DNA from: Octopus sinensis
Lineage: Eukaryota
Direction of reading: 5' to 3'
NCBI RefSeq assembly: GCF_006345805.1
Contig: NW_021834688.1
Span: 1 to 43,295, forward strand
Length of the DNA: 43,295 nucleotides
A program made the position numbers and the translations under genes. Below are positions 1 to 43,295 of the stretch, piece after piece. Within the stretch, counting starts at the first letter, position 1; the number at the start of each line of letters is the position of its first letter. The notes under the pieces are model-generated. The model made no database searches and had not been told where the DNA came from. It saw only the letters and a list, made by a program, of their open reading frames with translations.

Positions 1-1495
1 TTGTGCGGTAATTCGAGCAGACTTTGCTGTCGCCCTTTTTAGGCAACAGAATAAATATTGATTTCTTCCAATCAGAAGGCCAAAATTATTCATAAGTTAA
101 AAGTGATATTAAACTAATTAAACGAATTTCCAGTCCAATAGACCATCCTCCTCTTTGCCCCAACACGGACAACCTTGACCGGTCTCCAAACTTCTTTTAG
201 GCAATCTAAAGCAGTGGTTCTCAACCTTTATTTTTGTATCGCCCCCTTGGAATTTTTTTCGCCCCTCCAATTTTTATATCGCCCCCTTATTTCATTAGTA
301 AAAATTTTTATTTAAAAAATAAGAGTTTTAATGAGATCCTTGTGGTTGATGAAGATTGACAAGTTTTTCAAAATTTTTACTTCTTTTCGTAAGTGTATTT
401 CTAATGTCGCCTCTTTCTTCTATATTTAGTTTGTTTCTTTTTTTCCGATCATACTATTCAGAGTGCTGAATCCTCTCTCTACGCAGTATGACGTAGGAAA
501 ACGCATTTTTTCCCATAATTTCGGGAATTTCATTTTTATAGATTTTTCTCCCCAGAATTGTGTCAGGTTTTCATTTTTAAATTTTATTTTCAGTTCTTCG
601 TCGTTTTTTAGTTCTATTAATTCTTCTTGACATTCATCATCAGAATCATAATGAATGGGCAACCAAGGATTAATCATCCAATCAGAAAAGTTTAAATTAA
701 TTAAATCTTCAAATCTTTTTTTCAAATCTTGTTCCAAAGATTCTAAATGAAATTCATAAATTTTCAGATCGTTGTCATCAAAAGTGTGGTCATAAAAATC
801 GAATTTTCCAAATTTTCTATTACTTAAATTAAATTTGTAAAATTGAATTTTTTCAATGAATGTATTTATAATTCGTTTGCAATCAATTAAATTAACATAA
901 TTTTCTTGTAAAGCCAATGAAACTTCATTTAATTTTTTAAAAATCCAATTTAAATAAAAAATATTTTTTCTATGAATTTTGCAGGAATTAAACAATTTAA
1001 ATTCTTCTTGTAATCTTAAAAAATCAACAATTGCATCAAATAATATCACAAATCTTTCAAGACAATTTCCCTTGGATAACCATCTTACTTCGGTATGTAA
1101 AAGTAACCTAACATAATCTTCAGTTTGATTAGTGCAGTATTCACGAAAAATACGATCGTACTTGCTGTTTCTTTTAATTTTATTGATAACTTTGATAACA
1201 ATTTGCATTGATGCATTCAATTCTTCAGATAATTTTTTTGCAATTAAATGATGCCGATGTAAAATACAATGAATTGAAGTGGACATTGGAGATTTTTGTT
1301 TTAGAAAAGCTAAAAAACCACGATATTTTCCAACCATAGCCATCAGTTGCGCACGATAAAATATGTTCAAATGTTATCTCATTTAAGAATAAATAAGATT
1401 CAAACATTTTGAATATTGACAATCCTGTAGTATCCGTGACTAAAGATTTTGCAAATAATAACTCTTCTTGCAAAATAGAATCATCATCGAAATAT

Positions 1496-1526
1496 CTTTA
1501 TAAAAAGTATTTATAAAAAGTAATAC
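1496..1526 (-). other. 31-nt GT-AG intron 2 in hAT transposase
   Basis: GTATTACTTTTTATAAATACTTTTTATAAAG. Removal gives MAYVR|YFDDDSILQEELLF in frame. Confidence 0.85.
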
Positions 1527-1782
1527 CTTACATATGCCATCAAAATTGACTGATTATCAACGACAACTGATTCGTCAAGTTGGACTGAAAACTTGCGTTC
1601 TCTGAGAAATAAAATTAAAGATTGTTCAATTTCATTAGAAATTTCATTAATTCTTCTTTGTATAGTGTCGTTGCTTAATGGAATAGTCTTCATAATATTT
1701 GAAGAATCTTTTTGTAGGATATCGTTTATAAATAAATTTAAACAAGGACGGATGACATTTTCTGCAATCGAATGGGCATTAC

Positions 1783-1807
1783 CTATAAATTAAAATAATA
1801 ATGCAAC
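1783..1807 (-). other. 25-nt GT-AG intron 1 in hAT transposase
   Basis: GTTGCATTATTATTTTAATTTATAG. Removal gives IITKTG|NAHSIAENVIRPC...MKTIPLSND, restoring the KTGxxHxIAE motif. Confidence 0.9.
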
Positions 1808-3780
1808 CAGTTTTTGTGATTATCTCTGCAACTTTATATGAATAAGATAATCCAGAGACATTTTGAAATATATTTTTATTAAAGATTGACGGTAAGGCGT
1901 TTTTATTTTCAAAATTCTTTTTTAATTCTAGAAAAAAGTCTGGCTTTTTTGCAATTGAATTATGATGTTTTCGCTTTAAATGTTCAATCAAACGAGACGG
2001 TTTCATTGCCTCATTCGAAAAAATTGTACCACATTGAAGACAAAGTGGTTTATTAGGATCTTGAGGATCTTTAATAAATCCAAGAGAAATATATTCATCT
2101 TTATACATTCTGACTTTTTTTTGAACACGACCCATAAAGATAACTAGAAATCACGCTTAGAAATTTAAATAAAATATAATAAAAATATCATATTATTAAT
2201 AAATATTATTAGACTCGATTATATATCTTTATTTTTTCAAAGATTATCGACTTCTAACATAAGATTTTAATTTTTCAAATTTTAGCAATCAGCCATCGCC
2301 CCCCTACCAAAAAAAATCGCCCCTAGGGGGCGAATCGCCCGCCGTTGAGAACCACTGATCTAAAGGATCATTCTTCTTTTCCCGGATGAGACGACTTTCA
2401 TCAGGTTCCGATTCATAGTTCCATTGCTCTTCCTCTCGATTAATGTTATTATAGGAGTAGGACTCTTTTTCAAATGCTCCCGTCATTAAGTCGGTTTCGT
2501 CGAGTTTCTGATTTATATTGATATCAAGGAAAGTTATATTTTCTTCAAAACCGTCGTCCTCTTAGGACATCATTCCATGTTTATAATCGATGCACATACT
2601 TTCAAGAGTCTTCTTCATGATGATAGCTTGGATGTATGCTCTTACAGGGTACTCAATTTTCAGACCACTCTGGTATTGTTTGTAGTATTTACTGACAATG
2701 GCATCCCACGTTAATACTATGGGTACTATATTCACTTTTGCTTTGTGGATTAAAGCCAATTCACTTGCTAAGAGATCATACTTGTGGGATTTTTCGACTT
2801 CGACTTTTTTAAGAATTTGCTGCGAAGTTATTCCAATTTCGATTAGTGTAATCGTATTTTTAATTTTATCCCACACGAAAATGTCGGGCTTGTTGTTATG
2901 AACGTGTGTGGCAGTACTTATAGTAGTATCGACTCTGATCTCAACTGCTTCATTTGCAACTATAGACTGGACTGAATGGGTCTTCAATCTTTTTGACCTT
3001 TTTATTCCATACTGTCTACAGAGATGTAAGTGAATACATCTCACTACTTCATTATGCCGTCGTAAGCAATCGGTGTTTAGCATTCGCCCACACCTGGTAG
3101 CTAAATGGTCAACAGTTTTTTTCGCAGAGTTGCAATGTTTGCAATTCGTTTTTCCTGCTCCAAAGAGGAAATTGCGGTCTTGTAGTAAACAGAAGGATGC
3201 TTCTGATCTCGGAGAGATGTTTCCATATGTTAAACACGCGGAGGACTCCGTGACATCGACACTAGTATCTTCCAAACAATTAAAGAGGATTGAATGCAGA
3301 GGTTTTTTCCTGATTTCTGCAATTAGGTATTTATTCTGTAATCCTTGCAGTGCCTTCACATTGAGACTTCCATGGTCTCCAATTTTGTATTTTCGAGTGA
3401 TAAATTCTACGATTGTGGCCATATGTGTTTTCTTTGACTTCATGACCCGCAAAATTCCCGCTCTTTTCAAACAGTAATGAGACTTCTTTTCAAGGTCTCC
3501 GAAAAATTGGAGGAGCATTCTTTCGCTTTTTTGAGTTATAGATACGAGTCCTCTTTCAAGACGATTCTGGGTAGGTATAATCTTTCTTTGTTCGCCGGCT
3601 TCAGGTGAATCTTATTCTGTATTAGAATTCCTCTGATTTTTTTATCAATAACCTCAAATTCGGTTGGGTCGATATCAATAAGTCCAATATAATACAGTGA
3701 ATCCTCGCAAATTGGCCATTTTTGGTACATAGAGTTTTATGGCCAATTTGAGAAAATGGCCAATTTGAAAAAATCAATAT

Positions 3781-5335
3781 TTAAAAAATAAAATAAACAC
3801 GTTTAAATTTATTAAAATAAAATTCAATCCCTAATTCCTTTTTATTTGCTCTTTTTACATTTTCTTTGTATTTTCTTATTGCAGTAATCAGCGAAACATC
3901 ATTCTCATTTTCTGCATTACAGTAAAGTTGCCTTTCTATTTTAGTTAATGTCTTTGCAATATCTTTTCTATCGAGTGGATATATGATTTTTGTCTCTTCG
4001 TCGCTAATTTCAGACTCTTGATCCTCTTGTAAACAATTTTCGTTTATATCTTGATCTTCTGTGTTTTCGATATTTAGAAAATCTTCGCTCATTAGAGGAT
4101 CGAAAATGTCAGTTCTTTCAATTTCAGTCTCATAATGTTGAATTAATGTATTTTCGTGATTAGATTCATTTAAAATCTTAAAACAATTTTGAATAGTTTC
4201 AGTAGATACGTCATCCCAAGCCATATTAACAAACAAAATTGCATCTTTTAATGTCAATTTTTTGTATGAATTGTATACAGAAATATTTTCAGTCTCCAGC
4301 AAATCAGTTAAGTACTGTAGCTTTCTTCTCATGAAATGAGTCTTGAAGGTTTTTATAATTCCAATATCCATTGGTTGTAGTAATCCAGTAGAATTTTTAG
4401 GAAAAAATAAAATCTTAATACAATCCAAGTTTTGAGGAATAGAATGTGCAGGACAGTGGTCTATTAGCAATAAAATTTTTTTCTTTTTAATTTTAAGCTG
4501 GAGATCAAAGCTAATAATCCAATCAATAAAAATAGATCCAGTCATCCAAGCTTTCTGTGAGCTATAATATGAGACAAGACATCCATAGTCAAAATTTTTA
4601 AAACATCTAGGCATTTTTGGTTTTCCAATCATCACAGGTTTCAATTTATGACTTCCGGTCATGTTTGAACAAAGCATAATAGACACACGGTCTTTAAAAT
4701 TTTTGTATCCTTGGAATCGGTTTCTGCATACGCTTTTCGATGGAATAAGCTTGTAGTATAATGCAGTTTCATCCAAATTATAAATTAGATCAGGCTTATA
4801 CGATTTAGAAATTTCTTTAAATTCTTCACGAAAAGAATTAATGTCAACTACTTTATCTGTTCGCATCTCTCCATGTAATTTTAGCATTCTAAAACCGTGT
4901 CTCTTTTTGAATTTTGCCAGAAATCCATTAGAATTTTTAAAGTTACTAAGTTGTAGCTCTTCGGCAAAATGCGCAGCCTTACACGATATTAAGGAATCAT
5001 TCAAAAAACCACCTAAAAATTGGTTTTCAATTAATACCTTTAGACTCTATTGTATCCATCCATTCGATCAATTTTTCTTCAAGCGTAGGAAATTTTGGTT
5101 TGTGAGCAGCTTTATACGAATTTTGATAGATTTTCGAATCCCGTAAAATAGAGTCTTTATTAAGCAGTAGATTATTGATCGTCTTTCTCGAGATCGTCTT
5201 GTGGAATAAATGTGAGAATCTGTCAGCCAGAAGCTGACACGAAACACTGTCATTTTCTTCCTTGTAGTTTATAATTTGTGTTTTTTCAAGAAAAGTGAGC
5301 CGAGTATAACGTCCACGAGAAATTTTATAAGACAT
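3781..5335 (-). CDS. pogo/Tigger transposase, two exons (5335-5038, 5012-3781), 509 aa after splicing, DD30D
   Basis: N-terminal HTH and CENP-B-like HTH (FKNSNGFLAKFKKRH). Triad NLDET / LLIDHCPAH / LQPMD with 30 residues between D2 and D3. No stops or frameshifts once the 25-nt intron is removed. Confidence 0.92.
5013..5037 (-). other. 25-nt GT-AG intron in pogo transposase
   Basis: GTATTAATTGAAAACCAATTTTTAG. Removal gives WMDTIESKG|GFLNDSLISCKA. The same intron is at 13531-13555 and 36704-36728. Confidence 0.93.
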
Positions 5336-6312
5336 GTGATTAAAAAAATAGTTTATTTTCTAATTAAAAAAAATAATAATTCAAAAATTGTGGCCAATTT
5401 GCGAGGATTCACTGTAATTATAAAGAGACAATGCATGTTCATTGATGGATTTGAATAGATTCCCTGAGTTAAGTTTTGTAGTGGCCAGATTGTTAATTCT
5501 TTTCTTCATCTCATCAAAGATTGATTTTAGCACATCGCTTTTCAGTATGTTACTCATTTTATCTTCGAGCACTCCCAGGTATCGGTAGCTATCAAGTCCA
5601 TCAAGTAGTTTTGCCTCGGAAGCTAAGCACTGCACGTTAGTAGCTGACTTTTCCACATTTTTCTCTAGTCCAGGAGCCTCGAAAAAAAGATTAACATCAT
5701 TCATTATTTTTATCAACGTATCTTCTTTCTTCGAGAATATTTTTAAGTCATTCATGAAAAGTAGATGGTTTGTTGAGTATGTAAGTGATCCCTGGCCAGA
5801 GTTGTCCATATTCAGTTTTGGGTACTTCACATTTAATAATCTGCTTAACGGATCCATCAATAGCACAAAGATCTGAGGGGATAACGAGTCTCCTTGTAAG
5901 AATCCCTTTCGTAATTTAAGTTCTCCAATTTCTTTTTTGTCAAATATCAATTTAATTTTCCATCTTTTCACCAAATTTTTGATGAAATCTTTAATCCAAT
6001 TTGGAAGGCCAGAAGAGTCAAGAATCTTAAAAAGAAAGTCGTGGTCCACTGTGTCGAAAGCTTTTCTAACATCGATCCATGCAGAGGCCAAATTATTTCC
6101 GTTTTGTTGATTATTTGTTCTTAAATTCTTTCCCATTATCCGTCTGTAGAATAAATGGGGGACCAATAATGAAATCGGTCAATATAAAAAACATCTATTT
6201 GAATATTTTTGATTACTTCAAGTTCATGTTTGGTTAGGTTGAGTAAAACCATTTTTGAAATTTAGATTTGATCAATTATACTTATTTTTTTTAAAATCAC
6301 TTTTTTATTAAA

Positions 6313-6435
6313 TTGGGGGACCTGGCAAGCAGAAGGAGAAATGATCATCGGGAACGGACATGGCTTTTCCAACGAATATCAATAGCCATCTTGCGTGGGA
6401 ATTGCCATTTCATCTTATCCTCTGCTGCTAATTAA
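6313..6435 (+). mobile_element. CRE-like retrotransposon extreme 3' fragment
   Basis: LGDLASRRRNDHRERTWLFQRISIAILRGNCHFIL*, similar to the C-terminus of the CRE-like ORF at ~15880-15990. Confidence 0.75.
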
Positions 6436-6528
6436 ATTCGTGTTCAGTTTTTAAACAAAAATTTGTCTTTTTTAAAATCGGAAAACTTAGATAACCAAAA
6501 CAAAATATGTTGCGAACTATGCGCGCGA

Positions 6529-7120
6529 TCAATGTGACGTATGTTGAAAGGCAAAGATTTGAGGTGACAAGGAATCACCCTGGAGTATGCCTCTTTCCAA
6601 TTTTACCTCTCCGATTTCATTATGATTCAGAATTAGCTTAATTCTCCACTTCGTTACAAGGTTTTTCACAAAATTCACAATCCAGCAAGGGAGTCCGGAG
6701 TTTTCAAGCACCTGAATCAGAAAATCATGATATACCGAATCGAACGCTTTCTTTACATCAATCCAGGTAGAAAACAAATTATTTCCGTTTTGCTTGTAAA
6801 TGCACCGGTTAAGAATTGCTTGTTCCTTTGCCCCTTGACACATCTGCCGAGTTCCCAATTGATTATCGGCAATCAGATTATATGCCTCAATATAATCTCT
6901 CAACTTCCTGTTAACACATTTCGTTCCAAGTTTATATAAGTTAGACATACAAGTAATTGGTCTAAAATATTTGGGTCCTTGACAAATATCTTTTTTTGAG
7001 ATGAGATATGTGATTCCAGTGTAGAACCACTCATACGGTGTGTATTCACCATGAATTATCTTGACTAGTTCTTCACACAAGTGATCATGGATTGAGGTAA
7101 TTTTTTTTAAAAAGAAATTA
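6529..7120 (-). mobile_element. Second R4/Dong-like RT fragment
   Basis: FRPITCMSNLYKL, QGAKEQ, WIDVKKAFDSV, RGILQGDSLSP; truncated at both ends. Confidence 0.8.
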
Positions 7121-7122
7121 TA

Positions 7123-8040
7123 CACCCGCTAGCTCTCCAGTTTTGGAGTTGTTTAATTATTTTAAGGATGCTTTCTTTACTAAACTCTGCAAATGTATCC
7201 TCTGCCATGTCACTCTCTTGTTAATCTGTAACACACTATCACTTCTCTCATTTTTACTCCATATTTTTTTCCAATATGATAGATATTCACTGTCATTAAA
7301 CGTCAGAATTTCAATTTACTTATGACATGTAAAACCGGACAAAAATAAAAACAAATCATTTAGTAGTTAATATGTCCACCATTTGCACTGAAAATTTTGT
7401 AACATCTATTTTTCAAAGACATTACTAGTTTTTTCAATAATTCTGGTGATATATTATTCCATATTTCTGTTAATTCCTCCTTTAGTTCATTTTTGTTCTT
7501 GACTACATTTTTTGATAATTTTCTCTTCATTTCTGCCCATAGATGCTCTATAAGGTTTAGATCCGGTGATTGAGCCGGCCATTGAAGTAAAATAATGTTT
7601 TTTTTCTTTAATGTAATCTTGTACCATTTTAGATTTATGGCAAGGTGCATTATCCTCTTGTAAAATAAATGAGTCTATCCCGAATTTTTTCGCCACATTC
7701 GAATATATTATTGGATAAAATATTAATATATTTTGCGCTATTCAGGATTCCATCAATAAAAACAAGATTATCGATTTCGTTATACGAGAAACTGTCCCAG
7801 ACCATTACTTTCCACCACCGAATTTTACAGTTGGGATAATATTGCATTTTTTGTATGCAGAACCATTTTCTCTGTACACTATTTGATGCTTATTGGTATT
7901 AAAAATATCAAAAGAGCATTCATCAGTAAAAATTACCGACTTCCATGTCTCGTCGGAAATGCTTAAAAATGATTTCGTAATTTCACGTCTTGAAATTATA
8001 TTTTTGCGGATAAAAGCGATCCCGCGTATGCAAAACACAA
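7123..8040 (-). mobile_element. Degenerate Tc1-like transposon, 3' half
   Basis: VIFTDE, TVKFGGG, VMVW, LQEDNAPCH, WPAQSPDLNLIEHLW across frameshifted ORFs. A TA-CACCCG junction at 7121-7128 may be the terminus. Confidence 0.8.
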
Positions 8041-8200
8041 ATTCCTATCTTGCAAAAGACAGTATAATGCTTCGCACCCTGGACCATTGTTTCCTTTCGA
8101 TAGCCATTGCGAAGAAGTAGATAGGTCGACATTTGATTCCTCCATACATTTAAACATCATTGAGTGTGGTGAATTACAGCAGATTCGGTTAAGCAAGAAC
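8030..8200 (-). mobile_element. Third R4/Dong-like fragment
   Basis: PHSMMFKCMEESNVD...EALYCLLQDRN parallels LHSILFNCLEDTSVD...EASFCLLQDRN of the first R4 copy. Confidence 0.7.
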
Positions 8201-8379
8201 TTTCTTTGAGCGTCCTTGAGTGAGTAAATGTTCAGATTTTCTCCGCCGACAGCTGCGCGTTTAAATGCAAGAAATTCTGCGATTGATTCTTGTTTTTATT
8301 ACTTGATAGTTGACTGTTTTTTCAAACTTTTAAAAAACTGGGAGAGTATTTTTTGCTGCATTAACATTATTTTGGGGAT

Positions 8380-8540
8380 TGTTGTGATTAGATAAATACG
8401 TCATTATCCCAATCAATAGAATGGAAAAACAGCCTTTGCATGGATCAAGTTGAGGAGAATATGGTGCATCAAATTTTCGCATACTCGTATGCCTTCAAAA
8501 TATCCTTATTTTTATGGATTGGAACATTATCCATATTATA
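8380..8540 (-). mobile_element. IS630/Tc1-like DDE transposase relic
   Basis: MDNVPIHKNK ... APYSPQLDPCKGCFS read manually across a frameshift. Confidence 0.55.
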
Positions 8541-9189
8541 TAAATAAATGATTCTGCGAATTTGAGGTTTTAAATTTGATGTTTGTTATATTTGAACACA
8601 TTCTTAAAGTCCTGTCAGCAACTGTTTACGCAGACAGTAGGTATATTATTGAAACAATTGATTATGTCTTTTTTGTTTTCAACTTCTTGGAAGAATTCGT
8701 CAGCTGCTTTAATAATACACGTCTTTATATGCTTCCCGTCACTAAAAGGTTCCCACCTTTTTACGATTTTTTAACTGATAATAAAACTGGCAATAGTAGA
8801 AATTTTTGATAACTGTTTTAAATTTTTAGACGTTGACGTTAAATATCCATCATTTCTTGTAAGCTCCAGAAGGATAATTTTGCGAAAAGCACTATTTTTG
8901 GAATTAAAATGTCTTCCCAAATTGAATTTTTTGTTGTGTTTTAAAGTCTCTTGACATCTGAGACACGTAGGTAAGTTTTTAGATTGTAAAGCCCAGTATC
9001 AAAAAACAATTCAGGTGTTCGAGAAAAGATATTTAATGGAACTATACCATTTTCAGTTCAATTCTGACATTTTTATAACTATTTTGTCTTTGCGATTTCC
9101 AATATTGACAATGGGATATTCTATTTTGACATTTTTAATATTAATTTTAACAATGCTCTATTTAATAGAAAAGCAGCTATATCCATTGT

Positions 9190-9420
9190 AAAAATGGAAA
9201 TGCGTATGTTTGTAAACGTGGAGGTAGAAAGGATGCTACGATTAATCTTACTGATGATGATATTAATTTAATTTCTACAATTAAAAATTAAGAACAATCC
9301 ATCGATAACATTGAAGGAAACACAAACATTGGTAAATAATACAGTTTGTATTGTGACAGCACATAACCGACTTGGAGGCAAATTTATTACCTACAAAATG
9401 CTGCGAAGAGAACCAATTTC
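9190..9420 (+). mobile_element. Possible IS630/Tc1-like HTH relic
   Basis: KRGGRKD...NPSITLKE...YKMLRREP with stops; weak. Confidence 0.3.
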
Positions 9421-9879
9421 CAAAAATTATTTTATTTTATTAAAACACCAAGACCACGGTAAAAACCGAACAAACAACAAGTGATCCCAATGCACTCAAC
9501 CAGGGATCTTATCCTTGCTCGGTGATCTTTCCACGAGCTCATACAAGATCGCACCGGGCGGCTGGTCGCCTTTGTCGGGGCATTTGCAAACAAACTGAGC
9601 TTCAGCTTGATCAGATCTTCCAGAGGAGCTGGTCTGGAACGTTTGTTATCGTGTGAACAACGTTTGGTTAATCTGTGGGCCTTTTGTTGGACCTCTTCGA
9701 TTCACCTCCTGTTGGACCACGATAACGGCGGACCCCATGATTCGCAGAGATAGGAAATGGACGGTTCAAAGTACTGAAGGTAAATATTCGTCAATACCGG
9801 GGGGAACCGCTTTTCCATAAACCGGATAGGCTTCTGAGCACATTCATTTTTTTCTTCGCTCAAAAACCGGTGACAATTT

Positions 9880-10420
9880 ATTTTTTTTACTTATTAAGAA
9901 CTTCTACCCTTGCCATAGTAATTATAAAAAGGCATGTGCAACACAGGAAACAATGTTATTGGTCATTCTCTGCCTTCTACCACGGTCATGAGCAATTGAT
10001 CTTAGTGCGTCCAGATCCTCACCAGACTTTAAACACTTCCTCACTTTTTGGAGGTCATTGTGCAATGCGACCGGTAGCGACATCCTTGGTCGACCACAAA
10101 AGCATTTTTCTTCGAACATGAAATAATCCTCCATCGCCACGTCGGCTGGGGAAGCGAGATCCATACGCAGAATATGGCAAAACAATCTTTATCTGGCGTC
10201 AGCGATATCCCGGCTTAGAGGCCTACTTCTGCATTTGTTGTAAATTCCAGAATTCGAAATTCTGGCAGGCTAGTTCACACCAAATAACAGTCTAAGCTAT
10301 TTTCTGTGAAACGCATCAAGAGCCGTTGATTCGTCACTCGTACAGCCCCAAGTGCCGGCATTGTATAACAGCATCGACTTCACAAATACATTGTACATAC
10401 GCATCCGTTTTTTTACTTCT
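9880..10420 (-). mobile_element. RTE-like LINE C-terminal relic
   Basis: RMYNVFVKSMLLYNAGTWG...LDAFHRK*LR...RISNSGIY...RLFCHILRMD...GRPR with several stops. Confidence 0.75.
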
Positions 10421-10699
10421 TTTTTAATAAAAAATACATACTGGAAAAATGAAAACAAGTGCATTTTTACTAATTGAATAATATATTTAATGCTTGGTAG
10501 GTTTATTTGGGTTAAGATGAGAGTTTATCTTTCAGAGATTGAAATTAGATAATCCTTTTGGCCATATCTCTTTCAAATCCTCTTTTAACAGGCTGATAAT
10601 TGCATACTACAGGAAGGGAAGCTCATACTATCAGGAAAGTCATTTTGACTGCAAAATGAATTCCGTTGTTAATTAAAAAGAGTGTATATTCAAAATGCT

Positions 10700-11950
10700 T
10701 CAGTTCACAACAATAAACTAACTTTTTGATTTTACCCTGACCCACGACGTGGGTAGTAATTGGATGGAAATAAGATTCTAGAAAATCACATAAGTGTACT
10801 TATACAATAGCATGCAAATGTTCCGGAATGAGCGTCGTATTTTACTCCCAAAATATTTGGCGATTTTTGAAACGGTATCTTTACATCGTTTAAACACAGT
10901 TTCACTTACGCTTTGCTGAAGTACGCAGCGCAGTAATCGACTTGAGGTACTCAATTTGGAAAATAGTTCAAGTCTGACCTTGTATTTTTGGTATATACAT
11001 TCTTCCTGATGGTGAATACCAAACTCTGGTAAATGTAGCATTCCAACAATTATTAAAAACTAAATCTAAATCAGAAAAATCTTTTCTAGTTGGTTCATAA
11101 TGATTCAGTTCTTTCGAAGTAAAGACAGAAAAGCCCAGACTACTGGCTAAGTCTTAAAGGATAGCTCCACCCATATTAGTTGTTTCACATCTATAACTCA
11201 CATTTTCGCGTTAAGATCTCAGGCCAGGATTGTCAAGGAATTTTTTTCAAAGAACGTCACAATGACATTTGAATAACGCCTTAGAGACTTTGATTACATT
11301 CCACCTATGATCAGCCAGCCAGAAGTCGTGTGCAACTCAAGCACAATGAGGATTTGTCAGGTTTTAAAGGTTTTAGTGTCTGATCAGTTTTAATATACAT
11401 ATTGAATAGAGAATCGAAGTGCGAAGCTAGAATACTAGCTTTTTCGACGTCCTCGGTAACAGTACGATCGAGATTATCGTGGACAATGATAGTTAATACT
11501 CTACTTCTTTGCGTACGGAGTTCTTTGATTTTCTCAGGTAAAGTTGTGTTTTCCGTTTGTACTCTGAGTTCTTTTTCTATTAGAGAAAGTCGTCCAATTT
11601 CCGGACTACTCTGTTTGTGTCTCGATCCGTGTATCGGCATTAACTGGTCAGAAAAAATCAATAATTCCATTCTATAATATATCTGCAACAGTAGACCCGT
11701 CACTATGGACATTACAGAAGCTCGTTAGCGCCTATTTGGGACAAACTAAGACTCGATAAAGATACTCATGCTTTTGGGTAATAAATCATATCACAACGAT
11801 AGAAAATCGGCGTTCCGAGGACGTCCACAAACAAAAATACCTACTGTTATTTCAAAAGACATTCAACGCATTAAGATACAAAAATAGAGACGACCTTGAT
11901 ACTCTCTGGAGTATACCACGGAACCGCGCATATTGAAAAAATATGATCAA
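10700..11950 (-). mobile_element. L2/CR1-like LINE relic
   Basis: TEDVEKASILASHFDSLF linker motif and RRSFRN...LLYK RT C-terminal motif; heavily decayed. Confidence 0.5.
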
Positions 11951-12123
11951 TATGTTTCTATGTTAGTGCAAATAATATTTCTCCTGGACCGCCGTAAGAA
12001 CAATTTCTAATCTGATGAAATATTTCATTAAAAAAATTGTACCTGATTTTAAAACCCTTATGCTTCTTTGAATCCAAGGATGACTATAGGAAAAATTATT
12101 ACCAAGTCATTCAAAGTCTATCG

Positions 12124-12440
12124 AGTCAGGAACAAGAAGAACGTGTCCGTGAATTGTTAAGTCTAGTTGGCATTATTTCTGAAAGCATATCTAATCTTCC
12201 TTATGAGTTTAGTGGTGGTCAACACCAAAAAATTGGCATTGTACGATCTTTAGCTTTAAATCGCAGTTATATAGTATGTGATTAACCTATTGCATCTTTT
12301 GATGTCTCTATTTATGCACAAATCATCAATCTTCTAAAAAAACTCCAAGAAGATATTAGACTCACATATCGTTTAATTCCACATGACTAAATACTTATCG
12401 TCGGGTGTAACTGTCATGTATTTAGGAAAAATCATAAAAG
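12124..12440 (+). pseudogene. oppF: Bacterial OppF/DppF-like oligopeptide ABC ATPase fragment
   Basis: [10 protein letters not shown]...[21 protein letters not shown]...IVCD*PIASFDVSIYAQIINLLKKLQED...TY..IPHD...VMYLGKI. This gives the ABC signature, Walker B (E to stop) and H-loop in Opp/Dpp-type context. Confidence 0.85.
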
Positions 12441-12669
12441 TGAAAATAAAATTCTCCAGGGGACAAAATCTCTTATTACCTATTAAATATTTTATGTCGC
12501 GATCCAGAGCTGTGAGACGCCAAGAAAATATTAATAAATTTTAATAAAAATTACATTTCTGAACTTTTTTTGTTGATCTCTTCAGTAAATATCTGAAATT
12601 ACTAATTTTTTCTTTCACCCAAAACAACATAACATAAAATCATATGTTGAACGTAGTATTTTAATGGAT

Positions 12670-13888
12670 TTTCGTGACTAGATTTATTTAAAATCTTAAA
12701 ACAATATTGAATGGTTTCAGTAGATATGTCACCCCAACCCATATTAACAAACAAAATTGCATCTTTTAATGTCAATTTTTTGTATTAATTGTATACATAA
12801 ATATTTTCAGTCTCCAGCAAATCAGTTAAGAACTGTAGCTTTCTTCTCATGAAATGAGTCTTGAAGGTTTTTATAATTCCAATATCCATTGGTTGTAGTA
12901 ATCCAGTAGAATTTTTGGGAAAAAATAAAATCTTAATACAATCCAAGTTTTTAAGAATAGAATGTGCAGGACAGTGGTCTATTAGCAATAAAATTACCTT
13001 CTTTTCAATTTTAAGCTGGAGATCAAAGCTAATAATCCAATCAACAAAAATAGATCCAGTCATCCAAGCTTTCTGCAAGCTATAATATGAGACAAGACAT
13101 CCATAGTCAAAATTTCTAAAACATCTAGGCATTTTCGGTTTTCCGATCATCACAGGTTTCAATTTATGACTTACGGTCATGTTTGAACAAAGCATAATAG
13201 ACAGGCGGTCTTCAAAATTTTTGTATCCTTAAAATCAGTTTCTGCATACGCTTTTCGATGAAATAAGCTTGTAATATAATGCAGTTTTATCCAAATTATA
13301 AATTAGATCAGGCTTATACGATTTAGAAATTTCTTTGAATTCTTCACGAAAGGAATTAATGTCAACTTCTCTATCAGTTCGCATCTCTCCATGTAATTTT
13401 AGCATTCTAAAACCGTGTCTCTTTTTGAATTTTGCCAAAAATCCATTAGAATTTTTAAAGTTACTAAGTTGTAACTCTTTGGCAAAATGCGCAGCCTTAC
13501 ACGATATTAAGGAATCATTCAAAAAACCACCTAGAAATTAGTTTTCAATTAATACCTTTAGACTCTATTGTATCCATTCATTCGATCAATTTTTCGTCAA
13601 GCGTAGGAAATTTTGGTTTGTAAGCAGCTTTAAACGAATTTTGATAGATTTTCGGATCCCGTAAAATAAAGTCTTTATTAAGCAGTAGATTATTGATCGT
13701 CTTTCTCGAGATCGTCTGCGGAATAAATGTGAGAATCTGTAAGCCATAAGCTGACACAAAACACTGTCGTTTTCTTCCCTGTAGTTTATAATTTCTGTTT
13801 TTTCAAGAAAAGTGAACCGAGTATAACGTCCACGAGAAATTTTATAAGACATGTGATTTAAAATTGGCCAATTTGCAAGGGTTCACTG
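12670..13888 (-). mobile_element. Second, decayed copy of the same pogo family, 3'-truncated
   Basis: TIR 13865-13888 (2 mismatches vs copy 1) followed by TA. ORF pieces are nearly identical to 3781-5335 but with stops and a frameshift. The 25-nt intron is retained at 13531-13555. Confidence 0.93.
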
Positions 13889-13949
13889 TATATTTTTAAT
13901 AATTAATAAAAGTGCAGGATTTTATTTTGAATTATAAAGTTGTGGTGGT

Positions 13950-14015
13950 ATATTGGACTCATTGATATTGATCCCGGAGAGTTCGAGTAGATCGATAAGA
14001 ATATCCGACTCGTGC
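13950..14015 (+). mobile_element. Short R4/Dong-like relic abutting the CRE element
   Basis: YIGLIDIDPGEFE*IDKNIR matches YIGLIDIDPTEFEVIDKKIR of the first R4 copy. Confidence 0.7.
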
Positions 14016-16095
14016 TGGCCATCACCAAACTAATGAACAGGATGCTATCAGGGACACTGCCTGAAACAATTCGACATGTAATGTTCTCTGCCAAGCTAAT
14101 CGCATTCGACAAGAAGGGAGGGGGAGTACGCCCTATTGCTGTTGGACTGGTCTTTCGTCGTTTGGCCTCAAAGCTTGTTTGCAGAGCAATCCTGCCTACG
14201 TTGATAACACAATTACAACCAGCCCAAATTGGGGTCGGTTCACCGGGGGGTTGTGAAGCGGCAGTTCATGCTGTCCGAACATTCACTGAAAAGAACGAGG
14301 ACACTCCTTTTGTAATCGTCAAAATCGACATTAAAAACGCCTTCAACTCGATACGACGTGACACAATTCTGGAGGATTGCCTCACACATTACCCATCAGT
14401 GTACAGCTATATTAATAGTATTCATAGCTCTTATCGAAAACCATCGAGTTTGGTGCACGGCCAATATCACATCCCATTGTGTTCTGGAGTCCAACAAGGA
14501 GACCCATTGGGCCCTGCCTTGTTTAGCCTGGGAATTGCCCGTGTCACCAAATATTGTTCGACTCCTCTGAGGGTATGGTATTTGGATGATTGCACAATGG
14601 GCGGCCAGCCGAAGGATGTGCTAGATTGCCTAAAAAGTCTGATAGCCCAATTGGAATCCCTATGCGTAACCCTGAACACAATTAAGTGCGAAGTAACCAA
14701 TTTTGGATTTTCGCAGCCTAAATGGGACCTGATTCTTGAAACATTCAGAGAGATCATCCCTAAAGCCACAGAAACCAAACCAGAACAACTAGAAATACTT
14801 GGATGCCCTCTCACTGATGCAGGAATCAGTAACACTTTAATAACAAAAGAACATCAACTAAAAACAACTTTCAGACCTTTGGAGTTGCTAGACGCACATA
14901 CCTCCCTATTCCTGCTAAAAAACGCCTTGTCAGCACAGAAACTAAATTACGTTCTTCGGGGTGCACCCTGCTACCTGGAAACGCAACAGCTCGACAATAT
15001 CGATTGTCTCTTTCGGACCACAATTGAACGCATTACGAATGTGAAATTCGACGACCAAGGGTGGGACCAAGCGACCCTACCCGTTAACCTGGGCGGACTG
15101 GGAATCCCTTCTCCGAATGATCTGGCTCGCCCCGCATATCTATCCTCTTTGGACTTCAGCCAACTGCTGATCAGGATGATTCTCCAACTCCAAACTGAAT
15201 CATCTGAAATCACAGAGATGGAGCATTCGAGAGGGATGATGCCTGAGCAGAAAAATCGTTACAAGACCATCTGCGAGGATAAATACGAGAGGCTTCTGAA
15301 CCAGTCAAACCAACACAGACGTGCCTGTCTAGTGACTGGAAGATGCGAATCAAGTGGTGCTTGGATCAATGCACTCCCCGTTGATAGTGTCGGAACTCAC
15401 CTTGACGACGATACTGTCCGCATTGGCATCAGCACCAGACTTGCACTGGAGATTTGCCGGACTCACAAATGCCGGTGTGGGGCCACCGTCGATTGTTATG
15501 GACACCATGCTCTCTCTTATCGAAGAAGTGCAGGACGATTTCCAAGACACAAGCGATCAACGAAATTGTCAAGCGAGCCCTGGAGTCTGCAGGATACCCA
15601 GCCGTATTTGAACCGGTCGGGCTTGATCGAGGAGATGGAAAACGTCCTGATGGGATCACAATTTTCCCATTTGAAGAGGGGAAACCTCTAGTCTGGGACG
15701 CAACCTGTGTGGACACCCTCTGCCCGTCCAACATTGCCGGGAGCGCAGTGGACAGACTGTATGCCGCGGAAAAAACGATGAGGGCGAAGGAGAGAAAATA
15801 TGAAGCGCTACGAGATCAATTCGTGTTCTGTCCGATTGTGGTCGAGACAACTGGAGGAATAAGTGGGAAATCGCTTCGCTTCCTAAAGAAGCTTGGACGC
15901 TTAGCCACATTAAAAAGTTACGACACACGTGAGACCCGGTGGCTTCTCCAGTTGATCTCCGTTGCTATCGTGAGAGGCAACAATCAATATCAATACAGCC
16001 GTTCCGCGAGATCGCAACTTAATGTGAAATCTCGCACTGGCCAGCCACATAAGATCAAGATAGAAAAAGAGAACATGTTATTAGGAACTAACTAA
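14016..16095 (+). mobile_element. CRE-clade non-LTR retrotransposon (RT + Zn knuckle + RLE), 5'-truncated, one frameshift
   Basis: GGVRPIAVG, GGCEAAVH, DIKNAFNS, GVQQGDPLGPALF, WYLDD, GGLGI, CRCG...GHHAL, DGKRPDG...WD, VETTG, ISVAIVRGN. A 1-nt deletion at ~15550 separates ORFs 14012-15691 and 15454-16095. Confidence 0.85.
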
Positions 16096-16519
16096 TCCAA
16101 ACGAACGAATCCAAACGAACTGTCCCCCGCATCTATTTTTCTCTCGTGCTGTGGCTGATGTAGACATCCGGTTCCTCAGTGAAATCACTGATGACGGCGT
16201 CACTCGTCAATCCAGAGTGCATGTAATATGCATGGAACCTTCGGCCGGAATGATAGCAGTGAGATTCGAACCCAGAGCTTCGCGAAACTGCCAAATTCTT
16301 CAAGCACTGAGAGGCAACGCAACGTCAATTATTTTGGCAAGGTCCACTTCGGACAGATGGCTTTATTAGCTAATTAGTTTCTTTTTTAGCTGTTTTTGTT
16401 AATATATATCCGACGAATTCTTAAGAACAGTTTTGAAGATAACATTTGGAGTTTGTAATTGACAAATGATTAGTAAAAGACAGTTAGAAAAAAAGAAAGT
16501 TTGTTTAAAACTACGCAGT

Positions 16520-16723
16520 TTAGGACGCCCTCCCAGCCTCACGGATTGCGAAACAGTTGCCGCGGATTACGGCAATGAGAGGCGTTGAAGAAGCCAAAAA
16601 GACTCTCTCGAGTCGTCCGTTTTTTTGGCGATTCTTCTCCCCAAACCACGTAGGAAACAAAGCGACTTGGGGGCAAAGACCCCAGAGGTCTCAACGGCGA
16701 TGGGCGTGAAAACAAAACGGTTG
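16520..16723 (-). mobile_element. CRE-like 3' fragment
   Basis: FVFTPIAVETSGVFAPKSLCFLRGLGRRIAKKTDDSRESFWLLQRL(S)IAVIRGNCFAI...*; one frameshift. Confidence 0.8.
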
Positions 16724-16820
16724 ACAGTTTACATTTTAAGTTTGCGGTTGACATTTTAAGTTTGTAATTGTAAATTTGAAGTTCATAATAGACAAATTGA
16801 CTTGAAAATGGTATAGTAGC

Positions 16821-17235
16821 TCGATTGAGTGGGACTTTTGTATATTGGATGAAATTCATATGGAATAGATTTCCCATGTTTTGAATCTTTTAAAGTCTAA
16901 GAATATGCCTATATTCACTGGGACACCAGTTCTGAAAAATTTGGGAGATATTTGAGCCTGGTTTGACTTTCTTATGCCTGGGTTCCTTGGTACTGAGGGA
17001 GCCTTTAACCGACATTTTGTCAAGACTGTCAGAAATCAGACTGACCCCATGTTGCTCCAGCCATCAGAGGGACTGATTGACTTACAGAGTTTGCACAAGT
17101 TGGTCCTACTCTTCATTCTGTGGAGGATGAAAGAGGATGTCTTAAATGACTTCCTTCCAAGACAATCCAGGACTACCAATGCCATATGAGTCCACTTCAA
17201 ACAGTTCTCTACAACTCCCTCTCACTAAAAGTAGG
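16821..17235 (+). pseudogene. BTAF1: BTAF1/Mot1-like SNF2 ATPase fragment
   Basis: WDFCILDEIH...FTGTPV...I*AWFDFLMPGFLGTE...LHKLVLLFILWRMKEDVLND...KTIQDYQCHMSPLQ. It has two stops and a frameshift and matches recalled Mot1/BTAF1 motifs (DEGH, GTPIQN, FDFLMPGFLGTE, LRRMKEDVL, IIQDYYC). Confidence 0.85.
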
Positions 17236-17531
17236 GCCGTAATGTTTGTTTATATTACGCCTCAACTTTCCGCAATTAAAAGGGAAGATAGTCAAGATCA
17301 GTATCCCAGGTAAATTAAATACATGTGTGGACTTGATCATACGTTGACACAAACTGTTCAAGCCCAACTCCTAAACCAGTCTCTAAAACAACCACCGGAA
17401 AAATAGGGTTCAACAGTTCCGGAACTGCAACTCGACCGATTTAACACAAAGACATATCCATTTTTAAAAACTAAAATGGGCCATCGAAAGTGTACTCTAA
17501 TCTAACACTAAGAAATTTTATTTACTCAAAT

Positions 17532-18730
17532 TCACAAATTACTGAATTTAGTCTCCGTCACCACTTTTATAATTTTCCTTACGTCAGAAATATCCTCTAT
17601 AACGTATGAAGGAACAAGTCTTCTGGCCAATCCAAGGACGGTCCTCACTCTTTTAAACCTCTCGAAATAATTAGTCTCATTCAATGGCCACTCTTTGATT
17701 GTACTCATAAGTAAGAGGTAGCATTTTTCTTCGGAATACTCCTCTATCTCCTGAATTAGCGCATCATGGTAGTACTCCTCTGCAACCTCCACCAATTCTC
17801 TTCGATCGTAATCATTCAAGTATTTCCTAGAGAATCAAAAACCCTAAATAACTTGGAATTCTTAGGCGTGGGGGAGAGTCTGGAATAAATGCCAAACAAT
17901 TCTTCTGCACTCCCCAACTCGAAAAGAACGTCTAATAGCAGTCTAACTCCCCTAGAACAATAGAACTAACCATTACTTGCGTAGATATATGTGGAACTTG
18001 CCTCGTTCCACATTATCAGAGTCAATCATCCACACATTCTATCATTAAGGTCTAGTCATTACTGCAAATAAATTTTCCTTCGTGTTCAAAGGCGGGAGAA
18101 TAGGCTTGTGGTCTAAAATATATAAGAAAGAAATAACATTTGATAAGGAATATCACAACAACCCGATGCACGTATTTTCTGTATGAGGAATGAAATGAAA
18201 GGAGAACTAATATCATACAGACAACAATGTGTGGCATAATCAGAACAATCTACTTATGTGAGCAGAATTTGGTCACCACGCAAGTCTTCCATTACGTAAG
18301 ATATCATGAGAATATACTCAATTATTACTTTGTTCTTTGGATCCAGAAATAGGCACTAAATATTTACTCATTTCAAACTGTAATAAATGATTTTTTGGCC
18401 TGGTTGAGTTGACCAAGTGTTGTGGCCGTCATTCCCAGCTTAAGTTGAGTATAGAAACACTTCGGATCGATGTCAGAGGCCTAATAGATGCTCAAATATG
18501 TATACTTTTTTTAAATATTTAAAAGCAGGTTGAAAGTTTTTAAGGTGGAAATAGTAATTGCCAATAAAATTAAGAGTGTAGTATTCTACACTACCAATAG
18601 ACAAAGAACGTTTCCCAGACAAGAGTTGATTTAGGACAGCACGTTGGTTTCTAAGGAGTTGGCTAAGTTCATGCTCCTTTTCTGAAATGGACAGGGCCAT
18701 TTGAATTAGCTGCATTTCTGGAATCGACAT
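17532..18730 (-). pseudogene. CABIN1: Internally deleted CABIN1 paralog: N-terminal TPR exons fused at 18087/18088 to the last exons
   Basis: ATG at 18730. Introns 18481-18505, 18356-18378, 18250-18276 and 18113-18137 (23-27 nt) give a TPR region that aligns without gaps to the recalled CABIN1 N-terminus. 17532-18087 is identical to 40705-41260. Confidence 0.75.
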
Positions 18731-19039
18731 AAGGGATCAACGTTATCAAAGCGTTTGTGCGATAACAAGAAAAATTATTATATAAAATAATTCAAATGAA
18801 AATTAATTATAATTTATTTTATGTAAAATATGATCGTCTTGAGTCCTAAGTAAAGTTTTTTTATTAACAATTTTTCTTTGACAAGTTTCTGTGCCTGTTG
18901 CGCCCCAAGCATACAACTTCCAAATGGAAAAATATTTAAAAGTGTCGATTGCGGGCTTTTTGAGACACCTTTTTGATTGCGGGCTTGGTGATATATAATA
19001 TTCATTTAGCTATTACAGCCTATTTGTATTCAGACTTTT

Positions 19040-19390
19040 CATATGCAATCTTTAGAGTTCTATATGTCTTGTTTTTTCTTGATCACTTTTTGTCTTTATT
19101 ATAATTTAAAGAGAGTGGCTCTATAAGACCGCGAGTCAACAAGCATGCAATTCAATTCATGCCTCCATTTTTCCTCGTGTCGGTGTTCACATCGCCTCAC
19201 TATAGTGTATTCTGTTTTCTCAGTGTTAATTTTTAGGAATGATTTTTCAAAAGTGTTGGCCAATTTGTCCATAGTACCTTCTAATTGGTGGTCTGTTGCC
19301 GTGAAATCTATGTCAACTGCAAAGATGACTTTTGTAATATGTCTGGGGATATTATGTGACATGAGCGGCTGGATACGCATGGGCAACCGG
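19040..19390 (-). mobile_element. RTE-like RT relic
   Basis: VIFAVDIDF (decayed YADD), LKINTEKTEY, EKWR. Confidence 0.55.
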
Positions 19391-19444
19391 TTACATTTTT
19401 GACCTTGTAGATGTCAATTATTAATCATTGAAGGAACAATATTT

Positions 19445-19627
19445 TTTGAGACTGTTGAGACTTCCGGTTCCTTGGGCAGTAAGGCAATCAGCTTCGTTCA
19501 GGAGATCGGATCCCGCATGTCTGCCATCACAGGCGACGCCCGCGAATCGAGATGGTTTTTCGAGCGGATATCCCTTGCGATAGTACGCTCTAATTCTTTC
19601 TCGATCGCGTCGGCTTCCCGCACTTGA
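19445..19627 (+). mobile_element. CRE-like 3' fragment
   Basis: ETVETSGSLGSKAISFVQEIGSRMSAITGDARESRWFFERISLAIVRSNSFSI...*. Confidence 0.8.
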
Positions 19628-19934
19628 AGCTTTTAATTAATTAACTTGTAGTTATTGGTTGGTTTTCATCAAACTAGAATTGTAAAAAAAAATATTTTTT
19701 GAATAACTTGAAAGAATAATGCATTTTAACAAAAAATATTAAAATTAATCATTTTTTTAGTTTGCCATTGGTACCGGCCATATCTCTCCTTTAGCATATT
19801 TAATCTATTAAATAAAAATGATTGATTTGCTTCGACTCGATTATTTGATAAAATGATAATTATTTCAGCGCCCGGATAGAATGGAGACTCGAATTTATCC
19901 AACCGCAACGAAGGGTTTGTTCCATAATCTTTTT

Positions 19935-21340
19935 TCAATCAATCAATCAATCAACAACTTTATTTAGGTAACAACGGATAGTATGTGGGGTAATAATTAA
20001 TGAAACGGTAAGGCTTGCTCACCGACTTCTTCCGCGAAACAAAAAAGAAAGGAGGAACCCCAACCTCTCAGTATAGAATTACCTTTGCAGGTAAGTCCCA
20101 GTGACTGTTGACCAGAATGTGTAGTTTTTGATGCTTTTTTCAACGATTTCCCCCACCGTAGGCGTTTTAGCCTCGAGCCATGGGGGAATCGGGCATTCCA
20201 GGCTTTGGGAGTAGGCGATTTTTAACGCCAGTCTCCGAGTATTCTCAAACTTCCCGATAATGGGACTCCTCTTTCTAGAGAAGTACCATGCCTCTTTTCC
20301 AAATATAAGTCCTGGTAAGATCACCGTGTTAAAAACATAAAGGAAAGTGTCTGGTTCCAGATTTAACTTTCTTAAGCAAAACAGTGCGTTTGTTGCTTTC
20401 TTTTTTCGAATTTTTGCATTTTCAGTGTATTTACCATTTTCTTCAATTTGCAATCTCAGGTATTTTATTGAATGTTGTCGTGGTATGTTAGTAATCAGAC
20501 ATGGTGAATTTTTAAGATTTCTACTTTCTGTGATTCTCAACAGGGCAGACTTCTTACGTGCGACAGCCAGCATGTTACTTCTGCACCAATGTTAGACCTC
20601 TTCCATATATGACAGCATTCGTTGTTCAGATAAGGCAGGTTTCGGTGAAACATCGAGGATGACCACATCATCAGCATATATTAGAATTTCCGTCCGTACA
20701 TTGTTTGGGGAAGGTAGATTACTCATGACAATGTTAAATAACAGAGGACTGAGTACTGATCCCTGGGGGACACCTCTTTTTAATTTTAGCTCATCCGAGT
20801 CGTGGTTCAGTAAGCTTACCACTGATCGTCTGTCGCGGAGGAAGTCCTGTAACCATAGAAACAGTTCTCTATCTATCTGACACTTCACCAGATGTCTCAG
20901 AAGGCCAAAATGCCATACACTGTCGAATGCCTTCGAAATGTCAAGACAGACCATCGTCAGAGATTCCTTGGTATCCAGAGCCTTCATAATTAACGAATTT
21001 ACCGTATAATGACAGTCCCCACAAGAGCGATTTCTGCGGAAACCCCACTGCACATTTTTTAGAATATTTTTGCTCTCCACATGTTCCGAGAGTCTTCCCA
21101 GCAATATCCTTTCCATGATTCGGCTGATGGTAGGAATCAGGCTTATTGGCCTATAGCTTGTTGGCAAGTAGCGAGGTTTTCCTGGCTTCAGTATCATCCT
21201 AACCTCCGTTAGTTTCCAGGAGGAGGGGACGTATCCCAAATGAAGACTACAGGAGAAAAGACATCTCAAATATTCATAAAGTTCCCTCGGTGCTTCTTTG
21301 AACAATCGCAATGTTATCTTGTCTCTTCCTGGGGCATTAT
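19935..21340 (-). mobile_element. Jockey/I-group LINE, 5'-truncated, with (TTGA)n tail
   Basis: YRPISLI, QWGFR, LDISKAFDSVWH, GVPQGSVLSP, IYADD. An in-frame TAA is at 20592-20594. On the minus strand AATAAA is followed by ~5 TTGA units (19935-19954). Confidence 0.88.
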
Positions 21341-21638
21341 CCTTCGAGCATTTTATTGCGTCCTAGCCGTGTAGTCGGTCGTAAGTGATGCCTGTTGCCA
21401 TCGTATGGTTGATGTGAACATGATAGTATTATGAAAGTAATACTCTCAGGTTTGAATAATAAGGATCGTACTGGTTCAGGCCGGAAACGGAGCATAATCT
21501 TTTTTAACTCGAACCTATCTATAATTTTTTTCATTTATTTTCCTATTCATTGCCTTATAGTTGGCTGAGTTTCCATCAATCAAATTTAAATTAAATTTGA
21601 ATTTTTTGGACTTGAACAATTAGAATTCCATAAATATA

Positions 21639-22960
21639 CAGTATGGTCCAAAAATATTACACCCCTTGACTTTTTGACAAATAAAATCAATTTTCGATAC
21701 TAATAATTAATTACTTAAACTATTTTTATGCAATTTAGTTCCTATTAAACTTGATTTAATGATTTTTATTTTTTTAAAACCAAAAATCAATTTATTTTAT
21801 ATCTGTGAGCAAAAACATGAAAAATTGCCGGCTCATAAATAGTACACCATTTAAAAAGTCAGTATTTGGCGTGCCCTCCTTTATTTTTGATGACTGCTTT
21901 TAGTCTCGAGGTCATTGATTCCACCAATTTGATACATATTTCCTTTGGAATTTTTTTCCATTCTTCAATAATTAAATTTTCTAGATTTTTTTTATTTGTG
22001 ACGTCAAATGTTTCAATTTTTCTTTTTAAATAGCACCATAGGTGTTCAATTGGATTTAAATCTGGCGACATGCTCGGCCAGTCCATTTGCAAGATTTTTT
22101 TTCAGTCAAAAAACTTTTAGACTTCTTTGCAGTATGCTTCGGATCGTTATTTTGTTGGAAAATCGGATTTCCTGAATGATCGTTGATAAAGGAAATTATT
22201 TTTTCCTCAAGTATATTAATGTACATGTCTACATTCATGATCCCATTTATGATATAAAGTTCACCAGGTCCTTGCAAGCTCATAGATCCCCATATCTTTA
22301 TATTTCCGCCGCCATGTTTCATTGTAGCTACTATGCATTTTGGATTTAGTGCATTGCCATTTTTGCGCCACACATGCTGAATTCCATCTGATCCGAACAA
22401 ATTGATTTTGGTCTCATCTGACACAGAATTCTATTCCAAAAATCCATATTTTTGTTTACATATTTTTTTGCAAATTGTAAACGGTTTCTTTTGTGCCTTT
22501 TTGACAATAATGGTTTCCTTCGAGGTACTCGGCCATATAAATTGCATTCATGTAGTGTCCTTTTTATTGTAAATTTTGATATTTGAATATCAGAATAAGA
22601 TTCCAATTGTTTTGCAATTGCAGATGAAGAGATTCTTGGATTTTTTTCAGCAGAACGTCTGATCAGACGGATTGATCTGATAGATAACTTCTTCGTTCTC
22701 CCTCTTTCTCCATTTAAAATGCCATTTATTCCGTTTTTTCGGTATTTTTGTACAATCTTAGGAACGGTGTTCTTGCTAATCTCAAGTTTCTTGGCAATTT
22801 TTTTGTATCCATAGTTGTCCTCGTGTAAGGAAATAATACGATTTTTAATATCTGAAGAGAGATCAACACTACGAAAGTTCATGTTAATTATTCTGATAAT
22901 AAGGTAATTATTGTGGCGCGCCATAACTGAAACGGGCGCCAGACGTGTAACATTTTGACC
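21639..22960 (-). mobile_element. Tc1 transposon (DD34E type, D2 to N), CDS ~22882-21859 with two 1-nt frameshifts
   Basis: Paired-like HTH, GRVPRRKPLLS, WSDETK, KHGGG, FQQNNDPKH, WPSMSPDLNPIE. The left end is TA|CAGTATGGTCC at 21639. The right outer end was not found. Confidence 0.88.
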
Positions 22961-23149
22961 CTGAGAAAACCGCACAATGACCTTGATTAGCAATTAACAA
23001 AACTTTGAAATAATGTGACGCGCCATAACTGAAACATCTAATGAACAACAACATCTAATGAACAACATATTATGTCACATGGGCGACTATGTCGCGATGG
23101 GCAGCCAGTCCTTTTACGTGTTTCTATGGAAACCGCAGAAAAGGTATTA

Positions 23150-26124
23150 AGAAAAAAATGGAAAGGAAAAATTTTATTTTAAAATAAAAGGCTGTTAGTG
23201 AGGGTATAATTAAGACCTTCGGCATTTCTGCCTTTTCAGTCCCGCACACACGCTCGCCTCTCAGCCGCAAACTAAGACTTACCGTCTTACCTGCCACCCA
23301 GACATTATCTTTTCTAAGACCTCAGGGAGGCCTTTGAGGGACAATTCCTGGGTGTCCGTGAGCTCCACTCGCCATCCTAAGCCATGGGCTAGCCGGATGG
23401 CTCGTCTTCTGACTTTCTTGAGCGCGTCAACGTACTTCTCTCGGTCCTCACAGAAGTGCCAGGCATGTACGCCATAGGTCAACACGGGTAACACCATGGC
23501 GTTAAACACACGTAGCCAAGCACCTCTCCGCAGCCGGAAAGCACGCAACGCGCCTAATCGCTGCATTGCACGCATTTTCGTACGTGCAATGTGATCATCA
23601 AACTTACCGGACGGCTTAAAGAGCACGCCCAAATAAGTCATCCGATCAACTGCGGCAATTGCTGACCCGTTCAGCAATAACCTAGGAGCGTAATTAGTGT
23701 AACCCCTCGTCCTTTTACAGACTTTGAGAACACTGCACTTATCCGCACGCATCTTTAGACCCCTACTCCCACACCAGTTTACAAGTCCATCCACAGCAAC
23801 CTGTAGCCTACGACACGCACACTCAGGTTTCATCGAGTGATCCCAGAGGATGATGTCGTCTGCATAAATTACCATTTCAGTACGAGCATTGACTGGCATG
23901 GGCGCAGATGCCATAAAGACATTAAAAAGCGTGGGACTCAGCACAGAGCCCTGAGGGACCCCGCGAAGGACTGTTCTGACTTTAGAAAAGACCCCCTGAT
24001 GCCGCACGACCTGTCCGCGAGATTCAAGGAACCCCGACAGCCAGCGCCTTAGACACGGAAAAACCCCACACGTGGCGAGGGAGCTCCGGAGGCCGTCGTG
24101 CCACACCGAGTCGAAGGCCTTTTCGATGTCAAGACTAACTAGCATACCGCATTCCTTCTTCTGGAGGGCGCACTTCATCTCAGAAGACACCTTCCATAAG
24201 CAGTCTCCACACGAACGACCCTCCCTGAAGCCCCATTGGAACTCAGGGAGGGCATCAACCACCGTCAGCTCCTCCAGGAGCCTTCGGTGCATGATCCTTT
24301 CTAAAATTTTAGATACAGCGGGAAGCAAGGAAATAGGTCTGTATCCCCCGGGGACATCATGAGGCATCCTGGGTTTTCCGATAAGGATTACCTCAGCCAC
24401 TTTCTATCTAGAGGGAATCATCCCAAGTCGCAAGCTCCCGCTAAACAAGACCTGTAAGGCGGTGATCAACAACGGCGGGGCCTTCTTGAAGAGGGCCATA
24501 GGGATCCGATCCAGACCCGCCGCGGTGTTCTTACTTCGGGAGATCGCTGCCAGAATCTCCGCTTCGGAAATATCGCCTGCATCGTTCCTTGATATGCCCA
24601 GCTGGCAGCGCTTGTCCCACGACAATATCTGCTGGACAGTATCAAAGGACGATGTCTCCACGAACTGGCTTCCGTCAGTTCCAGAGATGTTATCGAGGTG
24701 GGTCGAAAATATTTCAGCCACCTCAACCGGGTCCGAAACGAGGGTTCCATCAGAGCGTTTAAGGCGCACTGAATTTGCTACCCCTCTCCCCGACAGGCTC
24801 TTCAACTGTTTCCAGAAGTCCGGGAAGCGGGCGTCTACGCGTCTGCAGGCTCGCTCCCACCGTGAACTTTCAAGTTCGCGGATTTCTCTTTTGATCTCCC
24901 TCTGAAGCCGGCTAATCCAGCCACGAAACCAAACACGGTTTTCCTCGTAAACGCATTTGTCCCGTAGTCTGGATAGCCGGCGCTTAAACTTAATTTTATT
25001 TAAGACCCGGTATGGCAGCGTGGAATGTGACTTACCCTGCACTGAGTTCTGTTTGAAATTATCTCGCATATAATCAGTCAGGGCAGCATTGATTCCATTA
25101 TCTAACGCCTCCAACTCACGTATATTGGCACAGGTATTCCCCACCAGAAGTGAGGGCAACCTGCTGGCCATGAACCTCTCCAGGTTGGCCCAAGAACCCG
25201 ACCGGAGGTCGAAGTATCCCGGAACCCTTTGAGAAACTGGCTCGCGGAGTTCGTGCAATAGAGGCAGATGGTCGCTTCCAATATCGGGCAATAAAATTGT
25301 TTTACTAACCCAATTTAGCATTCCAGGACTGACCAGAGCAAGCCCTAGCCAGTCCAGTCCGCCTCGCGAATCGATGTGGTTTGGCTCACTTGAAGTCCGG
25401 ATTTCCAGCCCGAGGTCTTCAACCAGCGTCTTCAGAGCCAAACCATGCGCGTTGGTTACCCTGAAACCAAGCTCTATGTGCTTGGCATTCAGGTCTCCAA
25501 CAACCATCGCCTTCGGATGCTTTCCAAAGAACTCCCGTACGTGCCAGGAACACGCCGTAAAGTTCTTCGAATACATCGCCCCTAGGAAAAATGTAAGGTT
25601 ACCTATACGAATCCTTACTTGAAAGAATTCGCATAGGCTACAAGAACATAAACCTGAACTTTGCAATGCGAGGTACGGCTTGTAGAAGAGGCTAGTTCCC
25701 GTGCCACATATTGATCCCTGTTTCCAGGGTATGTGACAACAGTTGTAGCCATCAACTACGTACGGACCCCCCTTTACCTTCGTTTCGTTAACCACCAGAA
25801 TGTCCGCACTCGTGGTGGTTAACATCCTCTGAACGGCGTCTCCTTTACCGGACAAGGAGCGCGCGTTCACCGATATAATGTTGAGCATCATATCGGTTCC
25901 TCACCAAGGATCTTCTTGGCCTCAGCCATGTTGCAATGTAGCATATCTGCTACACTGCACTTCGTCGCCCTACATAATTTTAGTAGGCGCACACACAACT
26001 CCACCGCAGGACTAACACTGTCCTGGGGAGCACGCTCGCCAGGGGGGGAGTGCGGTGGCATTTCCACGTATGGAGGACGCCTTTTCCCCCCTAGGTTTTG
26101 CTGGGCGGTATCACCTGTAGCCCT
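23150..26124 (-). mobile_element. Jockey/I-group LINE: ORF1 tail + ORF2 (APE endonuclease + RT), 5' end lost at the satellite
   Basis: APE motifs NARS, NETK, VGDLNAKH, GSDHLPL. RT motifs YRPISLL, LDIEKAFDSVWH, GVPQGSVLSP, IYADD. A single TGG-to-TAG nonsense lies at 24404-24406. The ORF1 stop overlaps the ORF2 ATG (ATGA, 25888-25891). Confidence 0.9.
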
Positions 26125-28004
26125 GTATCTACACATTTAGGCACCTCATAAAATTGCATAATATATTACGCAATTTATTACCTAATCTCAAGTACCCTTG
26201 TTTCCTCATATCTAGGAACCTCTCCAAATTGCATAATATATTACGTAATTTATTACATAATCTCAAGTATCCTCGTATCTACACATTTAGGCACCTCTTA
26301 AAATTGCATAATTTATTACGCAATTTATTACCTAATCTCAAGTACCCTTGTTTCCTCATATCTAGGAACCTCTCCAAATTGCATAATATATTAAGTAATT
26401 TATTACATAATCTCAAGTATCCTCGTATCTACACATTTAGGCACCTCTTAAAATTGCATAATATATTACGCAATTTATTACCTAATCTCAAGTACCCTTT
26501 TTTCCTCAAATCTAGGAACCTCTCCAAATTGCATAATATATTACGCAATTTATTACCTAATCTCAAGTACCCTTGTTTCTTCATATCTAGAAACCTCACC
26601 AAATTGCATAATATATTACGCAATTTATTACATAATCTCAAGTATCCTCGTATCTACACATTTAGGCACCTCTTAAAATTGCATAATATATTACGCAATT
26701 TATTACCTAATCTCAAGTACCCTTTTTTCCTCATATCTAGAAACCTCACCAAATTGCATAATATATTACGTAATTTATTACATAATCTCAAGTATCCTCG
26801 TATCTACACATTTAGGCACCTCTTAAAATTGCATAATATATTACGCAATTTATAACCTAATCTCAAGTACCCTTGTTTCCTCATATCTAGGAACCTCTCC
26901 AAATTGCATAATATATAACGTAATTTATTACTTAATCTCAAGTATCCTCGTATCTACACATTTAGGCTCCTCTTAAAATTGCATAATATATTACGCAATT
27001 TATTACCTAATCTCAAGTACCCTTGTTTCTTCATATCTAGAAACCTCACCAAATTGCATAATATATTACGTAATTATTACATAATCTCAAGTATCCTCGT
27101 ATCTACATATTTAGGAACCTCCCCAAATTGCATAATATATTACGCAATTTATTACCTAATCTCAAGTACCCTTGTTTCCTCATATCTAGGAACCTCTTTA
27201 AATTGCATAATATATTAAGTAATTTATTACATAATCTCAAGTATCCTCGTATCTACACATTTAGGCACCTCTTAAAATTGCATAATATATTACGCAATTT
27301 ATTACCTAATCTCAAGTACCCTTTTTCCTCAAATCTAGGAACCTCTCCAAATTGCATAATATATACGCAATTTATTACCTAATCTCAAGTACCCTTGTTT
27401 CTTCATATCTAGAAACCTCACCAAATTGCATAATATATTACGCAATTTATTACATAATCTCAAGTATCCTCGTATCTACACATTTAGGCACCTCTTAAAA
27501 TTGCATAATATATTACGCAATTTATTACCTAATCTCAAGTACCCTTTTTTCCTCATATCTAGAAACCTCACCAAATTGCATAATATATTACGTAATTTAT
27601 TACATAATCTCAAGTATCCTCGTATCTACACATTTAGGCACCTCTTAAAATTGCATAATATATTACGCAATTTATAACCTAATCTCAAGTACCCTTGTTT
27701 CCTCATATCTAGGAACCTCTCCAAATTGCATAATATATAACGTAATTTATTACTTAATCTCAAGTATCCTCGTATCTACACATTTAGGCTCTTCTTAAAA
27801 TTGCATAATATATTACGCAATTTATTACCTAATCTCAAGTACCCTTGTTTCCTCATTTCTAGAAACTTCTCCAAATTGCATAATATATTACGTAATTATT
27901 ACATAATCTCAAGTATCCTCGTATCTACATATTTAGAAACCTCCCCAAATTGCATAATATATTACGCAATTATTACCTAATCTAAGTACCCTTGTTTCCT
28001 CATA
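26125..28004. repeat. Tandem satellite, ~25 monomers of 75 bp, two main variants, 11-monomer higher-order repeat
   Basis: AAATTGCATAAT recurs at 26151, 26226, 26301... Diagnostic variants recur ~822-824 bp apart (26376/27200, 26826/27648, 27051/27873). Confidence 0.97.
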
Positions 28005-29300
28005 ACAGTTTTTTTCGCAGAGTTGCAATGTTTGCAATTCGTTTTTCCTGCTCCAAAGAGGAAATTGCGGTCTTGTAGTAAACAGAAGGATGCTTCTGAT
28101 CTCGGAGAGATGTTTCCATATGTTAAACACGCGGAGGACTCCGTGACATCGACACTAGTATCTTCCAAACAATTAAAGAGGATTGAATGCAGAGGTTTTT
28201 TCCTGATTTCTGCAATTAGGTATTTATTCTGTAATCCTTGCAGTGCCTTCACATTGAGACTTCCATGGTCTCCAATTTTGTATTTTCGAGTGATAAATTC
28301 TACGATTGTGGCCATATGTGTTTTCTTTGACTTCATGACCCGCAAAATTCCCGCTCTTTTCAAACAGTAATGAGACTTCTTTTCAAGGTCTCCGAAAAAT
28401 TGGAGGAGCATTCTTTCGCTTTTTTGAGTTATAGATACGAGTCCTCTTTCAAGACGATTCCTGGGTAGGTATAATCTTTCTTTGTTCGCCGGCTTCAGGT
28501 GAATCTTATTCTGTATTAGAATTCCTCTGATTTTTTTATCAATAACCTCAAATTCGGTTGGGTCGATATCAATAAGTCCAATATAATAATTATAAAGAGA
28601 CAATGCATGTTCATTGATGGATTTGAATAGATTCCCTGAGTTAAGTTTTGTAGTGGCCAGATTGTTAATTCTTTTCTTCATCTCATCAAAGATTGATTTT
28701 AGCACATCGCTTTTCAGTATGTTACTCATTTTATCTTCGAGCACTCCCAGGTATCGGTAGCTATCAAGTCCATCAAGTAGTTTTGCCTCGGAAGCTAAGC
28801 ACTGCACGTTAGTAGCTGACTTTTCCACATTTTTCTCTAGTCCAGGAGCCTCGAAAAAAAGATTAACATCATTCATTATTTTTATCAACGTATCTTCTTT
28901 CTTCGAGAATATTTTTAAGTCATTCATGAAAAGTAGATGGTTTGTTGAGTATGTAAGTGATCCCTGGCCAGAGTTGTCCATATTCAGTTTTGGGTACTTC
29001 ACATTTAATAATCTGCTTAACGGATCCATCAATAGCACAAAGATCTGAGGGGATAACGAGTCTCCTTGTAAGATTCCCTTTCGTAATTTAAGTTCTCCAA
29101 TTTCTTTTTTGTCAAATATCAATTTAATTTTCCATCTTTTCACCAAATTTTTGATGAAATCTTTAATCCAATTTGGAAGGCCAGAAGAGTCAAGAATCTT
29201 AAAAAGAAAGTCGTGGTCCACTGTGTCGAAAGCTTTTCTAACATCGATCCATGCAGAGGCCAAATTATTTCCGTTTTGTTGATTATTTGTTCTTAAATTC
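28005..29300 (-). mobile_element. R4/Dong-like element copy B, uninterrupted, 3' end replaced by satellite
   Basis: ORF 27977-29338 reads through both the pogo site and the LPRNRL frameshift of copy A. It ends at CKHCNSAKKTV, then satellite sequence. Confidence 0.88.
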
Positions 29301-32300
29301 TTTCCCATTATCCGTCTGTAGAATAAATGGGGGACCAATAATGAAATCGGTCAATATAAAAAACATCTATTTGAATATTTTTGATTACTTCAAGTTCATG
29401 TTTGGTTAGGTTGAGTAAAACCATTTTTGAAATTTAGATTTGATCAATTATACTTATTCTTTTTTAAAATCACTTTTTTATTAAATTGGGGGACCTGGCA
29501 AGCAGAAGGAGAAATGATCATCGGGAACGGACATGGCTTTTCCAACGAATATCAATAGCCATCTTGCGTGGGAATTGCTATTTCATCTTATCCTCTGCTG
29601 CTAATTAAATTCGTGTTCAGTTTTTAAACAAAAATTTGTCTTTTTTAAAATCGGAAAACTTAGATAACCAAAACAAAATATGTTGCGAACTATGCGCGCG
29701 ATCAATGTGACGTATGTTGAAAGGCAAAGATTTGAGGTGACAAGGAATCACCCTGGAGTATGCCTCTTTCCAATTTTACCTCTCCGATTTCATTATGATT
29801 CAGAATTAGCTTAATTCTCCACTTCGTTACAAGGTTTTTCACAAAATTCACAATCCAGCAAGGGAGTCCGGAGTTTTCAAGCACCTGAATCAGAAAATCA
29901 TGATATACCGAATCGAACGCTTTCTTTACATCAATCCAGGTAGAAAACAAATTATTTCCGTTTTGCTTGTAAATGCACCGGTTAAGAATTGCTTGTTCCT
30001 TTGCCCCTTGACACATCTGCCGAGTTCCCAATTGATTATCGGCAATCAGATTATATGCCTCAATATAATCTCTCAACTTCCTGTTAACACATTTCGTTCC
30101 AAGTTTATATAAGTTAGACATACAAGTAATTGGTCTAAAATATTTGGGTCCTTGACAAATATCTTTTTTTGAGATGAGATATGTGATTCCAGTGTAGAAC
30201 CACTCATACGGTGTGTATTCACCATGAATTATCTTGACTAGTTCTTCACACAAGTGATCATGGATTGAGGTAATTTTTTTTAAAAAGAAATTATACACCC
30301 GCTAGCTCTCCAGTTTTGGAGTTGTTTAATTATTTTAAGGATGCTTTCTTTACTAAACTCTGCAAATGTATCCTCTGCCATGTCACTCTCTTGTTAATCT
30401 GTAACACACTATCACTTCTCTCATTTTTACTCCATATTTTTTTCCAATATGATAGATATTCACTGTCATTAAACGTCAGAATTTCAATTTACTTATGACA
30501 TGTAAAACCGGACAAAAATAAAAACAAATCATTTAGTAGTTAATATGTCCACCATTTGCACTGAAAATTTTGTAACATCTATTTTTCAAAGACATTACTA
30601 GTTTTTTCAATAATTCTGGTGATATATTATTCCATATTTCTGTTAATTCCTCCTTTAGTTCATTTTTGTTCTTGACTACATTTTTTGATAATTTTCTCTT
30701 CATTTCTGCCCATAGATGCTCTATAAGGTTTAGATCCGGTGATTGAGCCGGCCATTGAAGTAAAATAATGTTTTTTTTCTTTAATGTAATCTTGTACCAT
30801 TTTAGATTTATGGCAAGGTGCATTATCCTCTTGTAAAATAAATGAGTCTATCCCGAATTTTTTCGCCACATTCGAATATATTATTGGATAAAATATTAAT
30901 ATATTTTGCGCTATTCAGGATTCCATCAATAAAAACAAGATTATCGATTTCGTTATACGAGAAACTGTCCCAGACCATTACTTTCCACCACCGAATTTTA
31001 CAGTTGGGATAATATTGCATTTTTTGTATGCAGAACCATTTTCTCTGTACACTATTTGATGCTTATTGGTATTAAAAATATCAAAAGAGCATTCATCAGT
31101 AAAAATTACCGACTTCCATGTCTCGTCGGAAATGCTTAAAAATGATTTCGTAATTTCACGTCTTGAAATTATATTTTTGCGGATAAAAGCGATCCCGCGT
31201 ATGCAAAACACAAATTCCTATCTTGCAAAAGACAGTATAATGCTTCGCACCCTGGACCATTGTTTCCTTTCGATAGCCATTGCGAAGAAGTAGATAGGTC
31301 GACATTTGATTCCTCCATACATTTAAACATCATTGAGTGTGGTGAATTACAGCAGATTCGGTTAAGCAAGAACTTTCTTTGAGCGTCCTTGAGTGAGTAA
31401 ATGTTCAGATTTTCTCCGCCGACAGCTGCGCGTTTAAATGCAAGAAATTCTGCGATTGATTCTTGTTTTTATTACTTGATAGTTGACTGTTTTTTCAAAC
31501 TTTTAAAAAACTGGGAGAGTATTTTTTGCTGCATTAACATTATTTTGGGGATTGTTGTGATTAGATAAATACGTCATTATCCCAATCAATAGAATGGAAA
31601 AACAGCCTTTGCATGGATCAAGTTGAGGAGAATATGGTGCATCAAATTTTCGCATACTCGTATGCCTTCAAAATATCCTTATTTTTATGGATTGGAACAT
31701 TATCCATATTATATAAATAAATGATTCTGCGAATTTGAGGTTTTAAATTTGATGTTTGTTATATTTGAACACATTCTTAAAGTCCTGTCAGCAACTGTTT
31801 ACGCAGACAGTAGGTATATTATTGAAACAATTGATTATGTCTTTTTTGTTTTCAACTTCTTGGAAGAATTCGTCAGCTGCTTTAATAATACACGTCTTTA
31901 TATGCTTCCCGTCACTAAAAGGTTCCCACCTTTTTACGATTTTTTAACTGATAATAAAACTGGCAATAGTAGAAATTTTTGATAACTGTTTTAAATTTTT
32001 AGACGTTGACGTTAAATATCCATCATTTCTTGTAAGCTCCAGAAGGATAATTTTGCGAAAAGCACTATTTTTGGAATTAAAATGTCTTCCCAAATTGAAT
32101 TTTTTGTTGTGTTTTAAAGTCTCTTGACATCTGAGACACGTAGGTAAGTTTTTAGATTGTAAAGCCCAGTATCAAAAAACAATTCAGGTGTTCGAGAAAA
32201 GATATTTAATGGAACTATACCATTTTCAGTTCAATTCTGACATTTTTATAACTATTTTGTCTTTGCGATTTCCAATATTGACAATGGGATATTCTATTTT

Positions 32301-35296
32301 GACATTTTTAATATTAATTTTAACAATGCTCTATTTAATAGAAAAGCAGCTATATCCATTGTAAAAATGGAAATGCGTATGTTTGTAAACGTGGAGGTAG
32401 AAAGGATGCTACGATTAATCTTACTGATGATGATATTAATTTAATTTCTACAATTAAAAATTAAGAACAATCCATCGATAACATTGAAGGAAACACAAAC
32501 ATTGGTAAATAATACAGTTTGTATTGTGACAGCACATAACCGACTTGGAGGCAAATTTATTACCTACAAAATGCTGCGAAGAGAACCAATTTCCAAAAAT
32601 TATTTTATTTTATTAAAACACCAAGACCACGGTAAAAACCGAACAAACAACAAGTGATCCCAATGCACTCAACCAGGGATCTTATCCTTGCTCGGTGATC
32701 TTTCCACGAGCTCATACAAGATCGCACCGGGCGGCTGGTCGCCTTTGTCGGGGCATTTGCAAACAAACTGAGCTTCAGCTTGATCAGATCTTCCAGAGGA
32801 GCTGGTCTGGAACGTTTGTTATCGTGTGAACAACGTTTGGTTAATCTGTGGGCCTTTTGTTGGACCTCTTCGATTCACCTCCTGTTGGACCACGATAACG
32901 GCGGACCCCATGATTCGCAGAGATAGGAAATGGACGGTTCAAAGTACTGAAGGTAAATATTCGTCAATACCGGGGGGAACCGCTTTTCCATAAACCGGAT
33001 AGGCTTCTGAGCACATTCATTTTTTTCTTCGCTCAAAAACCGGTGACAATTTATTTTTTTTACTTATTAAGAACTTCTACCCTTGCCATAGTAATTATAA
33101 AAAGGCATGTGCAACACAGGAAACAATGTTATTGGTCATTCTCTGCCTTCTACCACGGTCATGAGCAATTGATCTTAGTGCGTCCAGATCCTCACCAGAC
33201 TTTAAACACTTCCTCACTTTTTGGAGGTCATTGTGCAATGCGACCGGTAGCGACATCCTTGGTCGACCACAAAAGCATTTTTCTTCGAACATGAAATAAT
33301 CCTCCATCGCCACGTCGGCTGGGGAAGCGAGATCCATACGCAGAATATGGCAAAACAATCTTTATCTGGCGTCAGCGATATCCCGGCTTAGAGGCCTACT
33401 TCTGCATTTGTTGTAAATTCCAGAATTCGAAATTCTGGCAGGCTAGTTCACACCAAATAACAGTCTAAGCTATTTTCTGTGAAACGCATCAAGAGCCGTT
33501 GATTCGTCACTCGTACAGCCCCAAGTGCCGGCATTGTATAACAGCATCGACTTCACAAATACATTGTACATACGCATCCGTTTTTTTACTTCTTTTTTAA
33601 TAAAAAATACATACTGGAAAAATGAAAACAAGTGCATTTTTACTAATTGAATAATATATTTAATGCTTGGTAGGTTTATTTGGGTTAAGATGAGAGTTTA
33701 TCTTTCAGAGATTGAAATTAGATAATCCTTTTGGCCATATCTCTTTCAAATCCTCTTTTAACAGGCTGATAATTGCATACTACAGGAAGGGAAGCTCATA
33801 CTATCAGGAAAGTCATTTTGACTGCAAAATGAATTCCGTTGTTAATTAAAAAGAGTGTATATTCAAAATGCTTCAGTTCACAACAATAAACTAACTTTTT
33901 GATTTTACCCTGACCCACGACGTGGGTAGTAATTGGATGGAAATAAGATTCTAGAAAATCACATAAGTGTACTTATACAATAGCATGCAAATGTTCCGGA
34001 ATGAGCGTCGTATTTTACTCCCAAAATATTTGGCGATTTTTGAAACGGTATCTTTACATCGTTTAAACACAGTTTCACTTACGCTTTGCTGAAGTACGCA
34101 GCGCAGTAATCGACTTGAGGTACTCAATTTGGAAAATAGTTCAAGTCTGACCTTGTATTTTTGGTATATACATTCTTCCTGATGGTGAATACCAAACTCT
34201 GGTAAATGTAGCATTCCAACAATTATTAAAAACTAAATCTAAATCAGAAAAATCTTTTCTAGTTGGTTCATAATGATTCAGTTCTTTCGAAGTAAAGACA
34301 GAAAAGCCCAGACTACTGGCTAAGTCTTAAAGGATAGCTCCACCCATATTAGTTGTTTCACATCTATAACTCACATTTTCGCGTTAAGATCTCAGGCCAG
34401 GATTGTCAAGGAATTTTTTTCAAAGAACGTCACAATGACATTTGAATAACGCCTTAGAGACTTTGATTACATTCCACCTATGATCAGCCAGCCAGAAGTC
34501 GTGTGCAACTCAAGCACAATGAGGATTTGTCAGGTTTTAAAGGTTTTAGTGTCTGATCAGTTTTAATATACATATTGAATAGAGAATCGAAGTGCGAAGC
34601 TAGAATACTAGCTTTTTCGACGTCCTCGGTAACAGTACGATCGAGATTATCGTGGACAATGATAGTTAATACTCTACTTCTTTGCGTACGGAGTTCTTTG
34701 ATTTTCTCAGGTAAAGTTGTGTTTTCCGTTTGTACTCTGAGTTCTTTTTCTATTAGAGAAAGTCGTCCAATTTCCGGACTACTCTGTTTGTGTCTCGATC
34801 CGTGTATCGGCATTAACTGGTCAGAAAAAATCAATAATTCCATTCTATAATATATCTGCAACAGTAGACCCGTCACTATGGACATTACAGAAGCTCGTTA
34901 GCGCCTATTTGGGACAAACTAAGACTCGATAAAGATACTCATGCTTTTGGGTAATAAATCATATCACAACGATAGAAAATCGGCGTTCCGAGGACGTCCA
35001 CAAACAAAAATACCTACTGTTATTTCAAAAGACATTCAACGCATTAAGATACAAAAATAGAGACGACCTTGATACTCTCTGGAGTATACCACGGAACCGC
35101 GCATATTGAAAAAATATGATCAATATGTTTCTATGTTAGTGCAAATAATATTTCTCCTGGACCGCCGTAAGAACAATTTCTAATCTGATGAAATATTTCA
35201 TTAAAAAAATTGTACCTGATTTTAAAACCCTTATGCTTCTTTGAATCCAAGGATGACTATAGGAAAAATTATTACCAAGTCATTCAAAGTCTATCG

Positions 35297-35613
35297 AGTC
35301 AGGAACAAGAAGAACGTGTCCGTGAATTGTTAAGTCTAGTTGGCATTATTTCTGAAAGCATATCTAATCTTCCTTATGAGTTTAGTGGTGGTCAACACCA
35401 AAAAATTGGCATTGTACGATCTTTAGCTTTAAATCGCAGTTATATAGTATGTGATTAACCTATTGCATCTTTTGATGTCTCTATTTATGCACAAATCATC
35501 AATCTTCTAAAAAAACTCCAAGAAGATATTAGACTCACATATCGTTTAATTCCACATGACTAAATACTTATCGTCGGGTGTAACTGTCATGTATTTAGGA
35601 AAAATCATAAAAG
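35297..35613 (+). pseudogene. oppF: Duplicate of bacterial OppF-like fragment
   Basis: Same translation as 12124-12440. Confidence 0.85.
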
Positions 35614-35842
35614 TGAAAATAAAATTCTCCAGGGGACAAAATCTCTTATTACCTATTAAATATTTTATGTCGCGATCCAGAGCTGTGAGACGCCAAGAAA
35701 ATATTAATAAATTTTAATAAAAATTACATTTCTGAACTTTTTTTGTTGATCTCTTCAGTAAATATCTGAAATTACTAATTTTTTCTTTCACCCAAAACAA
35801 CATAACATAAAATCATATGTTGAACGTAGTATTTTAATGGAT

Positions 35843-37061
35843 TTTCGTGACTAGATTTATTTAAAATCTTAAAACAATATTGAATGGTTTCAGTAGATAT
35901 GTCACCCCAACCCATATTAACAAACAAAATTGCATCTTTTAATGTCAATTTTTTGTATTAATTGTATACATAAATATTTTCAGTCTCCAGCAAATCAGTT
36001 AAGAACTGTAGCTTTCTTCTCATGAAATGAGTCTTGAAGGTTTTTATAATTCCAATATCCATTGGTTGTAGTAATCCAGTAGAATTTTTGGGAAAAAATA
36101 AAATCTTAATACAATCCAAGTTTTTAAGAATAGAATGTGCAGGACAGTGGTCTATTAGCAATAAAATTACCTTCTTTTCAATTTTAAGCTGGAGATCAAA
36201 GCTAATAATCCAATCAACAAAAATAGATCCAGTCATCCAAGCTTTCTGCAAGCTATAATATGAGACAAGACATCCATAGTCAAAATTTCTAAAACATCTA
36301 GGCATTTTCGGTTTTCCGATCATCACAGGTTTCAATTTATGACTTACGGTCATGTTTGAACAAAGCATAATAGACAGGCGGTCTTCAAAATTTTTGTATC
36401 CTTAAAATCAGTTTCTGCATACGCTTTTCGATGAAATAAGCTTGTAATATAATGCAGTTTTATCCAAATTATAAATTAGATCAGGCTTATACGATTTAGA
36501 AATTTCTTTGAATTCTTCACGAAAGGAATTAATGTCAACTTCTCTATCAGTTCGCATCTCTCCATGTAATTTTAGCATTCTAAAACCGTGTCTCTTTTTG
36601 AATTTTGCCAAAAATCCATTAGAATTTTTAAAGTTACTAAGTTGTAACTCTTTGGCAAAATGCGCAGCCTTACACGATATTAAGGAATCATTCAAAAAAC
36701 CACCTAGAAATTAGTTTTCAATTAATACCTTTAGACTCTATTGTATCCATTCATTCGATCAATTTTTCGTCAAGCGTAGGAAATTTTGGTTTGTAAGCAG
36801 CTTTAAACGAATTTTGATAGATTTTCGGATCCCGTAAAATAAAGTCTTTATTAAGCAGTAGATTATTGATCGTCTTTCTCGAGATCGTCTGCGGAATAAA
36901 TGTGAGAATCTGTAAGCCATAAGCTGACACAAAACACTGTCGTTTTCTTCCCTGTAGTTTATAATTTCTGTTTTTTCAAGAAAAGTGAACCGAGTATAAC
37001 GTCCACGAGAAATTTTATAAGACATGTGATTTAAAATTGGCCAATTTGCAAGGGTTCACTG
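35843..37061 (-). mobile_element. Duplicate of decayed pogo copy
   Basis: Same ORF translations as 12670-13888. Confidence 0.92.
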
Positions 37062-37188
37062 TATATTTTTAATAATTAATAAAAGTGCAGGATTTTATTT
37101 TGAATTATAAAGTTGTGGTGGTATATTGGACTCATTGATATTGATCCCGGAGAGTTCGAGTAGATCGATAAGAATATCCGACTCGTGC

Positions 37189-39268
37189 TGGCCATCACCA
37201 AACTAATGAACAGGATGCTATCAGGGACACTGCCTGAAACAATTCGACATGTAATGTTCTCTGCCAAGCTAATCGCATTCGACAAGAAGGGAGGGGGAGT
37301 ACGCCCTATTGCTGTTGGACTGGTCTTTCGTCGTTTGGCCTCAAAGCTTGTTTGCAGAGCAATCCTGCCTACGTTGATAACACAATTACAACCAGCCCAA
37401 ATTGGGGTCGGTTCACCGGGGGGTTGTGAAGCGGCAGTTCATGCTGTCCGAACATTCACTGAAAAGAACGAGGACACTCCTTTTGTAATCGTCAAAATCG
37501 ACATTAAAAACGCCTTCAACTCGATACGACGTGACACAATTCTGGAGGATTGCCTCACACATTACCCATCAGTGTACAGCTATATTAATAGTATTCATAG
37601 CTCTTATCGAAAACCATCGAGTTTGGTGCACGGCCAATATCACATCCCATTGTGTTCTGGAGTCCAACAAGGAGACCCATTGGGCCCTGCCTTGTTTAGC
37701 CTGGGAATTGCCCGTGTCACCAAATATTGTTCGACTCCTCTGAGGGTATGGTATTTGGATGATTGCACAATGGGCGGCCAGCCGAAGGATGTGCTAGATT
37801 GCCTAAAAAGTCTGATAGCCCAATTGGAATCCCTATGCGTAACCCTGAACACAATTAAGTGCGAAGTAACCAATTTTGGATTTTCGCAGCCTAAATGGGA
37901 CCTGATTCTTGAAACATTCAGAGAGATCATCCCTAAAGCCACAGAAACCAAACCAGAACAACTAGAAATACTTGGATGCCCTCTCACTGATGCAGGAATC
38001 AGTAACACTTTAATAACAAAAGAACATCAACTAAAAACAACTTTCAGACCTTTGGAGTTGCTAGACGCACATACCTCCCTATTCCTGCTAAAAAACGCCT
38101 TGTCAGCACAGAAACTAAATTACGTTCTTCGGGGTGCACCCTGCTACCTGGAAACGCAACAGCTCGACAATATCGATTGTCTCTTTCGGACCACAATTGA
38201 ACGCATTACGAATGTGAAATTCGACGACCAAGGGTGGGACCAAGCGACCCTACCCGTTAACCTGGGCGGACTGGGAATCCCTTCTCCGAATGATCTGGCT
38301 CGCCCCGCATATCTATCCTCTTTGGACTTCAGCCAACTGCTGATCAGGATGATTCTCCAACTCCAAACTGAATCATCTGAAATCACAGAGATGGAGCATT
38401 CGAGAGGGATGATGCCTGAGCAGAAAAATCGTTACAAGACCATCTGCGAGGATAAATACGAGAGGCTTCTGAACCAGTCAAACCAACACAGACGTGCCTG
38501 TCTAGTGACTGGAAGATGCGAATCAAGTGGTGCTTGGATCAATGCACTCCCCGTTGATAGTGTCGGAACTCACCTTGACGACGATACTGTCCGCATTGGC
38601 ATCAGCACCAGACTTGCACTGGAGATTTGCCGGACTCACAAATGCCGGTGTGGGGCCACCGTCGATTGTTATGGACACCATGCTCTCTCTTATCGAAGAA
38701 GTGCAGGACGATTTCCAAGACACAAGCGATCAACGAAATTGTCAAGCGAGCCCTGGAGTCTGCAGGATACCCAGCCGTATTTGAACCGGTCGGGCTTGAT
38801 CGAGGAGATGGAAAACGTCCTGATGGGATCACAATTTTCCCATTTGAAGAGGGGAAACCTCTAGTCTGGGACGCAACCTGTGTGGACACCCTCTGCCCGT
38901 CCAACATTGCCGGGAGCGCAGTGGACAGACTGTATGCCGCGGAAAAAACGATGAGGGCGAAGGAGAGAAAATATGAAGCGCTACGAGATCAATTCGTGTT
39001 CTGTCCGATTGTGGTCGAGACAACTGGAGGAATAAGTGGGAAATCGCTTCGCTTCCTAAAGAAGCTTGGACGCTTAGCCACATTAAAAAGTTACGACACA
39101 CGTGAGACCCGGTGGCTTCTCCAGTTGATCTCCGTTGCTATCGTGAGAGGCAACAATCAATATCAATACAGCCGTTCCGCGAGATCGCAACTTAATGTGA
39201 AATCTCGCACTGGCCAGCCACATAAGATCAAGATAGAAAAAGAGAACATGTTATTAGGAACTAACTAA
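37189..39268 (+). mobile_element. Duplicate of CRE-clade retrotransposon
   Basis: Same ORF translations as 14016-16095. Confidence 0.85.
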
Positions 39269-39993
39269 TCCAAACGAACGAATCCAAACGAACTGTCCCC
39301 CGCATCTATTTTTCTCTCGTGCTGTGGCTGATGTAGACATCCGGTTCCTCAGTGAAATCACTGATGACGGCGTCACTCGTCAATCCAGAGTGCATGTAAT
39401 ATGCATGGAACCTTCGGCCGGAATGATAGCAGTGAGATTCGAACCCAGAGCTTCGCGAAACTGCCAAATTCTTCAAGCACTGAGAGGCAACGCAACGTCA
39501 ATTATTTTGGCAAGGTCCACTTCGGACAGATGGCTTTATTAGCTAATTAGTTTCTTTTTTAGCTGTTTTTGTTAATATATATCCGACGAATTCTTAAGAA
39601 CAGTTTTGAAGATAACATTTGGAGTTTGTAATTGACAAATGATTAGTAAAAGACAGTTAGAAAAAAAGAAAGTTTGTTTAAAACTACGCAGTTTAGGACG
39701 CCCTCCCAGCCTCACGGATTGCGAAACAGTTGCCGCGGATTACGGCAATGAGAGGCGTTGAAGAAGCCAAAAAGACTCTCTCGAGTCGTCCGTTTTTTTG
39801 GCGATTCTTCTCCCCAAACCACGTAGGAAACAAAGCGACTTGGGGGCAAAGACCCCAGAGGTCTCAACGGCGATGGGCGTGAAAACAAAACGGTTGACAG
39901 TTTACATTTTAAGTTTGCGGTTGACATTTTAAGTTTGTAATTGTAAATTTGAAGTTCATAATAGACAAATTGACTTGAAAATGGTATAGTAGC

Positions 39994-40408
39994 TCGATTG
40001 AGTGGGACTTTTGTATATTGGATGAAATTCATATGGAATAGATTTCCCATGTTTTGAATCTTTTAAAGTCTAAGAATATGCCTATATTCACTGGGACACC
40101 AGTTCTGAAAAATTTGGGAGATATTTGAGCCTGGTTTGACTTTCTTATGCCTGGGTTCCTTGGTACTGAGGGAGCCTTTAACCGACATTTTGTCAAGACT
40201 GTCAGAAATCAGACTGACCCCATGTTGCTCCAGCCATCAGAGGGACTGATTGACTTACAGAGTTTGCACAAGTTGGTCCTACTCTTCATTCTGTGGAGGA
40301 TGAAAGAGGATGTCTTAAATGACTTCCTTCCAAGACAATCCAGGACTACCAATGCCATATGAGTCCACTTCAAACAGTTCTCTACAACTCCCTCTCACTA
40401 AAAGTAGG
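39994..40408 (+). pseudogene. BTAF1: Duplicate of BTAF1/Mot1-like fragment
   Basis: Same sequence as 16821-17235. Confidence 0.85.
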
Positions 40409-40704
40409 GCCGTAATGTTTGTTTATATTACGCCTCAACTTTCCGCAATTAAAAGGGAAGATAGTCAAGATCAGTATCCCAGGTAAATTAAATACATGTG
40501 TGGACTTGATCATACGTTGACACAAACTGTTCAAGCCCAACTCCTAAACCAGTCTCTAAAACAACCACCGGAAAAATAGGGTTCAACAGTTCCGGAACTG
40601 CAACTCGACCGATTTAACACAAAGACATATCCATTTTTAAAAACTAAAATGGGCCATCGAAAGTGTACTCTAATCTAACACTAAGAAATTTTATTTACTC
40701 AAAT

Positions 40705-43295
40705 TCACAAATTACTGAATTTAGTCTCCGTCACCACTTTTATAATTTTCCTTACGTCAGAAATATCCTCTATAACGTATGAAGGAACAAGTCTTCTGGC
40801 CAATCCAAGGACGGTCCTCACTCTTTTAAACCTCTCGAAATAATTAGTCTCATTCAATGGCCACTCTTTGATTGTACTCATAAGTAAGAGGTAGCATTTT
40901 TCTTCGGAATACTCCTCTATCTCCTGAATTAGCGCATCATGGTAGTACTCCTCTGCAACCTCCACCAATTCTCTTCGATCGTAATCATTCAAGTATTTCC
41001 TAGAGAATCAAAAACCCTAAATAACTTGGAATTCTTAGGCGTGGGGGAGAGTCTGGAATAAATGCCAAACAATTCTTCTGCACTCCCCAACTCGAAAAGA
41101 ACGTCTAATAGCAGTCTAACTCCCCTAGAACAATAGAACTAACCATTACTTGCGTAGATATATGTGGAACTTGCCTCGTTCCACATTATCAGAGTCAATC
41201 ATCCACACATTCTATCATTAAGGTCTAGTCATTACTGCAAATAAATTTTCCTTCGTGTTCTTAGAAAACATGGCAGCCACAGGAACATAGAACTGGTCCG
41301 ACTTTGTGATGGGACCAAGCAATATCTGCCTTGCCAATCTCACATTCTATATTCACATACGTTTACTGACCTTATGCCGTGTACAAGTGGAATAGTAAAA
41401 GTGGGCTAATCGATAAGCCGATTTGTAGTGATACTGCTGTCTTCGGGTGCAGAGAACTAATCCACTCAGACACATGCTAATTATTCGATCAGTTTGAGTA
41501 CCACCCCTTTATCAACATTGCCAAAAGTCTTACTGAGAAGTTACTGACTGTAAGGTCGAGTGGTTGGACTGACTGTCTGTAAATCCAACAGAACTACCAT
41601 CGTGACTCTTTGATTTCTTTTTACTAAAATAATTTATTAAATGAGTCACGTTTTGAATTCCTGTTTAGTAACAAATGGGGAAGATTTTAAATCAAACAGG
41701 TATGACTCGACGTGATCGGAACAGTCTCCCAGTCTATCCAACCGCTTAATGACTGCCACATTCTGTCGGTAGTAAACCTAAAGTCCACAAAAATAATGTA
41801 ACCTCCAACGCCTCAACAGCCCGAGATTTTGGTTGGTATCCATACAATATCTTTGGGGGATATTTTGCCCCTGCTCGATACAATGCATCTGCTGCTCTGG
41901 AGTACAAAAGGAGTATATTCTTCAAATTTACATTTTCCGATTTTTCTAGAATTTTGGCAAACATGAAGAATGGGAGCCAATTGTCAGCGTCTCCACTTTG
42001 AAAAGAAATATTATTGACGGCCATCTTAAAATACTTGTGTGAAATATTCAGAGCAGTTTGACTTAAACATGTGTAGTAATGATCGTGTCCCTATAACTTT
42101 TCAACAAAATAATACTCGAAATGCGAATTGAGTAAGGAATATGTACAATTTATACTCAAAAAAAGCATATTCCACCCAAAGACTTGGAGTTGTCTCGGGC
42201 ATGGAAAAGACATGCACAAAATACTTTCTTACTCTCGTGACCTGTGCTAGTGGATATTCTTTGCACTTAGCTGTGAACTATAAAGTTTAACATACAGAGA
42301 GGAGACTGTATTGAGGAGAGGAACTAGTTTGGTAGCCTCACTGGATGCTAAACCCACATAGGAATCGAATCTTGTAGGATTAAGTGCCAAATCAGCAGCC
42401 CACATGGACAACCCATTATTAAGAGTGTCCTTGAATCGTATCAGAGCAAGGAAGTAATAAATATCCCTCATTGAACTGCCCATAGACCCCAAGAATACCT
42501 CTGTTCCTCTGACAAGTCCAAATTGGGAATGGGATTGGAAGGATCTCCCAGGAGTGAACGAACGTTATGAATCAACATTGTCTGGGGAAAGAGAAACTCT
42601 GCCAGCATCCGAATGACGGGTCTAATTTGATTAGTCCAAACATTACTCAACACTAGTGTCCTTAGCTGATGGTTTATAATCATGTAAAGAAGGGACAGGG
42701 AAGAATATATATAGCTCGTATATATCCCGAGCAGTTCTTTCGTTTAAACTAGTCTAACATATTATTGGGAGGAAACAATTTGGGTGTTGTGGTCCTTTAC
42801 ACTTTTACACTTTCGTATGTCCAAAAGTCCGTACAGACAGTGGAGTACTTGCAACGCCTCATTCCCACATATTTCGGACAGTTTGTGAACTTTCCACTTA
42901 AATAGACGAGCGTATATCCCCAGAAAGTACTCCATCAATTGCCCTTTTTCCATCATACAGTCTCCACTTTTGTGCAGTTCGTTATGGACAAGTTTCATGG
43001 CTGCAATTATTGGGGGATTGCACGGGAATGTGACTGAACATAGACTGCGAGATTATTCACTATACTCACGAATATATAAACTCCAGCAAAAATATGACAG
43101 GGGGGAGGATTCCGTGCTTTATCCACATTGGCGCACCTGATTTGTCTTGCAGTGAGAGGAAGATGAGGAGATGGGCTACCAACTCGAGTGGACTATCTTC
43201 CTTCATGAGCACATTACTATTTTTCCACAAACAGACATTACTTTTTAACGAAGATACACTGGAAAAACGAATGCCATTTTTCCATTGGTGGTTTC
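40705..43295 (-). CDS. CABIN1: CABIN1/HIR3 homologue (HIRA histone chaperone complex), 3' part; 5' part lies beyond the window
   Basis: Spliced translation contains LHCLYG, DLALNPTRFDSYVGLA, SLWVEY, WLPFFMFAK, AKYPPKI...AVEALEVYYR, HYKSAYRLA, ARQILLG, TPKNSKKYLNDYDR, colinear with recalled animal CABIN1 motifs. Introns: 43045-43069, 42754-42776, 42622-42646, 42476-42498, 42278-42306 (less certain), 42091-42115, 41778-41802, 41624-41649, 41507-41533, 41347-41370, 41212-41235, 41125-41149, 41000-41025. The exact stop is uncertain. Confidence 0.9.

Follow-up and report, generated by a model that had tools for sequence, protein, structure and literature searches.

Ac, Tol2 and the P element are DNA transposons that carry host-sized introns. 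The transposase gene of BuT2, a hAT element of Drosophila, likewise has five exons and four predicted introns of 58 to 154 nt (PMC3942097). Among animals, introns of less than 30 bp occur only in dicyemids and myxobolids, where splice signals are reduced to GTa...AG, and they have been reported in the dicyemid Dicyema japonicum (PMC13644364), in which the mean intron size is 38 bp (PMC6736024). D. japonicum has been collected from Octopus sinensis, and its genome has a GC content of 36.7%, 49% repeats and many LINE copies (PMC6736024). In the literature that we searched, we found no report of introns in dicyemid transposons, nor any that the O. sinensis assembly is contaminated with dicyemid DNA.

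Here we describe a hAT transposon on contig VCDQ01010770.1 of the O. sinensis assembly GCA_006345805.1; the entire contig, 43,295 bp, is referred to below as the window. The transposase gene is interrupted by two short GT...AG segments. We think it probable, from sequence comparison, that the element is a defective Buster-clade hAT in a dicyemid-derived genome with introns of ~19 to 30 nt and that the two segments are ordinary spliceosomal introns.

A Buster-clade hAT element and the state of its transposase gene

The element is 2,146 bp long and lies on the minus strand at positions 212 to 2357 (Table 1). The initial annotation had called it a Buster-type hAT, and its ends, its target site duplication of the form nnnTAnnn and its top database matches all agree with that assignment. 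The named proteins among the top matches of the transposase were all ZBED5/8/9, SCAND3 or FAM200 (E values down to 7.6e-76), and the catalytic DDE residues and the RW motif (in QLDES, CATDG, CVERGFS and EVRWLSKG) aligned with the same motifs of the relative P0196. Judged by top matches rather than by a tree, the transposase groups with Buster-derived proteins and not with the Ac or Tip groups. A Pfam search of the hAT pieces gave a sub-threshold zf-BED match on the exon 1 region (19.3 bits, with a cut-off of 20.6) and did not return the FAM200 or ZBED5 families of the homologues, and a PDB sequence search with a 315-amino-acid piece produced no useful match. The heptamer GGGGCGA is concentrated at the termini, with six of its nine copies in the window lying within ~75 nt of the element ends.

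Table 1. Features of the hAT element and of the neighboring pogo element (window positions)
Feature	Position	Strand	Details
TSD, left copy	204-211	-	CTTTAGAT on coding strand; same 8-mer on both flanks, pattern nnnTAnnn
3' TIR of hAT	212-225	-	Perfect 14-bp inverted match to 2344-2357
GGGGCGA x3, spacing 20 nt, subterminal	239-285	-	Presumed transposase-binding sites
Exon 3 (YFDDD...QGSH, stop), catalytic core and C-terminal part	328-1495	-	tblastn to P0196 residues 195-592, three frames
Frameshift 2, 1-nt indel in A7 run	438-444	-	Relative coordinates go from 556 to 555 across frame change
Frameshift 1, 8-nt deletion just after second catalytic Asp	1340-1341	-	CATDG|AMVGK (TDG[AP]AMVGK); relatives have CATDGAPSMVGK
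Mini-intron 2, 31 nt, GT...AG, phase 2	1526->1496	-	GTATTACTTTTTATAAATACTTTTTATAAAG; removal joins YVR|YFDDD gaplessly against relatives
Exon 2 (NAHSIAE...MAYVR), first catalytic Asp in QLDES	1527-1782	-	tblastn to P0196 residues 110-196, 46% identity
Mini-intron 1, 25 nt, GT...AG, phase 1	1807->1783	-	GTTGCATTATTATTTTAATTTATAG; removal joins KTG|NAHSIAE gaplessly against relatives
Exon 1 (MGRVQKK...KTG), BED-like zinc-finger region	1808-2135	-	tblastn to P0196 residues 6-110, 47% identity
GGGGCGA/TCGCCCC x3, subterminal, 5' end of hAT	2296-2333	-	
5' TIR of hAT	2344-2357	-	CAGTGGTTCTCAAC, 14 bp, begins CAG
TSD, right copy	2358-2365	-	Perfect 8-bp duplicate of 204-211
pogo/Tigger element, intact	3695-5414	-	Perfect 24-bp TIRs, TA target duplication; exons 5335-5038 and 5012-3781
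pogo mini-intron, 25 nt, GT...AG, phase 1	5037-5013	-	Six homologues align contiguously across junction

The copy is broken. Because exon 3 contains two frameshifts, it could not yield a full transposase even when spliced; its coding sequence is still interrupted after both segments are taken out, as that of an autonomous copy would not be. These two frame breaks had been overlooked in the initial annotation. The 8-nt deletion is probably not an assembly error, and the indel in the A7 run may be one, since the glycyl-tRNA synthetase (GlyRS) gene on an 854-kb sister contig also loses its frame through a 1-nt change in a short run of T (TT where TTT is expected). We found no further copies of this hAT family in the window or in two sister-contig loci, L001 (on the 854-kb contig) and L002. 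The best relative in a word-indexed protein search was 46% identical, and the best in an exhaustive search of 1.84 billion representative proteins was 58% identical, over a short piece.

Putative mini-introns in the hAT gene and in a neighboring pogo element

Segments of 25 nt (1807-1783) and 31 nt (1526-1496) with GT-AG ends had been proposed as the interruptions of the hAT gene; both were located exactly there, and removing them restored the frame and gapless homology. The coding frame shifts by +1 at each segment. In tblastn comparisons with 21 Buster relatives, the coordinates of the relative were continuous across both junctions; the three pieces matched residues 6 to 110, 110 to 196 and 195 onward of P0196, with KTG|NAHS facing KAG|FPHS and YVR|YFDDD facing YCR|YIDDD. 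At junction 2, the open frames are separated by a gap (frame 1 ends at 1514 and frame 2 starts at 1497), which one indel could not bridge. Both segments are 3n + 1 long and thus disrupt the frame when retained, and retention of mini-intron 1 brings in a stop codon in frame, giving a 118-amino-acid product, which implies that the transposase would be encodable by spliced RNA only. Mini-intron 1 begins with GTT; published logos prefer GTA.

Neither hAT position has an intron in the sampled Buster relatives (~45% identity; several, such as P0196, P0030 and P0025, are single ORFs), and so the hAT introns do not derive by shrinkage from introns common to the element and those relatives. The initial annotation had said that introns at the same positions in close relatives would speak against its proposal, and among the sampled Buster relatives none was seen. 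Copies from fish and scorpion read straight through junction 1. The "introns" annotated in fish and scorpion relatives were rejected as artifacts by which the annotation bypasses a stop or a frameshift in a degraded copy.

The initial annotation had also claimed a mini-intron in a second, unrelated superfamily within 5 kb, and this was confirmed in a pogo element ~1.3 kb from the hAT element, whose gene contains a GT-AG segment of 25 nt (5037-5013). The pogo copy encodes 509 amino acids only after removal of this segment, which is its sole interruption, and its product matches Pfam DDE_1 with an E value of 1.5e-43. The element lies in one of two 99.98%-identical duplicates within the window, the other of which holds the empty site (~28588), and its insertion is very recent. 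A polymorphic insertion of this kind implies that the element is active at present, and activity requires splicing. The same pogo family, at 98 to 99% nucleotide identity, is also present on the 854-kb contig and on a 373-kb contig, and the intron was kept with its GT and AG in five copies (three in the window and one each in L001 and L002). We regard the pogo copy as better evidence for mini-introns than the broken hAT copy. On these alignments, both the hAT and the pogo introns are lineage specific with respect to all of the sampled relatives.

Since decay of the hAT copy is certain, given its 8-nt deletion and 1-nt indel, it is conceivable that the two segments are small insertions acquired by a decaying pseudogene, with GT and AG ends that are fortuitous. 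Frameshifts abound in two neighboring Tc1-like copies, and mini-intron 2 contains a perfect 13-nt tandem duplication of the slippage type (TACTTTTTATAAA x2), without which it would be only 18 nt long. We nevertheless consider this explanation improbable. From the composition of the element itself, we roughly estimate the chance of a GT start with an AG end at ~0.0014 to 0.003 per junction and at less than about 1e-5 for both junctions; the remaining lesions of the window measure 1 or 8 nt, and none is an insertion of 25 to 31 nt; and the intact, recently mobile pogo element is interrupted solely by a segment of this kind. Both hAT segments also fall within the size range, 19 to 53 nt, of the introns of the GlyRS gene described below.

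Origin of the contig and size of host introns

The window consists of transposons only and contains no host gene, so that its assignment to an organism with tiny introns rests on transposon families shared with other contigs. Rfam and tRNA scans of the window gave no match, and of seven of its ORFs looked up exactly in the protein collection, none was present. The 854-kb contig, at locus L001, carries the same pogo family together with a GlyRS gene that has GT-AG introns of 23, 27, 19, 53, 25 and 26 nt, which were mis-spliced by the automatic annotation. Among the best 120 matches listed from the database, no GlyRS was more than 73% identical to this one. The pogo copy on the 854-kb contig holds an inserted SINE whose tail is shared with the GC-rich LINE of the window, linking the transposon sets of both contigs to one genome. 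Because a GlyRS gene with introns of 19 to 27 nt (and one of 53 nt) sits on a contig that shares the pogo family, the window DNA is most likely that of a dicyemid, a renal parasite of O. sinensis. A ciliate or myxozoan origin, which intron size by itself could suggest, was set aside, as the standard genetic code applies to the ORFs and the source of the assembly was an octopus.

The contig was deposited as O. sinensis, the transposon-only window has no gene to fix its origin, and the parasite lives in close contact with its host (PMC6736024), so one could suppose that the contig is true octopus DNA and that the hAT and pogo elements were transferred horizontally from a dicyemid, with introns that the octopus spliceosome cannot remove. 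We judge this to be very unlikely: the pogo family also occurs beside a housekeeping gene with introns of 19 to 27 nt, the SINE tail points to a single genome for both contigs, and the pogo polymorphism implies activity, and hence splicing, at present. The abundance of repeats and LINEs also fits D. japonicum, and the GC content of the window, ~28 to 54% per kb, brackets its 36.7% (PMC6736024).

The initial annotation had proposed a special, undescribed genome-wide process that adds or shrinks mini-introns specifically in transposase genes, as might be suggested by the presence, within 5 kb, of lineage-specific mini-introns in two unrelated superfamilies whose relatives lack them. This part of its interpretation was not supported, and there seems little prospect that it is correct. 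The housekeeping GlyRS gene has the same introns, so that the size class is not transposon specific, and tiny dicyemid and myxobolid introns have already been published (PMC6736024, PMC13644364). The window's two Tc1-like copies have no mini-introns at their frame breaks, which consist of 1-nt frameshifts only, and a second, degraded hAT family at L002 reads through the position of mini-intron 2. Nor was there any hint of an introner-like mobile source: neither hAT intron recurred at full length with up to 4 mismatches elsewhere in ~90 kb of sequence (L001, L002 and the window), whereas the pogo intron, searched with the same tolerance over the same sequence, recurred within pogo copies only. 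An origin of the introns by tandem duplication or from introners was rejected, as by inspection they do not resemble the flanking exons and they do not recur elsewhere in these ~90 kb. The hAT copy that prompted the proposal is itself broken, and host-sized introns in hAT transposases were known from BuT2 (PMC3942097).

Under the explanation that we favor, a Buster-clade hAT copy would have inserted recently, and since become defective, in the genome of a dicyemid mesozoan, D. japonicum or a relative, a parasite of the renal sac whose DNA would have been co-assembled with that of the octopus. Spliceosomal introns of ~19 to 30 nt would occur throughout this host genome. Both GT...AG segments would be U2-type spliceosomal introns cut from the transposase pre-mRNA by the host spliceosome, their lengths being the normal intron size of the host, and they would represent lineage-specific insertions relative to every sampled Buster relative. 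In the pogo element, the arrangement would be the same, but in a copy that is intact and has transposed very recently. As to the time and mechanism of intron gain, it is possible, although we hold this only tentatively, that the introns of both transposase genes are de novo gains made within the dicyemid lineage, already at a length of ~25 nt. If so, the tiny introns of dicyemids would arise from fresh gain as well as from shrinkage of ancestral introns, and intron-bearing elements would become confined to hosts with a spliceosome able to process introns this short.

Comparison with described systems

The locus neatly illustrates a pattern that is already known and does not represent a new system: transposons in a genome with ~25-nt introns carry ~25-nt introns. 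The three introns, in two transposon families and absent from the sampled relatives, are candidate recent gains in a lineage best known for shrinkage, and transposon copies of differing age could help to place such events in time. In ordinary animal hosts, an intron of 25 nt should prevent expression, which is relevant to the host range and horizontal transfer of these elements. In practical terms, the public O. sinensis assembly appears to hold parasite contigs of up to 854 kb, and the gene models on these apparent parasite contigs are mis-spliced and octopus named, as exemplified by a chimeric pogo-GlyRS model called "glycine--tRNA ligase, mitochondrial 1-like."

With the Buster clade (TcBuster, AeBuster and the domesticated ZBED5/8/9, SCAND3 and FAM200), the hAT element shares the 8-bp nnnTAnnn target site duplication, short TIRs starting with CAG, the DDE residues and RW motif, and 40 to 47% protein identity along the whole length of the transposase; it differs in that putative introns of 25 and 31 nt divide its gene, which in the relatives checked is a single ORF, and in that the present copy is frameshifted. 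The neighboring element resembles other pogo/Tigger members of the Tc1/mariner superfamily in its TA duplication, 24-bp TIRs, CENP-B-type HTH and DDE_1 domain but has a single 25-nt intron, which is missing from six homologues. As in BuT2, Ac, Tol2 and the P element, the transposase gene is split by what appear to be spliceosomal introns of host-typical length, but here that length is ~25 nt, the shortest class in animals, and the positions are not shared with the sampled relatives. Finally, the segments are like the ultra-short introns of dicyemids and myxobolid myxozoans in having GT...AG ends, lengths of 19 to 31 nt, AT-rich sequence and minimal splice signals; those introns lie in host genes, often at ancestral positions (PMC6736024, PMC13644364), whereas the ones described here lie in mobile elements, at positions where relatives have none.

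Anatomy of the hAT transposase gene

The hAT element is bounded by perfectly matching 14-bp terminal inverted repeats (CAGTGGTTCTCAAC) and a perfect 8-bp target-site duplication, CTTTAGAT, that fits nnnTAnnn, and six of the nine copies of GGGGCGA in the whole window lie within ~75 nt of its two ends. Five open pieces make up its coding sequence, and in them alignment located the catalytic motifs QLDES, CATDG, and CVERGFS, as well as the motif EVRWLSKG. A protein search with a 315-aa piece returned 274 relatives (best match, 46% identity, E 7.6e-76), and the named matches (ZBED5/8/9, SCAND3, and FAM200) are all Buster-derived, which bears out the Buster-type assignment made in the initial annotation. 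The best full-length relative is P0196, which a Logan contig encodes as one uninterrupted ORF of 592 aa.

Features of the window and of two sister contigs, L001 (VCDQ01000570.1) and L002 (VCDQ01003981.1); coordinates are those of the window unless a contig is named
Feature	Location	Strand	Details
hAT element	212-2357	minus	2,146 bp
hAT piece 1	2135-1808	minus	MGRVQKK to KTG
hAT segment 1	1807-1783	minus	GTTGCATTATTATTTTAATTTATAG, 25 nt, gap between pieces 1 and 2
hAT piece 2	1782-1527	minus	NAHSIAE to MAYVR
hAT segment 2	1526-1496	minus	GTATTACTTTTTATAAATACTTTTTATAAAG, 31 nt, gap between pieces 2 and 3
hAT piece 3	1495 to ~1341	minus	YFDDD to CATDG
hAT piece 4	~1340 to ~440	minus	AMVGKYRGF to SMIGKK
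hAT piece 5	~444 to 331	minus	RNKLNIEERGD to QGSH, then stop
Pogo/Tigger element	3695-5414	minus	24-bp perfect TIRs, TA duplication
Pogo segment	5037-5013	minus	GTATTAATTGAAAACCAATTTTTAG, 25 nt; sole interruption of pogo gene
LINE copies	14012-16095, 37185-39268, 23279-25891		~50% GC vs ~30% GC background
Satellite array	26151-28004		~25 copies of 75-bp unit, 83% matches
SINE-like insertion	L001 8937-9276		340 bp, tRNA-like box, TSD AGCTACAACTT, inside L001 pogo copy
Second hAT, degraded	L002 3466-4998		1,533 bp, TIRs CAGCGTTTCTCAAC, perfect TSD ATTTAAAA

When 21 relatives were compared with the element by tblastn, their coordinates continued gaplessly across both GT-AG segments (P0196 matched the five pieces over 6-110, 110-196, 195-249, 250-556, and 555-592), and both segments lie exactly where the initial annotation had placed them. 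The open frames flanking junction 2 do not overlap and can therefore be joined only by removing a segment; a rough estimate from the element's own composition puts the chance of GT...AG ends at ~0.0014 to 0.003 per junction. Segment 2 reads GTAT + TACTTTTTATAAA + TACTTTTTATAAA + G, a perfect 13-nt tandem duplication without which it would be 18 nt. On this sequence evidence, the likeliest reading of the two segments is that they are ordinary spliceosomal introns, of a size normal for the host. All three transposon introns (two in hAT and one in pogo) are 3n+1 long, and the frame would therefore shift on retention. At least hAT intron 1 also holds an in-frame stop, and its retention is predicted to give a 118-aa N-terminal product, for which a regulatory role is speculation. 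No further copies of this hAT family were retrieved from the window, L001, L002, or the protein representatives (n = 1 copy).

The same tblastn alignments identified two defects in this copy: 8 nt are missing between 1341 and 1340, directly after the second catalytic Asp (CATDG|AMVGK vs CATDGAPSMVGK in relatives), and the A7 run (438-444) carries a 1-nt indel. Both frame defects are real by the alignments of relatives; the A7-run frameshift may be an artifact, because the assembly has indel errors (such as a 1-nt frame break in the glycine--tRNA ligase [GlyRS] gene on L001), and the 8-nt deletion is probably not one.

The pogo neighbor and other repeats

A mini-intron had also been reported in a second, unrelated superfamily nearby, and we reached the same result. 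The pogo element encodes HTH_Tnp_Tc5 and DDE_1 domains, and its exons (298 + 1,232 nt) yield a 509-aa protein solely when the 25-nt segment is taken out, a junction that six homologues of 510 to 549 aa bridge contiguously in alignment. The segment is present with its GT and AG kept in five copies (three of them in the window, one on L001, and one on L002), and 2 of its 25 positions differ in the 95% identical copies. The pogo element is the strongest indirect evidence here for removal of such segments in vivo.

A 13.3-kb segment occurs twice in the window at 99.98% identity (3111-3694 + 5415-18087 vs 28004-41260), and the difference between the copies is pogo itself (1,720 bp), present in one and represented by an empty TA site in the other. 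It follows that pogo either inserted very recently or is polymorphic between alleles, and the twin segments reflect a very recent duplication or else two haplotypes that were assembled one after the other. Copies labelled Octopus aside, the closest named relatives that the pogo search listed for the transposase (~50% identity) come from the amphipod microsporidia Dictyocoela and Cucumispora, an odd taxonomic neighborhood that is perhaps a hint of horizontal transfer between parasites.

The SINE-like insertion on L001 and the LINE at window 14.0 to 16.1 kb have the same tail, which suggests that they form a LINE/SINE pair. The satellite array, which has a strong negative GC skew, is flanked by a GC-rich LINE on one side and by the duplicated 13.3-kb segment on the other.

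Source of the DNA

The window covers contig VCDQ01010770.1 (assembly GCA_006345805.1, Octopus sinensis) from end to end, and proteins labelled Octopus sinensis were among the matches of the pogo search. The pogo family is also present, at 98 to 99% nucleotide identity, on L001 (854 kb) and L002 (373 kb). At L001 10001-14860, the annotated model P0189 ("glycine--tRNA ligase, mitochondrial 1-like") is chimeric: it opens with a pogo fragment and also takes in some GlyRS exons and unrelated ORFs. Reading the locus directly, we found that the model leaves out conserved GlyRS exons and calls one 25-nt intron as 34 nt; introns this short are evidently beyond the annotation pipeline's modelling. The GlyRS introns, all GT-AG, measure 23, 27, 19, 53, 25, and 26 nt, a structure that is not that of an octopus gene, and none of the GlyRS sequences among the best 120 matches listed exceeds 73% identity to this one. 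The frame break that interrupts it at ~11069 (TT for the expected TTT; SGH|LERFSDYMVKD) is explained most simply by an indel error of the assembly, a caution against reading much into its 1-nt frameshifts.

Among animals, introns of <30 bp are found only in dicyemids and myxobolid myxozoans, whose splice signals are pared down to GTa...AG (PMC13644364). Dicyema japonicum inhabits the renal sac of O. sinensis; for its genome, a GC content of 36.7%, a repeat content of 49%, numerous LINE copies, and introns averaging 38 bp are reported (PMC6736024). From the mini-introns of GlyRS on L001, the shared pogo family, and the fit to this literature, we infer that the window represents dicyemid DNA assembled together with that of the octopus; the window itself contains nothing but transposons (LINE reverse transcriptase and endonuclease, pogo, Tc1-like, and hAT). 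The window, L001, and L002 have the look of parasite (dicyemid) DNA that was deposited and annotated under the name of the octopus, and this apparent contamination of a public assembly, with its mis-annotation, is a useful side result.

Origin of the transposase introns

The initial annotation had proposed a genome-wide process of mini-intron gain or shrinkage in transposase genes. The hAT introns are missing in the single ORFs of P0196 and two other Buster relatives (P0030 and P0025), and fish and scorpion copies read through junction 1 uninterrupted. Because they are absent from all sampled relatives, the hAT introns are lineage specific and not shrunken versions of introns shared with these relatives, which are only ~45% identical. 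That part of the proposal stands, but nothing points to a transposase-directed process: the housekeeping GlyRS gene has like introns. No mini-introns were found at the frame breaks examined in the two Tc1-like copies of the window (21859-22993 and 7360-8038), where there are 1-nt frameshifts only, several of them at homopolymers; the copy at 21.8 to 23.0 kb has a Sleeping Beauty-type HTH. The degraded hAT on L002, of a second family, keeps the Buster-like motif EVRWLSQG and reads FVRFVEAN uninterrupted over the position equivalent to intron 2. The transposon intron sequences do not recur elsewhere in the window, L001, or L002, the pogo intron being confined to pogo copies.

The hAT element BuT2 is predicted to have five exons, separated by introns of 58 to 154 nt, and host-sized introns in a hAT transposase are thus already known (PMC3942097); the present case adds to this known kind, host-sized introns in transposase genes.

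Follow-up and report, generated by a model that had tools for sequence, protein, structure and literature searches.

The window, a 43,295-nt stretch of contig NW_021834688.1, contains a complete pogo-family DNA transposon whose transposase gene appears broken but is very probably intact. Two minus-strand open reading frames (ORFs), 5335..5027 (102 aa) and 5004..3781 (407 aa), are parted by GTATTAATTGAAAACCAATTTTTAG, and comparison strongly supports reading this 25-nt GT...AG segment as a U2-type spliceosomal intron. We hold it to be highly probable that the element is a young, probably autonomous pogo transposon of an ultrashort-intron animal, presumably a dicyemid, and that splicing of the intron yields a 509-aa transposase. 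Directly observed within this explanation are the element anatomy, its colinearity with uninterrupted relatives, splice sites kept while both exons are under purifying selection, a host gene with tiny introns on a sister contig, and the recent insertion.

The features of the element are as follows.

3695..5414, minus strand: complete pogo-family DNA transposon of subfamily A, 1720 bp from terminal inverted repeat (TIR) to TIR, with Pfam matches
5391..5414, minus strand: 5' TIR CAGTGAATCCTCGCAAATTGGCCA, 24 nt, perfect match to the opposite end
3695..3718, plus strand: 3' TIR, the same 24 nt as the 5' TIR, perfect match
3693..3694, unstranded: left TA target-site duplication, from alignment of filled and empty sites
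5415..5416, unstranded: right TA target-site duplication, from the same alignment
5038..5335, minus strand: exon 1, identified by its ORF, a weak CENP-B_N match, hhalign and a dN/dS of 0.17
5037..5013, minus strand: predicted GT...AG intron, 25 nt, GTATTAATTGAAAACCAATTTTTAG, between the two ORFs
3781..5012, minus strand: exon 2, closed by a TAA stop, identified by Pfam and hhalign, core dN/dS 0.07
4771..4773, minus strand: catalytic D180, GAT in NLDET, column invariant in the alignment of 22 relatives
4459..4461, minus strand: catalytic D284, GAC in LIDHC, column invariant in the same alignment
4366..4368, minus strand: catalytic D315, GAT in QPMD, 30 residues past D284, column invariant in the same alignment
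3740..3766, minus strand: two subterminal AAATTGGCCA repeats, presumed transposase-binding sites, the same 10-mer lying inside each TIR

An earlier sequence-only reading had bounded the element at 3695-5414, which are its exact ends on the minus strand, and its further coordinates also hold, including the two ORFs, the 25-nt GT...AG block at 5037-5013 and the 509-aa DD30D product of its removal. Exon 1, measuring 298 nt from its ATG, codes for residues 1-99 and breaks off in phase 1, after the first base of codon 100; it covers the first helix-turn-helix and the beginning of the second. Exon 2 completes the Tc5-type helix-turn-helix and continues through the DDE_1 catalytic core to an acidic tail and a PIP-like box at the C-terminus. 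Pfam search of ORF2 returned DDE_1 (E=1.5e-43) and HTH_Tnp_Tc5, the latter at profile positions 23-64 only, and the CENP-B_N match of exon 1 was weak. D180, D284 and D315 form a DD30D triad, within the DD29-56D range of the pogo superfamily of IS630-Tc1-mariner transposons (PMC7386202, PMC7325037), and DDE_1 with its D-D-D triad, a CENP-B-type DNA-binding domain, TIRs and the TA duplication are all present as features of that superfamily.

The AAATTGGCCA motif occurs nine times in the window against 0.13 expected, and five copies are found in the longer 5' ends of the L002 and L003 elements. About 99 bp of this subterminal 5' region, present in L002 and L003, are missing from the window copy, which may for that reason be mobilised in trans. 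An additional AAATTGGCCA at 19257, considered as a binding site, is an unrelated chance match within coding-like sequence.

At the exon 1/intron donor, in phase 1, the frame reads ..GAG TCT AAA G/GT GGT TTT TTG.., the slash marking the boundary. Exact excision of the 25 nt gives an open 509-codon frame encoding a 509-aa DD30D transposase, and retention brings an in-frame TGA after three codons (G-I-N-stop). Among the GT..AG pairs spaced 10-120 nt apart close to the junction, a long ORF results from four (25, 73, 79 and 100 nt), the 25-nt pair being the only one below 60 nt. GT..AG pairs joining two frames are not rare in AT-rich DNA, and it is the comparative tests, rather than the pair as such, that give the intron its significance. 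The predicted spliced junction is GAGTCTAAAG/GTGGTTTTTTG in subfamily A and GAGTCTAAAG/GTGGCTTTCTT in subfamily B. A candidate branch point reads TACTAAT in subfamily B and AACTAAT in the old A copy, but none is evident in the young A copies, which have AACCAAT; A residues are only weakly conserved in dicyemid introns (PMC13644364). Database and profile searches used the exon pieces apart or natural relatives only, and the spliced conceptual translation (intron out, no stop read through) was used solely for alignment, dN/dS and the tree. As queries against the protein collection, exon 1 gave no match and exon 2 gave no full-length spliced product among the matches listed.

Alignment to natural relatives places the 25 nt as a removable extra, as the sequence-only reading had proposed. 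Against a profile of 22 natural relatives, hhalign positioned exon 1 on columns 2-93 (probability 98.3%) and exon 2 from column 95 onward (probability 100%), with the split codon at column 94, so that exact removal restores colinearity. The junction is gapless in 37 of 41 full-length relatives, and an 8-aa insert occurs in none of the 41. In relative P0004, the junction at residue 95 lies inside the Pfam HTH_Tnp_Tc5 domain (residues 77-138). At positions 5-131, the relatives' profile matched 1HLV, the DNA-binding domain of CENP-B (E=4.6e-28); this PDB match came from the profile of relatives, phmmer with ORF2 against PDB having returned none. The CENP-B-type bipartite domain is thus whole only across the junction, and the intron cuts its second helix-turn-helix.

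Further copies of the element occur in the window and across the assembly, those in the window being truncated and related by a segmental duplication.

12661..13888, minus strand: old truncated subfamily-A copy with its intron at 13531-13555, 95% identity, with stops and frameshifts
35834..37061, minus strand: second instance of the same old copy, intron at 36704-36728, duplicated within a 13.3-kb segment

A decayed second copy with an intact GT and AG and two internal substitutions had been described, and such a copy exists, its intron reading GTATTAATTGAAAACTAATTTCTAG against the young copies; it occurs twice, however, and through the 13.3-kb duplication counts as one independent copy. Survival of its GT and AG proves little as evidence, since a divergence of 5% leads to an expectation of about 0.2 changes in 4 nt. 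Young subfamily A copies at 98-99.6% identity reside on five other contigs of the assembly (L002-L005 and L008) and carry the same 25-nt intron as the window copy, L002 reading 24 nt through a 1-nt homopolymer deletion. Subfamily B copies (L001, L006, L007 and L009) hold GTAAT(T)TGTACTAATTTATGATTAAG, 25 or 26 nt long, at the same site and in the same phase. The B consensus is 26 nt, not 25 as first read from L001, which strengthens the evidence for an intron. The B copy in L006 is intact: its exon 1 measures 298 nt and its intron 26 nt, and its exon 2 encodes 418 aa.

Subfamilies A and B share 71% nucleotide identity with saturated synonymous sites (pS=0.69), and their dN/dS, 0.14 overall, reaches 0.17 for exon 1 but only 0.07 for the core. 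Their intron interiors are unrelated (8/21 identical), and both introns start with GTA. GT and AG are kept in all 11 copies with the region, in both subfamilies and on 10 contigs. An alignment of copies had been called for by the sequence-only reading, and these copies support it: GT, AG, site and phase persist in a saturated sister subfamily. By this comparison, both exons are under purifying selection and the splice sites are conserved while the interior drifts. The same reading had named intron lengths that leave the frame unrestored as a refutation, which was misconceived, because splicing makes only the exon phases matter; the 26-nt subfamily B is equally made whole. As the A and B introns differ in length, their genomic frame offsets differ, and only exact GT..AG removal serves both. 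TA flanks L001, L002 and L003 also. A by-eye likeness of a ~330-bp insert in the L003 copy to a tRNA-derived sequence was supported by neither ARAGORN nor Rfam.

Subfamilies A and B form one clade (support 100/100) nested among uninterrupted ORFs in a tree composed of search hits, which carry the source label 'Tigger-derived', without reference Tigger, pogoR, Passer, Lemi, Mover or Fot sequences. That the family acquired its intron, as had been suggested, agrees with the uninterrupted ORFs of its nearest relatives in other taxa, which place the origin of the intron on the stem of the A+B lineage. In the Dictyocoela relative, the transposase ORF is contiguous and reads AAAG/GG at the intron site, which is, on this alignment, a proto-splice site. 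On the same comparative grounds, the intron was gained and does not go back to an ancestral animal gene. As its source, a tandem duplication of the adjacent exon was considered; by-eye identity to the downstream exon was 11/25, no better than background, at saturated sites. Inspection around the Dictyocoela relative for TIRs found nothing clear.

That the 25 nt are a disabling insertion, every copy being a pseudogene of one broken master with a coincidental GT and AG, would agree with the commonness of such pairs in AT-rich DNA, with the missing spliced product among the protein-search matches and with the frameshifts that several copies carry. We nevertheless regard it as very unlikely, given a dN/dS of 0.17 and 0.07 at saturated synonymous sites, a block held at one site and phase around an unrelated interior, a copy in each subfamily whose frame is open after removal of the block, one insertion after a 99.98%-identical duplication, and a sister-contig host gene with introns of the same size. 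The two-ORF split could also be an assembly or sequencing artefact, the assembly containing many 1-nt homopolymer errors, which make the 'intact' status of any single copy provisional; no homopolymer error could produce a 25-nt block, the block recurs in 11 copies across 10 contigs, and the chance of this account is negligible.

Ribosomal frameshifting or readthrough over the 25 nt, or the production of two separate proteins, draws on the ORF2 frame of subfamily A, which is open through the whole segment, such that a single shift would fuse the frames and add ~8 residues. In subfamily B, however, stops within the segment close either reading frame, and the offset amounts to 26 rather than 25, so no one shift fits both subfamilies, and no relative has an 8-residue insert at the junction. 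Two separate proteins are opposed by the position of the junction within the second helix-turn-helix, which leaves neither ORF with a whole DNA-binding domain, and by the first ATG of ORF2 appearing only at about residue 39. We judge this explanation extremely improbable.

The intron-bearing element has also moved recently, as revealed by an unoccupied counterpart of its insertion site in the second copy of the 13.3-kb duplication, whose two segments within the window are 99.98% identical.

28587..28588, unstranded: empty paralogous target site, single TA, with identical flanks, in the second copy of the 13.3-kb duplication

The empty site is a clean TA with no footprint, and the retrotransposon RT ORF across it (27977..29338) is unbroken. 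Because a 99.98%-identical paralogous site is empty, the window copy is taken to have moved recently. The family looks active from these sequences, and the window element is young and probably autonomous.

The source contig is part of the Octopus sinensis assembly and is annotated as octopus. From intron size, sample ecology and published figures, rather than from a phylogenetic marker, we infer that the true host is almost certainly a dicyemid kidney parasite in the renal sac of Octopus sinensis; the sequence-only reading was made without knowledge of this mismatch between label and host. Beside the L003 copy, a glycyl-tRNA synthetase (GlyRS) gene contains at least 13 introns, 12 of them of about 23-34 nt (24, 23, 27, 25, 53, 25/34, 26, 26, 25, 24, 29, 30 and 26-29 nt, the length given as 25/34 depending on the donor chosen). 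The proposal that the intron fits the size of host introns thus finds backing in introns of 23-30 nt on a sister contig with which the window shares three repeat families, and the transposase intron (25-26 nt) falls within both the GlyRS and the published dicyemid range. Dicyemid introns measure 26.2 +/- 1.9 nt (PMC2222250), with a median of 27 nt (PMC6543705), and in D. japonicum the splice signals have shrunk to 'GTa' and 'AG' (PMC13644364). That species, whose LINE-rich genome has 36.7% GC and 49% repeats, was sampled from O. sinensis (PMC6736024). Rfam and tRNA scans of the window gave no matches and hence no rRNA or tRNA marker for the host.

Genuine octopus DNA, into which the element crossed from the parasite to be dead on arrival with an unspliceable 25-nt intron, would agree with the deposition and annotation of the contig as Octopus sinensis and with the content of the window, which is composed of repeats only and holds no intron-bearing host gene. 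This account has a very slim chance of being right: three separate repeat families are common to the window and to contigs of which one bears the 13-intron GlyRS gene, and presence and absence at 99.98%-identical paralogous sites argue for mobility within the same genome. Among other hosts, a ciliate with reassigned stops was rejected, the 509 codons and the GlyRS exons lacking in-frame TAA and TAG and the introns holding them as stops; a 13-intron GlyRS gene does not fit a microsporidian; and Trichomonas was considered early and dropped.

In the preferred reading of a dicyemid element with a spliced intron, the conditional parts are splicing itself, the host identity and the binding sites. 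The host spliceosome would excise the 25-nt phase-1 GT...AG intron inside the CENP-B-type bipartite DNA-binding domain, and the spliced mRNA would encode a 509-aa protein in which two helix-turn-helix motifs are followed by a DD30D core, then by an acidic tail and a PIP-like C-terminus. The presumed binding sites of this protein are the AAATTGGCCA repeats in and beside the inverted ends, and it would cut the element out and reinsert it at TA. Unspliced RNA would meet the stop after three intron codons, giving a 102-aa fragment with the first DNA-binding motif only. A more far-reaching and rather doubtful proposal is that the intron acts as a switch and a lock and represents a dated intron gain, in an animal lineage noted more for the shrinking of its introns. 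Since only an adapted spliceosome would remove a 25-nt intron, dicyemid-like hosts would be the only ones in which the element is autonomous, and in octopus or other animals it would be inert; incomplete splicing would yield the 102-aa DNA-binding fragment, which would compete for AAATTGGCCA sites and damp transposition. Intron retention damps transposition of the P element.

The closest precedent is pogo of Drosophila melanogaster, the founding member, described in bioRxiv 10.1101/2023.05.27.542554 (citing Tudor et al. 1992) as two ORFs spliced via a 55-nt intron. Both are cut-and-paste elements with TIRs and two ORFs fused by splicing one short intron of host-minimal size, with the intron being 55 nt in Drosophila and 25-26 nt in the window family; the Drosophila protein is distant and absent among the 80 matches listed for ORF2. 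The nearest relatives, at ~50% aa identity over the core, are Tigger-like pogo elements of the microsporidia Dictyocoela muelleri and Cucumispora dikerogammari, together with metagenome relatives. These relatives share the domain order, size (510 versus 509 aa) and clade, but have an uninterrupted ORF, with AAAG/GG where the window-family elements hold their intron. CENP-B and Abp1 are domesticated pogo transposases, now host genes that no longer move and whose catalytic triad does not work. Their N-terminal bipartite helix-turn-helix domain (PDB 1HLV, 1IUF) is shared with the window element (E=4.6e-28), which in contrast retains DD30D, TIRs and the TA duplication and moved recently. Dicyemid host-gene introns resemble the window intron in length (25-26 nt), 5' GTA, bare 3' AG, AT-rich interior and an in-frame stop if retained, a form that matches the 13 GlyRS introns (PMC2222250, PMC6543705, PMC6736024, PMC13644364); the window intron differs in residing in a mobile element and in having no counterpart in the element's relatives.

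The element would serve as a compact natural reporter of ultrashort-intron splicing, with one intron in two diverged versions (25 and 26 nt) and a known correct product, and it documents that a lineage of extreme intron reduction has gained an intron at a proto-splice site. The apparent activity of the family would be useful toward genetic tools for dicyemids. Surveys requiring one unbroken ORF, or predictors with a minimum intron length, would miss or truncate such elements. Misannotation had been anticipated, and exon 1 is missing from each of the 13 RefSeq models that were read for the family, all labelled as octopus 'tigger-derived' or 'jerky-like'. The contigs bearing the family, some of 0.25-1.3 Mb, look like dicyemid sequence within the reference assembly of Octopus sinensis, which would affect any comparative use of the O. 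sinensis proteome.

Re-read from the sequence, the ends, open reading frames (ORFs), 25-nt block and 509-aa DD30D product of the pogo element are all as the sequence-only reading had placed them:

5414..3695, minus strand: pogo element, 1720 bp, with perfect 24-nt inverted repeats CAGTGAATCCTCGCAAATTGGCCA at both ends and TA on either side
5335 (ATG) to 5029-5027 (closing TGA), minus strand: ORF1, 102 codons
5037..5013, minus strand: GT...AG block GTATTAATTGAAAACCAATTTTTAG, 25 nt, between ORF1 and ORF2
5004 to 3781, minus strand: ORF2, 407 codons, in a frame different from that of ORF1

Exon 1 measures 298 nt and thus ends in phase 1. Once exactly these 25 nt are cut out, the sequence reads ..GAG TCT AAA G/GT GGT TTT TTG.. 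and the frame is open over 509 codons, with catalytic residues D180, D284 and D315 at DD30D spacing. Four GT..AG pairs yield a long ORF (10-120 nt tested), the 25-nt one being the sole pair below 60 nt. In ORF2, Pfam detects DDE_1 (E=1.5e-43) along with HTH_Tnp_Tc5, of which the distal two thirds are matched; ORF1 matches CENP-B_N weakly. The transposase C terminus (window 3784-3830, minus strand; C terminus of protein P0091) bears a PIP-like box, ELGIEFYF in the window-type copies (subfamily A) and QMGIQFYF in a sister subfamily of the same assembly (subfamily B), with Q..I...F as the profile consensus of relatives; it resembles the PCNA-binding motif reported for the Drosophila pogo transposase C terminus.

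Comparison of the intron position with pogo relatives, which had been proposed earlier, reveals the block as extra sequence whose exact removal leaves a colinear protein. Searched separately against a profile built from 22 full-length natural relatives, exon 1 matches columns 2-93 (probability 98.3%) and exon 2 matches from column 95 on (probability 100%), with the split glycine codon as column 94 and neither gap nor overlap between the matches. Aligned with 41 relatives of 480-600 aa, the conceptual spliced product is gap-free within four residues of the junction in 37, faces a 2-aa insertion in two and a 1-aa deletion in the other two. Among named relatives the nearest comes from the microsporidian Dictyocoela muelleri; it is encoded by a single contiguous 1533-nt ORF that reads TCA AAA G/GG GCA, a proto-splice site, at the intron position. 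The junction (residue 95 of this relative) lies inside the DNA-binding domain, HTH_Tnp_Tc5 spanning residues 77-138, and positions 5-131 align with the DNA-binding domain of CENP-B (1HLV) when the family profile is searched (E=4.6e-28); neither ORF1 nor ORF2 by itself holds a complete DNA-binding domain.

The closest proteins in the protein search are RefSeq models labelled Octopus sinensis, whose clusters comprise 14 models on 14 contigs of GCA_006345805.1, and eleven loci were retrieved for copy comparison. Subfamily A includes five further young copies (L002, L003, L004, L005 and L008; 98-99.6% identity) and a decayed copy in the window, present twice there solely because it is located in a duplicated segment. 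All subfamily-A copies compared contain the intron, which reads 24 nt in L002 owing to a 1-nt homopolymer deletion; the decayed copy keeps GT and AG, as had been noted, an observation of little weight given that its 5% divergence predicts four intact splice-site bases by chance. Subfamily B, 71% identical to A in DNA, carries its intron at precisely the site and phase of the A intron; the sequence is GTAATTTGTACTAATTTATGATTAAG (26 nt) in L006, L007 and L009, and the L001 intron has 25 nt. Alignment of the copies compared, a check proposed earlier for all genomic copies, shows GT, AG, place and phase retained across the A-B divergence and nothing else, the interior having drifted until unrelated (8/21 positions identical). 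Between the window copy and L006, an open subfamily-B copy (exon 1 of 298 nt, intron of 26 nt, exon 2 of 418 aa), synonymous sites are saturated (pS 0.69) and the overall dN/dS is 0.14 (exon 1, 0.17; catalytic core, 0.07), so both exons were held as coding sequence through a long divergence. Two further subfamily-B loci (L010 and L011, 3274-4905) share an identical internal deletion of positions 301-536, intron included, and represent either a non-autonomous derivative or one locus assembled twice.

Because the A and B introns differ in length, the relative frame of the two ORFs differs between the subfamilies, and in B stops inside the block close both frames. Both observations remove fusion of the ORFs by frameshifting or read-through across the 25-nt block, and the 8-residue insert expected from read-through occurs in 0 of the 41 aligned relatives. 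A broken transposase gene is likewise removed, since both exons remained under coding constraint across the A-B divergence while the boundaries and phase of the block were kept. As judged from the sequences, no operation other than exact excision would make the A and B genes both whole, which disposes of these rivals together. The earlier requirement that intron lengths restore the frame was mistaken, as exon phases alone count after splicing. The interpretation of the segment as an intron splitting a whole transposase is supported by colinearity, the A/B comparison and host introns.

The segment at window 3111-18087 has a second copy at 28004-41260, ~23.2 kb away, with 2 mismatches in 13.2 kb (99.98% identity). 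The sole structural difference between the segments is the pogo element: in the second, AATATAATA abuts ATTATAAAG at a footprint-free empty site with one TA, and a retrotransposon RT ORF, split by the element in the first segment, runs on whole there (27977..29338). The insertion therefore postdates a very recent duplication and, together with near-identical copies elsewhere, indicates that a working transposase existed very recently, which means that the two exons must be joined. Other contents of the duplicated 13.3-kb segment are a LINE, a GC-rich RT ORF and the decayed pogo copy; its outer flanks differ, so the arrangement is no simple tandem array.

A maximum-likelihood tree resolves A and B as sisters (support 100/100) within a well-supported clade; its remaining members have uninterrupted ORFs. 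The simplest history would be that the intron was gained once, at a proto-splice site, on the stem leading to A and B; it may have been small from the outset or have shrunk later. The closest precedent is Drosophila pogo, the superfamily founder, described in a preprint as having two ORFs that are joined by splicing of a 55-nt intron, minimal in size for that host (bioRxiv 10.1101/2023.05.27.542554), as against 25-26 nt here. The term 'intron' is absent from two large surveys of pogo elements, one of which does mention elements with 'one or two ORFs' (PMC7386202, PMC7325037). Pogo elements whose transposase is joined by splicing are already known, and the window element belongs with them, here in a host whose introns are all tiny; it is an unusually clean case that shows intron gain.

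Octopus introns are long, and dicyemids inhabit cephalopod renal sacs. The glycyl-tRNA synthetase (GlyRS) gene adjoining the L003 pogo copy on an 854-kb contig, read in three frames against the conserved protein, contains at least 13 GT..AG introns of 24, 23, 27, 25, 53, 25 or 34, 26, 26, 25, 24, 29, 30 and 26-29 nt. Three repeat families, the pogo element, a ~330-bp repeat and a ~540-bp repeat, are common to the window and the contigs of the retrieved loci, placing the window in the same genome. Reports of animal introns this short are confined to dicyemids and myxobolid myxozoans, and dicyemid splice signals are reduced to 'GTa' and 'AG' (PMC13644364); the introns of A and B both start GTA. 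Dicyemid introns average 26.2 +/- 1.9 nt (PMC2222250), and their median is given as 27 nt (PMC6543705). Dicyema japonicum, collected from O. sinensis, has a genome with a GC content of 36.7%; repeats make up 49% of it, and LINE copies are numerous (PMC6736024). From intron size, shared repeats and these published figures, rather than a marker gene, we infer that the window is dicyemid DNA within the octopus assembly; once the host is known, the splicing mechanism is expected. The window contig and at least 11 others (L001-L011, VCDQ01... of GCA_006345805.1; some of 0.25-1.3 Mb) carry an Octopus sinensis label in both the deposited assembly and the RefSeq annotation; their source is an organism with 23-30-nt introns, most likely a dicyemid renal parasite. 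By the same host assignment, the 14 XP_0296... 'tigger-derived 6-like'/'jerky-like' models and the chimeric 'glycine--tRNA ligase, mitochondrial 1-like' model are most likely not octopus proteins, so that the element reveals parasite contigs and proteins filed under octopus.

In the proposed mechanism, the element would be transcribed and the host spliceosome would take out the 25-nt intron; the 509-aa protein, presumably binding AAATTGGCCA motifs as putative sites, would then excise the element and reinsert it at TA. AAATTGGCCA lies inside each inverted end, and two more copies adjoin the 3' end; the window holds 9, where 0.13 would be expected, and the longer 5' ends seen in L002 and L003 have five. 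These 5' ends are ~99 bp longer in other young copies (L002 10172-10290, L003 8375-8490, versus window 5330-5414); the window copy, having lost the stretch between the first and last 5' repeats, still transposed. If the intron were retained, translation would end after G-I-N (A) or G-N-L-Y (B), giving a fragment with the first DNA-binding motif only, for which a regulatory role is speculation.

The element also exposes a systematic annotation failure. The protein collection searched holds no junction-spanning product and no match to exon 1 as query. Four RefSeq models (XP_029656933.1 on the window; P0081, P0083 and P0084) excise a 102-nt in-frame GT..AG stretch (window 4177-4278, minus strand) coding 34 residues, VYNSYKK...QNCFK, that are conserved in all relatives; this "intron" is probably a predictor artefact, although the stretch may be alternatively spliced. 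Homopolymer runs have frequently lost one nucleotide (L002, L008, and L003 at GlyRS 10857 and 11069), as is typical of long-read consensus error, and these deletions break the ORFs of sister pogo copies and the GlyRS gene; in this assembly, ORF intactness judged from any one copy is unreliable.

The G+C-richer ~330-bp repeat lies at window 15987-16309 and 39160-39482 and at L003 8941-9264, where a copy 94.5% identical to the window's interrupts the pogo element; a tRNA-derived origin, an impression by eye, found no support from ARAGORN or Rfam. Non-LTR retrotransposon ORFs fall into two compositional classes:

14012-15691, 23279-25891 and 37185-38864: GC-rich (45-54%) endonuclease/RT
27977-29338 and 20592-21311: AT-rich (~30-37%) RT

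At 25891-23279, nothing but a stop codon or a change of frame near 24400 separates the EEP ORF from the RT ORF. In a tandem array at 26151-28004, a 75-nt unit recurs 24.8 times (83% matches), and C strongly exceeds G on the plus strand (GC skew -0.38 to -0.51).

Follow-up and report, generated by a model that had tools for sequence, protein, structure and literature searches.

A decayed fragment of an OppF/DppF-type ATPase gene of bacterial origin in transposon-rich DNA of Octopus sinensis

A sequence of about 390 bp in a transposon-rich contig of Octopus sinensis (VCDQ01010770.1 of GCA_006345805.1; the full 43,295 nucleotides analysed are referred to below as the window) appears to be the fossil of the middle part of a bacterial OppF/DppF-type gene. 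In the reading that we prefer, and to which we assign a probability of roughly 0.8, this fragment was integrated in the nuclear DNA of the octopus as filler in the repair of a break, decayed neutrally, and was recently duplicated.

Results

Identity of the relic

The first copy of the relic was delimited by sequence and profile searches to positions 12047-12439 of the window on the + strand, where it forms four collinear stop-free pieces, here called A to D. These span approximately positions 103-242 of an OppF profile of ~323 positions and retain ~136 of ~330 residues, roughly the middle third to 40% of the gene. A first-pass annotation of this DNA had placed the relic at 12124-12440. The motifs that it quoted are all present on the + strand, each at its position, and the matches to OppF lie far beyond chance, but the relic begins ~75 bp further upstream, at 12047, and includes a segment at 12053-12091 that is read in another frame.

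The stop-free pieces were queried one by one, with no mended open reading frame built. The NCBIfam OppF models matched pieces A, B and C in order, covering positions 109-224 of E. coli OppF. Against the E. coli OppF model (NF011659), piece A (queried as 12053-12157) matched positions 109-137 (E = 9.1e-6), piece B (queried as 12019-12282) positions 134-189 (E = 9.2e-13), and piece C (12286-12387) positions 191-224 (E = 4.9e-7). The Mollicute OppF model (NF043078) matched piece B with E = 5.8e-13 and piece C with E = 1.7e-9. These two were the highest-scoring models over pieces A to C; OppF/DppF models outscored all others, and OppD models scored much lower. As the relic is only part of a gene, all of the NCBIfam scores fall far under the cutoffs set for whole proteins. 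Piece B nevertheless reached the gathering score of the Pfam ABC_tran family (PF00005), with 26.5 bits against a cutoff of 25.

A local OppF hidden Markov model gave E-values of 8e-19, 2e-9 and 2e-6 for relic pieces. When all stop-free pieces in the six frames of 10000-14000 were compared with this profile, only the four pieces matched, at profile positions 107-136, 126-186, 188-221 and 224-242.

The 63-residue core of piece B was searched with phmmer against 1.84 billion representative proteins and returned 5535 matches at E ≤ 1e-3, the best with E = 4.9e-23. The ten top representatives were scanned with NCBIfam, and all ten were OppF/DppF proteins, either single ATPases or the F half of fused OppD-OppF proteins. 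In a search of PDB chains, all 60 of the matches listed were prokaryotic ABC ATPases and none of these was eukaryotic; Mycobacterium OppD (Rv1281c) came first, followed by E. coli OppF, Mycobacterium DppD, MetN and DppF, and the E. coli OppF structure 8z21_D matched piece B with E = 5.3e-10. Eukaryotic ABC proteins as best matches would have refuted the first-pass annotation, and this outcome did not occur. The relatives that carried a name or an organism label, whether representative proteins or matches in plasmids and metagenomes, were all bacterial.

A local alignment of 281 Opp-type domains has seven columns that separate F-type from D-type subunits, and at every one of them the relic shows the F-type residue (160 F, 164 Q, 169 G, 172 R, 183 C, 187 I and 193 S). 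It shares with E. coli OppF (PDB 8z21 chain D; NF011659) and DppF (PDB 8z1v; NF043071) the order and spacing of motifs from the post-Q-loop region to VMYxG, namely the helical subdomain, FSGGQ, the Walker B motif IVCD(E), the D-loop, DVSxQAQ, the H-loop and VMYxG, and its spacing is the canonical short one of OppF/DppF. Unlike these proteins, it lacks Walker A, the N-terminus and the C-terminal oligopeptide-ATPase domain, its frame is broken four times, and its catalytic Glu codon is a stop. Judged by sequence, the relic belongs to the ATPase family of prokaryotic peptide/nickel (Opp/Dpp) importers, is of the F-subunit type, and is not of a eukaryotic ABC subfamily, as the first-pass annotation had proposed. 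OppF/DppF is the second ATPase subunit of the peptide/nickel (PepT-family) ABC importers.

Lesions in the relic

The 5' end of the relic is a Phe codon followed by a stop (TTT TAA, 12047-12052, +). The TAA at 12050-12052 would stand at the Q-loop Gln of the family motif IFQ(D/N)P, a placement that follows from its position relative to the aligned NPYASLNP. Piece A (12053-12112, +, in the frame of 12053) carries the post-Q-loop motif typical of Opp/Dpp ATPases; it scored 21.7 bits with the local model and matched NF011659. Within it, a 13-residue motif (12053-12091, +) lies in a frame other than that of piece B. A -1 frameshift separates the two pieces and maps to a zone at 12100-12125 (+), since each of them covers profile positions 126-136, but in a frame of its own.

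Piece B (12100-12282, +, in the frame of 12019) comprises the helical subdomain, the ABC signature and Walker B. The signature FSGGQ is read directly at 12208-12222 (+) and opens a 17-residue stretch that is also read directly (12208-12258, +); the R-Q-R that normally comes next reads H-Q-K. Walker B is YIVCD (12268-12282, +); the catalytic Glu codon that should come next has become TAA (12283-12285), after which P is read. The Walker B Asp occupies profile column 184, where 270 of 271 sequences have D, and the stop of the relic falls in the column after it.

Piece C, PIASFDVSIYAQIINLLKKLQEDIRLTYRLIPHD (12286-12387, +), contains a degenerate D-loop, in which SALD reads ASFD, the DVSxQAQ motif and the His-Asp of the H-loop; it scored 31.2 bits with the local model and matched both NF043078 and NF011659. 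The DVSxQAQ region, DVSIYAQIINLLKKLQ, is read directly at 12301-12348 (+), and the H-loop PHD lies at 12379-12387 (+), in a column where 257 of 258 sequences have His. Immediately after this His-Asp, at 12388 (+), a deletion of ~11 nt has removed about four codons and shifted the frame, and profile positions 222-223 have no counterpart in the relic. Piece D, KYLSSGVTVMYLGKIIK (12389-12439, +, in the frame of 12377), is the strand after the H-loop. With it the alignment picks up again at profile position 224, in a different frame and overlapping the end of piece C; it includes VMYLGKI, read directly at 12413-12433 (+). Piece D is weak by itself (5.2 bits, E = 0.19) and collinear with the others at profile positions 224-242.

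The reading frame of the relic is thus broken by stops at 12050, 12283 and 12388, by the frameshift and by the deletion, and both of its ends are cut. One nonsense codon and one deletion had been reported for it in the first-pass annotation; both exist, but the count was too low, as there are two TAA codons, at the Q-loop Gln and the Walker B Glu, and a -1 frameshift in addition to the ~11-nt deletion. The relic covers 22 near-invariant columns (≥90% conserved), of which six have been replaced (R167K, A171V, A173S, P178R, E185stop and L190F). No piece in any frame of 10000-14000 aligned below position 105 of the local OppF profile, where the Walker A motif and the N-terminus would lie, and the same profile gave no signal 3' of 12439 within this interval for the C-terminal oligopeptide/dipeptide ATPase domain (PF08352), which full-length relatives do carry. 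With such lesions the relic is non-functional: it encodes nothing and is not a gene.

Genomic context

Around the relic, Pfam identified a pogo transposase (DDE_1), LINE reverse transcriptases (RVT_1), AP-endonuclease domains and a Tc1 helix-turn-helix. The proteins closest to the pogo transposase were annotated Octopus sinensis proteins with 90-98% identity. The relic is linked to these octopus transposons within one PacBio-based assembled contig, in two copies.

On the left, ~320 bp (11725-12046) separate the relic from an open reading frame at 11311-11724 (-), and they carry no OppF N-terminal, Walker A or Pfam signal. On the right, 200 bp with a GC content of 0.27 (12440-12639) carry no OppF C-terminal signal and lead to a truncated pogo/Tigger element (12640-13888, -). 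This element, recognised by Pfam DDE_1 and 95% identical to the intact copy described below, keeps its right-hand terminal inverted repeat (TIR) and lacks ~430 bp at its left (3') end, the side that faces the relic. Neither flank showed a terminal repeat or any likeness to sequence elsewhere within the window. The first-pass annotation had described the relic as flanked by a LINE relic and a pogo element. Its pogo was borne out, but its LINE at 11311-11724 matched neither Pfam nor the other LINEs of the window. Its remark that the relic has no mini-introns has no bearing here, since the host is an octopus.

When 184 open reading frames from 13 bacterial opp loci were compared with the whole window, they matched the relic pieces alone, and no other opp-operon or bacterial open reading frame was matched within it. 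Exact-protein look-ups of three neighbouring open reading frames, made for further copies of the locus, found none on record. In 5.8 billion protein clusters queried with piece B, within a length window that shuts out full-length OppF, no short predicted protein resembling the relic was found.

Other mobile sequences were noted in the window. LINEs with long open frames (559, 373 and 495 residues, with RVT_1 and AP-endonuclease domains) lie at 14012-16095 and 23279-25891, with a copy at 37185-39268; their GC content is 45-54% against a background of 30-37%. These features suggest young and possibly active retrotransposons. A decayed remnant of a Tc1/mariner transposase (7360-8038, -), recognised by eye only, consists of frame-shifted pieces that include NAPCHKSK and WPAQSPDLNLIEHLW.

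The duplicated block

A second copy of the relic lies at 35220-35612 (+), at an offset of +23173, and is base-for-base identical to the first. Both copies are part of a duplicated block of 12.7 kb (5415-18087 and 28587-41260) that is 99.976% identical, with three differences, all at 5902-6406. A tandem array of a 75-bp repeat (26151-28004; 24.8 copies, 83% matches, GC skew -0.38 to -0.51) abuts the left end of the second block.

An intact pogo/Tigger element of 1,720 bp (3695-5414) lies beside copy 1 and is cleanly absent from copy 2 (28587/28588). Its 24-bp TIRs (CAGTGAATCCTCGCAAATTGGCCA) are perfect, a TA target-site duplication is present, and its transposase open reading frame of 407 residues is intact; in the copy without it, a reverse transcriptase open reading frame of 453 residues (27977-29338) is unbroken. 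Because this clean insertion with its TA duplication occurs in one copy only, the two copies are distinct molecules. Such a difference suggests that pogo has been active very recently, and may still be, or else that the assembly has placed two haplotypes in tandem. To judge from the divergence between the blocks, the duplication or haplotype split is very recent and the relic predates it. The near identity of the copies means that they are not independent evidence of the age of the relic.

Two further observations concern the pogo transposase (3781-5004, -). Its closest named relatives outside Octopus, at ~50% identity, are those of the microsporidia Dictyocoela muelleri and Cucumispora dikerogammari; other animals are a more usual source of the closest named relatives for such a transposase, and this kinship may reflect horizontal transposon transfer. 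A stretch of the NCBI protein 'glycine--tRNA ligase, mitochondrial 1-like [Octopus sinensis]' is 98% identical to the transposase over 15% of the query. In the gene model of this ligase, one exon is probably a piece of pogo, and the model is likely to be a chimera produced by annotation.

Codon periodicity, donor and age

The relic retains a periodicity in base composition, with GC contents of 0.435, 0.336 and 0.229 at the first, second and third codon positions over 131 codons (heterogeneity, p = 0.0019). Its third-position GC is lower than the GC content of the window (p = 3e-4) and at or below that of the flanks. The donor would itself have had a low third-position GC, because drift toward host composition cannot take this value below equilibrium.

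At the DNA level, blastn against 7.3 Gb of plasmid-collection records returned four matches only, all to opp/dpp ATPase genes of low-GC bacteria, namely Mesomycoplasma hyorhinis (71.5% over 143 nt), Fusobacterium vincentii (75% over 96 nt) and two records of Cetobacterium somerae. The proteins encoded by these Mesomycoplasma and Fusobacteriota genes are 39-59% identical to the relic, and identities of 52-58% were obtained from Rhizobium, Paenibacillus, Deinococcus and an Acidobacteria-like metagenome-assembled genome (MAG). As the protein-level identities are no closer than those from other phyla, the blastn matches reflect a common AT-rich codon usage rather than kinship. The low-GC bacterial donor that had been proposed for the relic is supported by its base composition and by these matches.

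The first-pass annotation had further envisaged that translated searches would point to a donor group, and none was identified in the searches of representative proteins, plasmids and metagenomes. A tblastn search of plasmids returned 2404 records with identity above 60% in one only; the rest, from Rhizobium, Paenibacillus, Deinococcus and others, were below 60%. The best relatives overall were ~57% identical (52-58%) and scattered across unrelated phyla, and with no relative closer than ~57% a direct bacterial route and an indirect one are not distinguishable. The top representatives were mostly metagenome proteins with no name, and the two that bore an organism name were from a Pseudomonadota MAG and a Hyphomicrobiaceae MAG. 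Among 150 representatives, similarity to the relic did not correlate with a low-GC amino-acid composition. A metagenome scan with the exact 13-residue motif found 12 contigs, the best 55.6% identical and from an Acidobacteria-like lineage, and no donor emerged from it. An uninformative scan of genome contigs with piece B, using 8-mers that included mutated residues, found one distant NikE-like Paenibacillus locus (44% identity).

From the replaced conserved columns we estimated a divergence of ~0.14 substitutions per site (95% interval ~0.05-0.30), on the assumption that the donor had the consensus residues. At plausible invertebrate rates this would correspond to a decay time of millions to tens of millions of years, with a wide error.

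Mycoplasma accounts for >97% of the gut community of the common octopus (PMC9082898). This literature and the NCBIfam ranking, in which the Mollicute OppF model (NF043078 = MMSYN1_0168) has the top score for pieces B and C with no match from piece A, prompted us to consider a Mollicute donor. The opp ATPase of Mesomycoplasma hyorhinis, one of the four DNA-level matches, is 39-50% identical to the relic at the protein level. Its spacing between SLNP and VGL is ~128 residues, against ~35 in the relic and in Fusobacterium OppF. We down-weighted this candidate, as the relic lacks the long insert of the one Mollicute OppF compared. A broader proposal, that the relic came from a host-associated low-GC bacterium of the octopod gut, either one of the Fusobacteriota or a mollicute with a short OppF, and was captured in the germline, is in our view rather doubtful.

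Discussion

In the history that we favour, the repair of a chromosome break in the germline would have taken up a short stretch of low-GC bacterial DNA as filler, perhaps at the same break that cut the neighbouring pogo element. The fragment would then have drifted neutrally to its present divergence of ~0.14 substitutions per site, and very recently the 12.7-kb block that contains it would have been copied or split into haplotypes.

Nuclear copies of mitochondrial DNA (NUMTs) and Wolbachia fragments enter animal genomes by such capture. Wolbachia fragments in insect and nematode genomes were reportedly described by Dunning Hotopp et al. in 2007. Like the nuclear inserts of Wolbachia, the relic is a short, non-functional and decaying bacterial fragment in repeat-rich animal DNA; the Wolbachia inserts can be large and hold several genes, whereas the relic is a single piece of ~0.4 kb in a cephalopod host with no sign of an intracellular symbiont. 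With NUMTs and filler DNA at double-strand breaks it would share the proposed route, and the pogo element is cut exactly on the relic's side. NUMTs have an organellar source, whereas that of the relic would be bacterial, and its capture is the conjectural part of the comparison.

We weighed this history against an indirect origin, in which the relic would have arrived as cargo of a transposon, a virus or another eukaryote, or would be part of a host repeat with perhaps many copies in the octopus. Its position between transposon remnants is compatible with this origin, and the ~320 and 200 bp of unmatched flank could belong to an uncharacterised repeat. The microsporidian relatives of the pogo transposase would also imply that mobile DNA moves horizontally into this genome. 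The flanks, however, have no terminal repeat and are unlike anything else within the window, and no short relic-like predicted protein was found among the 5.8 billion clusters. The leftover bacterial-style codon periodicity suggests little time spent in a eukaryotic vehicle. We consider an indirect origin distinctly unlikely.

Contamination, or a chimeric assembly that joined a bacterial piece to octopus transposons, might be suspected in a small, unplaced contig of 43 kb, and its internal near-identical duplication of 12.7 kb could be an assembly artefact. A contaminant would be expected to have an intact gene with operon neighbours. The relic instead amounts to ~390 bp, interrupted by two to three in-frame stops and a frameshift, shortened by a deletion and changed at invariant residues, and no other opp-operon or bacterial open reading frame was matched within the window. 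Octopus transposons lie on both sides, and one copy alone has the clean pogo insertion with its TA duplication, as expected if the two derive from distinct molecules. Both the decay and the presence of two duplicates had been cited in the first-pass annotation against contamination. The decay does count, but the duplicates, at 99.976% identity and identical over the relic itself, add little on age. The actual arguments are the decay, the truncation, the host-like context and the lack of any other bacterial gene, and they make contamination or a chimera very improbable.

That the relic is a decayed exon from a eukaryotic gene for an ABC transporter has a negligible probability. It is true that ATPase domains of the ABC type are universal and that Pfam ABC_tran does not separate kingdoms, but the motifs NPxxSLNPR and IVCDEPxSALDVSxQAQ are those of Opp/Dpp importers, as is the ranking of the matches, with OppF/DppF models ahead of all others and no eukaryotic chain among the 60 PDB matches listed.

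The lesions, the truncation and the Octopus sinensis transposon context all agree with the original description of the relic as a decayed bacterial fragment in transposon DNA. Decayed bacterial fragments are well known in arthropod and nematode genomes, and the relic is a further instance of this well-known transfer from bacterium to animal. A full-text literature search found no report of a bacterial insert in a cephalopod.

For genome annotation, the relic is a test case for contamination filters, as a contig of this kind might be wrongly discarded, or an ABC gene wrongly annotated on it. It also provides a clean neutral sequence for estimates of the substitution rate in octopus. If it proves orthologous across Octopus species, it would date germline contact with a low-GC bacterium. 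Should the origin from a gut bacterium be true and several Octopus species prove to share the relic, this would be the first documented insertion of bacterial DNA in a cephalopod genome and the first dated molecular fossil of an association between a bacterium and a cephalopod.
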